Assembly: GCA_048941185.1 (NCBI GenBank)
Contig: JBHLNW010000006.1
Location: 1,115 to 65,114 of the forward strand
Direction of reading: 5' to 3'
Length of the DNA stretch: 64,000 nucleotides
Origin: Promethearchaeota archaeon
GTDB lineage: Archaea > Asgardarchaeota > Lokiarchaeia > Sigyniarchaeales > SOKP01
Shown here: positions 1-64,000 of the stretch, piece by piece
Position numbering within the stretch: the stretch's first letter is position 1
Layout of the letters: each line of letters begins with the position of its first letter
The notes under the pieces: model-generated
What the model was told of the DNA's origin: nothing
The model's database searches: none
The model's input: the letters and a program-made list of their open reading frames with translations, nothing else
Position numbers and translations under genes: made by a program

Positions 1-2
1 AC

Positions 3-1025
3 AGCCTTATTGATAATTTAAATAATAAAATTATAGATATAGGTACAGAAATTGAATCTAATGGAGATTTCGATTCAAAAGAAAGTCTCAGTGAAGAATT
101 CATTAATGCCCAAAATGTAATTCTTCAATTAACTGATGAAAATGAACAATTTAAAAGTCAAATTGAACAATTACAGCAAAAAATCGAAGAATATCAATCT
201 GATGAGGGAGTTATTGATACATCTCCTGATAATGAGATATTCATTAAACAGAATGAAGAATTAACAAATTTTAAAAAATTAAATTTCCAATTGATGCAAG
301 AAAATGGGTTCTTACGCGTAGAAATAGAGTCCTTAAAAGCTAAATTGCAGAAAGACATAGAAGTGGCTAGTTCTGAAGAATTAAAAAATGCATATGAACA
401 AATCAATGCTTTAACTGCAGAGCTAGAAGGCTATGAGTCACAAATAACTTATTTACAGGACCAAATAACAAATTTAAATGAACAAATAACAGTATCAACT
501 GAAGACGCATTAGAGTTTGCTAAACTTAGAGAAGAATTTGACAATTTAAAATCTGAGTTAGTTAAATATCAGCAGGAAAATACTAAACTTAACGAAGAAT
601 TAAGTGAATGGAAGAAGAAAAGTGAGAATCTTGAAAGTATAAAAGTTTATAGCACATCTATTCCCCAAGGGATGCCAAAAAAGATGAAGCACACTCTTTT
701 CACTAGAATGTATAGGTTGCTTGATGAAAATAATAGAAATAAAGTTGTTGAGTTCCTTATTCAAGATTTAAAAAGTAAAAATAGTGAAACTAAGAGTACT
801 GCTATAAAAGTATTAAGTCAAATAAAAAATGATAAAGTGTATAATGCTTTTCTTGAAATAATTGATGATCAAGACTGGTTAGTTAGATATAATCTTATTA
901 AGGCTATTAATCAATATGAAAACAAAAGTGATCAATTCAAAAATCTCTTGAAAAAATTATCCAAAGATGTTGATGTAGATGTTAGAGAGCTTGCAATAAA
1001 AATCTTAAACAATCTCTCAGAATAA
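3..1025 (+). CDS. coiled-coil / HEAT-repeat protein, 5' end outside window
   Basis: The frame is open from base 3, with no stop before the tracked Met at 291. The N-part is Q/E/L-rich coiled coil. The C-part has HEAT/PBS-lyase-like repeats (VVEFLIQDL.., DWLVRYNLIKAI.., DVDVRELAIKIL). Confidence 0.55.
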   Translation, partial: SLIDNLNNKIIDIGTEIESNGDFDSKESLSEEFINAQNVILQLTDENEQFKSQIEQLQQKIEEYQSDEGVIDTSPDNEIFIKQNEELTNFKKLNFQLMQENGFLRVEIESLKAKLQKDIEVASSEELKNAYEQINALTAELEGYESQITYLQDQITNLNEQITVSTEDALEFAKLREEFDNLKSELVKYQQENTKLNEELSEWKKKSENLESIKVYSTSIPQGMPKKMKHTLFTRMYRLLDENNRNKVVEFLIQDLKSKNSETKSTAIKVLSQIKNDKVYNAFLEIIDDQDWLVRYNLIKAINQYENKSDQFKNLLKKLSKDVDVDVRELAIKILNNLSE

Positions 1026-1065
1026 TATATAAAACTTACAGAATTCTCATAAATGATACAGACTA

Positions 1066-1329
1066 ATGGGAAGAAGATTATTTGCACTTAATAGATGGAA
1101 TTGGTCCCAAAAAGCAGAAAAATGGGTATACGTTGAAATTACAAGAAATGGAAAGCGAAAATATCTATATAGAATAGAACCTCCAAAAGAATTTATCGAA
1201 TTAACAATAAGAATGAAGAAACTTAATGAAAGATTATTGGAAGCAACAGATCCCGAAGAAAACATAAATATATTTAATGAATTAATGACTATTTCACAGA
1301 AAATGCAAGAAATGGGAAAAATTGATTAA
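1066..1329 (+). CDS. hypothetical small protein
   Basis: 87-aa ORF in an otherwise empty gap. No recognisable motif. Confidence 0.3.
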   Translation: MGRRLFALNRWNWSQKAEKWVYVEITRNGKRKYLYRIEPPKEFIELTIRMKKLNERLLEATDPEENINIFNELMTISQKMQEMGKID

Positions 1330-1331
1330 TT

Positions 1332-2066
1332 TTAATTACTTATTTCTTTTCTTGAAAGCTTATCCGCTAGAAAAACCGGTTCAGGTTGTCGATGCCCTTT
1401 AGCAGTAAATAAGCAGATTTGTAATGCAAGATCAAGCTGAATTTTATAGCCTTCACTTACAAAAACTGGTTTTGAACCATTTTTTAAACATATTGCATAT
1501 CCTAATAATTCATTTAATCCATTTTTAGGTATAATTTCTGGATCATTTGCCCATATTGGTGATTTATTGCCTTTTATTAAATGAATATCATTCCAATTAT
1601 AGTATCCAATATAGGGATTTTTTGCTACTCCTATAGTTGATACATTCAATGCAAAACCAAGATGAACTGCTTCTCCAAATCTTCGAGGGTGTATTTTTCC
1701 ATGACCATCACACATTATAATTTCTGGTTTATTTGGAAGTTTTGCGATCACTAATGCTAAGAGTTTACTTTCTCGAAATCCTAAAAATCCTGCTCTGTAA
1801 GGAAATTTAATTTGCTCCTTAGCAAAATAATATTCTTCTACTTTTTTTTGATTTAAATTCCATACAACCGCACAAGCTACTCCATAATCCTTTTTTTCTT
1901 TTTTATAGTATGAGATATCTACTCCAACGACAGTTTTAATAGCATTAATAGCGTTTAAATATGTGTTTTTTTTAATTTTGAGCATCAGATTCTGATATTT
2001 AACTTGAATTGCCTCTGCTCGTTTAAATGAATAATCATCTATCAGTAATTCTTGAATAATCGGCAT
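1332..2066 (-). CDS. nfi: endonuclease V
   Basis: Family hallmarks are present: VGVDISY, GFLGFRE and CDGHGKIHPRRFGEAVHLG. Typical ~240 aa length. Confidence 0.85.
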   Translation of the reverse strand: MPIIQELLIDDYSFKRAEAIQVKYQNLMLKIKKNTYLNAINAIKTVVGVDISYYKKEKKDYGVACAVVWNLNQKKVEEYYFAKEQIKFPYRAGFLGFRESKLLALVIAKLPNKPEIIMCDGHGKIHPRRFGEAVHLGFALNVSTIGVAKNPYIGYYNWNDIHLIKGNKSPIWANDPEIIPKNGLNELLGYAICLKNGSKPVFVSEGYKIQLDLALQICLFTAKGHRQPEPVFLADKLSRKEISN

Positions 2067-2220
2067 TCTAAATTAATTATTTCGTAATTCTTATGTATTA
2101 TTAAATTTAGTTGTTTTAATATTATTCTTAGTCAGCAATTTACTCCAAATTTTTTGAATTTATTAATAAAACATTTAATTTATTTCGATTTATACTCTTA
2201 ATTAGTTAGGTGATTTTTCT

Positions 2221-3024
2221 GTGAAAATTAGTGTAAGCGGAAAGGGAGGTGTTGGGAAAACCTTAGTAGCAGGTATTTTAGCTAGAATGTTTGCAAAAGA
2301 TGGTTTTAAAGTTCTTGCAATTGATAATGACTCTGCTATGAATCTTAGCTATACATTAGGTATTGATGAAAAAACTAAAGCTCAAATTGTCCCAATTAAA
2401 GAAATGAAATCAATGATAGAAGAAAGAACTTTTGTGAAAGGTGCGGGTCCCGGAGTATATAATATAAACCCTAAAGTCTCTGATATTCCAGATAAATTCA
2501 AAGTATCGGGACAAGATGGTCTACAACTGCTGGTTTTAGGTGGAATTGAAGAACCTGCTACAGGATGCCTATGTCCTGAAAATGCTTTAATTAGAACTCT
2601 CTTATACAATTTATTTGTGAAAAGAGATGAAGTTATAATCGTTGATTTTGAAGCAGGTATAGAACACTTAGGTCGCGGTACGGCAAAAGGTATCGATGTA
2701 ATGTTAGTTATAACAGAACCATCTCAAAAATCTTTAGACCTCTGCAAGAAAATAATTGAGCTATCTAAAAAACTCGGAGTTATAAATATATATTTGATAG
2801 CAAATAAAATAACTGATGAGTCCCAAGAAAATGTTATTAGCCAAAAAATTAAAGATTGGGGGGTTCCTCTTTATCATCTAATACCCTTCGATCCTGAAAT
2901 TGGTAAAGCTGATTTAGAGGGTAAATCACCAATAGATTATAACTCTAATTCAAAAGCGATTCAGTCAATAAAAGTACTATATAATAAATTAAAGAAATTA
3001 AAAGCCGAATTATTTGATTTATAA
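2221..3024 (+). CDS. cooC: CooC/AcsF-type P-loop nickel-insertion accessory ATPase
   Basis: GTG start preceded by AGGTGA. Deviant Walker A GKGGVGKT and the CooC-type metal motif GCLCPEN. MinD/ParA-like fold length. Confidence 0.8.
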   Translation: MKISVSGKGGVGKTLVAGILARMFAKDGFKVLAIDNDSAMNLSYTLGIDEKTKAQIVPIKEMKSMIEERTFVKGAGPGVYNINPKVSDIPDKFKVSGQDGLQLLVLGGIEEPATGCLCPENALIRTLLYNLFVKRDEVIIVDFEAGIEHLGRGTAKGIDVMLVITEPSQKSLDLCKKIIELSKKLGVINIYLIANKITDESQENVISQKIKDWGVPLYHLIPFDPEIGKADLEGKSPIDYNSNSKAIQSIKVLYNKLKKLKAELFDL

Positions 3025-3177
3025 AATAATTATATTATTTTATATCCCTTCTATATAATTCATTTATGAATCTATATATTCTATATAGAGGATCTATAAA
3101 TAACTAATTTTTATTTAGATGATTGGAGATAATCCAAAATTGTATAAATCATAAAAAAAGGAGGCGAAATAAAGAAG

Positions 3178-3360
3178 TTGAGAAAGAAAGAAAACCTTCT
3201 AGTATTAGGGATGCTTAGTTTAATCATAGCATTCGTTTTAGAAATGGCAGGTAATGGTGCTTTATTTGCCAACTTAATAAGCCTGTTTTTTGTAGGAGTC
3301 GCAATTTTTTCTAATGCTGGATATCTAGTTTTAACTTCTTTAGAGAAAGATAAGAAATAG
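3178..3360 (+). CDS. small 2-TM membrane protein (hypothetical)
   Basis: 60-aa ORF with a TTG start after GGAGG. Two hydrophobic helices. Confidence 0.3.
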   Translation: MRKKENLLVLGMLSLIIAFVLEMAGNGALFANLISLFFVGVAIFSNAGYLVLTSLEKDKK

Positions 3361-3375
3361 TATCAAATATTTTTT

Positions 3376-3618
3376 TTAAATTACATCTGTTAAATCTAAA
3401 TCTTGTTCTTCAGAAAGTTCTTTCCATTGTTCAATAGCTATTTTAGCTTCTTCTTCATTCATCATCTCAATTGCATATCCTGCATGAACAATCACATACT
3501 TTCCAACTATAGGATTTTGAATTAAAGCTATAATTACATTTTGTGTAATCCCATCAAAATCTACTAATGCTGAATTCCCATCAATTTTTAAGATTTTTCC
3601 TGGTATTGCTAAACACAT
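3376..3618 (-). CDS. hypC: hydrogenase maturation chaperone HypC
   Basis: Canonical N-terminus MCLAIPGKILKI with the essential Cys2. I moved the start to the ATG at 3618; the tracked ORF adds 5 codons from an upstream TTG. Confidence 0.85.
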   Translation of the reverse strand: MCLAIPGKILKIDGNSALVDFDGITQNVIIALIQNPIVGKYVIVHAGYAIEMMNEEEAKIAIEQWKELSEEQDLDLTDVI

Positions 3619-3736
3619 AACTTCTCTAATCAAAACTATAACTAATAATTCTTGTAATATAATTTGCTAAATAAAATTATTGTTTTCTCAAACTAAAAAA
3701 GCCGAATAAGATGAAATTAATTAGTAATGGGCTATT

Positions 3737-4531
3737 TTATTTTTTTAGACTATAGTAAGAAATAAGATCATCTAACCAATTGAAAATTTCTTCTTTTGAT
3801 AGATTATCAATGTTAAATTTTAATCTTTCTAATTCTCTTAGAATGTTTTTAATATCCAACGGTATGGATCGTTGGCATAGCTCAAATAAGAATTCATTAC
3901 TCTTCGTTACTAATGATTTAATCTCTAAATCCATAGCTTCAAATATAGGACTGTTATCTAATTCATCCACAGTTTTATCAAGATCTACAAGTAAATTTAT
4001 TAAATCGAAAAATCTTCCTGTTTCATTTCCTTTAAATGAACTACTAAATTGAAAGAAATATCCTCTGTAATCATCTATAGGAATTAATTCGGAATATTGA
4101 TTTGCTATTCGAATCACAGATTTTACATGTTTATATAGATTTGAAGGAGCCCATGCATAGAGATTAAAACTCGACTCCAAATCTTTACTTCGTATATCTA
4201 GGTTAAATTTATGCTCGTCTTTAAAATAACCAAAAGGAATAATAACAAAATCCAATACATTCAACGATTGTTGCGATAATGTAAAGTTAAGATCATCTAT
4301 TGTATATGTTTGATCTATTGAATGTTTATATAAATCAAATTTGACTCTTTTATTAGCAGGTTTATACATATAAAATATTAATCCTTCAAATCCTTGGAGA
4401 CTAAATTCTACTGTAAATTTTATATCTTTTTTTCCAATCATTCCATTATTAAATCTTACATCAAGAAACAAATGATAATAATTTTCAAGATAATGAAAAA
4501 ACCAAGGAATATCACGCTTTAAGTTAAACAT
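3737..4531 (-). CDS. hypothetical protein
   Basis: 264-aa uninterrupted ORF. No motif I recognise. Confidence 0.45.
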   Translation of the reverse strand: MFNLKRDIPWFFHYLENYYHLFLDVRFNNGMIGKKDIKFTVEFSLQGFEGLIFYMYKPANKRVKFDLYKHSIDQTYTIDDLNFTLSQQSLNVLDFVIIPFGYFKDEHKFNLDIRSKDLESSFNLYAWAPSNLYKHVKSVIRIANQYSELIPIDDYRGYFFQFSSSFKGNETGRFFDLINLLVDLDKTVDELDNSPIFEAMDLEIKSLVTKSNEFLFELCQRSIPLDIKNILRELERLKFNIDNLSKEEIFNWLDDLISYYSLKK

Positions 4532-4692
4532 AATTATTTTTACTCCATATTATTTTTATTTTTTTACTTAATATGAATCCCTTAGATAAATACTATTGAA
4601 AGGCTCCAAATTACTTAATGTCTCTTTATTATTTAAATCTTATAATCGCAATCGTTATATTAAAGAAAAAAATAATGATTTAAAAAATCTAA

Positions 4693-5160
4693 TTATTGAG
4701 AAATTGAATTCCCATTCCTTTCTGTTTTGACTTTATCGATCACAAAAGCTATAATTAATATAATGCTAGAGATAAAAATACCAATAGTAGTAAAACCAAT
4801 AGTCTCAAAAGCAGGATCAAATTCAAAAATCCAATAGAATATAGTAAGAATAAATATAATACCTCCTGAAAGCAAATAGATTATTGAATCCCGTTTAAAT
4901 TCATTTCCTCTACGTGTGTTAATTATCATTGTCAAAATTAGTGTCGTTGAAATTAAAACTGCGCTAAATAGAAGGATACCAAAAAGATCCTCATGCCATA
5001 CTCCAGAATCAAGTTCAAGCATTACAGAACCACCCAACCATTGCAGCATATCTCCATACATTCCAGAATGTATGATACGTGCAGGAATAAAAAGTGATAT
5101 AATAATAAGAATAGAAGCGATTAAGGCATAAAACCAAATGTCCTTTTTCAAATTTATCAT
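4693..5160 (-). CDS. integral membrane protein (about 4 TM), hypothetical
   Basis: Four long hydrophobic segments in a 155-aa ORF. Confidence 0.45.
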   Translation of the reverse strand: MINLKKDIWFYALIASILIIISLFIPARIIHSGMYGDMLQWLGGSVMLELDSGVWHEDLFGILLFSAVLISTTLILTMIINTRRGNEFKRDSIIYLLSGGIIFILTIFYWIFEFDPAFETIGFTTIGIFISSIILIIAFVIDKVKTERNGNSISQ

Positions 5161-5497
5161 ATATTTTCAACTTATTTTATATTAATACGATTAATTTTTG
5201 GTAAAATAAACTTAAGTTCATTCCATTTTTTCAGTATTTAAAAATTCTTGAATTTTGCACTATAAGTCTTAATATTAAAGCTAATCGTTCAAGACTTAAA
5301 TCCATTAAAGATGAAAATCAAAGACAAGAAAACAATTCTTTAGATATTATTTTATAGGTTTAATATAGCATTATATTGTATAGTCGATGTTTTTTTAAAT
5401 CAATCTTCTTGGAAAAAAACAATAAAAATATATGTTCTTCAAAAAAGTGTTGAAATTAACTAAAGAATAAATTGAAGAAAGCTAATTCAAAGATTTT

Positions 5498-5800
5498 TTA
5501 TTCATCACTTTTTTTTTTCGAATTTTTGCTTTTCTGAGAAGATCCGAAAAATAAAGATTTTTTCATATCAAACTCAATCTTTCGTAGGGTATCTTGGAGA
5601 TCTAAAGTATCATAGTCCTTTGTAAGTAACTCTAACAAACTATTCTTTAAAGCTTCTAAATTATCAACTCCACATTTATAATAGACACTATCTTGATCTA
5701 GGGCTAAGTTCAAAATTTCAAATAGCCCATAAAGAGCATCCCTGACTTTATCATAATAGTCCCAAGCATTTTCATCAAAATCATCGTCTGTATCACACAT
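5498..5800 (-). CDS. hypothetical acidic protein with basic tail
   Basis: 100-aa ORF with a D/E-rich N-part and a K/S-rich C-terminus. Confidence 0.35.
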   Translation of the reverse strand: MCDTDDDFDENAWDYYDKVRDALYGLFEILNLALDQDSVYYKCGVDNLEALKNSLLELLTKDYDTLDLQDTLRKIEFDMKKSLFFGSSQKSKNSKKKSDE

Positions 5801-6230
5801 AAACTTTCAATTAGAATGAAGTTTGACTAGCATATAAAAATTTTTAGTAAAAATTAAAAGATTTCTAGCTAATTCTCCTTTGTTTTACAGCCCATAGTTT
5901 TGATTGATTTATTCATAAAATAAGAAAAATTTCATTATATAATCAAACTAATAGAGAATTCTTTCTAACCTGAATAAGTTATTCGTTTCATTTTTCCAAT
6001 AGAGAAGTGGGAATCTATAGGTTTTATGTGTTTCAAATCGAATCTAAATTTGATAAATAGTCAAAGAATGAAAAAAAATATAATAAAGTCGTTCAATATT
6101 CTCACACTCAATAAACTTTATTAAGAGCTTGATCCTATTTAAAATTTATAGTCAAGAAAAAACTCTATTATAGAAAAAATAGTAAATGTTAAATATATAT
6201 TAACTCGGGAAGGGAAGGTGAACTAATGTT

Positions 6231-6464
6231 ATGAAAGATCTGATAGTAAATGCTGGATTTCGAATATCTAAATGTGGAGAGATTAGTAATGATAAACTAA
6301 AAGATTTTAAGCTATCTTTGAACTCATTCTTTTCTAAGAAAGATGATCCTCAGTATGAATCTTTTCTAATTAAAAGCTTTGAAATTGAAGGTCATGATTC
6401 ATATACTAATTTATTGTTTTTAGAATACGAAGAAATCATAGAAAAATTAATATCTAATTTGTAA
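6231..6464 (+). CDS. hypothetical small protein
   Basis: 77-aa ORF preceded by GGGAAGGGAAGGTGA. Confidence 0.3.
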   Translation: MKDLIVNAGFRISKCGEISNDKLKDFKLSLNSFFSKKDDPQYESFLIKSFEIEGHDSYTNLLFLEYEEIIEKLISNL

Positions 6465-6544
6465 AATTTAGAAACTAAAAATTAATTTTATAAATTTCTG
6501 AGATAAATAGAAAAAAAATAAAAAATTTTAAGATTTTCGTTGGG

Positions 6545-7423
6545 CTATAGATTAAACTTTTCTAATAGGCCAGATAGTCTTGTACGATGAAACTTCAATC
6601 CTAATTCATCAGGACTAAATCCCATTGCTAAAGCATATAATTCTGTTAAGTATAAAACAGGTATATCGTATTCAGATTCATACATCTTACCTAAGTCTCT
6701 TTGTCGAGTATCAAATTGTTGAAAACATGCAGGACAATTTACAACAATAACATCTGCTCCTGCTTTTTTAATACTATCCATTTTTTTCTTGAAATTTGCC
6801 ATTCCATGTTCCTCATAAGCATTTGTTACTGCTGAACCGCAACAAAGGGCTAATTCTTCATAATCAACGACTGTAGCGCCAGAAGCGGTAACCAATTCTT
6901 TTAAGTTAACTGGTCGAATTGGATCATCAGACTCCATCCATTCAGCAGGTCGCATATAATGACAACCCGGATGACAAGCTACCTTAAGACCACTTAATTG
7001 CTTAGCTATATTACTTCTGATTTTATCCATACCGACTTCATCTTTCAATACATCGACAAAATGTTTTACGTCAATAGATCCTTTAAATTCCTTCCCGATT
7101 TTCGCTAGTTCTGAATTAACCTTATCTTTCTTTAGACTATCATGCTTCAATTGATGTTGAACTCCTCTTAATGTATTAGCACACCCATTACACAATGATA
7201 CAATATCTTTCCCTTCTGATTCTGCTAAACAAAGATTTCGAGCTCCTATTACTAACCACGCATTATTATCGAAACTTTTGACTCCAGTTGGATCTGGACA
7301 ACAAGAAAATGGTGCTTGAGAAGTTTCTACACCTAGTTTATCAAAAACTTTTCTTGAGGCAGCTTCAATAAAGGGGATTCTATTACCAATAGTACATCCT
7401 TCAAACATTTTATATTCTGTCAT
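6545..7423 (-). CDS. hdrB: heterodisulfide reductase subunit B (two CCG domains)
   Basis: Cys-rich CCG-domain signatures (..FSCCPDP.., ..LCCGSA.., CPACF). Lies directly downstream of hdrC. Confidence 0.85.
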   Translation of the reverse strand: MTEYKMFEGCTIGNRIPFIEAASRKVFDKLGVETSQAPFSCCPDPTGVKSFDNNAWLVIGARNLCLAESEGKDIVSLCNGCANTLRGVQHQLKHDSLKKDKVNSELAKIGKEFKGSIDVKHFVDVLKDEVGMDKIRSNIAKQLSGLKVACHPGCHYMRPAEWMESDDPIRPVNLKELVTASGATVVDYEELALCCGSAVTNAYEEHGMANFKKKMDSIKKAGADVIVVNCPACFQQFDTRQRDLGKMYESEYDIPVLYLTELYALAMGFSPDELGLKFHRTRLSGLLEKFNL

Positions 7424-7442
7424 TTTTTCTCTTACCCTCGAA

Positions 7443-7958
7443 TTATTTTAATTTTTTAACAGCTCCTATATTCTTTAGTAATGTTTGTACTTCATTTACA
7501 TCAGGGTTTGCTACAGCTGGTAAACCTAATTGATCTCTTCGCCTCTCAATTGCAGGTTGTGAAGGAATTGCCTTAGCATTTTCAAATACAGCCTTTGCTT
7601 GCGAGTATATAAATTCGGGACCTTTACCTAGAGCAATACTTTCATTCTTTAAGAATGTAAAGATCTCTGTAAGTTCAATAGATTGAGGGCATACCTCATC
7701 ACACGTATCACATACAGTACATCCCCAAATTCCTAACTCATCTCCTCCAAGGAGTAAATCTTTATATCCTAATAATGCTGCTAAAATATTGTTTCTAGGA
7801 TTATATCCTGTAGTTGTGTAGAAGTCAGTTGTAACAGCCGTAACGGGACAATTATCGCTACAACGGCTGCATTGATAGCAGTATTTAATTACATCAGGCC
7901 CAATGTGAAAATCCATAACTTGTTTCCTAAATTCGAAATTTGCTTCCATTTTTTTCAA
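7443..7958 (-). CDS. hdrC: heterodisulfide reductase subunit C (2x[4Fe-4S])
   Basis: CYQCSRCSDNCP and CTVCDTCDEVCP ferredoxin motifs. Adjacent to hdrB. Confidence 0.85.
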   Translation of the reverse strand: MKKMEANFEFRKQVMDFHIGPDVIKYCYQCSRCSDNCPVTAVTTDFYTTTGYNPRNNILAALLGYKDLLLGGDELGIWGCTVCDTCDEVCPQSIELTEIFTFLKNESIALGKGPEFIYSQAKAVFENAKAIPSQPAIERRRDQLGLPAVANPDVNEVQTLLKNIGAVKKLK

Positions 7959-7984
7959 CTTTTTCTTATTATTTGAATGATTTT

Positions 7985-8040
7985 TTTATTTATAGGCTTT
8001 AACCCCACGCAAGGGGCAGTTATATCCAATTTCTAATATT
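7985..8040 (-). promoter_or_regulatory. candidate SECIS-bearing 3' UTR of the vhuU-like ORF
   Basis: This is the only GC-rich hairpin in the 94-nt spacer between the vhuU-like stop and hdrC. On the RNA strand it reads CCCC-UUGCGU-GGGG (plus coordinates 8003-8016). I could not fold a convincing full SECIS by eye. Confidence 0.3.
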
Positions 8041-8052
8041 TTTATTAGATAT

Positions 8053-8202
8053 TCATCCTAAGCCTACATTCAACTTTCGAGAGTAAATCTCGGTGCCCTC
8101 TTCATCAACAACAGTGATGTGAGCAGCACAAGATAGTCAACAGTCAAAACAGCGGACTACCATTTCTAAGAGATTTACTACACCTTCTGGTACATCACTC
8201 AT
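8053..8202 (-). CDS. vhuU: VhuU-like selenopeptide: C-terminal Ni-binding segment of the [NiFe(Se)] hydrogenase large subunit, with in-frame TGA = Sec
   Basis: My manual translation is MSDVPEGVVNLLEMVVRCFDC-TGA-LSCAAHITVVDEEGTEIYSRKLNVGLG-stop. The TGA at 8137-8139 occupies the first Cys of the universal DPCxxCxxH motif. That motif is missing from the upstream large subunit. Confidence 0.75.
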
Positions 8203-8244
8203 TTTTTTTGTTCACTTTTCTCTTTAATTTTCAATATATTTTAA

Positions 8245-9549
8245 TTATTTAATCCATGGGTCTGGTAATTTTAAACCATCTAGTGCCTTGTCTTCAAATA
8301 CCTGTTTAGCAACATGCATTAAGGTTTTTTCAATCCCTGCAATATTATGGTTTGTTGCTACTAAGAGGTTTGCTTTCTTACATATTCCATCACCATCTGA
8401 AAAGATGTGATATAATAATATACCTCTTGGAGCTTCCACTAATCCAACACCATCGGCTTCTCTTGGTTGAACATCTAATGTTTTACAATCAGGATTTACG
8501 ATATCAGGATCTTGAAGTAACGTAGCAATCATTTCTATAGATTCTACCAATTCGATTAACCTTGCCCAATGATATGCGAATGTATGGTGAGATACTAAAC
8601 CCACCTTAGCTCGCATTGCCTTTAATGCCTCATCAGCTAATGGTGTTGCCATTTTATCAGCTGCATTAATCATAGCTAATGTATTTGCTCGATATATGCC
8701 TTCCGGATATCCTGCTGGTTTATAATACATATGAGTTGCATAAGAATGTTCTGGAATATATTCTCCCAGTGCATCTAAATATTTTTGAGGAGGGTAATCA
8801 GTTTTCTCCCCTTCTGGGGATACTATCCTGAGATCTCCCTCATAAATATCATGAACTCCATTCTTAGTCATACCAGCATAATAGGTAGGCACTACTCCTA
8901 CGTTAGCCACTACATCCCAATAATCTTCTACGACCTTTAAACCAATATCTACAGTTTTTTTAGTCCATTCCACTTGATCTTGTATTTGTTTTAAAAATAG
9001 ATCACGAGCATCTTCATCCATAGCTTTTTTCATTCCACCAACTATTGCAGAAATTGGATGAACTGATTTACCACCAATCGTTGCACATAATTTTTGGCCA
9101 AAATCCATCATTTTTAATGCCATCGCACCTACATCGGGCATTTGATTTATTACATGGACGACATTCCTTAATGCAGGATCTGCCATAGGTCCGAGTAAGA
9201 AATCTGGTGCAGCTAAAGCATAAAAATGTAAAGCGTGGGATGAATATTGCTTGGCATTAATTAATAATTTTCGCAATTTTAAAGCCGGAGTTGGAATTTC
9301 AACTTGCCATGCATCTTCTACTGCTTTAGTAGGGGCTAAGTGATGAGGTATTGGACAGATTCCACAAATACGTGGAGTGATTCTCGGAATATGTTCACAA
9401 TATCTGCCTTCCAGAAACTTTTCAAAAAATCTCGTAGAAGTAATATTAAACTGAACATCTTGCACCTTTCCATCATCACCTAAAACTAATCTCAATCCAC
9501 CATGTCCTTCTAATCGAGTGACTGGTTCTACTTCTATCTCTTTTACCAT
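8245..9549 (-). CDS. vhuA: [NiFe] hydrogenase large subunit, group 3 (Mvh/Vhu-like), lacking the C-terminal Ni-binding motif
   Basis: N-terminal Ni motif RICGICPIPHH is present. The 434-aa protein ends ..LKLPDPWIK with no DPCxxCxxH. Confidence 0.9.
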   Translation of the reverse strand: MVKEIEVEPVTRLEGHGGLRLVLGDDGKVQDVQFNITSTRFFEKFLEGRYCEHIPRITPRICGICPIPHHLAPTKAVEDAWQVEIPTPALKLRKLLINAKQYSSHALHFYALAAPDFLLGPMADPALRNVVHVINQMPDVGAMALKMMDFGQKLCATIGGKSVHPISAIVGGMKKAMDEDARDLFLKQIQDQVEWTKKTVDIGLKVVEDYWDVVANVGVVPTYYAGMTKNGVHDIYEGDLRIVSPEGEKTDYPPQKYLDALGEYIPEHSYATHMYYKPAGYPEGIYRANTLAMINAADKMATPLADEALKAMRAKVGLVSHHTFAYHWARLIELVESIEMIATLLQDPDIVNPDCKTLDVQPREADGVGLVEAPRGILLYHIFSDGDGICKKANLLVATNHNIAGIEKTLMHVAKQVFEDKALDGLKLPDPWIK

Positions 9550-9553
9550 ATTA

Positions 9554-10864
9554 TTATACTCCTCCTTTTCTTGATGCTAAAGTAAATTTTTCAAAAGTGC
9601 CAATGTGATCTTTCACCTGAGAAAGTATCTCTGATTTATTTAAATCTACATTAAATCCTTTAATTATTGTGTCTGCGAATCTCTCTGCTTGATTAACACC
9701 CCATACTGTCTGACCATAACAGCCAGTACAAGGAGCATTAACTCTTATACATAAAGCACCGCAGCCAGCTCTAGTGACAGGGCCCATACAGACATATCCT
9801 TGTTCTATAAGACAATCATCCATATTAGGAAGCCCTTCATAATCTCTCTTTACTCGAGTCATAGTTGATTTGCTTCCGATAATTCTCGGACATGTATCAC
9901 AAACATTTGATATTTCAGTAAAATCACGGTTATTGCCTAGAAATCCTAGTAAAGTGGATGAAATCTCTTCTGTTGTTGGTGGTAAATTCGCTAAGGGTGT
10001 TTCAGGAGCACCTCGTTTCTTGATTTGTTTTAATATATCTCCTGCTAGATCAAAACCTGCCATAAGTGGTACACCTAAAAACAATGTTGAGAACTCAAAT
10101 ATGGATTTTTTATCACCTGAACTGAGTGGTGTAAGATTTTTCACCATATTATTTAATTTGTCAGCTCTGGAATCCACTGTTTTAGCTGGTCCGTAACAAC
10201 CTACACATGGTTTATTTTCACTTGTACATTTTAAATTACAACCTATACTAGTGATAGAACCAAAACATAAATGACCTGCATCTAACAAACAATTATCTTT
10301 AATACTACAATCATTACAGAATGCGAGATCATTCATTGGGAATGGTTTTTGACCTAGTAAAAATACGACGGCACTGATAATTTGCTCTGGTTTTGGAGGA
10401 CAACCTGCCATGTAAACATCTACATTAATAACTTCATCAACATTAATCACTTTATCCTGAAATTCAGGAACATGTCGGGTTGGAATTGTAGGGGTTTCAT
10501 TTGTAGCGGATTCAATTTCTACAAATTTTCGTTTTTTTAGTGTTTCGATATCCCATTGGTTCGCTAATCCTGTTACATTTCCATATGTAGCACAACTGCC
10601 AAATGCAATGATTAGTACACATTTTTCCCTCATTAATTTGACACTTTCCAAGTCTTGTTTAGTTCTTATCGAACCTTCGATAAAACCCACTAAGATAGAC
10701 CCCGCATCTCTAGCTTTCAATGAATCTTCTTTAAAATCGACTACAGCTGGCCAATATACAAATTCAAGTGCTGGTAGAACGGGCAACAATCCCAAATGTG
10801 CGTTTAGGAGGGATTGGTGACAGCCCCAACAGTCACTTAGTTGCATAAAAGCTACTTTCACCAT
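9554..10864 (-). CDS. mvhG: [NiFe] hydrogenase small subunit, group 3 (MvhG-like), extended
   Basis: N-terminus MQLSDCWGCHQS is the proximal-cluster motif. Two Cys-rich modules ending PCxGCYG. Lies immediately upstream of the large subunit. Confidence 0.85.
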   Translation of the reverse strand: MVKVAFMQLSDCWGCHQSLLNAHLGLLPVLPALEFVYWPAVVDFKEDSLKARDAGSILVGFIEGSIRTKQDLESVKLMREKCVLIIAFGSCATYGNVTGLANQWDIETLKKRKFVEIESATNETPTIPTRHVPEFQDKVINVDEVINVDVYMAGCPPKPEQIISAVVFLLGQKPFPMNDLAFCNDCSIKDNCLLDAGHLCFGSITSIGCNLKCTSENKPCVGCYGPAKTVDSRADKLNNMVKNLTPLSSGDKKSIFEFSTLFLGVPLMAGFDLAGDILKQIKKRGAPETPLANLPPTTEEISSTLLGFLGNNRDFTEISNVCDTCPRIIGSKSTMTRVKRDYEGLPNMDDCLIEQGYVCMGPVTRAGCGALCIRVNAPCTGCYGQTVWGVNQAERFADTIIKGFNVDLNKSEILSQVKDHIGTFEKFTLASRKGGV

Positions 10865-11294
10865 TTTTACATCAAATTTTTTTTTTAATTTTTATAAATT
10901 ATTAAACGCTTTTTTAAAAAAGAATTGATGTTTAAAATTATGCTGTATGTTATTAAAAAATTTCTGCTTTCTAAATAAGGGGTATATATATATGTTTCAA
11001 AATTAAACATAAATGCAGTAAAAATAAGCGAATAATAAAAAAAAAAAATTAAATTTAAATTCGATTTTTAAAATATTTGGAGATTTTCTAAAATTTCTTA
11101 AGCATAAATCTTTGAAAATCTAAAAATATTTAGCAAGAGTAAATAGATTTTATAAAAATATAGCTATATTGTATAAATTAATGCTTTATTTAGTTCTTTT
11201 TGTAAATTTGTGAAATTTCCTGAAAAAATAAGGTATTATAGTAATTATATTTTAATTGGAATAGAATTATAAGTTCAAGTAAAGAAAAGTAACA

Positions 11295-11858
11295 TCAAAA
11301 AGAGCCGCACCCATTGCATTTTCCATCAAGATATGCGGCACAATCATTACAAACATTTCCACAGTTCTCCTCTTGGCTTTTTTGGCTGAAGAGATTAAGT
11401 GGCAAAAATTTAGGTGTGATAAGTTCTGACACAAAAATGGTAGCAGCATGAAGAATCCCTTTTTTATTTGTAGGCCCACAGAAATTAATATATCTATGTA
11501 AAACATCAATACTTTGACCAATTATCCCTAAAATTAGATTATATTGACCGGTTACGTGTGCTAACAAAAAGACTCTGGGACAAGCTTCATATGCTTTAAT
11601 AATTTTTTGAACTTCGTCGTAATTACTCATTTCCATTAATATAATTGCAACTTTATACTTAAGGTTATTTATATTTGTATTAGCTTGAATTTTAAGAATC
11701 CCAGTATCTTCTAATTTAGAAATACGCTTTGCAATTCCAGTATGACTCATAGTCTCAGTACCGGATTTAAAAATTATTTTTTCCAAGTTTGTTAAACTTT
11801 CACGACCATTGTCAAACAACGCATTTAATATTTGTTTGTCTATTCCATCTAATTGCAT
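11295..11858 (-). CDS. Lrp/AsnC-family HTH protein with Cys-rich C-terminal tail
   Basis: IDKQILNALFDNGRESL..IAKRISKLEDTGILK HTH followed by an RAM-like domain. The tail is CGNVCNDCAAYLDGKCNGCGSF (C-x3-C-x2-C-x7-C-x2-C). Confidence 0.7.
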   Translation of the reverse strand: MQLDGIDKQILNALFDNGRESLTNLEKIIFKSGTETMSHTGIAKRISKLEDTGILKIQANTNINNLKYKVAIILMEMSNYDEVQKIIKAYEACPRVFLLAHVTGQYNLILGIIGQSIDVLHRYINFCGPTNKKGILHAATIFVSELITPKFLPLNLFSQKSQEENCGNVCNDCAAYLDGKCNGCGSF

Positions 11859-12244
11859 AATTTTCTAAATATTAATCAGTAGTTTTGTTAATTATATCTT
11901 AATTTACAGCTTTTAAAGTTTGTCGTTTATAAACAATATGAATATGACTAAAGTAGAGAAAATATTGAATCATTTAAGGTTTTTCAAAAAATGTTAATAT
12001 TTTGATGTTAATTACATAATTTTTTAGAACTTTTTTATTTTTGCCATCTATTAGTTTTATTTTTGAAAGTTTTATTTTTAGTAGTGATTAAGATTTTAGA
12101 TTAAATATTCTACATTGAATGAATATAATATTTTTGATTTTTCAAATTGAAACTTTTAGTTAAAATTTGATGTAAATCGAAACTGAAAAGGATTTGGTGG
12201 TTGAGATTATCCAAATTCTTTAAATATAAAGATTTCTTTTTTAT

Positions 12245-12832
12245 ATGAAAGTTTCTAGTAATATTATTATGCCATTAGATCAGATTGATAAACAGATTCT
12301 AAGTGCATTGTTTAATGATGGACGTGAGAGCTTAAGTTCCTTAAGTAAAAGTATTAAGAAATCTAATCATGATACTATGAGTCATGCAGGAATTGCAAAC
12401 CGTATTTCTAAATTAGAAGATTCAGGTACCCTTAAAATTCAAGGAAATATAAGTGTTAAGAACTTAAATTACTATGTAGCATTCATTTTGATGGAAATGA
12501 AAAATTATGAAGAGGTTCAGAAAGTTAGTGAAGCGTATGTGGAATGCCCAAGAGTTTTTTTATTAGCACATGTGACTGGTCAATATAATTTGATATTTGG
12601 AGTAATAGGGCAAGATATTGATGCTTTGCGCAGATATATTAACTTTTGTGGTCCTACAAATAAAAAAGGAGTATTACATTCTGCAATTATATTCACTGCT
12701 GATTTTATAGTACCTAAATTTCTCCCTCTTAACCTTTTTAGTGGCATAAGTAAAGAACATAAATGTGAGAATATATGTAAGAGGTGCGATGCCTTTATTG
12801 ATGGTAAATGCGGTGGGTGTGGTAATTTTTAA
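12245..12832 (+). CDS. Lrp/AsnC-family HTH protein with Cys-rich tail (paralog of 11295..11858)
   Basis: Collinear with the neighbour along its whole length. The tail is CENICKRCDAFIDGKCGGCGNF. The two genes are divergently oriented. Confidence 0.7.
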   Translation: MKVSSNIIMPLDQIDKQILSALFNDGRESLSSLSKSIKKSNHDTMSHAGIANRISKLEDSGTLKIQGNISVKNLNYYVAFILMEMKNYEEVQKVSEAYVECPRVFLLAHVTGQYNLIFGVIGQDIDALRRYINFCGPTNKKGVLHSAIIFTADFIVPKFLPLNLFSGISKEHKCENICKRCDAFIDGKCGGCGNF

Positions 12833-13193
12833 TATAAGTGGGTTTACTACTTAATATAAGATTATTCAAGTAATAAAAAATTTTTATCCCAAAATTGCTT
12901 CTAATCTATTTTAAAAAATGGCAGGAGATAAATAACTTTATAATCTTACTAATGAATTTTATTCTTTGAGATCCTTATCATTGATTACTTGCTATTATAT
13001 TGTAAGAATGGTTTGATTTAAGTTTCAAATCCAAATAATTTATGAAAAATTGTTAAATATTGAAACATAGTGAAGTTTGATTGTTTAAATTATCCTATTT
13101 AAGTAATGCTTATAAAAGAAGCTTTTTTCTTAAATTTGAAACAATTTACTTATAAATATTCAAAAATGTAAAAAATTTAAAGTGAGATAGAAC

Positions 13194-13841
13194 GTGAACA
13201 AAAAATTTCTACGATTGTTCATACTGGTATTCTTTATTTTCGCAATAATAGGTACTGTCAGTGCGTGGCCAGGTTATATGATAGAATGGGAAGAAACAGA
13301 TCATGGTACATGTCATGCGGGAACATATACAGAGTCAGCAGGTACATTATCTGCAACTATTTCACCCGCAAATATTACAACAGCAATAATCGATCCCGGA
13401 ACTCAATTTAATGTTACACTTACTATAACTGGATTTACAGCAGCGGCAAATAAGCACGTACTAGTTGGTATATCCGCTCGAATTAGTGATAATCATAATT
13501 TCTTTTTTGGAGTTTATAATTATTCAGGAGAACTTGTATCATCGGCGTTTGAGGTGGGATTAGATGCTTCTGGAAATGGTAATAGTACTGTAACAATGAT
13601 TGTATTTGCTCCTGTAACAGGTGGTAGTCATACATTAACTATTGTAGCTGTTGACGGTGGAGAATCATTCCCAACAGTCCAACCATTTAATTATATTAAA
13701 ACATTAATAACTGTCACCGTTAAATCTACTTCTGCTGGAGGAATTCCTGGATTTGAACTAATCTTTATCTTTGCTTCCGCACTTCTTGCCATTATCCCCA
13801 TAGTTCTCGTTATACTCCATAAAAAAAAAGCAAGGAGATGA
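13194..13841 (+). CDS. secreted single-Cys 'HxxCH' domain protein with PGF-CTERM-like anchor (candidate monoheme c-type protein)
   Basis: GTG start and signal peptide ..IIGTVSA. HGTCH, with the Cys codon at 13311-13313, is the only Cys. Beta-rich T/V/S domain. Tail is PGFELIFIFASALLAIIPIVLVILHKKKARR. Confidence 0.6.
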   Translation: MNKKFLRLFILVFFIFAIIGTVSAWPGYMIEWEETDHGTCHAGTYTESAGTLSATISPANITTAIIDPGTQFNVTLTITGFTAAANKHVLVGISARISDNHNFFFGVYNYSGELVSSAFEVGLDASGNGNSTVTMIVFAPVTGGSHTLTIVAVDGGESFPTVQPFNYIKTLITVTVKSTSAGGIPGFELIFIFASALLAIIPIVLVILHKKKARR

Positions 13842-13847
13842 TTTGAA

Positions 13848-14513
13848 ATGAAAAGAAATAAAATATTCATTTTAGTTGTAATAGCAGTTTTAATGGTGGG
13901 AATTATCGGGACAAGTGTGGCATATCCAACAGAAATTCAATATTATCAAGGAGCTTCACATACAGGCTGTCATGGCTCGAGTGATGCAGCCTTATCAGGA
14001 ACCTTAACCGTATCAGCATCAACTTCAGGAAGATTAATTACACTTACAAGCTCAATTCAAGGTTTTGCTGATGCTCTTGAATCTAATAATAATAGATCGG
14101 GAAGTTTCGCTATTGCTATTCCTTTCGAACTTGGAGATAATAAAGAATTTGGTTTAGGAATTGCACAAAACACCGTAAATGGGGTAACTGATTATTGGGG
14201 TGTTGGGATATGGGAAGTTGAATTAGATGCGAATGGTAATACAGTTAATGCACTGAGATTTAGAGTATTAGCACCTCAAGCTGATGGAACTTATAATTTA
14301 ATGGTCGCTGTCGTAAACGCTATGAATACAACTGGTGCCGCACAAAATATTATTTATCTACATAAAGCAGTAGTAGTCACTGTGACTTCAGGTTCTATTA
14401 CGATTGCTTCTTTAGTGCTATTTATTCCATTCAACAGTGTATCATTACTCGTTTCTGGTGGGATTATTGCATCTGTAGTAATTATCTTATTAATTAGACG
14501 TAAGAGAAAATAA
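13848..14513 (+). CDS. secreted single-Cys 'HxxCH' domain protein, C-terminal TM anchor (paralog)
   Basis: Signal peptide, then HTGCH (Cys codon 13968-13970) as the only Cys. GDNKEF motif shared with the paralogs. C-terminal TM followed by RRKRK. Confidence 0.6.
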   Translation: MKRNKIFILVVIAVLMVGIIGTSVAYPTEIQYYQGASHTGCHGSSDAALSGTLTVSASTSGRLITLTSSIQGFADALESNNNRSGSFAIAIPFELGDNKEFGLGIAQNTVNGVTDYWGVGIWEVELDANGNTVNALRFRVLAPQADGTYNLMVAVVNAMNTTGAAQNIIYLHKAVVVTVTSGSITIASLVLFIPFNSVSLLVSGGIIASVVIILLIRRKRK

Positions 14514-14638
14514 AATTTAACTTAAATTTTTTTTTTTTTATAATCTCAAATTTTAAATGTTAAAAAAAAATGTCTTAAATGAAAAAATAGTAATTTTTAT
14601 GAAAGAAAATCAAAATTATAAATTTAAAATATTCTATA

Positions 14639-15370
14639 ATGAATTTCCCGAAATTATTTAAATCCAATTTCATATTAATCCTTTCTTTAATAATATTAAT
14701 AACTAATTTTCTTCTAATTGTAACATTGACTTCGTTAAACTTAATAATATGGGGAAGTCCGAATCGTATAGTATATATAATTTTTTTTTACCATGTTTCT
14801 GGCGCATGGCTAGCATATTTATCATTTGGTATAAGTTTATTATTTCACGTCCTTTATTTAAAGAAAAGACAAATAAATTGGAACCGTTTAGGTACAAATA
14901 GTATTATTGTTGGAGTATTCTTTACTACATTTACTTTGATTACTGGATCATTATGGTATAATGCCACTTCTGGAGATTATAATAACGTTTTTTGGCAGTG
15001 GAGTGATGGGAGACAAACTATGACCTTAGTATTACTTTTATGTTATCTAGCTTACCTAATATTTAGAAATTTGATTGAGGATAAAGAAAAAAGAGCAAAA
15101 TTATCTTCAGTCCTTGGTATCACATTATTTCCTACAATTCCCTTAAGTTACTTCTCAGCAATTATATTTACAAGTTTACATCCCTTAATTAATCCGACTC
15201 CAGGAGAACCAGGAAATATATATTGGGATCCAGTTAAATTATTTATGTTAATTTTTAACTTAATTGGAATAACCATTTTATTTTTATATGCTATTCAAAG
15301 ATTAGGAGAATTAGATAAAGCAAAAGAAAAGTTAGATATAATTATACAAAAAAGGTTAGTGGAGGAATAA
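14639..15370 (+). CDS. ccmC: heme exporter/handling protein CcmC
   Basis: Six TM segments. First heme-ligand motif YHVSGAW, a divergent WWD region FWQWSDGRQT, and second His motif TSLHP. Confidence 0.8.
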   Translation: MNFPKLFKSNFILILSLIILITNFLLIVTLTSLNLIIWGSPNRIVYIIFFYHVSGAWLAYLSFGISLLFHVLYLKKRQINWNRLGTNSIIVGVFFTTFTLITGSLWYNATSGDYNNVFWQWSDGRQTMTLVLLLCYLAYLIFRNLIEDKEKRAKLSSVLGITLFPTIPLSYFSAIIFTSLHPLINPTPGEPGNIYWDPVKLFMLIFNLIGITILFLYAIQRLGELDKAKEKLDIIIQKRLVEE

Positions 15371-15375
15371 TTTAA

Positions 15376-15528
15376 ATGTTACTACAATATTTCTATCCCG
15401 ATTTAATAACAATAAGTGTTAGTTATATATTATTTTGGTTAGTTATTATATTTCTAATTTTATATCCTAAAATTCGATTAAAGAAGATATTGAAAAGAAT
15501 TGAAAAATTAGATAAAAACTTAAAATAA
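15376..15528 (+). CDS. ccmD: CcmD-like small single-TM protein (not in ORF track)
   Basis: My manual translation is MLLQYFYPDLITISVSYILFWLVIIFLILYPKIRLKKILKRIEKLDKNLK (50 aa). It sits in the canonical slot between ccmC and ccmE. The assignment rests on position and topology only. Confidence 0.4.
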   Translation: MLLQYFYPDLITISVSYILFWLVIIFLILYPKIRLKKILKRIEKLDKNLK

Positions 15529-15532
15529 AAGG

Positions 15533-15886
15533 ATGATAGTGATGAAGCTGAAAAAGACTAAAATTATAGCAATAGTTGGAATCGCTATATCTGTGATCAT
15601 TATAATCACATTGCTTACAACAAGTGCACGCCCTTACCTTAAGGTTTCTCAAGTCGCTTTAAATCCCTCAAAGTATGATAATAAACAAATTCAGATTATA
15701 GGGATCGTTGAGGGATTTGCTGGTAACGATTTTAATTTAACTGAAAGTGAATATAGCATTTATATTGATATAAACGGATTGCCTCCTCCAACTGATTTGA
15801 AAAATGGAATTGAAGTTGTTGTAACTGGTCTATTTAATTCCTCCTTGATTTTAGTTGCTACTCAGATTCTTACACAATGTAGTTAG
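15533..15886 (+). CDS. ccmE: heme chaperone CcmE, Cys-type, C-terminally truncated variant
   Basis: N-terminal TM anchor and an OB-fold-like body. The C-terminus ..VATQILTQCS aligns with E. coli ..ADEVLAKH(130)DENY, putting the Cys (15878-15880) at the heme-binding position. The protein stops one residue later. Confidence 0.7.
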   Translation: MIVMKLKKTKIIAIVGIAISVIIIITLLTTSARPYLKVSQVALNPSKYDNKQIQIIGIVEGFAGNDFNLTESEYSIYIDINGLPPPTDLKNGIEVVVTGLFNSSLILVATQILTQCS

Positions 15887-15893
15887 ATCCTAT

Positions 15894-16619
15894 TTAATCA
15901 TATAAAAGATAATCTGAAGTTAAAGCCATAATTGAGCTCATTAGAATAATATGGGCACAAAAAAATATTATTTCATAGTATAAACTTGTTATTACTTCAC
16001 CTTCCAGGATTTTTATATTGATTGAAATAATGGGTGTAATAATGGGAAGAATCAAGGGAAAAAGCAAAATTGGTAAAATAAAAGATTTATTTTTAACATA
16101 CATAGAGAAAGCAGATACTAAACTTCCGCATATAGACAGATCTAATGTTGGTAATAACACTCCCAAAATAATATAAATTATTAATTGAGTTACATTAAAG
16201 TTGCTTATTGAAGGTGCGGATATAAAAGTACTAAACAGAAAAAGGATTATCTCTATAAAAGTTAATAATATTAGACAAAAGATGATTTTACTTGCAATTA
16301 TTAGGTTAGCAGATATAGGGGATGAAAGTATTCCTCCAATTGTTCCAGATTCTTTCTCTTTAACGAAAAGTCTAGACATAATATAAACAAGTGTAAAAAA
16401 AATGATGAGCCAATTTTCAATGACAAAAATCTCTAATGGCATATTTTGATATTGAGTACCGAAATTGTATACTGAAGAAAATATAAAGATTGATATTAAA
16501 TCAAAGAGAAAAATCGAAAATAAATCATTAATTTGTCTAAGTTCAGATCTTATGTCTTTAGTTAAAATTACTTTTAGCAATTTAATCTTTGATTTTAAGG
16601 TCAAGTTCGCATTTTTCAA
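15894..16619 (-). CDS. ccmB: heme exporter membrane subunit CcmB
   Basis: About 6-TM, 241-aa protein immediately downstream of the ABC ATPase within the ccm locus. Confidence 0.65.
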   Translation of the reverse strand: MKNANLTLKSKIKLLKVILTKDIRSELRQINDLFSIFLFDLISIFIFSSVYNFGTQYQNMPLEIFVIENWLIIFFTLVYIMSRLFVKEKESGTIGGILSSPISANLIIASKIIFCLILLTFIEIILFLFSTFISAPSISNFNVTQLIIYIILGVLLPTLDLSICGSLVSAFSMYVKNKSFILPILLFPLILPIITPIISINIKILEGEVITSLYYEIIFFCAHIILMSSIMALTSDYLLYD

Positions 16620-16631
16620 AATAAGATCCTC

Positions 16632-17345
16632 CTAAAAATAAGATTTAATTTCAGTTTCATTGAATTGCTCATTTAAAAAAGCTTTATTGATTTTTCCTTG
16701 TTTTAATATTATTAAATCATCGCAAATTTGTTGGAATACTTCAATTTTATGTGTTGCAAGTATTATCGATATTTTTTCATTATTTTTTAATTCTTTAAAG
16801 AAATTAATTAACATGGCAGTTGCATTATAATCTAATCCTGAAAATGGTTCGTCTAAAAATAATATTGAAGGGTTATGTATTAAAGCTCTAATTAATTCAA
16901 CTTTTTGCTTCATCCCATGGGATAGAACTCCTACAGGTTCATTTATCCAATCTTTTAAATGAAATTTTTCTACTAATTGTTCAATTTTTGACTTCAAAAT
17001 AGTTTTTTTAAAATTTAGATGTAAATTACCATAAAATGTTAAATTTTCAAAAATAGTTAGTTCTTCATAAAGAAAGGATTCATCAGTGGTAATTCCAATA
17101 TTTTGTTTTAAAATGTTTGAATGATCTTTATAGCTCATACCCTCAATTTCAATAGTCCCAAAAGTGGGTTTGAGCAATCCTGATAAAATTTTAATTAAAG
17201 TCGTTTTTCCGGCCCCATTCGCTCCTGCTATCCCAAATATAGTATTTTCTCTTATCATAAAAGATATTTTTTTAAGTGCAAGGAAATATCCAAATTGCTT
17301 TGATATTTTATTACATCTTATTATATTTTTATCGGATTTATCCAT
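16632..17345 (-). CDS. ccmA: heme exporter ABC ATPase CcmA
   Basis: Walker A GANGAGKTT, ABC signature LSHGMKQKV and Walker B ILFLDEP. Confidence 0.8.
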   Translation of the reverse strand: MDKSDKNIIRCNKISKQFGYFLALKKISFMIRENTIFGIAGANGAGKTTLIKILSGLLKPTFGTIEIEGMSYKDHSNILKQNIGITTDESFLYEELTIFENLTFYGNLHLNFKKTILKSKIEQLVEKFHLKDWINEPVGVLSHGMKQKVELIRALIHNPSILFLDEPFSGLDYNATAMLINFFKELKNNEKISIILATHKIEVFQQICDDLIILKQGKINKAFLNEQFNETEIKSYF

Positions 17346-17422
17346 AGGTTCAAATCAATCTTTTTACGACTATTTTAAAACTTAATAAAGAGAAGTAATT
17401 AAAATTAAAAAAAAAATATTTT

Positions 17423-20400
17423 TTATTTAATAAATCGTTTTGTTCTTGAAGTTTTTATTATAATTACTATTCCTGCGATAATTATACTAATTATGCTAAA
17501 ATATAATGAAAAGTCAATAATTTGTTCAATAGTTATTATGTTGTTGGATTTTGATTGTTCATTAACAATAATGTTGTCATATATCATATTCCAATTATTA
17601 TGAGTATCATTTGCGTAAATAATTACAGATATATCCCCTAGTGAATTTGGGATCCAATTATTAACTTCCCAGGTATTTCCAAAGATATTAATCATAGAAT
17701 GATTCGAACCTTCATATTCAATAATGACATCAGAGACATTAGAAAAATCTATAATCTCCACTTGGATCGAAATAGACTGTCCAATCGTTATAGTTTTATC
17801 ACTTATAACTAAATTAGAAAATATAGGACCTTTTGTATCAATGACAGTAATGTTATTCTTTAATGATATTTTGTTATTTTGAGAGTCAATAGCATGAAGT
17901 CTATAGAATTTCAAGCCTACATTACTTAGTGTCCAATTAAAATGCCAAGTTAATCCTCCGTAATTTGTCATAGAATAATTGTTTCCGTTATGCTCAAACA
18001 GAACAAGATTTATTGGAGAAAAATCAAAAATATCAACTTGAAACGATGCAGTGTTACCTAATTCTAATGGATCAGTATTTTCTATTAAATTTGATAAAGT
18101 TGGTGCATTAGTATCCAGTACAGTAATATTGCCTTCAATATAGTGCCAATTATTATTCGTATCTTCTCCAAATATTGTATATAATTTTAGACCTACAGAA
18201 TTCGGAATCCAATTATATTCCCATGTTGATCCTCCGATATTTATCATTGTGTAATTCACACTATCAGTTTCTATTAGCACTTGACTAATACCAGATAAAT
18301 CTGTCACATTAACTTGGATTGTTTCTGTTTGTCCTAACTCTAGAGGATCCACACTTTCTACAAGATTATTTAACGATGGTTGCACTGTGTCTTGAACGGT
18401 TATTGAATTGCTTAAAGAATTCCCATTTCCTTCGGTATCGATTGCATATATTTTATAAGATTTCACTCCAGTACTAATTGGATTCCAACCATTATATTCC
18501 CATATCGATCCACCAATATTTGCCATCGTATAATTCATGCCACTAATTTCTATTAAGACTTTGTTGATTGCTGATAAATCTGTAACATGGATTTGGATTG
18601 TTTCTGTTTGCCCCAATTCTAAAGGATCAGCACTTTCAAATAAATTAGATAAAGTTGGACCATTGGTATCTACTACATTGATATTGCTAGTTAAAGAGTT
18701 CCAATTTCCCTCATTGTCACTTGAGTATATTGTATATGATTCCAATCCAATATTAGCTGGAATCCAATTGTTATATTCCCATACTGAACCCCCAATATTT
18801 ATCATCGTATTATTCACACTATCAATTTCTATTAGCACTTGATTGATACCTGATAAGTCAGAAACGTTAATTTGAATTGTTTCTGTTTGTCCTAATTCTA
18901 AAGGATCAGCGCTCTCAATCAAATTAGATAATGTTGGACCGATAGTATCCACAATAGAAATATTAGCTATTAATGAGATTATATTATTACTTGTATCGTT
19001 AGCGTAAATAGTATAAAATTTTATTCCTGTGCTTGTAGGGTTCCAATTATTGTACTCCCATGTTATTGAATTTATTTTTGACATAGTATAATTAATACCT
19101 TCAATTTCAATATATACAGAACTTATTGGTGCCAAGTCAATAACATCAATTCGGATTATTTCTGTTTGTCCCAATTCTAAAGGATCAGTACTCTCATATA
19201 AGTTTGATAAAATAGGTGCAGTAGTATCAATTACTTCAATAGATCCATTTGTAAAATTCCAGTTATTTGATTTATCTTGAATGTAAATTGTATATAAATG
19301 TGTATTTACAGTACTAGGTACCCAGGTGTCATTTAACCATGTATTTCCTCCAATATACGACATTGAATGATTTGTTCCTTCAAATTCAATTTTAACTTGA
19401 TTAATCCCTGATAAATCTGTAGCATCAATTGAAATCAATACCGACTTTCCGAATTCAAGAGGATCATAACTTTCTGTTAAATTTCCAAAATTGGGAGGTG
19501 TTGTATCTATGACTAATATACTTTCACTAATTAGATTCCAATTATTAAAAGAATCATTAGCATAAATTTTAAATAATTTTGTTCCTACTGTATTTGGTTG
19601 CCATGTATATTCATATCTTTTTCCCCCTATATTTACCATTGTATAATTAGAGATTCCAAGTTCAATAAGTACTTTACTCACTCCATCGCTATCATTAACA
19701 TCAACTTGAATTGTCTCCGATTGCCCTAATTCCAACGGATCAGCACTTTTTGATAAGTTTTGAATTGATGGCCCTGATGAAATAAAAACTTCAATAGATC
19801 CAATTGTTGTATTTAAATTGTTACTGTTATCAATCATGTAAATAGTGTAATCAAAAATTCCTACAGAGATAGGTTTCCAATTAGACCACTCCCATTTATG
19901 TAATCCTTTGAAATTCATTGTGTGATTACTGTTATCATATTCAAGAAATACATCTTTCACTCCTGATCCTGGGGAGTCATAAACTTCAATTGAAATTGTC
20001 TCATTCTGTCCCAATGGGAGAGGATCAGCACTTTCTATTAAAAAATTATATGTTGGAGCTATTGTATCTTCCACATTAATACTATTAGTTATTGAATTCC
20101 AATTTCCTTCAGTATCACTAGCATAAACTGTATATAATTTTGTTCCGGTACTTGTTGGAGTCCAACTATTATATTCCCATATTGAACTACCGATATTTAT
20201 CATTGTATAATTTACACTATTAATTTCCAATAATACTTGATTAATGCCAGATAAATCTGTCACATTAACTTGGATTGTTTCTGTTTGTCCTAACTCTAAA
20301 GGATCGGCACTCTCTACCAAATTAGATAATACTGGAACTGTTGTATCAATTACATTGATATTTCCATTCATCGAATTCCAATTGTTAATCCCGTCTTTTG

Positions 20401-21916
20401 CATAAATATAATATGATTTTAATCCAGTAGTTAAAGGAATCCAATTGTTGTATTCCCAAGTTGAGCTACCAATTTTTGTCATAGTATAATTTACATTATT
20501 GATCTGTATAAGAACCTGTGTAATACCTGATAAATCTGTTACATTGATTTGAATTATTTCAGTTTGTCCCAATTCTAAAGGATCGGCATTTTCAATTAAA
20601 TTGAAAAGAAAAGGAGCTGTAGTATCTTGAACAGTTATTGAATTACTTAAAGAGTTCCAATTTCCTTCGGTGTCATTTACATAAATTGTATAACCTTTGA
20701 CTCCAACTGATAATGGAGTCCAGCTATTGTATTCATATCTAATTCCTCCTGTATTTATCATCGTATAATTTATCCCACCTAATTCTATAAAGACATTACT
20801 AATACCAGATAAATCTGTTACATTAATTTGAATCACTTCTGTTTGCCCTAACTCTAATGGATCCGCACTTTCTATCAGATTTGTTAATGATGGTTGTACT
20901 GTGTCTTGGACGGTTATTGAATTGCTTAAAGAGTTTCCATTTCCTTCAGCATCATTTACGTAAATCACGTAGGGTTTTATCCCTGTACTAATTGGTGTCC
21001 AATCATTATATTCCCATATAGAACCTCCGATGTTTGCCATCGTATAATTCATGCTACTAATTTCTATTAAGACACTATTGATTGCTGATAAATCAGTTAC
21101 ATTAATTTGTATTGTTTCTGTTTGTCCCAATTCTAAAGGATCAGCACTTTCAACTAAATTAGATAAATTCGGTGCTGTAGTATCAGTTACGAGAATATTT
21201 CCAGTTATTGAATTCCAACTTCCATCTGTATCACTAGCATAAATTATGTAGTTTTTAACACCAGTTGTACTCGGATTCCAATTATATTCAAAAGTGTTGC
21301 TTAAAATGTTTGTCATAGTGTAATTTTGTCCTGCTAATTCAATTAAAACTACGCTAACGCTTGTTTCTGAATCGGTTACATCTACCTGAAAGGTTTCTTG
21401 TTGCCCAAATTCTAAAGGATCACTGCTCTCAATAAGATTACTAAATTGAGGAGGAGTGTTTTCTACTTGGACAGTCAGTACTAAATCTCCATGTGCAAAA
21501 TAGGAAGCTGAACCTCCTGCTCTATATATAGCATCAGCATGGAGAGTATAAGTCTGTGCAATAGAGGGGGCAGTAACTTGAAAATTTATAACTGTTGAAT
21601 CTCCAGAACTACCTATTGAAACTGATTTTTGAGTTGTATCAAAAGTAAAATCTTTATTATCACCCAGACCTGGATTCCCACTTGGGAATCCAGCAACAAT
21701 ATTATTCCCTTGAGCTTCTGAGAAGCTTAACACTTGAATGCTAACTACAAAATTTTCATTTGGAGTAACAGATAATCCTGAACTTGATGACAATGTTACA
21801 TATCCTGTAGCACTCTGCGTGATATTTCCATGGCAACTAGCATGACCTTCTCCTGTAAAATCATTAAAATCTTGCGTTCTAGCTATAGCAAGACCTATAA
21901 TTGAAAAAACCAGCAT
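17423..21916 (-). CDS. giant surface protein: N-terminal single-Cys 'HxxCH' domain, 14 tandem Ig-like repeats and a C-terminal TM anchor
   Basis: 1497 aa with exactly one Cys (GHASCH, codon 21833-21835). The N-domain shares GDNKDF with the small paralogs. Many N-x-S/T sequons. C-terminal TM followed by a basic tail. The true start may lie upstream of the ATG (see findings). Confidence 0.8.
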   Translation of the reverse strand: MLVFSIIGLAIARTQDFNDFTGEGHASCHGNITQSATGYVTLSSSSGLSVTPNENFVVSIQVLSFSEAQGNNIVAGFPSGNPGLGDNKDFTFDTTQKSVSIGSSGDSTVINFQVTAPSIAQTYTLHADAIYRAGGSASYFAHGDLVLTVQVENTPPQFSNLIESSDPLEFGQQETFQVDVTDSETSVSVVLIELAGQNYTMTNILSNTFEYNWNPSTTGVKNYIIYASDTDGSWNSITGNILVTDTTAPNLSNLVESADPLELGQTETIQINVTDLSAINSVLIEISSMNYTMANIGGSIWEYNDWTPISTGIKPYVIYVNDAEGNGNSLSNSITVQDTVQPSLTNLIESADPLELGQTEVIQINVTDLSGISNVFIELGGINYTMINTGGIRYEYNSWTPLSVGVKGYTIYVNDTEGNWNSLSNSITVQDTTAPFLFNLIENADPLELGQTEIIQINVTDLSGITQVLIQINNVNYTMTKIGSSTWEYNNWIPLTTGLKSYYIYAKDGINNWNSMNGNINVIDTTVPVLSNLVESADPLELGQTETIQVNVTDLSGINQVLLEINSVNYTMINIGSSIWEYNSWTPTSTGTKLYTVYASDTEGNWNSITNSINVEDTIAPTYNFLIESADPLPLGQNETISIEVYDSPGSGVKDVFLEYDNSNHTMNFKGLHKWEWSNWKPISVGIFDYTIYMIDNSNNLNTTIGSIEVFISSGPSIQNLSKSADPLELGQSETIQVDVNDSDGVSKVLIELGISNYTMVNIGGKRYEYTWQPNTVGTKLFKIYANDSFNNWNLISESILVIDTTPPNFGNLTESYDPLEFGKSVLISIDATDLSGINQVKIEFEGTNHSMSYIGGNTWLNDTWVPSTVNTHLYTIYIQDKSNNWNFTNGSIEVIDTTAPILSNLYESTDPLELGQTEIIRIDVIDLAPISSVYIEIEGINYTMSKINSITWEYNNWNPTSTGIKFYTIYANDTSNNIISLIANISIVDTIGPTLSNLIESADPLELGQTETIQINVSDLSGINQVLIEIDSVNNTMINIGGSVWEYNNWIPANIGLESYTIYSSDNEGNWNSLTSNINVVDTNGPTLSNLFESADPLELGQTETIQIHVTDLSAINKVLIEISGMNYTMANIGGSIWEYNGWNPISTGVKSYKIYAIDTEGNGNSLSNSITVQDTVQPSLNNLVESVDPLELGQTETIQVNVTDLSGISQVLIETDSVNYTMINIGGSTWEYNWIPNSVGLKLYTIFGEDTNNNWHYIEGNITVLDTNAPTLSNLIENTDPLELGNTASFQVDIFDFSPINLVLFEHNGNNYSMTNYGGLTWHFNWTLSNVGLKFYRLHAIDSQNNKISLKNNITVIDTKGPIFSNLVISDKTITIGQSISIQVEIIDFSNVSDVIIEYEGSNHSMINIFGNTWEVNNWIPNSLGDISVIIYANDTHNNWNMIYDNIIVNEQSKSNNIITIEQIIDFSLYFSIISIIIAGIVIIIKTSRTKRFIK
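17555..21454 (-). repeat. 14 in-frame tandem coding repeats of about 279 bp (about 93 aa)
   Basis: The consensus unit is xPxLSNLxESADPLELGQTETIQINVTDLSGIxxVLIEIxxxNYTMxNIGGSxWEYNxWxPxSxGxKxYTIYAxDxEGNWNSxxxxIxVxDT, recurring 14 times. Units 2 and 11 are nearly identical. Confidence 0.9.
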
Positions 21917-22253
21917 AATTGTGATTAAAAACGAATAAGTTTTTCTTTTAATTCTCGTTTATATCCCCGTTTTTAATATTTAAATAAAAATATATATATT
22001 TAATATAGAGAAATCTAAGAAATATTAAAAGATTTGTCAAAACTGGTTATTTTTAACAATTGAATAAGTGTTAGTTTCAATTTAAGATAAAAATCATTAT
22101 GATAGTTTAAATTTGAACCATTCAGAAATAGTTTAATTTGCCTAGATCTAAAGAATTCAATAAGTTAAATATTAAACGTATTTCTAAGATATTAATATTT
22201 TTCTTAGCCGTTTATCCCAAGAATTAAGTCTATAATGAAACTTATATACTGAA

Positions 22254-23972
22254 TTAGTCGTTCTGTTTGAATTGCCTCTTTGTTGGAAAAAAGCTAATAA
22301 GAATTGAAGGAACTATCCCTATCATTAGTAATATGAATCCTGGAATGAAAAAGATATCTTGAAAATTAGCTGACATTAAAAATCCAGCAAGAATTAAGGA
22401 GATTCCAGCATGAATTATTGTTTTTGAATTTAACCTAAAAAAATATTTAATCCCCCTTTTTAAATTTAAATTCTTCGCTAATTTGAAGATAGAAGAAAAA
22501 AATGACATCATGTAAATCCATAGCACTGGATTTATCCAGATATTAGATACAAATAACAAGATAAATGACAATATAATTTGAATTAATAATCCTATAACTA
22601 TAACTGATACTATCCCTTTAATGCTAAAACTTTCCCATAAAGAACAAAAAATCAATGATAAAGCTAAACCTGTTGCTAAAATTAAAGAAGTTATAATAAA
22701 ATATTCGGGACCGATGCTAACAATATTTATTGGAACTAAATTTGAAAGAAGATAGGTGAATGGAGGGATAAACAGCCCAAAGATACAGACAAAAGCTAAA
22801 CCAAATAAAAAAATATAACTTAAATAATCAAAAAATAGTTTTTTATTCCGATATTCCTCCATTAAATAATCTAATACTATATAAATTACATAAAGGGGAA
22901 GCAAGATTAGTACTAGGCCTAAAAGTACTACCCAAATAACTAGTTCTGCCCCTTCAGTAAACGTATGAAGCGAATTTAACCCTCCTCCACGTGTAATTAA
23001 TGTCGAAAATACAATTGAAGAAAAAATTAAAGCTACATTTATCTTTATTAATATGGGTTTTTTTTTCTTAAAAATCACGGTATGAAAGAAAGCTGTTATA
23101 AAAAACCATGGAATGAGGGAAACTGTTTCGACGGGATCCCAACCCCAATACCTCCCCCAAGTTAAAGCAATTTTAGCCCAATACGCACCTAATCCTATGC
23201 TTAGGGACATAACTAACCACCCAAATTTTAAGGCGAAATTATAGAATTTATCCTGATATAATTCTATAAGTTTTGATTTAGGAGTTATGACTTCAGCGAT
23301 TATTATTGTAAATGGCACTAAAAAAACAGCATAAGCGATAAATGTAAAAAAAGGATGCCAAATCATAAATGGAGATATTAAAAGTGGATTTAAACCTAAC
23401 CCATCAGAAGGAGAAGATGATTGAAGTTCAAAAGGATTTAAGTAGAATAATATTATTAAGAAAATTGATGAAATTATTGATGACAAAATAACTGAGCGTA
23501 TAAAAACTAAATCTTCGTTATTATGATTCCCAATCCTATAGAAATTAATTATTATTGAATTAAATAACATCCAAGTCATAATTGATCCTTCTTCACCAGC
23601 CCAAATTGCTACAATTTTATAAATTAGAGGAAGGGAATTATTGCTATAATACATTACATATACAATTTTATAAGAGTTATTTACAAAACTGTAAACCATA
23701 ATTAAAAACAAAAACAATGATAAGTTCATGGCTAACATAGTTAAAAAATAGACGTTCTGTTTTTTAGTAATTAGAAAAATGAGATCCAAGACCATTATGA
23801 TAATTAGAAAAATGATTGAGAGACTACCCATTAGTGATATAAAAATAATTCTAAAATTTACTTCTATTGTATTTAATAACAATGGAATTACAATTATAAT
23901 GATGAGAATTAAAATCAAATTAAGAAAAACAGTCTTTTTCACAGACCAATTACTACGCATTAAACAAATCAC
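22254..23972 (-). CDS. ccmF: cytochrome c heme lyase/handling protein CcmF
   Basis: Polytopic membrane protein with the WWD motif WGRYWGWDPVE and His motifs (WHPFFTF, NSLHTF). Confidence 0.85.
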   Translation of the reverse strand: MICLMRSNWSVKKTVFLNLILILIIIIVIPLLLNTIEVNFRIIFISLMGSLSIIFLIIIMVLDLIFLITKKQNVYFLTMLAMNLSLFLFLIMVYSFVNNSYKIVYVMYYSNNSLPLIYKIVAIWAGEEGSIMTWMLFNSIIINFYRIGNHNNEDLVFIRSVILSSIISSIFLIILFYLNPFELQSSSPSDGLGLNPLLISPFMIWHPFFTFIAYAVFLVPFTIIIAEVITPKSKLIELYQDKFYNFALKFGWLVMSLSIGLGAYWAKIALTWGRYWGWDPVETVSLIPWFFITAFFHTVIFKKKKPILIKINVALIFSSIVFSTLITRGGGLNSLHTFTEGAELVIWVVLLGLVLILLPLYVIYIVLDYLMEEYRNKKLFFDYLSYIFLFGLAFVCIFGLFIPPFTYLLSNLVPINIVSIGPEYFIITSLILATGLALSLIFCSLWESFSIKGIVSVIVIGLLIQIILSFILLFVSNIWINPVLWIYMMSFFSSIFKLAKNLNLKRGIKYFFRLNSKTIIHAGISLILAGFLMSANFQDIFFIPGFILLMIGIVPSILISFFPTKRQFKQND

Positions 23973-24152
23973 ATTGAATGTAATATTAAAGAATTTTAAT
24001 AAAAGTTTTTAAAATAAAACATAAGTACATAAATTAGGTGTAATTTTTGCTCTAATCTTTTAAAAAAATCTTTATTTTTAAAATATATGAAAAATGTTTA
24101 AAAAGAAATACTCATAGATTAAAAATACTTTAAATCTGGTAAACGAGATATT

Positions 24153-25025
24153 ATGAAAAAGAAAATTCTAATTTTTATAATTTGCATTATCGGGTTGATG
24201 AGCGTTTCGCTTTTTGTCTTTGGAACCGCAAGACCCCCGTTTGGTGATACTCATTCTTCTAGTGGATGTCATGATTCCCCTGGGTCGTATACAATTTCAT
24301 ATACCAGTCCCGTAAGAACTGAAATTAATAATACTGCTTATTATATTTTTAACGTTTCAGCAACTGGATCTGATTTGTTTTTACAAGCATACCCTGGTGC
24401 TAAAGATAATGATAACTTTAACATATTACCATCAAATAATAAAATAGTTGATGCATCAATAGATGATCTTGATCCAAATCCAAATGCAATGACTATTGCG
24501 TTTAATGTGACACCAACTGTAGAGAAGGTTTCCTATATTCTTTTTATAATTGCAGGAAATAATTTAACTGGAGGTCAAGTATTTGCTTATGCTGAGATTA
24601 CAATTGGAGCTCCTGTAGGATTTGATCTATTTTCTGCAATATTTAATCATTTAGGTTTATATCTAGGACTACCAGCATTGTTATTAGTTTCACTCGCAAC
24701 GGTCCTAGTTTTAGTGAATGAAAATAAGTTTGTTAAAACTCATGGGATCCTCGCAGGGGGTTCATGGATTTTGACAGTGATCAATGTAATTGTCGCTTTT
24801 ATAAGAATACCTGCTGGTGCTTGGCTTGGAGGCTACGAATTGATCTATCACCTACCACATATAATTCTCGGGTCATTAGGATTAGTAACTGGGTTTTTAA
24901 GTATGTTATTTGGGATTGCTGCGGAAAGAAAACCAGCAAAAATTACAGGTTATTTAACCTTATTAAGTTGGTGGGGTGCATTTCTTTTAGGTTATTTTCT
25001 AAACTCCAATTTACTTTTAATTTGA
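24153..25025 (+). CDS. single-Cys 'CH' domain fused to a C-terminal 4-TM His-containing membrane domain
   Basis: Signal peptide, then THSSSGCH (Cys codon 24267-24269). Paralogous beta-rich domain with KDNDNF. Four TM helices follow, carrying His residues (NHLGLY, KTHGIL, IYHLPHII). Confidence 0.65.
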   Translation: MKKKILIFIICIIGLMSVSLFVFGTARPPFGDTHSSSGCHDSPGSYTISYTSPVRTEINNTAYYIFNVSATGSDLFLQAYPGAKDNDNFNILPSNNKIVDASIDDLDPNPNAMTIAFNVTPTVEKVSYILFIIAGNNLTGGQVFAYAEITIGAPVGFDLFSAIFNHLGLYLGLPALLLVSLATVLVLVNENKFVKTHGILAGGSWILTVINVIVAFIRIPAGAWLGGYELIYHLPHIILGSLGLVTGFLSMLFGIAAERKPAKITGYLTLLSWWGAFLLGYFLNSNLLLI

Positions 25026-25047
25026 TAATTTTAGGTGTTATGGTATA

Positions 25048-26544
25048 ATGGTTCAGTCTAACAATAATAATATGAAAAGTAAAAAAAGGACAAAAAGAAG
25101 CAAAGATCTTGAAGCTCAATTTTTGGAATTTATATCTCCGTATCATGTAAGTACGAATCCTTTTGAACTTGAATCTGCTTCAGCAGATCTCACCTCATTA
25201 CCTGCATATCATTATAAATTTAAAAAAGAATATTTAGCTAGTTATGTTATACGGCCAGCTAACGTTAATGAATTATCATTAGCAATACAAAAATGCAGAA
25301 AACTCAATATCCCAGTAACAATTAGGGCTGCTGGAACTTCATGTTTCTCTTCAGCGACACCCTCTAAGGGAGGAGTGATTATAGATATACGTAGATTAAA
25401 TAAGGTTCAAGAAATAAATCAAGAGGAAATGACAGTAACAGTAGGCAGTGGAATATCTTGGTTAAATTTAATAGAAGCATTATCTGATTATGGTCTTGAA
25501 CCAAAGACATTTCCAACAAGTTTTAAAACTTCCTGTGTAGGCGGATTTATTGCAACCCCAGGAAAAGCAGGCATAGGTGTCGTTAAATATGGAACAATGG
25601 AGTCTACGATCATTTCATTAGATTTAGTTAAACCAGATGGTTCACTAATACGAATATCGAGAAACTCTTCGGATGAAATAAGCCTTAATGATATTATAGG
25701 AACATATGGTATATTTGGGGCAATAGCAAATGTTAAATTATCTATAACTACACTGAAAAATTCATTAGAAATAATAGGGTATGGTTTTAATTCAATTGAA
25801 CAAGCAATTAATTTTTATTTGACGATAAAGGAGGATCTACCTAATAAACCATTATTTCTCTCAATTTCAGAAAGGAAATTTGAAAAATATTCGCATGTAA
25901 CTTTCCCAAAGCAAGAATGGATTGTTTGGGCCGTATTTTATGACGATCCTGAACAAACCTCAAAAAGTATATCAGATGTTAAATCTTATGCATCAAAGAT
26001 AAACTGTGCTGAGATAGAAAGTTCCTATTTGAAAGAAAAGTGGCGCGATATTAGTGATGCTGAGGTATCAATAGGATTATCAACAAGAAATTTAATATTC
26101 CAGGAATATTGGATCTCTGACAAGAGATTAAAAAACTTCATGGAATTGTATATAAAACAAAATAAAAAATATAAATTTCCTACAGCTTCATATGCAATTT
26201 CAGGAGAAAAAGGATGGACAAGAGTAAAGATTTTTGGTCTAACTGATATAGAAAGAACTCTTGAATTTTTTGCGGTTAAGGCTTTCTTACATGATTTAAC
26301 TGTTCAGGCATTCAATCAAGGAGATAGATTATACACAATCGGGATTGTCAATACATTTTACTTACTAAAATATAAGCCAGAAGAAGTAAAGAAATGGAAA
26401 ATGTTAAAAGATAAATTAGATCCAAAACATTTATTCAATTCATATAGATTAACTAAAGCCAAAATGAAATTCTGGAGAGTATCATTACTTTTCACAACAG
26501 CAAAACTATTATACAAGTTATTTAAAATAAAGAAGTCTAATTGA
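25048..26544 (+). CDS. FAD-binding PCMH-type oxidoreductase (GlcD / D-lactate dehydrogenase-like)
   Basis: FAD-binding domain pattern (VIRPANVNEL.., VTIRAAGTS.., GGVIIDIRRLN, VTVGSGISW). Starts 23 nt after the preceding gene. Confidence 0.7.
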   Translation: MVQSNNNNMKSKKRTKRSKDLEAQFLEFISPYHVSTNPFELESASADLTSLPAYHYKFKKEYLASYVIRPANVNELSLAIQKCRKLNIPVTIRAAGTSCFSSATPSKGGVIIDIRRLNKVQEINQEEMTVTVGSGISWLNLIEALSDYGLEPKTFPTSFKTSCVGGFIATPGKAGIGVVKYGTMESTIISLDLVKPDGSLIRISRNSSDEISLNDIIGTYGIFGAIANVKLSITTLKNSLEIIGYGFNSIEQAINFYLTIKEDLPNKPLFLSISERKFEKYSHVTFPKQEWIVWAVFYDDPEQTSKSISDVKSYASKINCAEIESSYLKEKWRDISDAEVSIGLSTRNLIFQEYWISDKRLKNFMELYIKQNKKYKFPTASYAISGEKGWTRVKIFGLTDIERTLEFFAVKAFLHDLTVQAFNQGDRLYTIGIVNTFYLLKYKPEEVKKWKMLKDKLDPKHLFNSYRLTKAKMKFWRVSLLFTTAKLLYKLFKIKKSN

Positions 26545-26647
26545 TAAAACCAAATCAATATAATGATAAATAATATATAACGGTTATATTTAATAAAAAT
26601 TAATTATATTTTCAACAAAAGAACCATCATAAAAGAGATTATGATAA

Positions 26648-27991
26648 ATGAGTGAAGGAAAAGAAAAAAAAGATTTAAAAAGTGTGATAACTTCTGGTCC
26701 ACCCGTAGCAGGTTTAGTTTCTCCTTCAAGAGATAATTTAGTCGAGCCTTCTAAGAAATTTAGTGAAAGATATTCCTATGAAAGATGTACTCATTGTGGA
26801 TATTGTCGCCATGTTTGTAAGGTTTATAACACTTCTTGGTGTGAAACTGATTATGCTGGGGGGCGAAATAGAATTATTAAAGCGCTGGATAGAAAAGATA
26901 TAAAATTCGATAAAGAGGAAATAATTCCTTCGGTTTTTCGATGTATGTTGTGTGGTAATTGTAAAGTTGTATGCCCTGTCCAAGTTGATACATTGAGTGT
27001 ATTCCAACATTTCAGAAAACAGGTAGTAAAAAAGGGTGCTATACCTGAAAAATTGAAGATCCTTAAAAGTTCAATATTAGAAAACAATAATCCGTTTCTA
27101 GAAAAACATGGCGATAGATTTAATTGGGTTAATTCTTGTGAAGAAGGGGCTGAAGCTTATGAACGTAGCATACAAAAACCTGAGATCCAAGTTGCAAAGA
27201 AAAAGGATTTTTCTGTTGGCTATTTTGTAGGATGTACATCTTCATATAGAAATAAAGAGCTCGTTTCATCAACTAGTCGAGTCTTAAAGAAATTAGGAGT
27301 TGAATTCACACTTTTTCCAGAAGAAAGATGTTGTGGTTCTGTTTTATTTCGGACAGGATTAGAAGATGAAGCCATTAACCTTGTAAGACATAATTACGAA
27401 ATGATCCGTAAAAGCGGGGTAAAAGAAGTTGTTTTCTCTTGTTCTGGATGTTTTTCGACATTTTCCCTTGAATATTCTAAATTTGCGAACTATCAACTTG
27501 GATTTGATTTATATCATATTACTCAATACGCTTTAAAAGTTGTAAAAGAAAAAAATCTTAAAATCCGATACACGAAGCGTTCAAAGGAGGATCCTTTACT
27601 TATAACATATCATGATCCTTGTCATTTAGGACGATATTGTGATGTTTTTGAAGAACCTAGAGAACTCATTCGAAGAATTGAGGGTGTAAAGTTATTTGAG
27701 ATGAAACATAATAGAGAAATGTCTTGGTGTTGCGGTGCAGGTGGAGGTGTGAAAGCACTTTATGGAGATGTAGCACTTGAAGTAGGAAGAGATAGATTAA
27801 CAGAAACAAGGGCTTGTATGGCAAGAATGCGTGAAGATCGTTTGAAAGAAGCAATTGAAACATCTGCAGAAGTTCTAGTAAGTTCCTGCGTCTTTTGTAA
27901 GAATAATTTGTATCAAGTAGCATCTGAGGATAATTCTCCTATTAAAGTTATGGATATTTCACAACTTTTAGCTGATTGTGAGTTTTATTAG
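26648..27991 (+). CDS. Fe-S / CCG-domain oxidoreductase (GlcF / HdrD-like)
   Basis: CTHCGYCRHVC and CMLCGNCKVVCP cluster motifs, plus two CCG-type domains (ERCCGS.., WCCGAGGG.., CVFCK). Confidence 0.75.
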   Translation: MSEGKEKKDLKSVITSGPPVAGLVSPSRDNLVEPSKKFSERYSYERCTHCGYCRHVCKVYNTSWCETDYAGGRNRIIKALDRKDIKFDKEEIIPSVFRCMLCGNCKVVCPVQVDTLSVFQHFRKQVVKKGAIPEKLKILKSSILENNNPFLEKHGDRFNWVNSCEEGAEAYERSIQKPEIQVAKKKDFSVGYFVGCTSSYRNKELVSSTSRVLKKLGVEFTLFPEERCCGSVLFRTGLEDEAINLVRHNYEMIRKSGVKEVVFSCSGCFSTFSLEYSKFANYQLGFDLYHITQYALKVVKEKNLKIRYTKRSKEDPLLITYHDPCHLGRYCDVFEEPRELIRRIEGVKLFEMKHNREMSWCCGAGGGVKALYGDVALEVGRDRLTETRACMARMREDRLKEAIETSAEVLVSSCVFCKNNLYQVASEDNSPIKVMDISQLLADCEFY

Positions 27992-28121
27992 ATGCAGAAT
28001 TTAACTTTAATTTTCTTATCCTAAATAATGCAAGGATAAATCTTGACTCTAATCTAAAGATTAAATGTACTTTAATTTAGTATTTATTTCGGTTATCAAA
28101 GAAAAAAATATCTTTTTTTTG

Positions 28122-30260
28122 TTATAACCTCACACAACTCGAAGAATCAGATATATTATTCAATTTCTCCAGATTTACTGAAATTTCTTCTTTGGATTTT
28201 ATAGTTTGATGAATTTCTGGAACTTTCATTATCGGATTACCATTTAACATTATCTTTTTAATAGATTTTAATTTTATTATAGAATCAGGTAAAGTTTTTA
28301 ATTTATTTCCATTTAGCCAAATTTCTTTGAGAGATTGTAATAAAACTACCGATTTTGGTAAAGATTCAAGGCTATTTCCACTAAAATCCAATTTTTCAAG
28401 TGAATAAAGAGAACCAATTGAGTCAGGAAGATTTTTAAATTGATTATCACTTAATTTGAGAACCTTCAGTGACCTAAGCTTATTTAAATCATCTGGTAGT
28501 GCATAAATTTTATTGAAAGAAGCATCCAAATATTCTAAAGATGTTATCATGCAAATTGAGCTAGACAATTTTAATAAATTATTATTATTTAAATGTAAAG
28601 ATTTAAGCGATTTAAGAGCCGCAAAAGAATTTGGTAGTCTTTTTAATCTATTCCAACCTAATTTTAAAACTTCAAGAAACTCAAGCAGTCCCATAGATCT
28701 AGGAAGGCTTTTAAGATTATTATCCTCAAGATTAAGCTTATTAAGTGAGGAAATTGAATTCAATGAATTTGGTAACCTTTCTAAACTATTATTACTTAAA
28801 TTGAGTAGCTTAAGTGAATAAAGCAAACCAATAGATTCTGGTAAAGATCTGATTTTATTTTTACTTAAATCTAAAGTTTTAAGTGATTTAAGTTCTCCTA
28901 TAGAAGATGGTATTTCTGTCAATTTATTTTCCCTTAAGTTTAAAAATTTTAACAATGAAAGATTACCAATTGATTTTGGTAGCCTAACTAAATTATTTAT
29001 TTCTAAACTTAAATATTGAAGAGAAGAAAGTTTACTGATTGAATCAGGGATTTTTTCTAATTTATTATTGCTCAACTTTAATACTTTTAAAGATCTAAGA
29101 GAGAAAATTGACTTTAAAACACACTTTAAATTATTTCCTCCTAAATCTAAGACTTTCAAATCCTTTAAAAGACCAATTGATTTACTAAGATTATGTAAAT
29201 TACAATCTTTTAATGTAAGTGATTGAAGTGAACGAAAATATTTTATATAGAACGGTACTTTAATTAAAGGTACTTTTTCGATATGAATTGAGACAACTTC
29301 TCCTTCTAATACCTTATAGTTTAAAATCGGATACTTTTTTTTCATGAATGTAAAAGTTAAATAATTTCTAAAAATATCTGATAATTTAGATATAGACAAC
29401 TCTTCAAATTGTTTAAAATAATGCTTAATCGAAGAATTGAATTCATTATCCTCAATTAATTTTATCTGAGATATTAATGCATCTTTAGCTGCTTTATTAT
29501 TTAATCTCTCTAATGCTTTTATTAATGCAATAGAATTTTTGTAATTATATTCATTGCCAATAGCCCATTTTATAGGGAAGAATTTAATTTTCTTTAGTTT
29601 TTTTAAATTTTCTATACCAATTATCTCAGAAGTATCTTGAGAAGCATTTCTATCACGCCAATTTATTACATGGTTATCCACTTTTGAGAAATCTACTTCA
29701 ATTATAAAACCGTTATCAATAATGAAATCGAATTCATGGAATTTTTTTTTTAAATAATTGAGGGTAACTAAGTTTATGAGTATATCAACTATATTCTCGA
29801 AAGAGGTTTGTTTAAATAAATTCTGATTAATTAAAGGATTAATACCATCCCATATCTCGTTATTTGAAGTTTTTCTTAATTCATCCATCAATAATGAGAC
29901 AATTCTATTATCGTCTGTATTTTTCAAAGATTTAATTACTGTAATCAGAACGTCATAAGAAGTCTCATGCTGAAGAGTCCAAATAAAAGGATTTAAACAT
30001 TTTTTAATGAACTTGTCCCGTATGACCTGAACTGCAGAATAACGTAGATTTTGATTTTGTTCAGAGATTAATATATCTTCTAGAACTCTGAAAACTTTTA
30101 AATGGATAAAATCGAATTTATTTAAAATATCGATACAATCATTCCTAATTACATCGTTATCGATATTTTCAATTAAATTAATTAACAAATTTATAGTTTC
30201 ATTTTTACTTTTTTTTTCACTAATGAAATCTTCATAAATTTTTCGTGGAATTAAGTCCAT
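28122..30260 (-). CDS. leucine-rich-repeat protein with N-terminal HEAT/ARM-like region
   Basis: About 15 consecutive 23-aa LRRs (LxxLxLxxNxLxxLPxSIGxLxx) in the C-terminal half. Helical repeats in the N-terminal half. Confidence 0.8.
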   Translation of the reverse strand: MDLIPRKIYEDFISEKKSKNETINLLINLIENIDNDVIRNDCIDILNKFDFIHLKVFRVLEDILISEQNQNLRYSAVQVIRDKFIKKCLNPFIWTLQHETSYDVLITVIKSLKNTDDNRIVSLLMDELRKTSNNEIWDGINPLINQNLFKQTSFENIVDILINLVTLNYLKKKFHEFDFIIDNGFIIEVDFSKVDNHVINWRDRNASQDTSEIIGIENLKKLKKIKFFPIKWAIGNEYNYKNSIALIKALERLNNKAAKDALISQIKLIEDNEFNSSIKHYFKQFEELSISKLSDIFRNYLTFTFMKKKYPILNYKVLEGEVVSIHIEKVPLIKVPFYIKYFRSLQSLTLKDCNLHNLSKSIGLLKDLKVLDLGGNNLKCVLKSIFSLRSLKVLKLSNNKLEKIPDSISKLSSLQYLSLEINNLVRLPKSIGNLSLLKFLNLRENKLTEIPSSIGELKSLKTLDLSKNKIRSLPESIGLLYSLKLLNLSNNSLERLPNSLNSISSLNKLNLEDNNLKSLPRSMGLLEFLEVLKLGWNRLKRLPNSFAALKSLKSLHLNNNNLLKLSSSICMITSLEYLDASFNKIYALPDDLNKLRSLKVLKLSDNQFKNLPDSIGSLYSLEKLDFSGNSLESLPKSVVLLQSLKEIWLNGNKLKTLPDSIIKLKSIKKIMLNGNPIMKVPEIHQTIKSKEEISVNLEKLNNISDSSSCVRL

Positions 30261-30420
30261 TTTAAAAATAATTTATATTAATTTATCTTAAATCATTTTG
30301 ATGCTTTATCAAATTCAAATTGAATATGCTACTACATCCCTGCACCAACATTTAAAACCCATTTTTATTAAAAAATAGATTTTAATTTAAAGTAAATTCA
30401 ATACTAATCTTATGTAAATG

Positions 30421-30615
30421 TTACCTCATTTCAACATTCATCAAATTAGAATGAACTTCTTTCCCATTTTTATCTGTAATGGAAAACTTTAAACGTGGTG
30501 TTCCTGCTAAGAGTAATTTAAAATATTGATCGATATTTTCTTTACCTTCAATTTCAAATTCAGGTAGGGATAATTTTTCTTCATGTTTTATTTCAACTAA
30601 TGTTACTTCAACCAT
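30421..30615 (-). CDS. hypothetical small protein
   Basis: 64-aa ORF. No motif. Confidence 0.25.
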   Translation of the reverse strand: MVEVTLVEIKHEEKLSLPEFEIEGKENIDQYFKLLLAGTPRLKFSITDKNGKEVHSNLMNVEMR

Positions 30616-31044
30616 AAATTTTCACCTTATTATTTTCAATTTATATTTAAATATTTTACCTAAAATTAAAATTAAAGCAATTATATATAAATTTATCGCT
30701 TATACGATAATTTAAACGCTGTAATTAGTTCCAGTTTCAATTTACCACAAGATCGTTTCTAAAAGTTTAAATCTGAAAATTAATTAATTTTTAGATGTTC
30801 TTTTTCTATAATTTCTTAAAGATCTCTGATCGGATTTTTGCATCTTTTAAAGGATATTTGATCAATATCCAATTTTTTAGATTAAAAAACTAATTAAATT
30901 TTTTATAAAATCAGATTTATTTTTTTTAAATTTTTATAATAGAGTTAAACTATAAGCTCTTATTTTTTCATATTGGTTAGAAACAGTATTTTTCTTTTTA
31001 GCAATAAACAAAAATAGAGAAAAAAATAAAAATATTAAAAATCA

Positions 31045-31737
31045 CTAAGTTTTAATTCGTTTTAATAAAGATTCCCAAAAAATCTTTTTATAATCACCTG
31101 AATAATTGACCTTTTCTATTATTAAAGTTATGGCTTTTTGTGAGCATGCTCTCACACACGTTCCACAACTAATGCATTTAATTTGCTTAAATGATATTTT
31201 TTTGTCTGTTGGATCTTTAATCTTCTCTTTTTCCAATTTAGAAAAAGCCCCTGAAGGACATACATCTACACATGACATACATGAAATACATTTATGCCAA
31301 TTTACACCAATTTTCCCCTCTAAATACACCTTCGCTTTGAACTGTGAATTTTTTCTCTCTACAAGCTTATACTCCAATTTTGGGACTACACTCTTAGTTA
31401 TAATTCCTAAATCACTAATTTCTATTGGTTTATTATTATATTTTAGTGATATCGCTGACATAGGACATATATATGCGCAAGTCCCACAATATGAACAAAT
31501 GAGAGGATCAGGTAAATCAGGTATTAGATCATCCTTTTTAACTCTAACTTTCCCTTCTAAATTGGGACTGAAAAAAGCATTGTTAGGGCAAGCTTTAATA
31601 CATAATCCACACCCAATGCATCTTTCAATATCGATCTTAAATGTATAATTTTCTGTAAAAAAATTTAATACAGTCTCATTGAATTCCTCTGTTAAAATTT
31701 TGCTAACTCTAGGATACAAATTCTTTTCACTTTTCAT
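31045..31737 (-). CDS. polyferredoxin (4x [4Fe-4S] motifs)
   Basis: CIGCGLCIKACP, CSYCGTCAYICP, CISCMSCVDVCP and CISCGTCVRACS. It is the last gene of the hdrCBA-mvhD operon. Confidence 0.8.
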   Translation of the reverse strand: MKSEKNLYPRVSKILTEEFNETVLNFFTENYTFKIDIERCIGCGLCIKACPNNAFFSPNLEGKVRVKKDDLIPDLPDPLICSYCGTCAYICPMSAISLKYNNKPIEISDLGIITKSVVPKLEYKLVERKNSQFKAKVYLEGKIGVNWHKCISCMSCVDVCPSGAFSKLEKEKIKDPTDKKISFKQIKCISCGTCVRACSQKAITLIIEKVNYSGDYKKIFWESLLKRIKT

Positions 31738-32308
31738 TTAAATGCTTGCTTTTATATATATCGCTTTTAGTTTGACTGAAAATTTCCATAAAAAAGTTTC
31801 TCTGACCAAAATGTAGAAAGGTTAAATTTTTGTTATTCTTTCCTTTAATTAGAGTTAAAACCTTATTGAAGATCAATTTAGAACGTACTTCTACGTTTAT
31901 ATAATTATCGAGTTCCCTAAGCTCATTTGAATAGTAATTGATTAAGTGATTAAGCTCTTGAGCGAATCGTTTATTTTTATCTTCTAAAATGTCATATGTG
32001 GCTTTTAATTCATAATATTTTTCTTTTATTTCATTGATTTGTTTTGCAAAATAATCTTTTACATAATAGGGTAATTCTATAGTAAAATATGGAATCTCTA
32101 ACTTTTTTAAATTCATTGCTAAAGGTGTATTTTCAAATTCTCGCAGTGTAGACAGGCCCAAATCTATTGTAGCAAAGTCAACATTGAAATCTCTAATTTG
32201 GGTAGCAAAATTTTCAACTTCATTTCTGGAGACTTCTAATTCTAAATCATCCATTAAATGTATTGAAAACTCAGTATCAGGTAATTGTTCTAGCATTGGA
32301 CTTTTCAT
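31727..32308 (-). CDS. hypothetical protein within the hdr/mvhD operon
   Basis: 193-aa ORF overlapping the polyferredoxin start by 11 nt. No motif recognised. Confidence 0.45.
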   Translation of the reverse strand: MKSPMLEQLPDTEFSIHLMDDLELEVSRNEVENFATQIRDFNVDFATIDLGLSTLREFENTPLAMNLKKLEIPYFTIELPYYVKDYFAKQINEIKEKYYELKATYDILEDKNKRFAQELNHLINYYSNELRELDNYINVEVRSKLIFNKVLTLIKGKNNKNLTFLHFGQRNFFMEIFSQTKSDIYKSKHLNEK

Positions 32309-32373
32309 TTAAATCACTTTTTTATTTTTTCTGACTTTTTTATTGATTTTTTTTCTCAAAAATTTATTGAAAT

Positions 32374-32814
32374 TTAATTGATGTTATTTTTTAAGGGGCT
32401 AGGCCCCAATTGTTTTAATTCCTTTACAAACTCGTTAACAATTTCAGTTAGTTTGGAACCTTCCGAAGCAGAAATAAAGACATATTTCACTCTTTTAGGA
32501 TGAATTCCAAATTGCTTTAAATATAAGTGGAGTATCGGTACTCTTCTGATCGTTTTATAATTTCCTTCGACATAATGACAATCTCCTGGATGGCAATGCG
32601 ATATTAAAATCCCATCAATCCCATCTTTTAATGCAGTAAGTATAAATTCCGGGTCGATTCTACCTCCACACATTACTCTCATAATTCTCAAATTTGCATT
32701 TCTTTGGATACGAGATGTCCCAGCTTGATCAGCTCCAGCATATGAACACCAATGACAAAAAATTCCTAAAATTGATGGATTGAACTGTTCAATTTCGACA
32801 GAAATGATCATCAC
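32374..32814 (-). CDS. mvhD: MvhD (methyl-viologen-reducing hydrogenase delta subunit)
   Basis: FCHWCSYAGAD..MCGGRIDP..SHCHPGDCHY pattern. Has a 4-nt overlap with hdrA. Confidence 0.85.
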   Translation of the reverse strand: MMIISVEIEQFNPSILGIFCHWCSYAGADQAGTSRIQRNANLRIMRVMCGGRIDPEFILTALKDGIDGILISHCHPGDCHYVEGNYKTIRRVPILHLYLKQFGIHPKRVKYVFISASEGSKLTEIVNEFVKELKQLGPSPLKNNIN

Positions 32815-34793
32815 CCTTCTACTTTATCTGATTTTTGGATAGTACTATGGATCATTGGAATTAATTGAGCATCTCCAAATTGATTTTGAATGATAGCAGA
32901 AGAAGGACAAGTTGCGACGCATGTACCACATCCTTTGCACAAAATTTTATTTATTTCTGCTGTTTTCTTAAACTCATTAAATGTTATTGCATTAAAGGGA
33001 CAAATACTTAAACAGCTTTTACAACCAGCACATTTATGACTAAGTACGATTGAAAAAATTGGATCTATTTCTACTTTTCCTTGAGCCATTAATAATGCTG
33101 CTTGAAGTGCAGCTGCTTTTGCTTGCGCTATAGCATCTGGAATATCCTTTGGACCTTGAACTGCCCCTGCAATGAAGATCCCATCAGTTAATGTTTCTAC
33201 TGGTCGAAGTTTTGGATGAGCTTCCATTAAAAATCCATCTTCAGATTTTTGAACGTTAAATAACCTACTGATTTCATTAGAATCACGCCTTGGTTCTAAT
33301 CCAACTGCTAATACAAGTAAATCTGCCTTGATTTCAATTAATCTCTGTAAAAGAGTATCTTCCCCCCTAACAATAATATTATGATTTTTATCTTCAACTA
33401 CTTCTGAAATTCTTCCCCTGATAAATTTAATATTAAATTCTCTGCCAGTTGAATCATAAAATTCCTCATAACCCTTCCCAAATGCCCTAATATCAATATA
33501 AAATATAAAGATTTTTGCACTAGGATGTTTTTCTTTAAATAATCTTGCTTGTTTTGCGGAATACATGCAACAAACTCGTGAACAATATTTATTGCCTTTC
33601 TCTGTGAAGTCTCTACTTCCTACACATTGAAGAAACACTAGAGTCATTGGGCTTACCAAATCTGAGGGTCTTTTTACTTTACCTTCTGTTGGACCAAATG
33701 AACTCATTAATCGTTCCATTTCTAATCCAGTAATTACATTTGGATATTTACCATAACCATACTGACCTAAAACCGTCGGATCGTAAAGATCATATCCTGT
33801 TGATAAAATTATAGATCCCACTTTTAGATTTATATATTCTGGTTCATCATTATAATTAACCGCTTCAACAGGACATACTTCAGCACATACACCACACCTA
33901 ATACAGTGATCCATATCAATTGTATACTTTCCAGGGACGGCTTGGGGAAAGGGAATATAAACTGCCTTTCTTTTTTTCATCCCCAAATCAAATTCATTGG
34001 CAGCAATCACTATACATTCTTGGGCACATGTTCCACAACCAGTGCATCTTTTTTGATCGATGAAGTGTGGTTTCTTTTTTACTGTAACATCAAAATTTCC
34101 CACATAACCAGAAATGTTTGTAATTTCACTATAAGTCATCAATTCAATATTTTCAGCTTTTAAAACTTCGGACATTTTAGGAGTGATTACACACGATGAA
34201 CAGTCTAATGTAGGGAAAGTTTTATCTAATTGTGCCATATGACCTCCAATTGTTGGGGTTTTTTCAACAAGATAAACTTTATAACCGAAATTTGACAGAT
34301 CTAATGCTGCGTTCATTCCCGCAATTCCTCCTCCTAAAACCAAACAAGCTGGTTCGATATCTACTCTGAATTTTTCTAACGGTTTCAATTTATTAGCTTT
34401 TGCAACAGCCATTCTAACGTGAGATTTTGCAATTTCATAGGCTCCCTTAGTATCTTTTAAATTGACCCAGGTACAATGTTCCCTAATATTTGCCTGTTCA
34501 TATAAAAATTGATTTAACCCAGCTTCTTCACAAACTTTTCTAAATGTAGTTTCATGCATTCGGGGCGAACAAGCAGCAACAACTACTCTATTAATTTCAC
34601 CGTTTTGAATTTTTTCTTTTATTAATTCTTGTCCAATTTCTGAACACATAAATTTATAATTGTTCGCTTCGACCACGTTAGGAAGAGTTTTTGCATATTC
34701 AGTTAAACTTTTAACATCAATGACTCCAGCTATATTATTACCACAATGGCAAATAAATACTCCAATCTTTGCTTTATCCTTCAATTTTTTCAC
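32811..34793 (-). CDS. hdrA: heterodisulfide reductase subunit A (FAD, multiple Fe-S)
   Basis: GVFICHCGNNI N-terminus, GGGIAGMNAAL dinucleotide fold and several CxxCxxCxxxCP motifs. 660 aa. Confidence 0.9.
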   Translation of the reverse strand: MKKLKDKAKIGVFICHCGNNIAGVIDVKSLTEYAKTLPNVVEANNYKFMCSEIGQELIKEKIQNGEINRVVVAACSPRMHETTFRKVCEEAGLNQFLYEQANIREHCTWVNLKDTKGAYEIAKSHVRMAVAKANKLKPLEKFRVDIEPACLVLGGGIAGMNAALDLSNFGYKVYLVEKTPTIGGHMAQLDKTFPTLDCSSCVITPKMSEVLKAENIELMTYSEITNISGYVGNFDVTVKKKPHFIDQKRCTGCGTCAQECIVIAANEFDLGMKKRKAVYIPFPQAVPGKYTIDMDHCIRCGVCAEVCPVEAVNYNDEPEYINLKVGSIILSTGYDLYDPTVLGQYGYGKYPNVITGLEMERLMSSFGPTEGKVKRPSDLVSPMTLVFLQCVGSRDFTEKGNKYCSRVCCMYSAKQARLFKEKHPSAKIFIFYIDIRAFGKGYEEFYDSTGREFNIKFIRGRISEVVEDKNHNIIVRGEDTLLQRLIEIKADLLVLAVGLEPRRDSNEISRLFNVQKSEDGFLMEAHPKLRPVETLTDGIFIAGAVQGPKDIPDAIAQAKAAALQAALLMAQGKVEIDPIFSIVLSHKCAGCKSCLSICPFNAITFNEFKKTAEINKILCKGCGTCVATCPSSAIIQNQFGDAQLIPMIHSTIQKSDKVEG

Positions 34794-35745
34794 CTATCTT
34801 TGTTAAAAAAGGCTCTACTGAAATAAATGGAGGGACACCAGATAACTGCTTACTTTTAACCAATCCAACTTCTTCAGGACTCATACCAAGGGCTAAACCT
34901 AGTAATTGGGTGTAATAAATTACTGGAATATTAAAAGGTGTTTCAATAGTGTCTTTAAAAATACTATTTATTTCAATTTGACCTAAATCAAATTGGAGGT
35001 GACAGAAAGGGCATACTGTTATTATAGCTTCCGCACCTGCCGCTCTCATATTTAACAGTTTCTCTCTTGTAAAATCCAGGGATATTTCTTTAAATGCGCT
35101 TCTTACGGCTCCTGCTGCACCACAACACCTATTTTTATCAAGATAATCAAGACTTTTACAACCAGTAATTTCAACCAATTCATCTAAAAAGCGTGGGGAT
35201 TCAGACTCGTTTCCCCAGGGTCTTATTTCAGCTGGTTTTAGGATATGACATCCATAATGTACAGCAACGTTAAGATCTAACTTGTTTTTACGCCCATATT
35301 TTACTCTATTACTTATATTTTCTAATCCAATATCTTTATACAACACTTCGATAATATGTTTTACTTTAACACTTCCTTTATACTCACGATTAACTTTAGC
35401 AAGGTGGCTATTAACCATTTCACGCTTCTTAGCATCAGTATTTAATTGATGATTGACTTCAAGCAGACTTCCATAGCATCCATTACACATTGTAGCTATA
35501 TCATAATTATTTTGTTCTGCAATTGTTATGTTTCTAGCTCCAATGATCAGCCATGAATCTACATCAAATCCTCGAAAAACACCTGGTGCTGGACAACAAG
35601 AAGCGCCTTCCATTTCGATAAAATCAACGCCTAACTTTTGAAATACTTTTTTAGTTGCCGATTCGATAAATGGATATCTGTTTGGAATCACGCACCCTAG
35701 AAACAATGAATATTTTTTTTTTTGTACCATTTTTTTTGAAACCAT
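34774..35745 (-). CDS. hdrB: heterodisulfide reductase subunit B
   Basis: CCG-domain motifs (SCCPAPG, RCCGAAGA, CPFCHLQ). Confidence 0.9.
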   Translation of the reverse strand: MVSKKMVQKKKYSLFLGCVIPNRYPFIESATKKVFQKLGVDFIEMEGASCCPAPGVFRGFDVDSWLIIGARNITIAEQNNYDIATMCNGCYGSLLEVNHQLNTDAKKREMVNSHLAKVNREYKGSVKVKHIIEVLYKDIGLENISNRVKYGRKNKLDLNVAVHYGCHILKPAEIRPWGNESESPRFLDELVEITGCKSLDYLDKNRCCGAAGAVRSAFKEISLDFTREKLLNMRAAGAEAIITVCPFCHLQFDLGQIEINSIFKDTIETPFNIPVIYYTQLLGLALGMSPEEVGLVKSKQLSGVPPFISVEPFLTKIGEKIEG

Positions 35746-35789
35746 TAAATATAGGTCTTTCTTTATTCTAAATACACAAATTAATTTAC

Positions 35790-36422
35790 TTATTCTTTAA
35801 TCTCTGAGGTCTTTAACTTCTTTTCTTCAATTACATAATTTGCGATGGTTTCTACACCCTTAGAAGGCTTTATTTCGTGGTCTAATTTTATATCCTCAGA
35901 ATCTATATTAATTAACTCATTAAATTTTGAACTTAAAAGAAGCTTTTTTACTTCATTCAAAGCTTTTTTATGCGAATGAACGGTAGGGGGAAGTGGTTGT
36001 AAACCATGATATTCTCGTAAATCTTTCCATTTTTTACTATCTATTGGAACTCCATGTCCAGAAAAAATTAATTTTTTACATAATTCAAGATGACTTTCAT
36101 GTATGAAACCTTTTTGAACGGCTAAATTCCTCAAATAAATTATCATATCAGTAATAGGTAATTTACGAGGGCATCTTTCAAGACACGTATAGCATGTTGA
36201 GCAATACCAAATATCATTTTCTGAAAGAATCTCATCAATTCCTAATTGAACTTTTCTTATAATTGTTCTAACTTTTAATGCAGTTCTAGTCCCTGAAGGA
36301 CATCCTCCTGAGCATGTCCCACATTGAATACATGCGTCAACTTCTGGATAACCTGCTTTCTTTAAAGAATCTACTAACTCATTTGTAAAATCAGTTATAA
36401 TATTTGGCTCATAATCTAACAT
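35790..36422 (-). CDS. hdrC: heterodisulfide reductase subunit C
   Basis: CIQCGTCSGGCP and CSTCYTCLERCP motifs. Confidence 0.85.
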   Translation of the reverse strand: MLDYEPNIITDFTNELVDSLKKAGYPEVDACIQCGTCSGGCPSGTRTALKVRTIIRKVQLGIDEILSENDIWYCSTCYTCLERCPRKLPITDMIIYLRNLAVQKGFIHESHLELCKKLIFSGHGVPIDSKKWKDLREYHGLQPLPPTVHSHKKALNEVKKLLLSSKFNELINIDSEDIKLDHEIKPSKGVETIANYVIEEKKLKTSEIKE

Positions 36423-36816
36423 TTTTTATCTTTCCTTTTTCAGCCTTTATTTTTAGTACCGTTTTAATTGTTATTTTTATTATATTCCCCTATAAAGGAT
36501 TAAAACGGCGATAAAGTTATTAACCTTTAGGAAAATAAACATTTAACTCATATATAAGTTTTCCCTTTACATTTCATAGTTTTAGAAAACGTAAACTATT
36601 TTCTTATTAATTGTTTCAAATTAAAACAATATCCAACTCAAATTTTAAATTTGAAACTTGTTTATAAATATATGTTATAAATAAATTTAAATGGCTTAGA
36701 CATTTATGCAAAGATTTGTTTAATTTTTATAAACAGCATTCTTAAATAACTTAGAATTATAAACTAATCATAGTTTTCTAAAATAATAAGCTATATAAAA
36801 TTTAAATGAATATAAA

Positions 36817-38217
36817 ATGACACTTCCAGTTGTTTTTATGCAGCTTAGTTCTTGTTGGGGTTGCCATCAAAGTTTATTAAATGCTCATTTTGAAATGCTT
36901 CCTGTTCTTTCAGAATTAGAAATTGTTTATTGGCCAACAATTTTTGATATAAAAAATAATTCAATAATAGAAAAAGATGAAGGAAAAATAAAGATTGGTT
37001 TTATTGAAGGAGTTGTGAGAACAGAAGAGGATACGGTAAAAGTTAAGCTTATGAGGCAAAAATGCGATATAATTGTTGCTTTTGGTGCATGTGCTTGTTA
37101 TGGAAGTATTGCGGGTTTAGCTAACTTATATGAGAAAGATGAATTAGTGAAAAGAAAATTCGAAGAAATAGAATCTATTGTAGAGAGAAGTTCAGAAGAG
37201 CCAACGCTCAACTTACCCAAGTTTGAAGATTTTGTATATAATGTTAAAGATTTAATAAATGTTGATTTATTTATTCCTGGATGTCCTCCAAAAACCGAAA
37301 ATATCACCGCTATGATGTTTTATTTAATAAGTCGATTAAAAAGTAAACCGAAATCTCGTGATCGCGTTAAATCGGTATGTGATACTTGTGATTTATTTTC
37401 TCAAAATTGCTTATTAGATCAAGGAAGAGTATGTTTTGGCCCAATAACTGCTTCAGGTTGTGAGTTGATGTGTCCTCATAATTCTGATATTTGCTATGGT
37501 TGTTATGAATATACGATTAATCCCGGCGAGAAAACTCAAATTTTAGAAAAAATGATATTTGAATTGAATGATTTAGATGACGAAAAAAGAAGGATTTTAC
37601 TGCATTTTTTAATATCTTACCTTGGAGGTTCTAATATAACTAATTTTTATTTTCGTAAAGATTTATTGCAGCGATTAGCATATGAGCCCGAAAGTTTTAA
37701 TCAAAAAGAAAAAAAAACTGAAAATGGGATGATATCATTATTAAATGTTAATCCTACAGGAATTACTATAATTGACGAGCTTATCGGTGTAATCTTGCTT
37801 CTTTTAAAAAATGATCAGAATTTTAAATTTAGTACAAAAACTGTTTGTAGCCATTGTGAAAGGATTATTGTTGATAAAGTTCCAATAAAATTGAAGAGAG
37901 ATTATGAGGGATTACCTAAAACAGATAAATGTTTCTTGGAACAAGGTTATATATGTCTTGGTTTAGTTACTCAAGCAGGTTGTGGAACTATTTGTCCAAA
38001 TAAAGCAAATGCTCCCTGTTTAGGGTGCTATGGCCCTCCTATTGGAATAAAAGATCAGGGAGTAAAATTCATAAGCACATTAGGATCTTTATGCACTGAT
38101 CTTAATCCTGATGATATTACAAACTTTATTAAAGATCCAGCTGGTCTATTTAATAGATTTACACTAGCAGATAGCATACTAAAACACAAATACCTTGATA
38201 AGACGAATGGTGCTTAA
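36817..38217 (+). CDS. orphan [NiFe]-hydrogenase small-subunit paralog (MvhG-like, extended)
   Basis: Collinear with 9554..10864 (MQLSSCWGCHQS.., two modules ending ICYGCYE and PCLGCYGP). No large subunit gene is adjacent. Confidence 0.75.
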   Translation: MTLPVVFMQLSSCWGCHQSLLNAHFEMLPVLSELEIVYWPTIFDIKNNSIIEKDEGKIKIGFIEGVVRTEEDTVKVKLMRQKCDIIVAFGACACYGSIAGLANLYEKDELVKRKFEEIESIVERSSEEPTLNLPKFEDFVYNVKDLINVDLFIPGCPPKTENITAMMFYLISRLKSKPKSRDRVKSVCDTCDLFSQNCLLDQGRVCFGPITASGCELMCPHNSDICYGCYEYTINPGEKTQILEKMIFELNDLDDEKRRILLHFLISYLGGSNITNFYFRKDLLQRLAYEPESFNQKEKKTENGMISLLNVNPTGITIIDELIGVILLLLKNDQNFKFSTKTVCSHCERIIVDKVPIKLKRDYEGLPKTDKCFLEQGYICLGLVTQAGCGTICPNKANAPCLGCYGPPIGIKDQGVKFISTLGSLCTDLNPDDITNFIKDPAGLFNRFTLADSILKHKYLDKTNGA

Positions 38218-38242
38218 GTACAATTAATAATAGCGCGTTCTT

Positions 38243-38632
38243 TTAGTTATGATTTTCAAATTTTCTTAATTTTTTAAAAAGATGTCGAAAACCCATAATT
38301 GGATGCGTATATATCATTCGGGGACCAGAATATCGCATAATCTCTCTGATTTTTTCTCTCATCACCGGTTTATAACAGTGAATCGGACATTTCTCGCATG
38401 TGGGTTTATTTTCATCAAATTGACAATAATTTAATCTTTTAATTGCATATTCGGATAATTCTAAACAATTATCGCAAAATTCACCATTAGAATCATGATT
38501 ATTTTTACAGTACATCCCAATCATTGTTCTTATTGTTTTTTTTTCTTTCTCTAGGCGATTCTTAGAAGAACTCATTTTATGTCGAAAATTATATTTAGAA
38601 ATATTATTTATAGTGGAAAGTGAAGTTTCCAA
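38243..38632 (-). CDS. Cys-rich 'nitrous-oxide-stimulated promoter' (YgbA-like) family protein
   Basis: Pattern C..N..FC..C...Y...R...C......C..CP.HCY.P..R..I..M...GPRM....P. Recognised from memory of the family. Confidence 0.55.
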   Translation of the reverse strand: METSLSTINNISKYNFRHKMSSSKNRLEKEKKTIRTMIGMYCKNNHDSNGEFCDNCLELSEYAIKRLNYCQFDENKPTCEKCPIHCYKPVMREKIREIMRYSGPRMIYTHPIMGFRHLFKKLRKFENHN

Positions 38633-38727
38633 TATATCTAAAAAATTGAATGTATTTTAGTTTGACACTTTTAATTCATAAATGCTACATAATAAAATAA
38701 AGGAGATATATTTTAAATAAAGATAAT

Positions 38728-39957
38728 TTGATAAACCATAGATTATTAAATCAGAGTAGTGTTATGGAAAGCAATTATCAAAAATCATTAGTAATAGGCA
38801 AAAAATATTATTTTTTAGCACTTATTTTAACATTTATAGTAAATTTCGATAGCACTGTTGTTATTCCGATTATTTCGAATTATGCGATTAGTTTAGGAGC
38901 ATCTATAATCCTTGCATCATTTATAGTTGGTGCATACTCAATAGTACATATTCCTTCTAATATAATTTCAGGTAGACTTGTTGACAAGATAGGGAGAAAA
39001 GTTTTGATCTCAACTGGAGTGATCTTAGATGGTTTTTCAATTTTATTATATTCATTAGCACAAGATGCATATTTTTTGCTTTTTGCTAGAATTATCCATG
39101 GAATAGGAGGTGGTTTTGGTGGTCCAGGAACGATGGCATACTTATTTGATACAACACCAAAAGAAAAGAGTGGAAGAGGAATGGCTTTTTATGGGATTTC
39201 ATTTGGTTTTGCTCTTCTATTTGGGTTTATGGTAGGCGGAATTGGCTCACAAGCAATAGGATATAAAAATTTATTTCTTATTATCTCAATAGTCATGTTT
39301 GTTATGACTGGGTTATCATTCATTTTACCTTCAATATATCATCCAGTTAAAGAGAAATTAAGTTTAAAAGAGGAATTTATCCTTTTTAAAGATATAATTA
39401 CTTCGAGGAAGACACTTACTCCATTCTTAGGTATATTAGCTTTAAACTTTAATTTAGGCATTATCACAGCAACTTATTCTGTTTTATTAAAGGAAGCTAA
39501 TTATAATGATGGACAAATCGGAATGGTATTTAGTGTTTTAGTGATCTTTTCAATTCTAGTTCATTATCCTTCTGGAATCCTTAGTGATAAGAAGGGAAAA
39601 GCGAGTATAATGAACATAGGTTTAATAATCGTTTCAATTAGTTTTCTAATATTAATGATTTCAATAAATTTTCCTATTCCAATTTTGGGAATGATGATTT
39701 TTGGGATTGGCCACGGCGCTATATTTCCAACATCGGCAGGACTAGTTAGAAACAATACAAGTGAAAGTAATCGTGGAATAGCAACAGGGACATTTTATGC
39801 ATTGGTAGTAGCTGGAATAGCAGGAGGTGCCCCGATATCTGGATTGGTTTTTGCTGCACTAGGAACTTTACCGATGTTACTCATAGGTACATTTATTCCC
39901 TTATCAACAGCTATTATACTCTTCATAATAAGCAAAAAATCTAACTTTTCTTCTTAA
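38728..39957 (+). CDS. MFS transporter
   Basis: About 12 TM segments and an MFS loop motif (GRLVDKIGRK). The start may instead be the ATG at 38764. Confidence 0.75.
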   Translation: MINHRLLNQSSVMESNYQKSLVIGKKYYFLALILTFIVNFDSTVVIPIISNYAISLGASIILASFIVGAYSIVHIPSNIISGRLVDKIGRKVLISTGVILDGFSILLYSLAQDAYFLLFARIIHGIGGGFGGPGTMAYLFDTTPKEKSGRGMAFYGISFGFALLFGFMVGGIGSQAIGYKNLFLIISIVMFVMTGLSFILPSIYHPVKEKLSLKEEFILFKDIITSRKTLTPFLGILALNFNLGIITATYSVLLKEANYNDGQIGMVFSVLVIFSILVHYPSGILSDKKGKASIMNIGLIIVSISFLILMISINFPIPILGMMIFGIGHGAIFPTSAGLVRNNTSESNRGIATGTFYALVVAGIAGGAPISGLVFAALGTLPMLLIGTFIPLSTAIILFIISKKSNFSS

Positions 39958-40146
39958 TTATGATCCCCTTCATAACAAAAAAGCATCTCAATGTTAAAGT
40001 GATGTATTTCTTCATTTAAGAAAAAACAATAAAAATAAATCTTGAAGAAGATTGAAATTTTTTTTAGTTTTGATTTATATACTTAGTATTAAGAAATATA
40101 TAGTTAACACATAAACTCTTTTAATTAATTATTCCTTCTATTTAAT

Positions 40147-41199
40147 ATGCGTGAGAAAAAAGAGAGCTTAAAAGTTATCAGATTAGCTCATGGAGCTGGT
40201 GGTGTTTTACAAGAAGAATTAATAGAGTTTATTACAAAAAATATTCCATTTAAAAATGTTAATAACGGTATCGGTGTTGAAGAATTAGACGATGGAGCTA
40301 CAATTCCATTGATTAATAATGATAAAGAGATTGTTGTTACTGCCGATGGACATACTGTTTATCCACTCTCCTTTCCGGGGGGAGATCTTGGAACTTTAAG
40401 TATTTGCGGTACTGTAAATGATTTAATAATGATGGGCGCCGAACCATTAGCTCTAACATCTATGATAATCATTGAAGAAGGATTTGAATTTAAAGAATTA
40501 GAAAAAATCATTAATTCAATGAATTTAAAGGCAAAAGAAGCCAAAATTGCGATTATTGCTGGAGATACAAAGGTCATGCCACGAGGTACATTAAATGAAC
40601 TTATAATCTCAACAACTGGTATTGGAATAAAAGACAAAACGATTAAAGTTTTAGACAATAATTTGAAAGATGGGGATAAAATTATATTAACTGGTAGTAT
40701 TGGAGATCATGGGACTGCATTAATGGCTTCTAGAGAAGGTTTAAATATTTCTACCGATTTAAAATCAGATATTTCGCTTTTATCGGAGATTTATGAGGTA
40801 ATTAAACCTGAAATTAAAAATAATTATATACATGCAATGAAAGATCCCACACGTGGAGGAATTTCAGCTGCTTTGAATGATTGGGCTAAAAAATCAAATG
40901 TTAGTATTTGGATTGAGGAAGAAAAAGTCCCAATAAAAAAGCAAGTTATCGCCATATGCGATATGCTAGGGTTAGATCCTTATAACATCGCAAGTGAAGG
41001 GAGAGCTCTCTTATCTGTAGATCTTCACCATTCTGAAAGTATCCTAAATAAAATAAAATCAACTCAAATAGGTAAAGAAGCAGAAATTATAGGTGAAGTG
41101 AAAATTGAAAATCCTAAACGAGTTTTCTTAAAAACAATCGTAGGTGGTACGCGTTTTATGGATATGCCGTTAGGAGAACCAATACCTAGAATTTGTTAA
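40147..41199 (+). CDS. hypE: hydrogenase maturation protein HypE
   Basis: AIR-synthase-like fold and the diagnostic C-terminal PRIC motif. Confidence 0.9.
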   Translation: MREKKESLKVIRLAHGAGGVLQEELIEFITKNIPFKNVNNGIGVEELDDGATIPLINNDKEIVVTADGHTVYPLSFPGGDLGTLSICGTVNDLIMMGAEPLALTSMIIIEEGFEFKELEKIINSMNLKAKEAKIAIIAGDTKVMPRGTLNELIISTTGIGIKDKTIKVLDNNLKDGDKIILTGSIGDHGTALMASREGLNISTDLKSDISLLSEIYEVIKPEIKNNYIHAMKDPTRGGISAALNDWAKKSNVSIWIEEEKVPIKKQVIAICDMLGLDPYNIASEGRALLSVDLHHSESILNKIKSTQIGKEAEIIGEVKIENPKRVFLKTIVGGTRFMDMPLGEPIPRIC

Positions 41200-41210
41200 T
41201 AGGTGAGAAA

Positions 41211-42314
41211 ATGGATATTCCTGGTTTAAACGTTTTAAAAAGTAAAGAATTCACGAAAAAAATTGTGAAAGCAATTAATAAAACAGTTAAGGAAATAGGT
41301 AAAACAGTTAAGTTCATGCATGTTTGTGGAACTCACGAACATACAATTTCAAAATATGGATTAAGAACTCTCCTTCCTAAAGAAATTGAAGTGTTATCTG
41401 GCCCAGGATGTCCCGTTTGTATATGCCCTGCAGCAGATATTGATAAAGCTGTTGAGCTTGGAAAAAGAAATGATACTATAATAACAACTTTTGGAGATAT
41501 GATACGTGTTCCTGCGACTAATATTTCACTTGCTGAATTAAAGGCTAAAGGTGCTGATGTAAGGATCGTATATGGTCCGAATGACGCAATTAAAATTGCA
41601 AAGGAAAACTCAAATAAAGAGGTAATCTTCTTTGCGATAGGATTTGAAACTACTGTTCCATTAATAGGATATGAGTTAAAATCTGGACCTCCTAATAATT
41701 TTTCAGTAATTTGCGCCCATAAATTAATACCTGCTGCTTTAGAACTTTTAATGAGCCAATCACAATTAAGAATTGATGGTTTTATATCTCCAGGACACGT
41801 ATCGACTATAATAGGTTTAAAACCATATGAGATCTTTTCTCAAGGTTATAGAATTCCAAATGTGATCTCTGGTTTTGAGCCTAATGATGTATTACTCTCT
41901 ATTTTGATGTTGTTGAAGCAAGTTAGAGAAAAGAAATACGATACATTAAATGAATATTCTAGGATAGTAAAACCTGAGGGTAATATCATTGCACAAAAAA
42001 TAATAGAAGATGTTTTTAAGTCAGTTACATCTCCATGGAGAGGCATTGGAAGAGTATATGATGGTGGTTTAGAAATCCGGGAAAAATATCGAGATTTTGA
42101 TGCAGATAAAAAATTTGATATAAAGATACCTAAGTCACAAGATATACCTCCAGGGTGTTCATGTCATCTAGTTATGGTTGGTAAATTATATCCTTATGAG
42201 TGCAAATTATTTAGAAAAGAATGTACTCCTATTAATCCTATAGGTCCATGTATGGTGTCCATGGAAGGAACTTGTAGCATTTATTACAAATATCATAGTG
42301 AAGAAAACTCTTAA
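41211..42314 (+). CDS. hypD: hydrogenase maturation protein HypD
   Basis: CGTHEH and GPGCPVC motifs. I prefer the ATG at 41211, which follows AGGTGA, over the tracked TTG at 41193. Confidence 0.9.
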   Translation: MDIPGLNVLKSKEFTKKIVKAINKTVKEIGKTVKFMHVCGTHEHTISKYGLRTLLPKEIEVLSGPGCPVCICPAADIDKAVELGKRNDTIITTFGDMIRVPATNISLAELKAKGADVRIVYGPNDAIKIAKENSNKEVIFFAIGFETTVPLIGYELKSGPPNNFSVICAHKLIPAALELLMSQSQLRIDGFISPGHVSTIIGLKPYEIFSQGYRIPNVISGFEPNDVLLSILMLLKQVREKKYDTLNEYSRIVKPEGNIIAQKIIEDVFKSVTSPWRGIGRVYDGGLEIREKYRDFDADKKFDIKIPKSQDIPPGCSCHLVMVGKLYPYECKLFRKECTPINPIGPCMVSMEGTCSIYYKYHSEENS

Positions 42315-43183
42315 ATAGACCATGGAAAGCAAGAATCATATTGATCAGTTCCCCAAAGATCTGTAGCAGGGAAGTTTATTCGATATCCTTTTTCATAATT
42401 TTTGTTAAAATATGTTTTTATATGCATTCCCCACACAATTTTATCAAAATCTGCTCGGGTTAATCTTTGCGCTTTAACATTTTTAGAGAAATGTTTCGTG
42501 CTATGTTCTAGGCTACATTTCCAGAAATAAGTCTTTTTTTTTAAAAATGGCATTTTAGCTCCTTGATCTTCTTGAACCCAAGATACAAAACAAATATCAT
42601 CTTTACCTTCTAAGCTATTTTCCAAATATTTAAGCCTAGATTCAAAACCTCCCTCACTTGCTGCCCAATATCCTCCCCAATAGCTTACAAGTACAATCAA
42701 AACTTTTCCTTTCATTTCTCGTACTGTTGGCCACTTAAAATTATTTTCTCTGAAATCTTTAAATGTAAAAAGAGTTTTAGGTTTGAAGGAATCGATTATG
42801 ATCTTATTTAATTTCTTGATTCCAAATAATTCTTCTGGTTCATTATTTGAGTCAATAATGGAATCCTTAAGCTCAACAAATAGTGTGATAGGTGCATGAT
42901 CTTTATTCTGTTCACTGGACCAATTATCTAATACCTTTAACCAATTGGATAATAGAAGATCATTGGGATTTCCATCCACATTAAGAAGACAATCAATATG
43001 ATTTTGCAGATGATATACTTCGAAATCGCCTAATTCCTGTATTTTATCATCGTGAATATCATATTCAAGACCTCTAACACCCTTATTTAATTGTTCTCTT
43101 ATTGAATGTTCATATGAATTATGACTTGTCTTGAAAAATGCTTTGTTATATGGAATGTCCCATAAATTATCTTCTAATGTCAT
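42311..43183 (-). CDS. PLC-like phosphodiesterase (PI-PLC X-domain-like), no signal peptide
   Basis: TSHNSYE..GVRGLEYDIHDD..FEVYHL..APITLFVELKD resembles the catalytic His/acid pattern of Ca-dependent PI-PLC-like enzymes. Confidence 0.5.
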   Translation of the reverse strand: MTLEDNLWDIPYNKAFFKTSHNSYEHSIREQLNKGVRGLEYDIHDDKIQELGDFEVYHLQNHIDCLLNVDGNPNDLLLSNWLKVLDNWSSEQNKDHAPITLFVELKDSIIDSNNEPEELFGIKKLNKIIIDSFKPKTLFTFKDFRENNFKWPTVREMKGKVLIVLVSYWGGYWAASEGGFESRLKYLENSLEGKDDICFVSWVQEDQGAKMPFLKKKTYFWKCSLEHSTKHFSKNVKAQRLTRADFDKIVWGMHIKTYFNKNYEKGYRINFPATDLWGTDQYDSCFPWSI

Positions 43184-43332
43184 TTTGGTATTAATGAACT
43201 TAAATGATTATATTATTTTAAAACAAAATTTTAATTTAAAAAGGCTTTTCATAATAAAATATTAATCTTATTTTTAAGCGATTATTTAATAATTTGGATC
43301 AATAATTAAAACAGAAAGATTGAGAGAATTAC

Positions 43333-45735
43333 TTGAAAAATTATAAAACCGTTGAGATTAATATTATAGGAATAGTTCAGGGAGTAGGATTTAGACCATT
43401 TTTGTATAATTTAGCTCGTTCCTTAAATCTTAATGGCTATATATTAAATAGAGGTAATGCCGGTGTAAGATTAATTCTACAAGGTAATTCTGAAAATATT
43501 AAAAAATTTCTAAAAGATATTAAAATAAAGAAACCAGAAATCTCATTTATCGAAGATATTGAAATAGAAAATTTAGATATTCATGATAAATTTAACTATC
43601 TTGAGATAAAAAAAAGTGAAGAAGGTAGAGGTATTAGTCAATCACTTCCACCAGATATAGCAATTTGTGATAATTGTCTAAAAGATATGCACAATCCTCA
43701 ATATAAGAAGTATTATAATTATCCTTTTATTGCATGTGCTGTGTGTGGTCCCAGGTTTACTACAGTCACATCTCTACCTTATGATAGAGAGAGAAGTACT
43801 ATGATTAAATTTCCTTTCTGCCAACAAGCTGAACCTGAATCTTGTATTCAAGAATATTCAGATTTTAATAATAGAAGATTTCATGCTCAAACCTTTGCTT
43901 GTTCTGTATGTGGTCCTAAATATACTCTGTATAATAAGACTGGAGAGATTATTAATGATAACTCAATTAATCTTATTTTGCAGAAAACTGCAAAATTAAT
44001 CAATGAGGGGAATATAGTCGCTGTTAAAGGTATCGGAGGTACTCATTTGGTCTGTCTAGTGGATAATGATGTCATTATAAAACTCCGTACAAGAAAAGAG
44101 AAAAGAAAAAACAAACCCTTTGCTTTAATGGTACCTAATTTAAGATTAATAGAAAAAGAACTTAGAATTTCACCTTTCGAAAGAAAAATTTTAACATCTT
44201 TTCGTAAGCCTATAGTATTATTAAAAAGAAAAGGTGTTTCCAATGACACTTTAATCAGTGAACAAGTGGCACCAGGACTAAATAATGTTGGAATTATGCT
44301 CCCATATTCAGGAATACATCACCTTTTATTTGATTTTATCGGAGAAAAACCATTAGTATATACAAGTGGCAATAAATCATATATTCCTATGGCTATTGAA
44401 AATGATGATATATTTCATCAACTTAAAGAGTTAGCTGATGTATTTCTTCTTCATAATAGACAAATCTATCAGAGAGTTGATGATAGTGTTCTAAGAGTTC
44501 ATGATAATAAGTTAAAATTAATTAGACGCTCAAGAGGTTTTATCCCAGAATATTTACCATTGCCTTTCAAAGTAGATGTCCAAGGTGCTATAGCAACTGG
44601 ACCTGAATTAACTACAACGGGAGCTATTTTAAGATTCAATAGAATATTTCCAACTCAACATATAGGAAATGTAACCCACCTTGAAACTTATGAATTTTTA
44701 AAAAATTCACTTTCACATATGAAAAATCTTCTTCAGATCAAAGATTCAGAAATTGAATTTATTGCATGTGATTTGCATCCAGAATTTATTACTACCAAAT
44801 TTGGTAAGGAATTATCGACCCAATTTAATATTCCTCTTTATTATATCCAACATCATTTTGCTCATATATTAGGATTAATGTCAGAAAATAAGGTTAGCCC
44901 TGAGGAAGAAATTATTGCGATAAGCACTGATGGAGTAGGTTTTGGGGATGATGGTAATGTTTGGGGTGGAGAAGTAATATTAAGTAATTATAATGATTAT
45001 AAACGACTTGGTCATTTAGAATATCAACCAATGGTTGGAGGAGATCGTTGTACTAAATATCCTGCTCGAATGTTAGCCTCAATTTTATTAAAAGAACTAG
45101 AAATTGAAGAGGCTTCTAGAATTTTTGATGACTTAAAAATGCAGAATGATTTAGAATATAAAGAAAGAGAATTAAAAACTTTAATTTCACAATTTAAAGA
45201 AGCAAATTATCAATTTCCTTCTAGAAATGTGCCCTTAACAAGCTCTACGGGCAGAATTTTTGATGTTGTTTCATACATTTTGGGAGTATCTACTGTAAAG
45301 ACATATAGAGGTGAACCTGCAATGAGACTTGAGGGATTAGCGTCAAAAGGAAATCCAGAAAATATTAAACTGAAAGTTAATGTAATTAAAAAAAAGCATA
45401 TATCAATAATAAATAGCTCTAAATTAATTCTTGATCTGTTAGAATTATCCAAAGATAAACATAATCGACCAGCAGATATCGCTGCTAAGTTTCAGATTGA
45501 ATTGGCTTTAAGCTTTGCTAAGATTGCTAAAGAATTAGCGGAGCTAAATGGAATTAAAAAAATTGGATTAACTGGTGGTGTTGCTTATAATTATTCATTC
45601 TCAAAAACGTTAAAAAGTAATATAAAATCTGATAATTTTACCTTTTTAGAACATAATTCGATCGCTCCTGGAGATGCTGGTATCAGCACTGGGCAACTGA
45701 TCGGTGGATTATTCCAATACCTTAATAATAGTTAA
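43333..45735 (+). CDS. hypF: carbamoyltransferase HypF
   Basis: Acylphosphatase-like N-terminus, two CxxC..CxxC zinc fingers (CDNC..CAVCGPR; C..CSVCGPK), then YrdC-like and Kae1-like domains. TTG start. Confidence 0.9.
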   Translation: MKNYKTVEINIIGIVQGVGFRPFLYNLARSLNLNGYILNRGNAGVRLILQGNSENIKKFLKDIKIKKPEISFIEDIEIENLDIHDKFNYLEIKKSEEGRGISQSLPPDIAICDNCLKDMHNPQYKKYYNYPFIACAVCGPRFTTVTSLPYDRERSTMIKFPFCQQAEPESCIQEYSDFNNRRFHAQTFACSVCGPKYTLYNKTGEIINDNSINLILQKTAKLINEGNIVAVKGIGGTHLVCLVDNDVIIKLRTRKEKRKNKPFALMVPNLRLIEKELRISPFERKILTSFRKPIVLLKRKGVSNDTLISEQVAPGLNNVGIMLPYSGIHHLLFDFIGEKPLVYTSGNKSYIPMAIENDDIFHQLKELADVFLLHNRQIYQRVDDSVLRVHDNKLKLIRRSRGFIPEYLPLPFKVDVQGAIATGPELTTTGAILRFNRIFPTQHIGNVTHLETYEFLKNSLSHMKNLLQIKDSEIEFIACDLHPEFITTKFGKELSTQFNIPLYYIQHHFAHILGLMSENKVSPEEEIIAISTDGVGFGDDGNVWGGEVILSNYNDYKRLGHLEYQPMVGGDRCTKYPARMLASILLKELEIEEASRIFDDLKMQNDLEYKERELKTLISQFKEANYQFPSRNVPLTSSTGRIFDVVSYILGVSTVKTYRGEPAMRLEGLASKGNPENIKLKVNVIKKKHISIINSSKLILDLLELSKDKHNRPADIAAKFQIELALSFAKIAKELAELNGIKKIGLTGGVAYNYSFSKTLKSNIKSDNFTFLEHNSIAPGDAGISTGQLIGGLFQYLNNS

Positions 45736-45895
45736 TGTTTATAAAATTTTGCAGCAAATTCAAATATTGTTTCTCGAAGGTTATTTAGACAAATTTTTCT
45801 AGATTATTCGGTATTATATTAGCTGTTTCAAATCATATTGGATTAATAATTTCATTTAATAACATCTTTTCGTTTAAATATTTAGTGAAAGGATC

Positions 45896-47293
45896 ATGGG
45901 TGGGCTTTTTGGTGTTTTTTCAAATTCAGATTGTTTAGAGGATCTTTTTTATGGAACAGATTATCATTCTCATTTAGGAACTAGAAGAGGAGGGTTAGCG
46001 GTTAAAAATTCAGGCGGTTTTCAAAGATATATTAAAAATATCACAACAACCCAATTTCGATCTAAATTTGAGAAAGATATCAAGAAAATGCATGGAAATA
46101 AAGGTATTGGTGTGATTAGTGATTATGATGATCAACCATTAATAATCAGCTCACATTTAGGCGTATTTGCCATTTGTACAGTTGGAAAAATTAATAACAC
46201 AGAAGTTTTAGCAAGAGAGGCTTTAAATAATGGATCTCATTTTTCAGAGATGCATGGAGGCGAAATTAATCCTACAGAACTTGTAGCAACAATTATAAGT
46301 CAAGGAGACAACTTTAAAGAGGGAATTCAAAAAGTTCAAGATATGGTTGATGGTTCATGTACGATGCTTATTTTAACAAGTGAAGGTATTTATGCAGTTC
46401 GGGATAAGCTTGGAAGAACACCTTTAATAATAGGGGAAAAAATTGATTCTTATGCTATCACGATGGAAACATGTGCATTTCCTAATCTTGGATATAAAAT
46501 AACAAGATACCTTGGACCAGGTGAAGTAGTCTATATAAGTAAAAATGGTCTTGAACAAAAAATCCCTCCAGGAAATCGTATGCAAATTTGTGGTTTTCTA
46601 TGGGTTTATTACGGATATCCTGCATCTAATTATGAAAATATTAATGTCGAAGTTGTTAGGTATAATTGTGGTTCTTTATTAGCTAAAAATGATAACACTC
46701 CAATTGATCTCGTTGCAGGTATTCCAGATTCTGGTACTGGACACGCTTTAGGTTACGCAAGCGAGACAAAAATACCTTTCTCACGACCTTTTGTTAAATA
46801 TACACCCACTTGGCCCCGTAGCTTCATGCCTCAAGATCAATCTATTAGAGATGAGGTCGCGAGAATGAAACTTATCCCTATTAAAGAACTCATCAACCAA
46901 AAGCGTCTACTTTTCTGTGAGGATTCAATTGTAAGAGGGACTCAACTTAAGAAAACAATTCAACGGTTGTATGAATATGGCGCTATGGAAGTCCACATGA
47001 GACCTGCATGTCCCCCATTAGTTTACAGCTGTAAATTTCTAAATTTCTCTCGATCTCGTTCAGAACTAGATTTAGCAGGACGATGGGCGATAAAAGAACT
47101 AATAGGAAAAAATATTGATGATCCCATTGAGTATGTTGACCCCAAATCTGATAAATATAAATCAATGGTTGAGGTAATACGTAAGAAATTGGGCTTAACT
47201 TCTTTAAAATATCAGAAACTTGAAGATCTAATTATTGCAATAGGCTTACCGAAGGAAAAAATATGCACATATTGCTGGGATGGAGCGGAATAG
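45896..47293 (+). CDS. amidophosphoribosyltransferase-like paralog lacking the N-terminal nucleophile Cys
   Basis: Collinear with PurF and keeps a PRTase motif (LLFCEDSIVRGTQ). It begins MGGLFGVF instead of (M)CG. Confidence 0.7.
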   Translation: MGGLFGVFSNSDCLEDLFYGTDYHSHLGTRRGGLAVKNSGGFQRYIKNITTTQFRSKFEKDIKKMHGNKGIGVISDYDDQPLIISSHLGVFAICTVGKINNTEVLAREALNNGSHFSEMHGGEINPTELVATIISQGDNFKEGIQKVQDMVDGSCTMLILTSEGIYAVRDKLGRTPLIIGEKIDSYAITMETCAFPNLGYKITRYLGPGEVVYISKNGLEQKIPPGNRMQICGFLWVYYGYPASNYENINVEVVRYNCGSLLAKNDNTPIDLVAGIPDSGTGHALGYASETKIPFSRPFVKYTPTWPRSFMPQDQSIRDEVARMKLIPIKELINQKRLLFCEDSIVRGTQLKKTIQRLYEYGAMEVHMRPACPPLVYSCKFLNFSRSRSELDLAGRWAIKELIGKNIDDPIEYVDPKSDKYKSMVEVIRKKLGLTSLKYQKLEDLIIAIGLPKEKICTYCWDGAE

Positions 47294-47305
47294 AGAATAA
47301 GGGGG

Positions 47306-48829
47306 TTATGATCTACTTTTTACTATTGATTTTTCCAATTCAGCTAACTTTTGTACTGATTTTAGCGGATAATTCCCTGTTAAACATGCCAAGCATAATT
47401 GATTTTCATTCTTTCCAATTGCACTCATTAAATCTTCAATAGATTGATATAATAATGTGTCTGGTCCAATCTCATGTTTAATCTCATCAATATATCTTTC
47501 AGCATAAAGATTTTGAAATCTTCCTGCAATCAATTCACCTTTAGTAGGAAAATCGATTCCCATATAACAGGGGCTAATAATTGGGGGGCAACTTACGCGT
47601 AAGTGTACACGTTTAGCTTCTCCTTTTTCCCTTAATAATGAAACGATTTGTTGTGTTGTTGTTCCTCTCACGATTGAGTCATCTAAAAGAATAACATCTT
47701 TTCCTTTTACAACGTTTTTTATAGGATTTAATTTTTCTTTTACAGCAATTTTACGCTTTCCCTGACTAGGCATTATAAAAGTTCTGTGAACGTATCTATT
47801 TTTCATTAAACCCTCTAAATAGGGAAGTTTAGATTCTTTGGCATATCCTACAGCTACACTTCGTCCTGAATCTGGAACCGGAACAACAATTGCATTTTCT
47901 CTAATTTCTGGATTATTTAAAATGGGATCATTTTTTGCTAAATTCATTCCTAACCTTAATCGTGCTTCTGCTACAGAAACTCCATCAATTATTGAATCTG
48001 GTCTCGCGAAATATACATATTCAAATTGGCATATTGCTGTCCTATTTGTTTTAATTATCATTTCTGAATGTATATCCTTTTGATGGCTTAGATGCACAAT
48101 CTCTCCTGGCTTTACATCCCGTAGGAGTTTTCCTCCAACTACATCTATTGCACATGATTCAGACGCCACTAAATATATATTTCTTTGCTCAGATTTTAAT
48201 TCACCTATACATAAGGGTTTAAATCCTAATGGATCTCTAATAGCATAGATATCTCCTTCAGAAGTCATAAGAATTAGAGAATAAGATCCATCTAATAATC
48301 TACTTGTTAATTTTAATATTTCTGGCCAATCTTCAGTTCCTAATGCTATTGATCCAATTAATTGTGCCATTACTTCAGTATCTGTATCGGTTATAAACAC
48401 ACGCCCCATATTATCCATTTTTTTTTTGATTTCATCAAAATTGGCGATAGTACCATTAAAAGCCATAGAGAACTCAATATCATTGTTTTTAAAGTGAAAA
48501 GGTTGCATATAATCAGTTGATTTATATCCTTTTGCACCTGTAGTTGCATAACGGTTATGTCCGATTCCTACATTTCCCCAATATTGTGATATTATTTTAT
48601 CTTCTAAAACCTTCGAAACTAACCCACCTTTTTTGTAAGTAAAAATTTTTCCACCAGTTTTCAAGATGGATATCCCTGTCGATTCTTGACCACGATGCTG
48701 CAAAGCAATTAGACCTTGATATAAAAGTCTTGAGACAGAATAACCGAGATCATCACAAGTTACACCAAAAATAGCACAATTTTCTCGAGGTTTTTCTCTC
48801 AATTGCGTTCTTTTTTTCCTGATATACAT
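47306..48829 (-). CDS. purF: amidophosphoribosyltransferase (with N-terminal propeptide)
   Basis: ..PREN-CAIFGV nucleophile Cys after a 17-aa leader. RGQESTG and the PRPP loop ILLDDSIVRGTT. Confidence 0.9.
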   Translation of the reverse strand: MYIRKKRTQLREKPRENCAIFGVTCDDLGYSVSRLLYQGLIALQHRGQESTGISILKTGGKIFTYKKGGLVSKVLEDKIISQYWGNVGIGHNRYATTGAKGYKSTDYMQPFHFKNNDIEFSMAFNGTIANFDEIKKKMDNMGRVFITDTDTEVMAQLIGSIALGTEDWPEILKLTSRLLDGSYSLILMTSEGDIYAIRDPLGFKPLCIGELKSEQRNIYLVASESCAIDVVGGKLLRDVKPGEIVHLSHQKDIHSEMIIKTNRTAICQFEYVYFARPDSIIDGVSVAEARLRLGMNLAKNDPILNNPEIRENAIVVPVPDSGRSVAVGYAKESKLPYLEGLMKNRYVHRTFIMPSQGKRKIAVKEKLNPIKNVVKGKDVILLDDSIVRGTTTQQIVSLLREKGEAKRVHLRVSCPPIISPCYMGIDFPTKGELIAGRFQNLYAERYIDEIKHEIGPDTLLYQSIEDLMSAIGKNENQLCLACLTGNYPLKSVQKLAELEKSIVKSRS

Positions 48830-48928
48830 GATATTCGTAAATTTGAGAGAATCAGTTTTTTTATGTTCAAGTAATTTAAATCATATATAATTTTTAATAA
48901 TTAGTTTAATAGATAATTAGTAATTTTT

Positions 48929-49609
48929 TTGAAAAAATTGTCAGATATAAGAGAAAGATCTAAATATCTCGCTATTACAATTTTAATTGGTGGAAAAAGT
49001 TCTCGATTTGGAAGTGATAAAGGACTCTTCCAAATTTTAGGGAAACCCTTAATATCATATGAACTTGAAATATTAGAGCAACTAGATTATGATATTTTTC
49101 TAGTAGCTCATTCTAACGAGCAAGTTCGAAATTATTTAGAAAAGATTAATTTAAGTAATGTAATGGCTTTTATTATTGATAATTATTTGCATGAAGACAA
49201 TGAAAGAATAAAAACTCCTCTGATCGGTTTATATTCTGCTTTTAAAGAACTAAACAAATTAAATTATGAAAAAACATTAGTACTACCTTGTGATACTCCT
49301 TTAATTCAAAAAAATGTCATTAATTTGCTAATTCATGAATCTATAGAATATGATTGTTGCATACCAAGGTGGAATAATGGATTACTCGAGCCTCTTATCG
49401 CTATTTATCCAGTTAAAAAGGCTTATAAACGATCAAAGCAATTACTAGAAGAAAAAAATTACAAACTAATAAATCTTCTCATAAAAAATTGGAAAATTAA
49501 TTATATCTCAATAGAAAATTCTATTCAGCCTCAGGATTTAAAATTGTTCTCTTTTATTAATATTAATGAGAAATCTGAGTTAGATGTGATAAAAACTGTA
49601 ATTGGATAA
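48929..49609 (+). CDS. MobA-like nucleotidyltransferase (molybdenum cofactor guanylyl/cytidylyl-transferase family)
   Basis: LIGGKSSRFGSDKGL and LPCDTPL motifs. TTG start. Confidence 0.6.
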   Translation: MKKLSDIRERSKYLAITILIGGKSSRFGSDKGLFQILGKPLISYELEILEQLDYDIFLVAHSNEQVRNYLEKINLSNVMAFIIDNYLHEDNERIKTPLIGLYSAFKELNKLNYEKTLVLPCDTPLIQKNVINLLIHESIEYDCCIPRWNNGLLEPLIAIYPVKKAYKRSKQLLEEKNYKLINLLIKNWKINYISIENSIQPQDLKLFSFININEKSELDVIKTVIG

Positions 49610-49649
49610 TTTTAGAATAAAAAAAGAAAAAAAGAAAATTTAGTTTTCT

Positions 49650-50144
49650 TTAAAAACCATCAGGACCCATTATTCCACCGATAAATCCTAAGACTCCGCC
49701 ACCTATTAGAAGATATGTACCAATTGAAACATCTCCAATTATAGAACCACCGAGACCAACATGTAATGGAATAATATTACTTACTAATGCATAATCTGCA
49801 AACATGAAAGTAAATTGTCCTGCCTCAAGAGGAATAACATAGTAGATACTTAGTACAAAATATATGCCAGCAACGATAGCAAGTACTGAACCAATTATAG
49901 CTAATGCTCGACTCTTTATACCAATTAATATAAATACTCCTGCTAGCAGAAAAATAATCCAAACAACAGCAAATACTATAAGTAAAGGCTCACCTGATGT
50001 GAAGAAGGCTCCGATGTTCATAATAAATGCGAGACCATATACATATACATCTGGAGCAATATTGAATGTACCAAATGAAAAGAGAAAAGTAGCTAAGAGA
50101 GTTATAATTCCTCCTAAAATGCAGAAAATTTTTCCAGCACCCAT
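49650..50144 (-). CDS. integral membrane protein, hypothetical
   Basis: 164 aa. Gly-rich hydrophobic helices throughout. Confidence 0.4.
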   Translation of the reverse strand: MGAGKIFCILGGIITLLATFLFSFGTFNIAPDVYVYGLAFIMNIGAFFTSGEPLLIVFAVVWIIFLLAGVFILIGIKSRALAIIGSVLAIVAGIYFVLSIYYVIPLEAGQFTFMFADYALVSNIIPLHVGLGGSIIGDVSIGTYLLIGGGVLGFIGGIMGPDGF

Positions 50145-50378
50145 AAATTTACACTTTTGTTTTTGATTTTAATTTTAATTTTAATATTAACTAGATTAAC
50201 ACAAATATATAATATTATACTAATTGCAGCAAAAAAATATTATATAAATAAATTGAGATTGGAAACTAATTATTAATTAAAATAATATATAGGTAATTTA
50301 AAAAGATTGAATTTATATATGTAAAAATTCAAATTATTAAATATATAAAAAATTAAATTTATATAGAAGGTTTAAAAA

Positions 50379-50891
50379 ATGAGTTTTGGGAAATCTTTTG
50401 GTTTCAGTTTGCTTGCTTTTATTGGATTGAACGCTGCCTTTTTCTTTGGAGGTTATGCGCTTAATGGAACATTAATATCATATTTTAATAGTCTAGCAGC
50501 ATCGCCTTTAAATATAATGCTCATCTTTTTTGGTCCGATTATTACTGGCCAATTTCCATATTTATTGACGTCTACGTTTGTTGGTTGGCTATCAGGAATG
50601 CCCATCACAGCGGGAGATATTGTTTTATTCATTGGATATATTGTTGCCCCTATTTTAGCTGCTTTTCTTTCAGGAAGATTTGGGGAAGATAAAAAACAAG
50701 CTTTTTTTGGATGGTTTACAACCGTAATGATTTGTGCTGTTGTTGTTCTTATAGGAGGAGTCATTCAGCTGGTAATACTAGCAGCTCCATTTTCAATTAT
50801 ACTTTCTCAAGCTATTGCAGCTATTGCACTTGGCTTAATTTATGGTCTAGCGTGTGGTAGCATTTCCTTACTTACTGCAAAAGAGTTTTAA
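50379..50891 (+). CDS. integral membrane protein, hypothetical
   Basis: 170 aa. About 5 hydrophobic helices. Confidence 0.4.
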   Translation: MSFGKSFGFSLLAFIGLNAAFFFGGYALNGTLISYFNSLAASPLNIMLIFFGPIITGQFPYLLTSTFVGWLSGMPITAGDIVLFIGYIVAPILAAFLSGRFGEDKKQAFFGWFTTVMICAVVVLIGGVIQLVILAAPFSIILSQAIAAIALGLIYGLACGSISLLTAKEF

Positions 50892-51110
50892 GATAAAAAT
50901 TTTTTAATTTTTTTTTTAATCTTTTTTATTATTTTAAAGCTTTACCGAATGAATTTAGATAAAATAAGTATTTAAATAAAGAGATTTATAAATATATGTA
51001 ATTTTAAAAGCAGTAAGGCCCTAAAATTCCCACATTAAAACCTAAAACGCAATTATAATTAGGTTTATACATAAATAGCAATAATCCAGCAGTTTTCTTT
51101 AAAAAAACAA

Positions 51111-51488
51111 TTAGTGTTCCAAAATTAAATTATCTACAATCTGTTGAATAATTAGTAATAACTGTTGCATTTTAAATGGTTTATCAAGAAATGCGCAGGC
51201 ACCTATTGACTTAGCTTTTTCTTTTACACTAATATCAGCACTAGCGAAAATTATTTTTTGATTTTTGTTCATTTTTAATATTTCTGCCATGGTATCGAGC
51301 CCATTTTTTATCGGCATTCGATGATCCATCAGAATAATATCTGGCTTAATTTTCAATTTATTATATTTCTCAAGTGCAGCTTTACCATTTATCGCGGTGG
51401 CAATAATCTCAAAACCAGCTTCCTTTAATATTAAACTATAAAGCCTTTGAAGAGATTGATCATCATCGACGACAAAAATCTTTATCAT
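51111..51488 (-). CDS. single-domain response regulator (CheY-like receiver)
   Basis: IFVVDDD.., phospho-acceptor context IILMDHRMP, and a downstream K in FLDKP. Confidence 0.8.
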   Translation of the reverse strand: MIKIFVVDDDQSLQRLYSLILKEAGFEIIATAINGKAALEKYNKLKIKPDIILMDHRMPIKNGLDTMAEILKMNKNQKIIFASADISVKEKAKSIGACAFLDKPFKMQQLLLIIQQIVDNLILEH

Positions 51489-51781
51489 AGAAAGATACCA
51501 GAATCTTTTAGTAAAACACCTAATTACATCATTTTAATTTGTAATAACATCCCTAATATCACAACTTTAAACAATCTAAAAGAAGAAAAACTTTTATTTA
51601 AGTTTAAACATAAGTTAAAAAAGTACATCAAAAATACTCTAAAACGTATTTCAGCAATTAGTTTAAAATTTATAATAAATCTTTATAAAAATAATAGATT
51701 CTTTAAAATATTGGATTTATACCAAATGATTTTTCTTACAAAATAGTATTAAATACATAAAATTAACTAAGGAACTATGCA

Positions 51782-53503
51782 ATGAAAGATTTAATAATTA
51801 AGAACGGCCTAGTATATGACCCATTAAATAATCTAGATGGTGTAAAAAAAGATATTCACATTAAGGACGGGATTATAGTAGAAAACGTTAATGGGGATGC
51901 AAAAGTAATTGATGCTTCTGGAATGGTTATTATGCCAGGAGGGGTGGATATTCATTCTCATATCGCAGGAACAAAAGTGAATGCTGGACGCTCATTTCGC
52001 CCTGATGATAAACCGGAAGAATGTAATGAAAAACGTAGTAAATTAACTCGAAGTGGAACTGGTTGGGCAGTACCATCAACATGGGTCACAGGGTATAGAT
52101 ATGCTAGACTTGGTTATACTACCGTTGTTGAACCTGCTATGCCTCTTCTAAAAGCACGTCATACTCATGAAGAGTTTCTAGATACTCCAATCATTGATAA
52201 AGCAGCTTTCCCTTTATTCGGAAACAATTGGTTCGTAATGGAATATGTTAAACAAAAGAATTATGAAAAACTTGCAGCATATATTGCATGGATATTAAAA
52301 GCTGTAAAGGGTTATGCTGTAAAAATAGTTAATCCCGGTGGTGTAGAAAATTGGACTTGGGGTAAAAATGTGAATTCTTTGGATGATCATGTCTTTCATT
52401 TCGAAGTAACTCCTCGGGAAATTGTAGAAAGTTTAGCAAAAGTAAATGAAATATTAAAATTACCTCATACTATTCATGTCCATGCAAATAATTTAGGACA
52501 TCCTGGAAATAAAGAACATACTCTTGAGACTTTTAAGGCTGTTGATAAGATCAAACCAAAAGATGGACGAAAATCTTGTTTTCACTTGACACACTGTCAA
52601 TTTAATGCATATGGAGGTACTAATTGGGGTGATTTCGAATCTGGTGCTACAGATATTGCTGAATATTTAAATTCCCACGATCATGTAACTGTGGATGCGG
52701 GTCAAGTTATTTTTGGTAAAGCTGCTACTACAACCATGACCGCAGACGGGCCATGGGAATTTGCACTTCATCATATAGGAGGTACATCACCATGGGGCGC
52801 AAAGCCAGGCATAAAATGGATAAATGGTCAAGTAGAGGGAGAATCAGGTTCAGGAATCGTCCCATATCAATTTAGTCCAAAAGTTGCTGTAAATGCAGTA
52901 CAATGGGCAGTTGGATTAGAACTTATACTTTTAACTAAGAATCCGTGGCAGATTTTTATGACAACTGATCACCCGAATGGTGGACCATTCACAAGTTATC
53001 CTCAAATTATTCGATGGCTTATGGACAAGAAATCAAGAGACGATGTTCTTTTAAATCAGTGTTCAAAAAAAGCTTCAGAAAAATCTCAACTAAAGGATAT
53101 TGATCGTGAATTAACACTGAATGAAATTAGTATAATTTCTCGCGCAGGTACATCTAAATGTCTAGGGATGACTGATAGAGGTCATTTAGGTGTAGGAGCA
53201 ATTGGAGATGTTGCGATTTATAAATTAGATCCGAAAAAGTATGACGGTAACGATATAGAAAAAGCATTTACTTTAGCAGCATATACAATAAAAGATGGAC
53301 AAATTGTAGTTAAGGATGGTGAGATTACAGCAACTCCAATGGGAACGACTCTATGTGCTGAAGGAAAGGTAAAGGAGAGTGTCATGGAAGCTATGTTAAC
53401 AGATGTTAAAACACATTGGCGCAACCATTATAGTATAAATTTCAATAATTACGAAATTGGTAATTATTATACTCCAAAAATGAAAGTAATGAATGGAACC
53501 TAA
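51782..53503 (+). CDS. fwdA: formylmethanofuran dehydrogenase subunit A-like amidohydrolase
   Basis: MKDLIIKNGLVYDP.. and GGVDIHSHIAG metal-binding start. The ~570-aa length is typical of FwdA/FmdA. Confidence 0.75.
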   Translation: MKDLIIKNGLVYDPLNNLDGVKKDIHIKDGIIVENVNGDAKVIDASGMVIMPGGVDIHSHIAGTKVNAGRSFRPDDKPEECNEKRSKLTRSGTGWAVPSTWVTGYRYARLGYTTVVEPAMPLLKARHTHEEFLDTPIIDKAAFPLFGNNWFVMEYVKQKNYEKLAAYIAWILKAVKGYAVKIVNPGGVENWTWGKNVNSLDDHVFHFEVTPREIVESLAKVNEILKLPHTIHVHANNLGHPGNKEHTLETFKAVDKIKPKDGRKSCFHLTHCQFNAYGGTNWGDFESGATDIAEYLNSHDHVTVDAGQVIFGKAATTTMTADGPWEFALHHIGGTSPWGAKPGIKWINGQVEGESGSGIVPYQFSPKVAVNAVQWAVGLELILLTKNPWQIFMTTDHPNGGPFTSYPQIIRWLMDKKSRDDVLLNQCSKKASEKSQLKDIDRELTLNEISIISRAGTSKCLGMTDRGHLGVGAIGDVAIYKLDPKKYDGNDIEKAFTLAAYTIKDGQIVVKDGEITATPMGTTLCAEGKVKESVMEAMLTDVKTHWRNHYSINFNNYEIGNYYTPKMKVMNGT

Positions 53504-53546
53504 AATTTTTTAATATTTTAGTCTTCTACTGAAAACTAAAGATCTA

Positions 53547-54860
53547 TTAATTTACTACTTTTTTAGCTATTTTAAGAACTTCTTCAGATGATAATGCCAT
53601 TTGAGAAATAGTTTGATAGAAGTCATTAACAAATTGGACTCTTTCCTTTTTTCTCTCTGTTTCTTGTTTAGTTTGAATCTCTTTGATTTTCGTGACAATT
53701 TCTTTCAGTTGGTCTTTATTAGGTACAATTCCATATGGTTTTAATACTTCCTCCAATACTGCTCTGGTGCCAGAAAATTTGCCGTAAACAAACTCGGATT
53801 TTCTTCCTAATAACTTGTGAGGTACAAATTCATATATATGAGGATGTTCAATTACACCATGAGTGTGAATACCACTTTCATGTTTAAAAGCATTCATTCC
53901 ACAAACAGGCTTATTAGGGGGTATAGGAATCCCAGCATATTTAGAGACCATATCACATAATTCAATCAATTTATTATATTGTATTCGTAGCTTTAAGCCA
54001 TAAATAGTCCTTAATGAAACGAAAACTTCTTCTAAGGCAGTATTTCCACACCTTTCTCCAAGACCTAAAATAGTTCCCGAGCATGCTACAGCCCCCTCTT
54101 CTAAACAAGCAAGAGTATTCGCTAAAGCTAATCCGTTATCATTATGAAAATGTAAACCAACATCAAAATTTAATCTGTTTTTAATATTACGATAAAGCCA
54201 TTTTGAAGTTATAGGATTAAAAGCCCCCACTGTATCAGAAATACTAGTACCACCCCAATACTTTCCAGCAACCTCTTTCACACTCTCGATAAACTCAACA
54301 TAATAATTAATTGAAGCTCTACTCACATCTTCCATCCCAAAAATGATGTTTATACCATGATCAGCAGCGTATTCAGTCATTCTTAAACATTGTTCTAGAT
54401 TAGACTCTGGCGTCAAACCCATTTTTGTTCTAATATGAAATTCAGAACAACTAGTAAATATATTGATTACTCTAGCATTTGTTCGAATTGCAGCATCAAT
54501 ATCTTTTTTAATAGCACGTGATAATACATAACAATTGGCATTACTATTGTTTATTATCAATTTGCAAGCATCTTCTTCTTCTTTTGAAACACCGGGAAAT
54601 CCAATTTCACAGAGTTGAATTCCTACTTCTGTTAATAGCTGAACTATTTCAACTTTTTGCTCGGGAGTAAAAACAACTCCTGCCTGTTGTTCTCCGTCTC
54701 TACAAGTACAATCACTAAATATTATTTGAGGTGAAAATTTATAATTTTTAGTTATTTCTTCTACTTCTACAGAATAATTATGAATCCATTCATCTTCATA
54801 TTGTTTCCTATATTCTTCGGGTAATAGTTTCAAAAAGTTTTTTTTATTAATCTTAGGCAT
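53547..54860 (-). CDS. HMGL-like Claisen condensing enzyme (homocitrate / citramalate / isopropylmalate synthase family, short form)
   Basis: DCTCRDGEQ and HFHNDNGLALANTLA motifs. No LeuA-type C-terminal regulatory domain. Confidence 0.7.
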   Translation of the reverse strand: MPKINKKNFLKLLPEEYRKQYEDEWIHNYSVEVEEITKNYKFSPQIIFSDCTCRDGEQQAGVVFTPEQKVEIVQLLTEVGIQLCEIGFPGVSKEEEDACKLIINNSNANCYVLSRAIKKDIDAAIRTNARVINIFTSCSEFHIRTKMGLTPESNLEQCLRMTEYAADHGINIIFGMEDVSRASINYYVEFIESVKEVAGKYWGGTSISDTVGAFNPITSKWLYRNIKNRLNFDVGLHFHNDNGLALANTLACLEEGAVACSGTILGLGERCGNTALEEVFVSLRTIYGLKLRIQYNKLIELCDMVSKYAGIPIPPNKPVCGMNAFKHESGIHTHGVIEHPHIYEFVPHKLLGRKSEFVYGKFSGTRAVLEEVLKPYGIVPNKDQLKEIVTKIKEIQTKQETERKKERVQFVNDFYQTISQMALSSEEVLKIAKKVVN

Positions 54861-55170
54861 ATTATTTACTTTTTTAATAGGTATTTAAATTTTTTTGAGA
54901 AAATGATGCACTTAATCTAATTTAATTTATATCTGTAAGAAATAGACATCAACAAAAATTATTTCTCTTAAATTATGCACAAAATCGAGATTAACTTTAG
55001 CAAATTTTTCAACTTTGTTTTCCTTTCTTTGCTAATAATTGTTTTAATTCATAATATACTAAAATTGAAAAATATTTGAAAGGCATAGTGAAGGATTAAA
55101 TTTACACTAAATTCTAATTTGGGACTGAAATGCATGTATTTATAAAAAAAAAAATTTTGAATAGTAGAAA

Positions 55171-55659
55171 TTAATATCGATTTACAGCAAGACTACTATG
55201 CCTTATATTGTTACCGGCGACTTCAGTAATTACTGATACGCTAATATTATGAACACCTGCGGATAATGTTTGAGCATACTGTAATGCGACTGGATAATAT
55301 TGATAAGTTGCGTCTCCTTGATAAGGTCCAGCGCGTGTAAAAGGTTGAGTTAATCTTACCCCATCAATCCAAAAATAGAAAATCATATCAGCAAAAGTTA
55401 CTGGATCGGGGAGGATTCTGGTGCTGGTCGTAAATAACATATGAACAGTTGCAGGGGCATCAAGATTAACAATCACATACAAATCAGGAATAGTTACATA
55501 TTCTAAGTGTGGTGGCGTAAATATATTTTCGTTGTAGACATACCAGAAGTCTCTTTTTCCTTGATCCATCCATGTAACTATTCCAAAACCGAAACCACCA
55601 GCACCTAATATTAACGCTATTATTCCAAGAATTATTCCACCTTTACCCATCAAAAACAC
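55171..55659 (-). CDS. N-terminally membrane-anchored hypothetical protein
   Basis: Gly-rich TM helix followed by a beta-rich ~120-aa domain. Confidence 0.4.
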   Translation of the reverse strand: MFLMGKGGIILGIIALILGAGGFGFGIVTWMDQGKRDFWYVYNENIFTPPHLEYVTIPDLYVIVNLDAPATVHMLFTTSTRILPDPVTFADMIFYFWIDGVRLTQPFTRAGPYQGDATYQYYPVALQYAQTLSAGVHNISVSVITEVAGNNIRHSSLAVNRY

Positions 55660-56198
55660 TCATACATATAATTTTTAATCGATTTTAATTTTGTAAATAA
55701 ATTATTAGAGTATATTGAAATTATATAATAATAAAAGTTTGTACTAATTATTATAAAGAGAATAAATTTCATTATTTGATTTTATTTTAAAATGGAGAAA
55801 TACATAAAAAAGATATTCAAATTACCTGAATTGATTATATCTATTCTAATATTGATGAAAATACAAGAAATCTAAATTCAAATTATCTTTTTTAGCAAAT
55901 TCTCTATAATAAGTATTAGATTCAATCGCTTCTTTTGTATTATTGCGTTTTAATTATACAAAATCAGTATTTTCGTAATTAGAGTTAATAATATCCTGGA
56001 TTCTTTTATCATCAACACTTCACTTTTAACATTATTGTTCACTTTCGCAATTTTTTTAATCATTTTAATACACATAATAAAGTTTTGGATGTATTTATTC
56101 TATATTTTTATTTAGAAGGAGGTAAAAATTAATTAAGCTAAATTATGATAATACTAATATTATATTTTCGATTGAATTAGGAAAAATAGAGGTTTAAT

Positions 56199-56492
56199 AT
56201 GCAGAATGAAGATTTAATGAAATTATTGGCAGTTCTTGGTGGAATTATAGCGATAATTGAAGCAATTCTAGGGTTTAATGATAGAAATATTGAACCAACA
56301 CGTATAATTTTGCTGGTAATCTCAATTATTATGGCTTCTGTTATCATATTAAGTGTAATTATCCCTCATAAATTCATTGAACTAAATTGGATTATATGTG
56401 CAATCATAGGAATTGTTATGATCGTTTATACTAGTGTAATTGGGGGAATTCTGATATTAATTGCTGGTTTTGTTGGATATACTGTAAGGTAA
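56199..56492 (+). CDS. small 3-TM membrane protein, hypothetical
   Basis: 97-aa ORF preceded by AGAGG. Confidence 0.35.
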   Translation: MQNEDLMKLLAVLGGIIAIIEAILGFNDRNIEPTRIILLVISIIMASVIILSVIIPHKFIELNWIICAIIGIVMIVYTSVIGGILILIAGFVGYTVR

Positions 56493-56520
56493 TAAGATTT
56501 GAAGACTAGAGACAAAAGAT

Positions 56521-56615
56521 TGGAGCCAGTGATGGGATTTGAACCCATGATAAATGGCTTTCTTCCTTAGGAAAGAAGTCTGCAGGCCATCGCCTTACGA
56601 CTCGGCAACACTGGC
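56521..56615 (-). tRNA. tRNA-Cys(GCA) with a ~20-nt anticodon-loop intron and encoded CCA
   Basis: Hand fold gives acceptor GCCAGUG/CACUGGC, D arm GCCG..AGGC, and anticodon stem AUGGC/GCCAU with loop CU-GCA-G. The anticodon is at 56581-56583 and the inserted hairpin at about 56560-56579. T arm is AUGGG-UUCAAAU-CCCAU, the discriminator is U and the 3' end is CCA. Confidence 0.8.
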
Positions 56616-56848
56616 TTATAAATATTAAATTTTAAATTTTATTTTAAAATTTATACTTTTATTATAAAGAAATGTATTTTTGATTTTTTTTTAGGTTTTC
56701 TATTATAGAGATTTAAATTTCAAATAGTTTTAAGATAACCTTCTTTCATATCAAATTTTTAAATCCATGAGTTTAAATTAGCAAAACCGTTTATTAAATT
56801 AGGGATATTAAGGTATTAGAAAATATTTTAGGAATTAAGGGATTTGTT

Positions 56849-57457
56849 TTGAGTAGTCTTTTTTTATTATCGAAAGATCAGATAAAACCAGCAAGTGAAA
56901 TAATTAGTGAAGCATTTTTTCATGATCCTTTAATGTTATATTTTTTTCCAAAGCAAAAAGAGAGAAAAAATAAATTGGAGTCAATGATGAAGCTGTTACT
57001 TCGCATTGGGATAAAATATGGGGTTGTGTATGCTACATCTTCAAAATTAGAGGGGATTTCGATATGGTTTCCTTCAAATAAGGTGAAAATAACTACAATG
57101 ATGGGACTGTTTAATGGAGGATTTTCCTATTTCATTAAATTGGGCAGTAGTGCTATTAAAAGACAGAATAGGTTTTATAATTACATTTCTTCAAAACATA
57201 AAAAACTATTACCTTCAAAATATTGGTATTTATCTATTATTGGCATAAACCCTAAAAATCAAGGAAAGGGTTTATCTCGTGTTTTACTAAATTCAATGTT
57301 TGAGCGGTTTGATGAACAGAATTTACCTTGTGTTCTCGATACGAATAATGAAAAAAATCTGCCAATATATGAGCGATTAGGTTTTAAAATTATCGAGGAA
57401 TACAACGTGCCAGACACTGAAATAGTAAATTGGGCTATGATTAGAAATAAAAATTAA
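56849..57457 (+). CDS. GNAT-family N-acetyltransferase
   Basis: Acetyl-CoA loop NQGKGLSRVLL and the C-terminal YERLGFK motif. TTG start. Confidence 0.7.
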   Translation: MSSLFLLSKDQIKPASEIISEAFFHDPLMLYFFPKQKERKNKLESMMKLLLRIGIKYGVVYATSSKLEGISIWFPSNKVKITTMMGLFNGGFSYFIKLGSSAIKRQNRFYNYISSKHKKLLPSKYWYLSIIGINPKNQGKGLSRVLLNSMFERFDEQNLPCVLDTNNEKNLPIYERLGFKIIEEYNVPDTEIVNWAMIRNKN

Positions 57458-57558
57458 GTATCTCGATTTATTTTCGAGATTTATAGAACTTTAAAGAAAA
57501 AATTAAATGGTTTTGAAATTTAAATTAATCTTGATTAGATTTTTCTTATTCTAATATT

Positions 57559-58587
57559 ATGACTAATGATAAAACAATTAAAAAAAGAGAAATAATTGGA
57601 CTTGGATTGATATCTGGAGGTTTAGACAGTTTAATTTCTTGTTTGGTAGTCCAAATGCAAGGAATTAAAGTAATTGGATTAAACTTCACATCCCCTTTTT
57701 GTCAATATGATAAGCAATCTAGTCAAGTAGAGTGTAACTTAGATTTATTTCAACAAAAACTTGGAATTCAAATACATTATTTACCATTAGGAGAAGATTA
57801 TTTTGAAATAATTCGAAACCCTAAATATGGTTATGGGAAGAATATAAATCCATGTATCGATTGTAGAATATATGTTTTGAAGAAAGCAAAAGAATTTATG
57901 AAAAAAGTAAAAGCAGATTTAATTTTTACTGGAGAAGTGCTTAATCAAAGACCAAAATCTCAACATTTCGATGCATTAAAAATAGTGGAAAAAGAATCAG
58001 GTCTTGAAGGTAAACTCTTAAGACCCTTATCAGCACTACACCTAAAACCAACTATTTATGAAGAACAAAGATTAATAGATCGAAAAAAATTATTTGGGGT
58101 TAAAGGAAGGAGTAGAAAAATACAAATGAAATTAGCTAGAGAACATAATTTATTGGAAAATTATTATGCATGTGGAGGTTGTTTATTAACTGACGAAAAT
58201 TTCACAAATCGTTTAAGAGACTCTCTAAAATTCAATTCGAATCTAAAGATGGATGATATACCTATTCTTAGAATTGGGCGTCATTTCAGGTATAAGAAAA
58301 CTAAGATAATAGTAGGAAGGAACGAAAAAGAAAACAAAATTCTACTTGCGCTTAAAAAGCCTAAGGATTTAGTAATTGAAACAAATGATGTTCCAGGACC
58401 TATTACTATAATACAAGGGCAATATGATGAGGAATCTTTGAATTATGCAGCTAAATTAACTTTAAGATATTCTGATTTAAATCAACTAAAAGGTAAAGTG
58501 AAGTATGGAAAAGATTTTAATAAATTAGATACTGAAATTGCAGTTGAAATCAAAAAAGATGAAAATTTAAAGAAATTTATACTCTAA
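57559..58587 (+). CDS. PP-loop ATP pyrophosphatase family protein (probable tRNA thiolation enzyme)
   Basis: SGGLDS PP-loop and an NPCIDCRIY motif resembling MnmA/ThiI-type enzymes. The exact subfamily is not resolved. Confidence 0.55.
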   Translation: MTNDKTIKKREIIGLGLISGGLDSLISCLVVQMQGIKVIGLNFTSPFCQYDKQSSQVECNLDLFQQKLGIQIHYLPLGEDYFEIIRNPKYGYGKNINPCIDCRIYVLKKAKEFMKKVKADLIFTGEVLNQRPKSQHFDALKIVEKESGLEGKLLRPLSALHLKPTIYEEQRLIDRKKLFGVKGRSRKIQMKLAREHNLLENYYACGGCLLTDENFTNRLRDSLKFNSNLKMDDIPILRIGRHFRYKKTKIIVGRNEKENKILLALKKPKDLVIETNDVPGPITIIQGQYDEESLNYAAKLTLRYSDLNQLKGKVKYGKDFNKLDTEIAVEIKKDENLKKFIL

Positions 58588-58741
58588 ATTGTGTGAATAT
58601 ACAATTGTATATATTAACGATACGTAAATATCTTGCGAAAGTAAGATATAAATAAACCAACTCTTACTAAGGAAATATAATTATTATAAGATAATCAGAT
58701 TTGATTATTATCAAAATTTACTAGTGTGTCGTGTTTTTTAA

Positions 58742-61468
58742 ATGCTTAATGATAAGAATGTGGAATTTAACAATTTTAACTCTAAAGAAAGTGAGACCAT
58801 TCTTAAAACTTCAATTGAAAGCCTACCTTTTGACGTTTTTATTATTAACAAAGATGGATATTATACTATGCAAAATTCAACTTGTAAAAAACATTGGGGT
58901 GATGTAGTAGGAAAGCGACCTGAAGAAGTAGCTAGTAATGAAAAAACTCTTACAATATGGAAAGAAAATAATTCAAGAGCTTTTTCTGGAGAAACAGTAA
59001 AGGGTGAAGTGAGCTATGAATGGAATGGAGAGACTCATTTTTTTTATAATATCATAAGTCCTGTATATATAAATAATGAAATTCAATACATTTTCGGAAT
59101 AAATATCGAAATAACTGAAATAAAAGAAACTAAACAAAAGCTTCAAGAATCTGAAAAAGAACATCGAGAAATTATAGAAAATCTTGATGTGGGTTTCTTT
59201 CGAGTAAGTTTAGATGACATAATTTTAACTCATAATCGAAAATATAATGAAATACTTGGAATCGATCGATCATTAAATCTTATTGGCGAAAAAATGTTTA
59301 ACTTTTGGCTGAATCAACATGAACGAGAAAAATTTCTTAAAGAATTAAAGAAAGATGGAAAAGTTAAAAATTATATTGTGAATGCTAAAAAAATTAACGG
59401 TGAAACTATTGTTTTACAGGGAAATTCACATTTAATTAGAGATAATAACGGTAATTCTATTGCAATTGAGATAACTATTATTGATATTACAGAACGTAGA
59501 CAAATAGAGATAAAATTAAAAGAATCCGAAGCTAAATATTATAATCTTTTTGAACTTTCTCCAGATGGTGTTGTACTTACTGATTTGAATGGCAATATCT
59601 TAGAAGTAAACTCTGCATTAGAAAATTTAAGTGGTTATTCTCTCAAAGAATTTCTTGGAAAAAATTTTATGAGTTTGGATATTTTTTATGAAGATGCAAA
59701 AGAAGTCTTAATAGAAGGATATCGAAAATTACTTAATGAAAATCTTTTGGCAACTGTAGAATTTCCAATTAAAACTAAAGAGAATAAAATTAACTGGGTC
59801 CAAGTGAGATCCAATTTGATAAATCTAAAAGGAAAAAACTATATTCTATCTGTGATTCATGATATAACTACTTTTAAAGAAATTGAAGAGGCAGTAAGAA
59901 AAAACGAAGAAAAATTCCGTGATATTCTAGAAACGTCATCAGTTGGAGTTATGGAATTCGACGTAATTAATAAAAAGCTTCTCTATATTAATCCAAAATT
60001 ATTAAATATGATTGGATTTAATAAAGAAGAATTAAATGAAGAAATTTTTCGATATAATATTATTCATCCAAAAGATTTAGTTAAACTTTTAAAATCGAAT
60101 GAAGAACGAGAATTAGAATTTCAAATTAAAGACAAGAAAGGTAAATTGAAATGGTTAGCAGGGAAAACTATTCCTCATTTTGATGAAAATGGAGAAATTG
60201 ATAGTATTAGAGTTTGGTTAGATGACATTACAGAAAAAAAAATGTATGAGAATATGATTTATGAATTAAATATAAATTTCTTAAATTTTTCAGCAGATAT
60301 TCAAAAAAACATTGATTTACTCTTGAACACATGTTTAAAATTATTAGATGGAAGTTTAATTTTATATGTTTACAAAAATGTTTCGGATAGTGAAGAAAAC
60401 TACCAAGTTATAACTTCTGAAAATAAAACTTATAATTACAATTCAGAAGAATTTAATCAGCTGTTTGTGAGTGAGTTATTTCAAGAAGAACACGACTTCC
60501 CACAAACATTTACTGATATTGATAGAATGAAATATGCTGAAACAGATCCTTTCATCCTAGATCATCAATTTAAAGGGTGTTTTGGAAAAGTTATTAAATC
60601 CCATGCTGGTCTTAATGGCGCAGCATGCATTTTTTATAGAAATAATCCCATATTAAGTGGAATAGATAAATTAGTTCTTTTTTTTATTTGTGATGCACTT
60701 GAAATAGAACAAAGACGTTGGCAAGTACAAAAAGATTTAGAAAAACAGAATATAACATTAAGTAAAATAAATAAATTAAAATCAGAATTGTTTTCGAGAA
60801 CGTCCCATGAATTGAAAACTCCACTAATTTCAATTAAAGGTTTTACACAACTTTTATTAACTCTTTATAAATCAAAATTGGATCCTGAAGTTATATCTAT
60901 CTTAAAGGAAATCAGTGATGGAAGTAAACGTCTTGAAAAAATAATTAATTTACTTTTAGATAGTACCAAATTAGAAGCAGGGCAATTATCCTTGAACCTG
61001 CGAGATGAGGATTTAGCTTTTTTAATTAGATTTTGTGTTAAAGAACTTCAAGGATTAGCTAAATTAAGAAAACAGACTATTTCTCTGAATTTACCGAAAA
61101 AATTGGAAACAAAATTTGATAAAGAGAGGATTTATGAGGTTATGTCAAACTTATTAGTAAATGCGATTAAATATACTCCTCCTGGAGGAGAAATATCAAT
61201 TGAATCCAAGAAAAATGATGGGTCATATGAAATTTCGATAAAAGATAATGGAATTGGATTTACTGAAGAAGAAAAAAATCTTGTATTTAGGCAGTTTGGA
61301 AAAATTGAGAGATATGGACAAGGATGGGATATTGCAGCTGACGGTACAGGATTAGGACTATATATTACAAAAAAGCTTGTAGAATTACATGGAGGTAGAA
61401 TTTGGCTTGAATCTAAAGGAAGAAATAAAGGGACTATATTCCATTTTTCCCTTCCGATCTTAAAATGA
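58742..61468 (+). CDS. multi-PAS sensor histidine kinase (cytoplasmic)
   Basis: Several PAS-like units. HisKA H-box FSRTSHELKTPL and HATPase_c N/G boxes (NLLVNAIKYT, DNGIGF, GTGLGLYI). No TM helix. Confidence 0.85.
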   Translation: MLNDKNVEFNNFNSKESETILKTSIESLPFDVFIINKDGYYTMQNSTCKKHWGDVVGKRPEEVASNEKTLTIWKENNSRAFSGETVKGEVSYEWNGETHFFYNIISPVYINNEIQYIFGINIEITEIKETKQKLQESEKEHREIIENLDVGFFRVSLDDIILTHNRKYNEILGIDRSLNLIGEKMFNFWLNQHEREKFLKELKKDGKVKNYIVNAKKINGETIVLQGNSHLIRDNNGNSIAIEITIIDITERRQIEIKLKESEAKYYNLFELSPDGVVLTDLNGNILEVNSALENLSGYSLKEFLGKNFMSLDIFYEDAKEVLIEGYRKLLNENLLATVEFPIKTKENKINWVQVRSNLINLKGKNYILSVIHDITTFKEIEEAVRKNEEKFRDILETSSVGVMEFDVINKKLLYINPKLLNMIGFNKEELNEEIFRYNIIHPKDLVKLLKSNEERELEFQIKDKKGKLKWLAGKTIPHFDENGEIDSIRVWLDDITEKKMYENMIYELNINFLNFSADIQKNIDLLLNTCLKLLDGSLILYVYKNVSDSEENYQVITSENKTYNYNSEEFNQLFVSELFQEEHDFPQTFTDIDRMKYAETDPFILDHQFKGCFGKVIKSHAGLNGAACIFYRNNPILSGIDKLVLFFICDALEIEQRRWQVQKDLEKQNITLSKINKLKSELFSRTSHELKTPLISIKGFTQLLLTLYKSKLDPEVISILKEISDGSKRLEKIINLLLDSTKLEAGQLSLNLRDEDLAFLIRFCVKELQGLAKLRKQTISLNLPKKLETKFDKERIYEVMSNLLVNAIKYTPPGGEISIESKKNDGSYEISIKDNGIGFTEEEKNLVFRQFGKIERYGQGWDIAADGTGLGLYITKKLVELHGGRIWLESKGRNKGTIFHFSLPILK

Positions 61469-61632
61469 CACACTACAAAATAATAATTTCAAAATTTCCT
61501 AAACCTTAATTAAAATTAATTTCATAAATCTAAAGAAGAACTGGACTCCTAATTTTTTATTAAAAAATTTGAATAATAATAAATCAAAGAACTTAATCTA
61601 AAATTTGGAAAAAAAAAAATTAATTAGGTAAA

Positions 61633-61857
61633 ATGATAAAATTGAGAGAAAACGGAGATTTTGAAAATATACCTGAAATTAAGAAGTATTTTTCAAGAAT
61701 TTATACGATTTTATCAAAAGAAATTCGAGAGAAACTAAAAGATCTAAATGTTTCAAAAGAGAAGAAAAAAAAGATAAAAAAAGAATTAGCTTTTTTATCA
61801 AAAGATAAACAATTAGAATATTTGGATGAATTAATTTATTTGAATAATCTTAATTAA
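61633..61857 (+). CDS. hypothetical small K/E-rich protein
   Basis: 74-aa ORF. No motif. Confidence 0.25.
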   Translation: MIKLRENGDFENIPEIKKYFSRIYTILSKEIREKLKDLNVSKEKKKKIKKELAFLSKDKQLEYLDELIYLNNLN

Positions 61858-62127
61858 ATTATAGCTAAATTTTATACCTCTTTTTAGTATAATCAAAATG
61901 CCTAATAAGCTGTGCATTTTTTGCTTATAAAAATGTAAAATATAAGAAATAACTGTTCTTTTAGAATTAGTTATTAATTATCGATAACAAATTTTTTTAA
62001 GAAAACTACTTTTTCCTTCTTAAGATTATCAATTTATTTGTTTGATCAAACACATAAAAGCAAACCACTTTGTTTTTTACAAAATTGCATATCATTTTTT
62101 AAATCATATACGAGATTCGAATAAATT

Positions 62128-62730
62128 ATGAGCGAAAATGTGGAAAAATATATTAAAAGAAAAGTCTATAAGTCAATGAATTCAAGAATTGCACAAAAAT
62201 TTGTGGATGCGGGGTTAGAAAAAATTAGAGCTTGCATTAATTGTGGAACGTGTACTGGAGGATGCCCTTCGGGACGACGTACAGCATACAGGACTCGCTC
62301 AGCAGTACGCAGAGCATTAACAGGCGATGAATCTGTTTTACAAGATATTGATATCTGGTTATGTTCAACGTGTTATTATTGTTATGAACGTTGTCCACGA
62401 AATATTCCTGTTACAGATATGATTATCAAACTCAGAAATATTGCTGTTGAAGAAGGTTATATTTTAGATTCTCATTTTGGATTAGCAAATAATGTTTTTT
62501 ATACTACAGGTCATGGTGTTCCAGCAGATGGAGAAGCGAATAAAAAATGGAGAGATTTACGAGAATCATATGGATTACCTCCACTTCCTCCAACAGTTCA
62601 CTCCTATCCTGAAGCAGTCAAAGAATGTCAAGAATTAATGAAAGCTGTTGGATTTAAAGAATTAATGGATAATGCTGCAAAATTAAAAGAACAACGAGAA
62701 AAAAAAGCTAATAAGGAGGAAAACCAATGA
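62128..62730 (+). CDS. hdrC: heterodisulfide reductase subunit C (paralog of 35790..36422)
   Basis: CINCGTCTGGCP and CSTCYYCYERCP motifs. Collinear with the 35.8-kb copy. Confidence 0.85.
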   Translation: MSENVEKYIKRKVYKSMNSRIAQKFVDAGLEKIRACINCGTCTGGCPSGRRTAYRTRSAVRRALTGDESVLQDIDIWLCSTCYYCYERCPRNIPVTDMIIKLRNIAVEEGYILDSHFGLANNVFYTTGHGVPADGEANKKWRDLRESYGLPPLPPTVHSYPEAVKECQELMKAVGFKELMDNAAKLKEQREKKANKEENQ

Positions 62731-63680
62731 TAAATGACGATTATAAATGGCATTATGGATTATTTTTAGGATGTGTTATCCCCAACCGTTATCCTATGAT
62801 TGAAGCTTCAATAAGGAACGTCTTCGACCACCTTGGAGCTCAAATTTTAGATTTACCAGGTGCTTCCTGTTGTCCTGCTCCCGGAGTTTTTAGAGCATTT
62901 CATATTCCAACATGGCTAGTTATTGCAGCTAGAAACATCTCAATTGCAGAAGAAATTGGAATAAATCCACTTACTGGATGTAATGGTTGTTATGGAACTC
63001 TCAGAGATGCTTGGTATGAACTTGAACATGAATATGAATTGAAAAAAGAAGTAAATAAATATCTTGCTAAAGTAGGAAGAACATACAAAGGTAATCTTGA
63101 ACCAAAACATGTTGTTCAAGCATTATATCTCGATATGGGTTTAGATCATTTAAAAGATTTTATAAAATTCAAGTTTTCAGATTTAAAAGTAGCTGTACAT
63201 TATGGTTGCCATATTGTAAAACCAAGTGATAAAAGACCTTGGGATGGTGAATATGAAGCCCCAAGATTTCTTGATGACATTGTCGAAATTACAGGGGCAA
63301 AAAGTATTGATTATAAAGATAAATATATGTGTTGTGGAGCAGGTGGCGCTGTTAGAACTGCTGTTAAAGAAGTTTCTGCAGATTTCACAAGAGAAAAACT
63401 TACTAATATGAGAGATGTAGGAGTTGATATTATAGTGGATTGTTGTCCTTTTTGTCATCTTCAGTTAGATTTGGGCCAATTTGAGGTAAATAATATATTT
63501 AAAGATGAAATTGGTGAGTCATTTCATATCCCTGTTGTTTATATAACTCAGTTGTTAGGTCTTGCTTTTGGAATTGATCCAAATCTTTTAGGATTAATTA
63601 AAAATCATGAATTGACTGGTGTTCCACCATTTATTTCAATTGATCCATTTCTAAAACTTGTTAAAGGACAATTAACCTAG
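62727..63680 (+). CDS. hdrB: heterodisulfide reductase subunit B (paralog of 34774..35745)
   Basis: SCCPAPG, MCCGAGGA and CPFCHLQ motifs. Has a 4-nt overlap with hdrC. Confidence 0.9.
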   Translation: MINDDYKWHYGLFLGCVIPNRYPMIEASIRNVFDHLGAQILDLPGASCCPAPGVFRAFHIPTWLVIAARNISIAEEIGINPLTGCNGCYGTLRDAWYELEHEYELKKEVNKYLAKVGRTYKGNLEPKHVVQALYLDMGLDHLKDFIKFKFSDLKVAVHYGCHIVKPSDKRPWDGEYEAPRFLDDIVEITGAKSIDYKDKYMCCGAGGAVRTAVKEVSADFTREKLTNMRDVGVDIIVDCCPFCHLQLDLGQFEVNNIFKDEIGESFHIPVVYITQLLGLAFGIDPNLLGLIKNHELTGVPPFISIDPFLKLVKGQLT

Positions 63681-63692
63681 GAGGGTTAAAAA

Positions 63693-64000
63693 ATGACAGA
63701 AATTAAGAAACAAATTGAAATTACTGGAAATGAAAGACCGAAAATTGGAGTATATATCTGCCATTGTGGTGTAAACATAGGTGGTGTTGTTTCAGTTCCA
63801 GATTTGGTTGAATATTCAAAAACACTTCCAAATGTAGAAGTAGCTCGAGAATATAAATTCTTTTGTTCTGATGTTGGACAAAAAATGATTAAAGAAGATA
63901 TTGAAACAGGATTAATAAATAGGGTAGTAGTTGCTGCATGTTCTCCACGAATGCATGAACCTACTTTTAGAATTGCATGTAAAGAAGCTGGATTAAATCA
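63693..64000 (+). CDS. hdrA: heterodisulfide reductase subunit A, 3' end outside window
   Basis: ATG after GGAGGG. The translation [33 protein letters not shown]...[12 protein letters not shown] parallels the N-terminus of the 34.8-kb hdrA. Confidence 0.85.

Follow-up and report, generated by a model that had tools for sequence, protein, structure and literature searches.

The window analysed here, that is, the whole 64-kb stretch of DNA from a Promethearchaeota archaeon, carries on its minus strand a hydrogenase locus with the gene order vhuG-vhuA-vhuU-hdrC-hdrB, in which a short open reading frame with an internal TGA follows the gene of a truncated large subunit:

10864-9554, minus strand: vhuG-like gene for a [NiFe] hydrogenase small subunit, 436 aa (PF01058)
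9549-8245, minus strand: vhuA, truncated large subunit, 434 aa (PF00374, NF041785)
8244-8203, minus strand: spacer between vhuA and vhuU, 42 nt
8202-8053, minus strand: vhuU, predicted selenoprotein gene of 49 codons, coordinates including the stop codon (translation, NF041786)
8139-8137, minus strand: in-frame TGA, predicted to be read as selenocysteine (invariance and alignments)
8055-8053, minus strand: TGA stop codon of vhuU
7958-7443, minus strand: gene for an hdrC-like subunit (PF13183, Fer4_8)
7423-6545, minus strand: gene for an hdrB-like subunit with two CCG domains (PF02754)

An earlier reading of this DNA from the sequence alone (the sequence-only reading) had the operon running on from the hydrogenase genes into hdrC-hdrB, and the Pfam and NCBIfam profiles place both genes directly 3' of vhuU. 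The best NCBIfam family is TIGR03290 for the hdrC product, for which the ATG at 7949 is a likelier start than the one giving 7958, and TIGR03288 for the hdrB product (E 2.7e-85, profile positions 1-289 of 290). The small subunit finds its best NCBIfam family in NF045875 with 251.9 bits, which lies below the cut-off of 450, and it matches the PDB chains 9sfi_I and 5odc_E (E 1e-55) in two stretches; it carries an insertion of ~130 aa relative to the solved VhuG/MvhG proteins (288-308 aa).

The large subunit VhuA contains the N-terminal RxCGxCxxxH motif (PRICGICPIPHH) and ends in ...LKLPDPWIK, so that the DPCxxCxxH motif with the C-terminal Ni ligands is absent from its 434 aa, just as the sequence-only reading described it. 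It aligns with positions 3-417 of the 418 positions of the NF041785 profile (E 4.6e-140), and its best PDB match is the 418-aa chain 9sfi_g over residues 4-418 of that chain (E 1.4e-123). The form of 434-435 aa is the standard one in over 120 protein clusters with identities of at least 83%, labelled mostly Asgard, Promethearchaeota or Lokiarchaeota. When VhuA and VhuU are fused into a single query, the alignment with the contiguous large subunit MvhA (5odc_F) spans residues 4-469 (E 1e-110) and runs straight across the junction. The locus thus has what defines a split group-3c large subunit, namely a truncated protein and a separate small ORF that supplies the missing ligand motif. The scores of 466.9 bits for NF041785 (equivalog cut-off 800) and 52.6 bits for NF041786 (cut-off 70, with Cys substituted for Sec in the scored peptide) fall short of thresholds that are tuned to Methanococcales; by the NCBI criterion the two proteins are homologues and not equivalogs, with VhuA and VhuU still their best-matching NCBIfam families.

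The small ORF reads MSDVPEGVVNLLEMVVRCFDC-[TGA 8139-8137]-LSCAAHITVVDEEGTEIYSRKLNVGLG and is then closed by a TGA stop. Every coordinate and residue that had been proposed for it proved correct, from the ATG at 8202, 42 nt after vhuA, through the 49-codon length to the TGA at 8137-8139. Its product comprises 28 residues through the last His of the motif followed by a C-terminal extension of 21 residues, and it matches the VhuU family NF041786 with an E-value of 2.9e-14. Alignment to 5odc_F, 7t2r_D, 9sw2_F and 9sfi_M bears out the further proposals that the TGA stands at the first Cys of DPCxxCxxH and that the U-x-x-C-x-x-H spacing is kept. The comparison with VhuU and the MvhA C-terminus that had been suggested as a check gives matches to both: the window peptide VVNLLEMVVRCFDC[U]LSCAAHI corresponds to the last ~28 residues of contiguous MvhA (5odc_F, residues 424-453; DPCLSCATH), and also to 9sfi_M, a separate Sec-containing VhuU chain of 27 residues from M. 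maripaludis that shows an X at the TGA position. The likeness to the VhuA/VhuU arrangement of Methanococcus, likewise proposed from the sequence, therefore holds at the level of the best families (NF041785 and NF041786) and of the split seen in 9SFI. The full motif of the window peptide is D-C-U-x-x-C-x-x-H, with Cys in the place of the canonical Pro. A special redox role of such a Cys-Sec dyad was considered and is weakened by a relative with D-F-U; in other split-type peptides the residue before the Sec position is C, N, L or P.

Immediately 3' of the last codons, and partly overlapping them, lies a structured RNA element whose core corresponds to the lokiSECIS defined by Mariotti et al. (PMC4989117):

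8068-7991, minus strand: whole 3' element, 78 nt, three-way junction (MFE, RNAalifold)
8068-8060 with 7999-7991, minus strand: helix I, its 5' strand being the last Val-Gly-Leu codons
8056-8020, minus strand: lokiSECIS core (published definition, single-sequence MFE fold, covariation)
8056-8053, minus strand: AUGA, the UGA of which is the vhuU stop codon
8052-8044 with 8030-8022, minus strand: helix II, 9 bp
8043-8031, minus strand: apical loop AAAAAUAUUAGAA, 13 nt
8021-8020, minus strand: AA after the stem
8017-8002, minus strand: GC hairpin 3, in the 3' side of the internal loop

The element reads GG-AUGA-AUAUCUAAU-AAAAAUAUUAGAA-AUUGGAUAU-AA, where AUAUCUAAU pairs with AUUGGAUAU, and 80 nt separate its core from the Sec codon upstream. 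In the published lokiSECIS, AUGA is followed by a 9-bp stem, whose apical loop of 11 nt has about five A at its beginning and AG at its end; GA comes after the stem, or AA in VhuU, and in the gene VhuU.1 the AUGA is at the same time the stop codon (Mariotti et al., 2016; PMC4989117). Except for the length of the loop, the window agrees with this description. The AUGA is kept in nearly all of 73 relatives (UUGA in two), the AA after the stem is present, with the relatives dividing into AAC and GAC, and in an alignment of 54 distinct sequences compensatory changes on both sides are seen at six of the nine helix II pairs. In that helix 95.5% of the cells are paired, a value that falls to 28-46% in slide controls, and none of 500 shuffles reaches the observed values. 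Most other relatives have an apical loop of exactly 11 nt ending in AG; the 13-nt loop, in which two additional A come after the AG, is common to the window and 12 close relatives and falls inside the 8-20 nt allowed by the type I model of Huang 2024 (PMC11227280). A search of the locus with Rfam found no SECIS family even at E-values up to 10, which is expected and is not counted against the element, since existing SECIS tools miss the Loki type (PMC4989117).

A loose structure-aware scan for further lokiSECIS elements returned six other loci in the window compared to 0-3 in shuffled sequence; the best-placed of them (50949+) follows an ordinary membrane protein and was rejected as an AT-rich chance match.

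In six loci the genes stand in the alternative order vhuG-vhuA-hdrC-hdrB-vhuU, and there oligo-U tracts are found immediately 3' of the SECIS. The interval between vhuU and hdrC in loci of the window-type order is free of such tracts, which suggests that the SECIS lies here inside a polycistronic mRNA.

The core is embedded in a larger fold. The 78-nt sequence folds with an MFE of -24 kcal/mol (z -4.16), a stability equalled by none of 200 shuffles, RNAalifold recovers the same three helices, and individual folds give the same junction in 70 of the 73 relatives. Helix I pairs GUWGGYUU, from the Val-Gly-Leu codons, with a downstream AARCCWAC, and two of its pairs covary, 5:82 (UA 37, AU 14) and 8:79 (CG 31, UA 20). 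The 5' members of both pairs are synonymous third positions, and all four combinations occur, each with its matched partner. Hairpin 3 consists of a GC stem of 3-5 bp, for which the relatives include GCCC/GGGU, GCCCC/GGGGU and ACCU/AGGU, with an A-rich bulge after it. Part of the lower helix at least has been described before, as the 'lower stem' signature [U/C]GG_C[C/U][A/G] given for frhA by Huang 2024 (PMC11227280) corresponds to the centre of helix I; the GC hairpin is not mentioned in the main texts of Mariotti 2016 (PMC4989117) and Huang 2024 (PMC11227280). The junction structure is conserved and covarying, and its function is predicted at most: that the vhuU recoding signal works as a three-way junction beyond the published simple hairpin appears rather doubtful to us. 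A closing helix formed by the last codons would explain the invariant ...VGLG tail in a region of the peptide that is probably cleaved off. Hairpin 3 with its A-rich bulge is reminiscent of the GC upper stem in euryarchaeal SECIS elements, and if it were functional, for instance as a contact for EFSec, the Asgard vhuU SECIS would be a euryarchaeal/eukaryotic composite and a concrete intermediate in SECIS evolution.

Natural controls for the function of the 3' element are provided by two database peptides, P0141 and P0144, in which the Sec position is truly occupied by Cys (TGC). Two such lineages can be compared. In one (L083/L084) the gene, still separate from that of a VhuA of 434 aa, has lost its SECIS stem, and the peptide ends in ...DTDSG instead of ...NVGLG, and in the other (L081/L082) the SECIS is recognisable and eroding, with a tail of ...NVKQE. 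As the Cys-type gene of L083/L084 remains split from vhuA, the split is independent of Sec. Retention of the 3' element together with the VGLG codons is confined to genes with TGA, and their decay in the TGC lineages is what would be expected if the element exists to serve Sec insertion.

These lineages also bear on the alternative that survives best, according to which one of the standard amino acids, Cys or Trp, is inserted at the UGA, either by near-cognate decoding or under a local recoding signal unrelated to Sec, so that the product would be a [NiFe] and not a [NiFeSe] enzyme. The Cys-type homologues are evidently viable, and no gene for tRNA-Sec, EFSec/SelB, PSTK, SepSecS or SelD was found within the 64-kb window, so that the Sec capacity of the host rests on the literature on its lineage. 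ARAGORN reported no tRNA in the window, and the sole tRNA there, an Rfam match at 56524-56615, was rejected as tRNA-Sec, being an ordinary 7/5-type cloverleaf with the anticodon GCA and an intron of ~20 nt. That literature speaks against a standard amino acid: a complete Sec pathway has been reported in Lokiarchaeota (PMC4989117), the full pathway is present in most Lokiarchaeia genomes, with Sec use in 85.9% of Lokiarchaeia/Helarchaeales genomes, and the FrhA/MvhA/VhuU selenoprotein occurs in 68.3% of Sec-using Asgard archaea (PMC11227280). Moreover, the 3' element has the signature of AUGA, A-rich loop and [G/A]A that marks the SECIS of other Asgard selenoprotein genes, and it decays where the codon has become TGC. 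We give readthrough with a standard amino acid only a slight chance.

A second alternative would take the TGA as a genuine stop and the large subunit as a decaying pseudogene, with a nonsense mutation added to the upstream stop and nothing translated after the TGA. As the sequence-only reading had noted, the gene is missed by standard ORF calling, since table-11 calling stops at the TGA and leaves just a 25-aa fragment in another frame; furthermore, TGA acts as an ordinary stop in the rest of the window, where it ends 8 of 47 long ORFs and the genetic code is thus not reassigned. Against decay stands the conservation of the locus. From species-representative genomes 80 genomic loci were taken, the nearest genome having 96% VhuA identity to the window, and the small ORF is present in all of the 76 that cover the vhuU region, at VhuA identities as low as 83%; its TGA occupies an identical position in each and is followed by an invariant LSCAAH ligand motif. 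Among the 70 unique nucleotide sequences the TGA never changes, whereas TGT and TGC alternate at the neighbouring Cys codons. Upstream of the TGA the diversity at the three codon positions is 0.096/0.018/0.325 and downstream of it 0.122/0.033/0.383, so the third-position-dominated variation of a coding sequence continues and the claim that the frame is preserved past the TGA is borne out; on both sides this is the pattern of a translated sequence under purifying selection. A decaying gene is also at odds with the covarying SECIS and with the same split architecture in a purified and solved enzyme. The conservation data effectively refute the pseudogene, which we consider extremely improbable.

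Two further observations concern the TGA codons themselves. Of the 24 versions of the VhuU peptide called in a large protein database, 22 were made with the code in which TGA means Trp; these have W both at the Sec position and in place of the stop (...GLGW...), an independent confirmation of the two TGAs. That the split and the TGA are an assembly or sequencing artefact of a single metagenome-assembled genome is already refuted by the same architecture in 76 independent assemblies from many studies and by the agreement of the 22 independently called peptides, even though the window is probably MAG-derived and vhuU is probably frameshifted in one related locus (L059); the probability of such an artefact is next to nil.

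The locus is therefore very probably an Asgard vhuG-vhuA-vhuU-hdrC-hdrB operon for a split cytoplasmic group-3c [NiFeSe] hydrogenase, in which UGA is read as Sec by way of a lokiSECIS. VhuA would provide the N-terminal pair of Ni ligands (RxCGxC) and VhuU the C-terminal pair (U-x-x-C-x-x-H). The ribosome would read UGA-22 as selenocysteine with the help of EFSec and Sec-tRNA, signalled by the eukaryote-like lokiSECIS, while the stop UGA within the AUGA core is presumably too near the SECIS for recoding; a terminal UGA inside the core is in keeping with the minimal distance proposed by Mariotti et al. (PMC4989117). Once Ni is inserted, a maturation endopeptidase presumably removes the 21-residue tail beyond His28, and a VhuU of ~28 residues would then complete the active site of VhuA, as in the VhuADGU structure of M. 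maripaludis. C-terminal processing after Ni insertion is general for [NiFe] hydrogenases, and for VhuU of M. voltae removal of the tail has reportedly been shown. An indirect hint at such cleavage is that the chain 9sfi_M comprises 27 residues compared to the 45 positions of the VhuU profile.

The enzyme would couple to HdrABC/MvhD, for which further genes are found in the window:

36422-32374: hdrA/mvhD together with a second hdrCB pair
34793-32374: hdrA (660 aa, NF040770, 888 bits) and mvhD (PF02662)
36817-38217: second small-subunit gene
40147-45735: maturation genes hypE, hypD and hypF

The partner subunits G, MvhD, HdrA, HdrB and HdrC are thus all encoded in the window; their assembly into one complex is predicted, and so is the direction in which such a complex would metabolise H2. 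Sec codons were sought in hdrA and mvhD of the window and none was found, both being uninterrupted Cys forms. A second split or recoded large subunit beside the small-subunit gene at 36817-38217 is absent, since an MFS transporter and hypE come next.

Both vhuU and its recoding signal are already known in this group (Mariotti 2016, PMC4989117; Huang 2024, PMC11227280), and the literature to which the sequence-only reading had appealed for Sec use in Lokiarchaeota is cited accurately, VhuU being listed there among the Loki selenoproteins (Mariotti et al., 2016; PMC4989117). The closest counterpart is Loki VhuU.1 (PMC4989117; 'FrhA/MvhA/VhuU' family in PMC11227280) from the same phylum, likewise a peptide of ~50 aa with a single Sec, encoded 3' of a VhuA that lacks Sec, with an AUGA that serves as stop, a 9-bp stem, a loop beginning with AAAAA and AA after the stem. 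Apart from stemming from a different genome, it differs in its 11-nt loop, compared to 13 nt in the subclade of the window, and otherwise in nothing substantive. The VhuADGU hydrogenase of M. maripaludis has been solved within an Hdr-Vhu-Fwd assembly (PDB 9SFI; PMC13518236, 2026), and the Methanococcus system shares with the window a large subunit of ~418-434 aa, a small Sec peptide with U-x-x-C-x-x-H and, as predicted for the window, the association with VhuG and Hdr. However, its VhuU motif is D-P-U and not D-C-U, its SECIS is of the euryarchaeal GAA_A type and not of the eukaryote-like kink-turn type, its operon contains vhuD/vhuB where the window has hdrCB, and its VhuG is without the insertion of ~130 aa. 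Contiguous MvhA, known from the MvhAGD-HdrABC complex of Methanothermococcus and Methanothermobacter (PDB 5ODC), has the same group-3c fold and ligand motifs; it differs in being one polypeptide, in which Cys takes the place of Sec, and in lacking a SECIS. With the eukaryotic type I SECIS (core AUGA...GA) the 3' element has in common the AUGA core, the A-rich apical loop and a helix I that closes an internal loop; unlike it, the window element has a shorter helix II (9 bp), AA on the 3' side of the core, a GC hairpin in the 3' side of the internal loop that turns it into a three-way junction, and a helix I 5' strand and core that lie within the coding sequence and stop codon. In addition, no SBP2 is known in Asgard archaea (PMC11227280).

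Scientifically, the locus offers nothing new in kind; the junction that overlaps the coding sequence, the Cys revertants with their decaying SECIS and the alternative gene order could be starting points for a study devoted to the working of the Asgard SECIS. Its value is practical and concerns a real annotation gap: the catalytic peptide that bears the Sec escapes standard gene callers or, where a code with TGA as Trp is chosen, is wrongly translated with a Trp, and where the peptide is missed, the large subunit seems truncated and the enzyme seems inactive in metabolic reconstructions of Asgard archaea.

The SECIS element of vhuU, the 49-codon selenoprotein ORF split off from VhuA, is a three-way junction supported by covariation.

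7991-8068, minus strand: the whole 3' element of the vhuU SECIS
8017-8002, minus strand: GC hairpin of 4-5 bp, the third arm of the junction

In helix I the last Val-Gly-Leu codons of vhuU pair with AAGCCUA further downstream, and the second arm corresponds to the SECIS hairpin already published. The GC hairpin is additional to it and is absent from the main texts of both Mariotti et al. (2016; PMC4989117) and Huang et al. (2024; PMC11227280). The C-terminus of VhuU (...VGLG; 8053-8068, minus strand) is invariant, and it looks as if the RNA, namely helix I together with the AUGA core whose UGA is the vhuU stop codon, constrains this tail rather than the protein. Natural homologues of the Cys type (TGC), the database peptides P0141 and P0144 (loci L081-L084), carry the tails NVKQE and DTDSG in place of VGLG; their SECIS is decaying or lost, and despite this the split from VhuA is retained.

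The order of genes also varies between loci. At six related loci (L006, L058, L061, L068, L070 and L075) and at the Cys-type locus L081 it is vhuG-vhuA-hdrC-hdrB-vhuU. In the loci with this alternative order, vhuU with its SECIS forms the end of the operon and is followed by oligo-U tracts, while in the window-type order vhuU lies 5' of hdrCB and its SECIS has no U tract after it.

Outside the vhu operon, the window also holds these genes.

11295-11858 (minus) and 12245-12832 (plus): a pair of AsnC/Lrp-type HTH paralogues, located immediately 5' of the vhu operon
13194-17345 and 22254-23972 (ranges for the whole region): cytochrome c maturation-type genes (CcmB-like, ABC ATPase, two Cytochrom_C_asm proteins)
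13194-14513: a pair of paralogues, secreted or anchored and of unknown function, near the maturation-type genes
17423-21916: Ig-domain protein of 1497 aa, also near them
25048-26544: FAD_binding_4 protein, adjoining the next
26648-27991, plus: fused HdrC/B-like protein of 447 aa
within 31045-36422, minus: hdrC-hdrB-hdrA-mvhD module, uninterrupted Cys forms, then a 193-aa ORF of unknown function and a polyferredoxin
36817-38217, plus: VhuG-like paralogue of 466 aa, standing alone with no adjoining large subunit
40147-45735, plus: [NiFe] maturation cluster hypE, hypD, hypF
56524-56615, minus: tRNA of 92 nt, apparently tRNA-Cys (GCA), an Rfam match
62128-63680, plus: third hdrC/hdrB-like pair, at the end of the window

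The VhuG-like subunit of the vhu operon itself (9554-10864, minus strand) has 436 aa, about 130 aa above the solved VhuG/MvhG (288-308 aa), which two separate stretches of it match; its 466-aa paralogue is oriented divergently from a second hdr cluster. Both HTH paralogues share a Cys-rich C-terminal tail (CxxC...CxGCGxF) and may regulate the vhu operon in response to metals or redox state. No maturation endopeptidase of the HycI/FrhD type was recognised among the scanned ORFs. The tRNA, detected by Rfam and missed by ARAGORN, carries an intron of about 20 nt within its anticodon loop and is not a tRNA-Sec.

Within VhuU, the canonical Pro of [NiFe] large subunits (D-P-C/U) is replaced by Cys in the Asgard proteins (D-C-U; 8140-8142, minus strand), which have a further Cys at position -4 (R-C-F-D-C-U; 8149-8151, minus strand). 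Since one relative reads D-F-U and other split-type peptides have C, N, L or P there, the position, judged from these sequences, seems relaxed in split forms. Public metagenome calls of the peptide (P0121-P0140, P0142, P0143 and P0146) used a code in which TGA is Trp, placing W at the Sec position and reading through beyond the true stop into the SECIS; mis-annotation of the VhuU family in such gene calls is systematic.

Follow-up and report, generated by a model that had tools for sequence, protein, structure and literature searches.

Which proteins does a cytochrome c maturation (Ccm) system serve when the secreted proteins encoded around it lack the usual CxxCH motif? This question is raised by a locus from an Asgard/Promethearchaeota MAG, which we analyzed in a 64-kb stretch of DNA (the window; GC content ~29%). 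Here, ccmC-ccmD-ccmE on the plus strand and ccmB-ccmA-ccmF on the minus strand are interleaved with four paralogous secreted proteins, P1, P2, BIG, and P4. Our comparative sequence analysis favors the view that this locus probably belongs to a conserved set of Asgard operons devoted to the production and use of c-type cytochromes of an undescribed family; these would be single-thioether, Ccm-matured, and engaged in surface electron transfer.

Four secreted paralogs with a single mature cysteine

An HMM of the shared domain, run against the window ORFs, matched exactly four of them (E-values 2e-59 to 5e-29), the same signal-peptide paralogs interleaved with ccm genes that an earlier sequence-only reading had singled out. 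These are P1 (13194..13841, plus strand; 215 aa, E 1.6e-57), P2 (13848..14513, plus strand; 221 aa, E 2.1e-59), BIG (17423..21916 as annotated, minus strand; 1497 aa), and P4 (24153..25025, plus strand; 290 aa, E 5e-29). The annotated ATG of BIG is internal; its orthologs begin with MRI[NK]RK at a codon that reads ACG here (21955-21953), and from this start the gene would reach 21955 and encode 1510 aa.

In each paralog, a Sec-type signal peptide precedes an H-x(2 or 4)-C-H site near the N-terminus and a beta-sandwich of the Ig-like type. When the four are aligned, the residues H, C, H, G, and D-N-x-x-F do not vary. The site reads DHGTCH in P1, SHTGCH in P2, GHASCH in BIG, and THSSSGCH in P4. 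Its placement just past the signal peptide, as previously proposed, holds, with a measured distance of 12-16 residues from an A-x-A-type cleavage site. The site cysteine is indeed the sole cysteine of the mature protein in all four, and none of them contains CxxCH. A single cysteine in the entire precursor had been ascribed to the 1497-aa member; this is correct, but P1 (C40) and P2 (C41) also have only one, and P4 contains a second one, located in its signal peptide.

The C-terminal regions differ among the paralogs. P1 ends with IPGF, a TM segment, and a KKKARR anchor, and P2 carries a Loki-CTERM-like anchor (the Loki-CTERM profile is matched by 6/24 P2 orthologs, best E 1.7e-4). In BIG, a surface protein, a stretch of ~13 Ig-like repeats of the Big_7 type separates the GHASCH domain from the TM anchor at the C-terminus; nine of the 23 ccmF loci that we identified encode orthologs, which range from 798 to 1513 aa. 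The AF2 model of P1 has a pLDDT of 82 and a pTM of 0.80; its 20 N-terminal residues are only moderately confident (pLDDT ~65), which speaks against a heme-c reading. Comparison of the domain with solved cytochromes revealed no detectable similarity, fold and sequence searches giving generic Ig-like matches only, a further point against that reading.

Both the Ig-like fold and a long stalk of Big_7 repeats are features typical of adhesins, and the family is distantly related to the 'choice-of-anchor V' surface-protein domain. The Ccm system could serve ordinary CxxCH cytochromes encoded elsewhere, the four proteins being adhesins or S-layer-associated proteins linked to ccm through a shared envelope function, with an H-x-x-C-H loop that binds Cu, Zn, Ni, or Fe or has another non-heme role. 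We consider this explanation unlikely, given the family-wide pattern and genomic linkage described below.

An invariant Cys-His pair across the family

All identifiable relatives of the family are from Asgard archaea. The sequence-only reading had staked its proposal on conservation of the Cys-His dipeptide in orthologs, and Cys-His indeed occupies the same profile columns in 166/166 aligned members, three of which have an insert of 1-2 residues between C and H. Because the columns coincide in every member, the conservation seen in this alignment is far beyond chance. The upstream position is variable: the column contains His in 128 members, Cys in 25, and neither in 11, with FxxCH in P0186 and PxxCH in P0181. 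The 25 upstream cysteines create CxxCH (8 members), CxCH (13), and Cx4-5CH (4), a mixture that is expected if a heme-c site tolerates spacing changes. In the P4 orthologs P0183, P0208, and P0210, Cys lies exactly in the His column and produces a canonical CxxCH; P0210, which is directly orthologous to P4, the membrane paralog, carries CNSCH and resides in a cluster of the same type. If the loop bound a metal ion, there would be no reason for Cys-His to be its only invariants, and the switching of the upstream residue from His to Pro, to Phe, to nothing, or to Cys at the spacings of heme motifs would be left unaccounted for.

The invariant Cys-His, the CNSCH ortholog, and the flanking ccmF thus support by comparison the earlier proposal of Ccm clients with a single-thioether heme-c site, and we regard Cys-His as a likely heme-c attachment site with one thioether. 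Two further observations weigh against it. Across the wider family, no conserved distal ligand, whether Met or another His, is evident, and E. coli Ccm handles single-Cys cytochromes very poorly as substrates, which trap a CcmE-heme-cytochrome intermediate (PMC3268396); the latter also favors the adhesin or S-layer interpretation.

The upstream His had been suggested as a second axial ligand. This role appears unlikely, because the residue occupies the column of the first Cys of CxxCH, its spacing to the site Cys ranges between 2 and 6, and 38/166 members lack it. The same position could instead signify a two-point HxxCH motif, with a Cys thioether and a His-vinyl bond from the upstream His. 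His-vinyl adducts exist in holo-CcmE and in the cyanobacterial haemoglobin GlbN, and the His falls exactly in the first-Cys column and is strongly conserved in the clade with the truncated Cys-type CcmE. We nevertheless judge a second covalent link very unlikely in view of the variable spacing and of the members without His, 11 of which have neither His nor Cys. Since it is missing in these 38 members, the upstream His is not essential for attachment family-wide.

A streamlined Ccm machinery

The Ccm proteins look functional, as judged from their intact catalytic residues. CcmC (14639..15370, plus strand; PF01578, 6.6e-18; TIGR01191, 1.7e-19) is the heme-delivery WWD protein, with W119/W121/D123 and H52, H70, and H181 invariant among 19 orthologs. 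The adjacent 50-aa ORF (15376..15528, plus strand; PF04995, 2.5e-4) has one TM helix and the motif SYxLFW; it had been noted as ccmD-like, and matches of all 18 orthologs to PF04995 (18/18, best 3.7e-6) identify it by sequence as a real ccmD. CcmE (15533..15886, plus strand; PF03100, 4.4e-7, over the gathering score) is a Cys-type heme chaperone with an invariant Cys, which terminates in ILTQCS one residue past this Cys and has no Tyr of the CXXXY motif. Its C-terminus is TQCS in 18/19 orthologous loci, IQCS in L028, and different in L032. The ABC permease CcmB (15894..16619, minus strand; PF03379, 1.7e-11) and the ABC ATPase CcmA (16632..17345, minus strand; PF00005, 1.4e-32) are encoded by genes whose adjacency is conserved among the relatives' loci. 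The heme lyase CcmF (22254..23972, minus strand; TIGR00353, 4e-45) features WGRYWGWD (272-279) and four invariant His (H206, H297, H336, H521).

No ccmG or ccmH was found within the cluster, as the sequence-only reading stated; its use of this absence as an argument for a one-Cys site does not stand. In archaea, CcmABCEF suffice for System I to mature ordinary CxxCH cytochromes (PMC9084895; PMC3601427), so that lack of CcmG/H is normal for archaea and uninformative on the one-Cys site.

Conserved linkage to ccmF in Asgard genomes

We searched the GTDB species representatives for relatives of ccmF and obtained 23 loci, all from Asgard MAGs, of which 22 have usable flanks. In 22/22 usable loci, representing different Asgard species, one to four family members are encoded within 10 kb of ccmF. 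The order ccmC-D-E / ccmB-A / ccmF / P4-GlcD-HdrD is kept in ~20 loci. On the other side of the cluster, two divergently transcribed Lrp/AsnC-type regulators (11295..11858, minus strand; 12245..12832, plus strand), both with an extra C-terminal CxxCx5GKCxGCG, are also conserved in relatives. Further neighbors are VhuG-like (9554..10864) and VhuA-like (8245..9549) subunits of a cytoplasmic Vhu/Mvh-type [NiFe] hydrogenase and HdrC-like (7443..7958) and HdrB-like (6545..7423) proteins, all on the minus strand; such Vhu/Mvh and HdrC/HdrB-like genes adjoin the cluster in at least 15 loci.

No secreted CxxCH protein outside the family was detected in the window or the ccmF loci, where non-family CxxCH ORFs encode only cytoplasmic Fe-S proteins (hydrogenase small subunits, CCG/HdrB-like proteins, and FlpD). 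The locus of the CNSCH-containing P0210 includes ccmB, ccmA, ccmF, P4, GlcD-like, and HdrD-like genes together with the heme biosynthesis genes hemA, hemC, cobA-hemD, an ahbD-like radical-SAM gene, and an ahbAB-like gene. The synteny with ccm across ~20 species, heme biosynthesis genes beside a P4 with CxxCH, and the lack of any other candidate client near ccm (0/23 loci) all argue against adhesins or S-layer-associated proteins. Pointing the other way, some distant members have no ccm genes within 10 kb (e.g., P0156 in L012). On the sequence evidence, the four proteins are likely clients of the adjacent Ccm system.

P4 and its redox neighborhood

In P4, the THSSSGCH domain is followed by a confidently modelled 4-TM domain of four helices with four invariant His (H166, H197, H233, H236). 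It has no match among Pfam/PDB cytochrome b families; we infer that it probably forms a heme-b site. P4 is paired with ccmF in nearly every locus, divergent from it in most, and this pairing likewise disfavors the adhesin interpretation. Directly 3' of P4 lies a gene for a GlcD-like FAD-binding dehydrogenase (25048..26544, plus strand; PF01565, 1.3e-32; TIGR00387, 4.4e-31, under its cutoff), followed by one for an HdrD/TfrB/TmcB-like iron-sulfur protein with Fer4_8 and two CCG domains (26648..27991, plus strand; TmcB 2.9e-25, HmcF 7.6e-21, DsrK 1.7e-13, all under cutoffs). The synteny of both genes is conserved. Within the family, P0071 and P0083 join an HxxCH domain through one TM helix to a cytoplasmic Fer4/CCG module, and P0136 and P0106 contain a DOMON domain; these redox fusions are also at odds with adhesins. 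The cell-surface redox module envisaged earlier fits the C-terminal anchors, the HdrD-like and DOMON fusions, and the conserved P4-GlcD-HdrD operon.

Electron transfer is indicated because of the operon linkage to GlcD-like, HdrD-like, and Mvh/Hdr genes and the HdrD-like fusions. The same evidence disfavors a role in which heme from CcmABCDE serves a surface relay, store, sensor, or scavenging system, similar to the Ig-like NEAT-domain Isd proteins, rather than electron carriers. Such a role would suit the Ig-like sandwich (with a weak, non-significant NEAT fold match, 3vua, probability 0.99, E 0.08), the missing conserved distal ligand, and the relay-like tiers of short-anchored, long-stalk, and membrane-embedded forms. 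Yet covalent attachment by Ccm is ill-suited to passing heme on, and one locus makes its own heme, leaving this alternative quite unlikely.

The proteins are probably one-cysteine c-type cytochromes that move electrons across and outside the cell. P1, P2, BIG, and P4 would be exported via Sec, and a streamlined, complete System I (CcmABCD, Cys-type CcmE, CcmF) would export heme and join it to the invariant Cys-His near the mature N-terminus, with Cys forming one thioether and His the proximal iron ligand. Attachment would not require the residue that stands where CxxCH has its first Cys, in this clade mostly a His. Heme would be carried on an Ig-like beta-sandwich tethered to the cell surface by a Loki-CTERM/PGF-like anchor, a stalk of ~13 Ig repeats, or the 4-TM domain. 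In the best reading, the family feeds a Tmc/Hmc-like module, in which the P4 anchor and the co-transcribed GlcD-like flavoprotein and HdrD-like Fe-S protein may form a transmembrane conduit. This would connect redox chemistry in the cytoplasm (based on a 2-hydroxyacid or a disulfide-type couple, with Mvh/Hdr adjoining) to surface cytochromes, which in turn may exchange electrons with partners or minerals. A single heme at the tip of the long, cofactor-free BIG stalk is awkward for a simple wire and counts against this model.

Comparison with known systems

The maturation machinery is best read as a variant of System I*, the variant System I of archaea and Desulfovibrio (Allen et al, 2006, as reviewed in PMC3601427), which has been demonstrated genetically in Methanosarcina (PMC9084895). 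The locus shares with System I* the components CcmA, B, C, E, and F, including a CcmF with the WWD motif and four His, and likewise contains no CcmH, CcmI, or CcmG. It differs by the presence of CcmD, reported absent from archaea (PMC9084895), by a CcmE that ends ...QCS without the CXXXY Tyr, by an unsplit ccmF, and by a single cluster interleaved with presumed clients that lack CxxCH.

Similar to the mitochondrial (A/F)xxCH cytochromes c and c1 of Euglenozoa, the family has one Cys followed by the His ligand, the first Cys being replaced. However, the Ig-like sandwich shares neither sequence nor fold kinship with the all-alpha class I fold, the host is prokaryotic, and maturation presumably relies on Ccm instead of the kinetoplastid-specific system (PMC8262978).

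With Tmc, Hmc, and DsrMKJOP of sulfate reducers, the predicted module shares an extracytoplasmic c-heme part, His-rich membrane helices, and a cytoplasmic HdrD-like CCG/Fe-S subunit, whereas its predicted heme part is a monoheme domain of Ig-like fold that forms one protein with the membrane module, and a GlcD-like flavoprotein is added.

The only curated models touched by the domain are NF041895 ('choice-of-anchor V') and NF041894 (MXAN_6652 family), with matches that span the N-terminal motif region and the sandwich; like the choice-of-anchor V family, the domain occurs together with differing C-terminal anchors. All scores are under the 42-bit cutoff (best 39.6 for P0107; 19.3 for BIG), and P1, P2, and P4 gave no match.

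In cytochrome f, the c-heme is attached near the N-terminus of the mature protein, whose extracytoplasmic domain is mainly a beta-sandwich and is held by a C-terminal membrane anchor; this arrangement resembles the one predicted here. Fold searches gave no similarity to it, and unlike the one-Cys site of the family, cytochrome f has CxxCH and uses its N-terminal amino group as iron ligand.

Finally, the CxCH, CxxCH, and Cx4-5CH variants at one family site are reminiscent of non-standard heme-c motifs, which include CX3CH, CX4CH, CX15CH, CXXCK, and a contracted motif (Ferousi et al, 2019, as cited in PMC11492766). The known cases always contain two Cys, whereas most members of this family have one.

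A ccm gene cluster interleaved with four secreted Cys-His proteins

The ORF list and Pfam/NCBIfam scans bear out the gene map proposed in the sequence-only reading for this region, which has a GC content of about 29% (window) and whose proteins recur with 100% identity in the Promethearchaeota (Asgard) MAGs GCA_048886225.1 and GCA_048940505.1. On the plus strand, the gene for the secreted protein P1 (13194-13841) lies upstream of that for its paralog P2 (13848-14513), which is followed by ccmC, a ccmD-like ORF of 50 aa and ccmE. The minus strand encodes CcmB, CcmA, the 1497-aa secreted paralog BIG (17423-21916) and CcmF, and the fourth paralog, P4, is encoded on the plus strand at 24153-25025. 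In a six-frame search of the window, an HMM of the shared N-terminal domain matched P1, P2, BIG and P4 and no other ORF.

Read by eye, all four sequences begin with a Sec-type signal peptide, in which K/R residues mark the n-region and a site of the A-x-A type comes after the hydrophobic core. Their Cys-His sites (DHGTCH, SHTGCH, GHASCH and THSSSGCH) follow 12-16 residues past the likely cleavage site. As had been claimed, the site cysteine is the sole cysteine of the mature protein and CxxCH is absent in each of the four, the window proteins reading HxxCH or Hx4CH. A lipobox was considered for the site cysteine and rejected, as 12-16 polar residues lie between it and the hydrophobic core. Elsewhere among the window ORFs, CxxCH occurs only in cytoplasmic Fe-S proteins (hydrogenase small subunits, CCG/HdrB-like proteins and FlpD).

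The start of BIG deserves separate mention. Its orthologs begin with ATG-AGA-ATA-AA(T/A)-AGA-AAA (MRI[NK]RK), and the ATG start is seen in eight of them. In the window, the codon at this position (21953-21955, minus strand) is ACG, directly after a TAA stop, and the same organism shows this sequence in two MAGs assembled independently. By comparison with the orthologs, the annotated ATG (21916) lies 13 codons inside the predicted signal peptide. Either translation begins at the ACG, or the signal peptide is now without its charged n-region.

The Cys-His motif defines an Asgard protein family

A word-indexed search for relatives of the N-terminal domain retrieved 65 proteins, of which all taxon-labelled ones come from Asgard MAGs; none contains a Pfam domain, and every member with an intact N-terminus keeps both the Cys-His pair and an upstream histidine. 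When 1.84 billion cluster representatives were searched exhaustively with the HMM, 148 matched at E <=1e-3, 71 of them at <=1e-10. Loss of the Cys-His pair in relatives had been named beforehand as one of several observations that would refute the heme reading; after re-alignment of 166 members to the profile, both residues occupy the same columns in 166/166, with three members in which they are split by an insert of 1-2 residues. The upstream position is far more variable: Hx2CH prevails (90/166), followed by Hx3CH (19/166), Hx4CH (16/166) and Hx5-6CH (3/166), while a cysteine takes this place in CxCH (13/166), CxxCH (8/166) and Cx4-5CH (4/166) members, and 10/166 have neither His nor Cys within seven residues upstream. 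In three P4 orthologs (P0183, P0208 and P0210), the extra cysteine falls exactly in the histidine column, giving GDNCNSCH.

Such a pattern fits a heme-c site that needs no more than its second cysteine and its histidine; metal binding, a disulfide or a lipobox would explain it poorly. A redox-active disulfide was rejected separately, since most family members have a single cysteine. The sequence-only reading had further proposed the upstream histidine as an axial heme ligand; this is unlikely, as the residue occupies the Cys1 column of CxxCH, varies in spacing and is often absent. The same column bears on a mixed His/Cys double heme linkage, the least weighty of three rival explanations: a histidine stands there in the commonest motif, and neither His nor Cys is near in ten members. 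We consider it probable that the proteins form a new family of single-thioether c-type cytochromes matured by the adjacent Ccm variant. We put it no higher, among other reasons because single-Cys sites are poor substrates of E. coli Ccm (PMC3268396).

A third homolog search, which used the CxxCH/CxCH subgroup as query and was aimed at true choice-of-anchor V proteins, returned only three members of the subgroup itself, one of them labelled Hodarchaeales. The distant CxCH members P0148, P0154 and P0163 also include a fused LanC-like (alpha/alpha)6 domain; LanC enzymes make thioethers.

An Ig-like domain on diverse membrane anchors

The N-domain is modelled as an Ig-like beta-sandwich (AF2 pLDDT 82, pTM 0.80). 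A fold search of this model against the PDB returned generic Ig-like matches alone (TM <=0.45), with no significant match to cytochrome f, NEAT or DOMON proteins, and a profile search against PDB sequences gave no match for the domain. In the second rival by weight, the family would act as a heme relay, store or sensor. On the cytochrome reading, which we prefer, the domain would be held at the cell surface by anchors of several types. P1 ends in IPGF, a TM helix and KKKARR, the C-termini of P2-type proteins give weak matches to Loki-CTERM, a sorting domain, and BIG continues through about 13 Big_7-type repeats to a TM anchor. Besides the Cys-His site, the N-domain itself has a second signature, G-D-N-x-x-F. 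In the family members P0071 and P0083, the domain is followed by one TM helix and a cytoplasmic Fer4/CCG module, and in P0136 and P0106 it is fused to a DOMON domain.

In P4, four TM helices follow the N-domain. The TM part is modelled at pLDDT 85-93, and the N-domain of this protein with low confidence because the alignment is shallow. Four histidines are invariant in 22 orthologs: H166, H233 and H236 lie where TM1 and TM3 reach the outer face, and H197 where TM2 reaches the inner face. A fold search with the full P4 model gave no match at E <=0.001, and the membrane domain as query retrieved only close Asgard relatives without Pfam annotation. A transmembrane complex of the Tmc/Hmc type would have a heme-b membrane subunit, for which this four-His bundle is a candidate; assignment of the domain to a known cytochrome b family is unsupported, the 4-TM bundle matching none in Pfam or the PDB. 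Free-standing 127-aa copies of the four-helix, His-rich domain without the N-terminal Cys-His domain also occur (P0217-P0222) and may be split genes or fragments.

A Ccm variant with CcmD and a truncated CcmE

CcmA, B, C, E and F were all found with their catalytic residues (Pfam/NCBIfam scans and residue check). CcmC contains WxWxD and invariant histidines, and CcmF contains WGRYWGWD and four invariant histidines, the spacing of which agrees with that of the four functional histidines of bacterial CcmF. A small ORF with a single TM helix and SYxLFW (15376-15528, plus strand, in the window) separates ccmC from ccmE in 18 loci, with a PF04995 match for each copy. On these features, the window's ccmD-like ORF is a genuine ccmD. 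According to the literature, ccmD is universally absent from archaea (PMC9084895); the Asgard cluster thus differs from the published archaeal System I*, the variant Ccm system, in having CcmD.

CcmE (15533-15886, plus strand) has a cysteine at the position of E. coli His130, as in System I*, and terminates as (T/I)QCS-stop in 19 of 20 loci, leaving only a serine beyond the cysteine; the complete chromosome CP070831.1 differs, with ...YCCDRSTGV. Reviews assign Cys-type CcmE a CXXXY motif (PMC3601427, PMC9084895), of which the CcmE ending in QCS lacks the tyrosine; its cysteine is invariant. No CcmG, CcmH or CcmI is encoded at the cluster. The absence of CcmG/H had been taken to fit a one-Cys site, but lack of CcmG, CcmH and CcmI is the known archaeal state and says nothing about such a site, because archaea mature normal CxxCH cytochromes with CcmABCEF (PMC9084895).

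It is conceivable, if rather improbable, that this Ccm variant, with CcmD kept and CcmE ending after its heme-binding cysteine, evolved together with HxxCH clients and attaches heme by a chemistry seen nowhere else. Such chemistry might, for example, resolve the intermediate of CcmE, heme and client in which single-Cys substrates become trapped in E. coli, or it might build a mixed His-vinyl and Cys-vinyl linkage. If so, archaea near the eukaryotic stem would own a dedicated apparatus for electron transfer at the cell surface, built from Ig-domain cytochromes with one heme each.

The family is genomically linked to ccmF across Asgard archaea

A search for ccmF relatives in GTDB contigs, with one genome per species, yielded 23 loci, all from Asgard MAGs, with labels including Promethearchaeota, Hermod-, Thor- and Hodarchaeota and with one complete chromosome (CP070831.1). 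In 22/22 loci with usable flanks, one to four family members are encoded no further than 10 kb from ccmF. About 20 loci share the order HdrD-like, GlcD-like, P4, ccmF, (BIG), ccmA and ccmB, continuing with ccmE, ccmD, ccmC, P2, (P1), AsnC-type regulators and a Vhu/Mvh-type hydrogenase. Directly after P4 there is always a gene for the GlcD-like FAD protein and one for an Fe-S protein of the HdrD/TfrB/TmcB-like kind. In the probable reading, the putative heme domains of P1, P2, BIG and P4 would form the outer part of a transmembrane electron path like those of Tmc/Hmc, the redox complexes of sulfate reducers. The weightiest rival holds that the Ccm machine serves conventional clients encoded elsewhere and that the family has a non-heme role; within about 450 kb of ccmF loci, CxxCH ORFs outside the family encode cytoplasmic Fe-S proteins only.

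The locus of a P4 with CNSCH (L010) retains the arrangement ccmB-ccmA-ccmF-P4-GlcD-HdrD. Its ccmB is adjoined (1-5606) by ahbAB-like/NAD_binding_7, hemA, hemC, cobA-hemD and ahbD-like radical-SAM genes, the last containing a run of N, and a signal peptidase I gene (7443-8048, plus strand) lies between ccmA and ccmF. Other loci show local variation: CP070831.1 has two ccmF paralogs side by side (about 10001-13500 of locus L032), and locus L033 (11148-18200) has two consecutive pairs of a P4-like membrane protein with an xLGCHP site and an HdrB-like CCG protein, which suggests a modular unit of cytochrome anchor and CCG protein.

Several genes neighbour the cluster in the window. Two paralogous Lrp/AsnC-type regulators (11295-11858, minus strand; 12245-12832, plus strand), each with a C-terminal CxxCx5GKCxGCG four-Cys addition, are kept beside it in most loci; they might control the cluster in response to metal, Fe-S or heme. 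Their identification as siroheme decarboxylase AhbA/B was rejected, since they match Lrp/AsnC regulators such as PH1519, unlike the ahbAB-like gene of L010. Genes resembling those for Mvh/Vhu-type hydrogenase small subunits occur in two sets (6545-10864, minus strand; 31045-38217); they encode proteins of unusual length (436 and 466 aa versus about 290 aa for VhuG) and are accompanied by HdrB/C-like genes, an HdrA-FlpD-HdrBC block and hypDEF. A 712-aa leucine-rich-repeat protein without a Pfam hit on record (28122-30260, minus strand) adjoins the HdrD-like gene in another locus, L006, too.

Novelty and implications

In full-text literature searches, neither ccm genes nor the HxxCH motif turned up as described for Asgard archaea, and searches on single-cysteine heme sites there gave no account of this family. 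The ccm-linked novel family of PMC10849945 comes from the bacterial class HRBIN17, and a recent Asgard survey discusses respiratory cytochromes for Heimdallarchaeia only. Pairing of System I with c-type cytochromes is already known, whereas the fold family, motif, truncated CcmE, archaeal CcmD and operon design are new. Archaeal cytochrome c searches use CxxCH plus a signal peptide (PMC4429474). Searches based on CxxCH would score such Asgard genomes as having Ccm without clients, and the family, at least 148 clusters at 50% identity, would be invisible to them.

To our knowledge, natural single-thioether cytochromes have so far been a euglenozoan mitochondrial curiosity. If a prokaryotic System I routinely serves (H/x)xxCH sites, it would offer a tractable means of asking what purpose is served by the CcmE ligands, by CcmH and by a second thioether. 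Models of Asgard syntrophy and eukaryogenesis depend on how reducing equivalents are disposed of; the cluster, which combines putative surface cytochromes with HdrD-like and GlcD-like modules beside an Mvh-type hydrogenase, is a concrete candidate, open to testing, for a route by which electrons are exchanged directly and not through H2/formate transfer only.

Comparison with known families

The sole curated model touched by the domain is the NCBIfam choice-of-anchor V family (NF041895), always below its 42-bit cutoff: BIG scores 19.3 bits, P1, P2 and P4 give no match, and the best family relative reaches 39.6 bits. The family differs from the euglenozoan single-Cys cytochromes c and c1 in its Ig-like sandwich, which is not a class I fold and has no Pfam cytochrome c match. 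The window HdrD-like protein scores 88.7 bits against TmcB (cutoff 735) and 74.4 bits against HmcF (cutoff 750), and the one feature that it shares with the cytoplasmic subunit of Tmc/Hmc is the HdrD-like domain architecture.

Follow-up and report, generated by a model that had tools for sequence, protein, structure and literature searches.

What is the function of a very large surface protein with a single cysteine, encoded between ccmF and ccmA in an Asgard archaeon? We studied this question in a window of 64,000 nucleotides from a Promethearchaeota contig (JBHLNW010000006.1). An initial annotation had placed the gene on the same strand as its two neighbours and described a 1497-aa product with one Cys, in a CH motif. 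The positions of the genes and the translation and composition of the ORF agree with this description, with the correction that the common strand is the minus strand (Table 1). The plus-strand reading of the same interval is riddled with stops, and in DNA of ~30% GC an uninterrupted ORF of 4.5 kb far exceeds chance. The sole Cys (C28) directly precedes H29, the motif being G-H-A-S-C-H-G. Our analysis suggests that the product is probably, though by no means certainly, a monoheme c-type cytochrome with a single thioether bond, displayed on a cofactor-free stalk of ~50 nm. The observations of the initial annotation hold overall, and its interpretation is supported in part.

Table 1. Features of the stalked gene and of the surrounding ccm cluster (positions in the window).
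Feature	Position	Strand	Remarks
Two short head paralogues	13194..14513	plus	215 aa (DHGTCHAG) and 221 aa (SHTGCHG)
ccmC	14639-15370	plus	
CcmD-like 50-aa ORF	15376-15528	plus	between ccmC and ccmE
ccmE	15533-15886	plus	product ends ...TQCS-stop
ccmB	15894-16619	minus	downstream of stalked gene
ccmA	16632-17345	minus	downstream of stalked gene
ORF as called, 1497-aa surface protein	17423..21916	minus	signal peptide, CH head, 14 Ig-like repeats, TM anchor, basic tail
Stop codon of the ORF	17423-17425	minus	
Basic cytoplasmic tail KTSRTKRFIK	17426..17455	minus	
C-terminal TM helix, ~aa 1466-1487	17456..17521	minus	hydropathy maximum
14 tandem Ig-like (BIg/Big_7) repeats, aa 154-1454	17555..21457	minus	
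Head domain, aa 13-153	21458..21880	minus	AlphaFold pLDDT 86.4, pTM 0.81
Proposed heme c site H25-A-S-C28-H29	21830..21844	minus	family conservation
Putative residual signal peptide MLVFSIIGLAIA, aa 1-12	21881..21916	minus	alignment with paralogues and orthologues
In-frame extension T-R-I-K-R-K-T-Y-S-F-L-I-T-I	21917..21958	minus	lost n-region of signal peptide
Stop codon upstream of ACG	21959-21961	minus	
ccmF (heme lyase)	22254..23972	minus	upstream of stalked gene
Fourth paralogue, head (HSSSGCHD) fused to 4-TM domain	24153..25025	plus	three invariant His in 4-TM domain
FAD_binding_4 oxidase	25048-26544	plus	conserved partner of head-4TM gene
Fer4 + 2xCCG protein, HdrD/GlcF-like	26648-27991	plus	conserved partner of head-4TM gene

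The 14-repeat array is real and maintained. In four metagenome runs the array has an even word depth, equal to that of the flanks, and unique contigs cover every part of it. NCBI MAGs contain close homologues only in partial form, and Logan contigs stop within the array, with one odd joint (20874 to 19494), which might point to an assembly artefact with repeats collapsed or expanded. We consider this extremely improbable, given the depth and contig coverage, the divergence of the repeats (50-84% DNA identity, with 52 nt as the longest exact word shared) and a 1511-aa protein from an independent assembly (P0063) that has 14 colinear units, orthologous repeat by repeat. Another independent assembly encodes a protein of 1513 aa (P0152), compared by length only. 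The orthologue at locus L001 has 14 colinear repeats, at a dS of about 1.2 and a dN/dS of 0.17 for head and stalk alike. The initial annotation had proposed a comparison of repeat number among related genomes, and this gave 16, 14, 8 or no repeats, and in some genomes an empty slot. In the ccmF-ccmA slot itself there are 0, 8 or 14 repeats, or the gene is absent; it is stalkless in L003, and L011 and L012 have nothing in the slot. Judged from these genomes, the stalk is evolutionarily dispensable, and the stalked form is not essential to the system.

Export of the protein is less secure in this genome because the ancestral start codon has become ACG. The first ATG of the ORF leaves only the 12 residues of Table 1 as signal peptide, with a putative AxA-type cleavage site before R13 and with the basic n-region missing. 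Fourteen codons further upstream, positions 21956-21958 read ACG here and are the ATG start in the orthologue L010, and no read variants at this site were found in the four runs. Together with the ability of relatives to dispense with the slot and a search for transcripts that found none, this could mean that the gene is decaying or silent and its product unexported or unmade, but we judge such a loss very unlikely. The 4.5 kb ORF is intact despite the AT-rich DNA, the dN/dS relative to the L001 orthologue is 0.17 in head and stalk alike, and the sequence is identical in all four metagenomes. The remaining LVFSIIGLAIA h-region and AxA site may still function, and initiation at ACG or ATT is possible.

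The repeat unit of the stalk is 92-95 aa long, with DPL[EP]LG in 13 of the 14 copies and a degenerate 14th. The copies are 32-84% identical in protein sequence and lack Cys as well as any conserved His. Pfam Big_7 matches them with 68.9 bits, and the AlphaFold model of a repeat (pLDDT 96.7) matches adhesin domains of SiiE (E = 2e-9) and SraP in Foldseek. The 14 tandem Ig-like repeats of about 93 aa in the initial annotation are thereby borne out, as is its remark that the stalk is no multiheme wire, the repeats having no cofactor motifs. Its description of them as rich in N-x-S/T sequons reflects a composition effect, with 39 sequons in the protein versus 33 +/- 4.9 in shuffles (P = 0.13); one sequon, at repeat position 44, occurs in each of the 14 repeats. 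The stalk is a cofactor-free, very acidic rod with a probable length of ~45-55 nm, as estimated from typical Ig-domain sizes, and the conserved acidic residues at the domain borders suggest that Ca2+ may stiffen it. The TM helix and the basic tail, whose K-x-K-R-F-[FI] pattern is seen again in orthologues, place the anchor at the C-terminus and hence the head at the membrane-distal end, as had been annotated.

Structure prediction of the head, also proposed at the outset, gave a ~20-aa N-terminal segment bearing the motif and then a beta-sandwich of 7-8 strands. The motif segment has low confidence in the model, as expected because the cofactor is absent from it. The best 50 Foldseek matches of the head are generic MG/CARDB/Ig folds without any cytochrome, a PDB sequence search found no relative, and no relative of the family was found in Pfam. 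NCBIfam NF041895 ('choice-of-anchor V') shows weak, consistent similarity over ~110-125 residues including the motif region, with 23.7 bits for the window head and 39.6 bits for the CNNCH member P0098, all short of the 42 bits that form the curated cut-off. Compared by profile score and name, the heads resemble that family in bearing several different C-terminal anchors, as its name implies. The head family is a previously undescribed beta-sandwich domain with 93 cluster representatives; the members with a source name are all from Asgard MAGs, and close homologues of the head are labelled Thorarchaeota.

We aligned 146 heads drawn from the 93 representatives. All of them (100%) have the motif Cys, and in 99% a His comes directly after it. 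The third residue before CH is His in 90 heads and Cys in at least 8, which gives the canonical CXXCH; CxCH occurs in 3-4 heads, and ~25 have neither H nor C upstream. CH is therefore the sole constant of the motif, which fits the expectation for a minimal heme c site. The canonical CXXCH members are divergent, and the two that were located each lie in the same gene module adjoining ccmF. P0143 (CSTCH) belongs to locus L005 with the gene order CCG, FAD_binding_4, head-4TM, ccmF, and the head-4TM protein of L007 has CGECH, with single-Cys heads in the same cluster. The heme-binding CH head of the initial annotation thus gains good comparative support, from the near-invariant CH, the CXXCH at the same site and the embedding among ccm genes, and may be taken as a putative heme c domain.

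In 84% of the family a conserved His is found at position -3 or -4. This counts against the single-thioether model, because the model does not need that His and a metal-ligand set would fit equally. H25, C28 and H29 could form a non-heme site for Cu, Zn, Fe or Ni in a metal-binding surface or adhesion protein, the proximity to ccm being coincidental. The exchange of the His for Cys in some heads would then be a classic ligand swap, and the generic Ig/CARDB-like sandwich has among its Foldseek matches a CARDB domain that contains metal ions (3idu). We regard such a site as quite unlikely, since the heads without upstream H or C retain CH alone, adjacent Cys and His are a heme c signature and an awkward ligand pair for one metal ion, and the heads are embedded among ccm genes in at least nine loci, with no alternative exported CXXCH substrate in the vicinity.

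These loci come from Promethearchaeota and Hermodarchaeota MAGs and from metagenome contigs. The heads interleave in them with ccmC, D-like, E, B, A and F, and the stalked or stalkless orthologue occupies the precise position between ccmF and ccmA. Across 211 kb of such loci, every ORF that combines a signal-peptide-like N-terminus with CXXCH in a setting plausible for a heme site belongs to the family. The window has four head paralogues interleaved with ccmABC(D)EF; each of the two short ones is a head with a C-terminal Loki-CTERM-like anchor. The maturation genes look functional by their sequences: CcmF has the WWD domain and counterparts of all four functional His of E. coli CcmF (H173, H261, H303 and H491), and CcmE retains a Cys, placed on E. 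coli H130 by ungapped extension. No CcmH, CcmG or ccmI was found in the ccm cluster. The System I of Methanosarcina also consists of CcmABCEF without ccmH/ccmI and has Cys rather than His in CcmE (PMC9084895). The cluster here differs from it by a CcmE that stops two residues sooner than expected (Q-C-S-stop) and has no CXXXY Tyr, by the CcmD-like ORF, by a CcmF encoded as a single gene of ~570 aa, and by presumed substrates with single-Cys sites. E. coli System I copes very poorly with such sites, according to PMC3268396, which cites Allen 2002 and Goddard 2010; heme attachment in this archaeon would thus require a changed specificity, which counts against the single-thioether model.

We propose that the protein is exported and that the co-encoded streamlined System I (CcmABC, CcmD-like, CcmE ending in Cys-Ser, and CcmF) would load the head with one heme on its N-terminal segment, through a single thioether at C28 and with H29 as the proximal iron ligand. 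The 14 Ig-like domains would hold the N-terminal head far from the membrane, with the one C-terminal TM helix anchoring the rod. The stalked protein would be the long-reach member of the four-paralogue set, and the two short heads would be located at the membrane surface. The head-4TM protein with its conserved His is always encoded beside a cytoplasmic FAD/Fe-S (HdrD/GlcF-like) oxidoreductase, and the four paralogues and this oxidoreductase could plausibly make up an electron route across the membrane to extracellular hemes; we infer the covalent heme binding, the route and its direction. In the fusion protein P0072, the signal peptide is followed by a head, 2 Ig repeats and a TM helix, and then by a Fer4/CCG protein on the cytoplasmic side. 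P0113, P0132 and P0142 have an extra domain between head and TM helix that by eye appears EB_dh/DOMON-like, and a Pfam EB_dh protein adjoins the cluster in L001.

Because the stalk cannot conduct, the tip would need to move or dock in order to meet the short heads or partner cytochromes. The initial annotation had put forward contact with a mineral or a syntrophic cell, which might be the role of the stalked protein, but this has a physical problem: with ~50 nm of cofactor-free protein between them, a single heme and the membrane have no route by which to exchange electrons. The monoheme reading is further weakened by the lack of a cytochrome with this fold in Foldseek, the ACG at the ancestral start, the empty or stalkless slots, a search for RNA and proteome evidence that found none, and the lack of a conserved sixth ligand, as the aligned family heads have no conserved Met or second His. 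A covalent heme might be present with no electron conduit, in a heme-tipped adhesin, sensor or catalytic surface protein, e.g. a peroxidase or a sulfide/NO-binding protein, whose Ig stalk projects the head through the surface layer like the giant bacterial adhesins. The lack of a sixth ligand is compatible with a five-coordinate ligand-binding or catalytic heme, the cofactor-free stalk resembles those of SiiE, SraP and ice-binding adhesins, and the occurrence of 0, 8, 14 or 16 repeats, or of no gene, is typical of adhesin-like accessory proteins. We nevertheless find this reading unlikely, because the family is tightly linked, even fused, to a redox module (head-4TM, FAD oxidase and CCG protein), which indicates electron transfer for the head family overall.

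The putative monoheme cytochrome can be compared with several known systems. Cytochrome f has a signal peptide, a heme c motif no more than ~20 residues from the mature N-terminus, a mainly beta-sandwich fold and one C-terminal TM anchor, and this is the gross layout of the 215-221-aa paralogues. No homology to cytochrome f is detectable among the top 50 Foldseek matches or the PDB sequence matches. It has two motif Cys rather than one, no Ig stalk, and System II rather than an archaeal System I context. The mitochondrial cytochromes c/c1 of Euglenozoa have an [AF]XXCH single-Cys site with one thioether and a His ligand (PMC8262978). The putative heme c site here is likewise reduced, to XXXCH, with His preferred at the first position rather than Ala or Phe; the Euglenozoa proteins have an all-alpha class I fold and non-Ccm maturation, whereas the heads are beta-sandwich, extracellular and Ccm-linked. 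The giant Ig-repeat adhesins (SiiE, SraP and MpIBP; Big_7/BIg) share the tandem ~90-aa Ig-like domains and the acidic rod, and the stalked protein differs from them in being archaeal, in its C-terminal TM anchor, and in having a putative cytochrome at the tip rather than a lectin or ice-binding module. ANME and Methanoperedens archaea have multiheme cytochromes, either S-layer-fused or large and extracellular, that have been proposed for interspecies or mineral electron transfer (PMC9012536). These cytochromes also combine an archaeal c-type module (putative here) outside the cell with a large non-heme scaffold and a C-terminal anchor, but contain many CXXCH hemes in a conductive path, in contrast to one single-Cys site on a stalk without hemes.

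Our data indicate that a stalked putative cytochrome gene lies inside the heme-attachment gene cluster of an Asgard archaeon, and single-Cys cytochromes of this type would escape the usual CXXCH motif screens.

We favour, on sequence grounds, the reading of the 1497-aa protein as a cofactor-free Ig rod that displays a c-type cytochrome head with one heme, attached by a single thioether. The reasons are that CH is the sole invariant motif of the head family, that orthologous modules have CXXCH at this very position, that the genes lie within a ccm cluster which looks functional, with no other substrate nearby, and that some members of the family form fusions with redox proteins. The coordinates of the features are collected in the table below.

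Coordinates of the features in the window and at related loci (nucleotides unless aa is stated)
Feature	Position	Strand	Details
1497-aa protein gene	17423-21916	-	same-strand neighbours: ccmF upstream; ccmA and ccmB downstream
TM helix of the 1497-aa protein	about aa 1466-1487
Tail of the 1497-aa protein			KTSRTKRFIK
Codon at the orthologous start	21956-21958	-	ACG in the window
Head paralogue	13194-13841	+	DHGTCHAG
Head paralogue	13848-14513	+	SHTGCHG
Head paralogue (head-4TM)	24153-25025	+	HSSSGCHD, fused to a 4-TM domain
FAD_binding_4 oxidase	25048-26544	+	partner of head-4TM
Fer4/CCG protein	26648-27991	+	partner of head-4TM
CcmD-like ORF	15376-15528	+	between ccmC and ccmE
CcmE	15533-15886	+	ends Q-C-S-stop
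CcmE, L001	10121-10459		ends Q-C-S-stop
CcmE, L003	7182-7520		ends Q-C-S-stop
CcmE, L007	5869-6216		ends Q-C-S-stop
CcmE, L009-L012			ends Q-C-S-stop
Lrp/AsnC-like paralogue	11295-11858	-
Lrp/AsnC-like paralogue	12245-12832	+
First Mvh/Hdr-like set	6545-10864
Second Mvh/Hdr-like set	31045-38217
hypE-like, hypD, hypF	40147-45735
HEAT and leucine-rich repeat protein	28122-30260	-	712 aa
Rfam tRNA	56524-56615	-	92 nt
EB_dh protein, L001	12701-13846		381 aa
CXXCH ORF, L005	2450-3097		motif at residue 180

The sequence confirms the architecture proposed in the initial annotation, i.e. a one-Cys protein of 1497 aa with a CH head, 14 repeats, a TM helix and a basic tail. Its gene indeed lies between ccmF and ccmA on the strand of both, and this strand had to be corrected to the minus strand; the plus-strand frame is full of stops. 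The GC content of the window is about 30%, and therefore an ORF of this length does not occur by chance. C28, the sole Cys of the protein, is followed by H29 in the motif GHASCHG, so that the site reads H-A-S-C-H and is not a two-Cys CXXCH heme motif. The protein does carry a minimal Cys-His pair in a putatively exported domain, with C28-H29 downstream of the (here shortened) signal peptide. We rejected C28 as a lipoprotein Cys since it lies 16 residues beyond the cleavage site and the lipobox context is absent. The protein is very acidic (164 D+E vs 44 K+R), and its tail matches none of the Loki-CTERM, Heimdall-CTERM and PGF-CTERM profiles.

The start codon of the gene seems to have changed in this genome. 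The frame upstream of the first ATG encodes T-R-I-K-R-K-T-Y-S-F-L-I-T-I, which is the basic n-region found in the orthologues, and calling the ATG at 21916 removes this n-region from the signal peptide. The ATG that starts the orthologue in L010, a Hermodarchaeota locus, is ACG in the window, and four sediment metagenomes all agree on the window sequence at the start region. The protein would thus start either at ACG or ATT, or at M1 with a short signal peptide, MLVFSIIGLAIA. As the ancestral ATG is ACG here, export of the protein is plausible, and less certain than was assumed in the initial annotation.

The array of 14 repeats is unlikely to be an assembly artefact, a possibility raised in the initial annotation and contradicted by the even sequencing depth and by an orthologue with the same number of repeats. 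Logan contigs of the four metagenomes, all from one study, tile 16500-23000 completely, with the same word depth inside the array as on either side of it (about 16-24, 32-45 and 24-34 in X1 to X3, three of the four runs), which argues against collapse or expansion. L001, an independent JGI contig, encodes a 1511-aa orthologue with 14 repeats, also between ccmF and ccmA, and a 1513-aa cluster member is present on two more contigs. The L001 orthologue aligns colinearly with the window protein at 69% identity and a dS of about 1.2, and the dN/dS of the pair is 0.16-0.17 for the head and the stalk alike; the colinearity of the 14 units at this dS and the low dN/dS indicate that the array has long been kept under purifying selection. 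A joint from 20874 to 19494 (+ 17 nt) was observed in three runs (X2-X4), in frame and placing repeat 3 after repeat 7. The depth of repeats 3-7 is not doubled, and the joint therefore probably comes from a co-occurring strain with another repeat arrangement. Among the sequencing runs searched for the region, no Nanopore or other long-read run and no RNA run was found.

The stalk resembles those of giant bacterial adhesins. Its 14 tandem repeats, of 92-95 aa each, span aa 154 to 1454, and 13 of them have DPL[EP]LG, the last being degenerate. Pfam Big_7 gives 68.9 bits summed over weak repeats, above its cut-off of 24.1. The AlphaFold model of two repeats is all-beta (pLDDT 96.7), and Foldseek places it closest in the PDB to BIg domains of SiiE, a giant adhesin (E = 2e-9), followed by SraP and then an ice-binding adhesin. 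The profile, the predicted structure and the Foldseek neighbours uphold the initial description of 14 Ig-like repeats of about 93 aa. The repeats are 32-84% identical to each other in protein and 50-84% in DNA, and the longest exact DNA word common to two of them is 52 nt. N-x-[ST] occurs at repeat position 44 in 14/14 repeats. The stalk had also been called rich in N-x-S/T sequons; this does not hold, as the 39 observed are no more than composition predicts (33 +/- 4.9 in shuffles, P = 0.13), and we rejected the enrichment. As described initially, the repeats lack Cys and His-rich motifs, none of the 14 having a Cys or a conserved His. A multiheme wire of the ANME or Geobacter type was rejected because of the single CH site and the 0 Cys in the 1300-aa stalk. 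Ig-repeat adhesin domains span 3.3-4 nm each; if the same spacing applies here, the rod would be about 45-55 nm long.

The head belongs to a family found in several Asgard lineages. Pfam has no match to the head and its three paralogues in the window, and a PDB sequence-profile search with the head gave no meaningful relative. A word-indexed search with the four window heads found 62 proteins, whose source-named matches are all from Asgard MAGs (Promethearchaeota, Thor-, Hermod-, Odin- and Lokiarchaeia) and whose names are 'hypothetical' save for one, labelled 'putative ATP-grasp target RiPP' by JGI. With an exhaustive HMM search the family grew to 93 cluster representatives at E < 1e-3, some of them from Hodarchaeales. 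No literature on the head family, the HXXCH site or Asgard Ccm substrates was found in the limited collection searched. The two short paralogues end in tails (GGIPGFEL...KKKARR and IPFNSV...RRKRK) that fall just under the NCBIfam Loki-CTERM and Heimdall-CTERM cut-offs (scores of 16.1-18.9 vs 19.9, and 17.4 vs 24), and in the second tail type P-[FL]-N-[ST] is conserved ahead of the TM helix.

Among 146 aligned heads the Cys is present in 100% and the following His in 99%, with other conserved positions being a Gly about 9 residues on, F-T-E-A, D-N-x-x-F and A-P-x-x-x-G-x-Y-x-L; there is no conserved Met. His stands three positions before the Cys (HxxCH) in 90 heads and one residue further upstream in 18. 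At least 8 divergent heads have canonical CXXCH at the aligned site, and 3-4 have CxCH. The conserved upstream His could provide a second, His-vinyl linkage, or it could be part of a metal site. The plain single-thioether model has no explanation for this residue. The metal-site alternative is weakened by about 25 of the 146 members, which have neither His nor Cys upstream and keep CH alone. The fold of the head gives no direct link to known cytochromes. Its AlphaFold model (pLDDT 86.4) is a 7-8-stranded beta-sandwich, with the motif segment of about 20 residues N-terminal to the sandwich and modelled at a confidence of about 60. The top 50 PDB matches by Foldseek include no cytochrome and no NEAT domain, and are generic folds alone (complement MG domains, CARDB, Ig V domains) with TM scores of 0.5-0.6; neither these matches nor the PDB profile search showed homology to the cytochrome f family. 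The NCBIfam choice-of-anchor V model NF041895 gives 19.3 bits for the 1497-aa protein and 23.7 bits for the mature head, below its curated cut-off of 42. The best relative against this model, P0098 (CNNCH), scores 39.6 bits, still below 42, and a protein search with P0098 matched only itself and P0073 and no named choice-of-anchor V protein.

The heads are encoded together with a dedicated maturation system, as ccmA, B, C, E and F flank the 1497-aa gene. In CcmF, which is 26% identical to E. coli CcmF (E = 5e-35), the WWD domain is conserved, as are the counterparts of H173, H261, H303 and H491. CcmE passes Pfam with 30.6 bits vs a cut-off of 24.6, and PDB searches with it, by single sequence and by profile, gave no CcmE match as it is too divergent; its assignment therefore rests on Pfam, NCBIfam and synteny. 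In 8/8 Asgard loci the C-terminus of CcmE is an invariant Q-C-S-stop, which puts the presumed heme-binding Cys at the penultimate position. The pairing of C116 in the window CcmE with E. coli H130 depends on extending a weak hhalign match without gaps. The CXXXY motif in CcmE has been reported as universal in archaea (PMC9084895); none of the 8 Asgard CcmE proteins has a Tyr four residues after the Cys. Archaea were also reported to lack CcmD (PMC9084895). A CcmD-like ORF of 48-59 aa, which in the window has 50 aa and a single TM, is conserved at the same position in every related locus, with sub-threshold matches to PF04995 (E = 2.5e-4) and TIGR03141 (E = 8e-3). The System I described for Methanosarcina has CcmA, B, C, E and F without CcmD, H and I; the five components are present in the window, together with the ORF that may be a CcmD. 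No ccmH, ccmI or ccmG was seen within the cluster, and the absence of ccmH and ccmG would fit substrates without a disulfide to reduce. In E. coli, System I is very inefficient at maturing single-Cys sites (PMC3268396), and therefore a changed specificity must be assumed for the Asgard Ccm.

One cluster is common to the window and at least eight further loci. It starts with two Lrp/AsnC-like genes with a Cys-rich tail, followed by two short heads, ccmC, the CcmD-like ORF and ccmE on one strand and ccmB, ccmA, a variable slot and ccmF on the other, and it ends with head-4TM, the FAD_binding_4 oxidase and the Fer4/CCG protein. The slot holds 14 repeats in the window and in L001, 8 repeats in L009 (Promethearchaeota) and L010, 0 repeats in L002, L003 and L004 (a 215-aa head, a poly-Asp linker and a TM helix), and no gene in L011 and L012; a 16-repeat form lies beside the cluster in L007. 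The 8-repeat proteins retain the distinctive units 1, 6, 7, 8, 13 and 14, and two blocks of similar units, 2-5 and 9-12, are expanded in the 14-repeat form. The whole 1497-aa protein as a query for related genome loci found no locus. The tail of the window's two Lrp/AsnC-like paralogues reads C-x2-C-x5-6-G-x-C-x-G-C-G-x-F. In L003 and L009-L012 this pair adjoins the ccm/head cluster, and the L001 contig ends in part of a copy; the two proteins might regulate the cluster or sense a cofactor for it.

The canonical motif occurs in the same module, as the head-4TM genes of L005 (CSTCH) and L007 (CGECH) have CXXCH, that of L007 adjoining single-Cys heads. A scan over 211 kb of loci of this type, for CXXCH in ORFs whose N-terminus resembles a signal peptide, found three, of which two are family members and the third is in L005. 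The CXXCH motifs of the window itself fall in cytoplasmic Fe-S proteins.

The putative redox partners of the heads are encoded next to them. The head-4TM gene is always beside genes for a FAD_binding_4 protein and an HdrD/GlcF-like protein with Fer4 and 2xCCG. The 4-TM domain has no known relative and gave nothing meaningful in a PDB sequence-profile search. Three His are invariant in it, located at the ends of TM1, TM2 and TM3, and it may hold a b-type heme site. P0072 (MHA1522204.1, Promethearchaeota) joins a signal peptide, a head, 2 Ig repeats, a TM helix and the CCG protein in one chain. In P0113, P0132 and P0142 the head is separated from the TM helix by one more domain, which looks EB_dh/DOMON-like when read by eye. 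In L001, a Pfam EB_dh protein (DOMON-like, heme b-type) with a PGF/Loki-CTERM-like tail lies beside the ccm cluster. The rest of the window encodes an Mvh/Hdr-type hydrogenase, heterodisulfide reductase and Hyp maturation genes, and is the energy-metabolism region of an anaerobe. Its two Mvh/Hdr-like sets comprise HdrB- and HdrC-like proteins, large and small subunits of [NiFe] hydrogenase, MvhD and HdrA, and the hydrogenase maturation genes follow these sets. A protein with HEAT repeats and many leucine-rich repeats is encoded directly downstream of the redox module. Rfam detects a tRNA (54.3 bits) where ARAGORN finds none in the window, probably an intron-containing archaeal tRNA.

The stalk is unable to carry electrons, and hence a role with a partner or a mineral needs contact of the tip by motion or docking; the tip would meet membrane-proximal short heads, or partner cytochromes, in this way. 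The head may instead have a role other than as a conduit. With the cytochrome reading, the known kinds involved are a c-type cytochrome, System I and an Ig-repeat surface protein, and their combination is new. It would bring together a putative cytochrome domain whose predicted fold is not found among solved cytochromes, a naturally single-Cys putative heme site linked to a variant Ccm system, and a stalk of variable length.

We regard as rather unlikely the broader proposal of an Asgard-specific extracellular redox system made of beta-sandwich monoheme cytochromes, a remodelled Ccm and electron-carrying stalked tethers. Such a system would be owned by the Loki-, Thor-, Hermod-, Odin- and Hodarchaeales lineages. 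The remodelled Ccm, with its CcmE ending in Cys-Ser and its CcmD-like subunit, would join heme via one thioether, and the conserved His at the third position before the Cys might form a second link, of the His-vinyl type known from holo-CcmE and cyanobacterial GlbN. The stalked forms would be tethers of about 50 nm carrying single electrons between the membrane module, i.e. head-4TM and the HdrD-like dehydrogenase, and syntrophic partners or minerals.

If the heads bind heme, the cluster would provide a natural System I that matures single-Cys sites with a CcmE lacking the Tyr ligand, informative on the mechanism of heme attachment. The stalk series of 0, 8, 14 and 16 repeats is a natural experiment on the distance between heme and membrane. 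No known organisms are closer to eukaryotes than Asgard archaea, whose energy metabolism and syntrophy are at the heart of eukaryogenesis models. Cytochrome surveys of such MAGs count CXXCH motifs (e.g. PMC9723726), and therefore a family with CH alone is missed. If the heads bind heme, many Asgard genomes would encode surface cytochromes and a transmembrane redox module absent from current reconstructions, and if the broader proposal is also true, supposedly cytochrome-free fermenters would gain a direct route of interspecies electron transfer.
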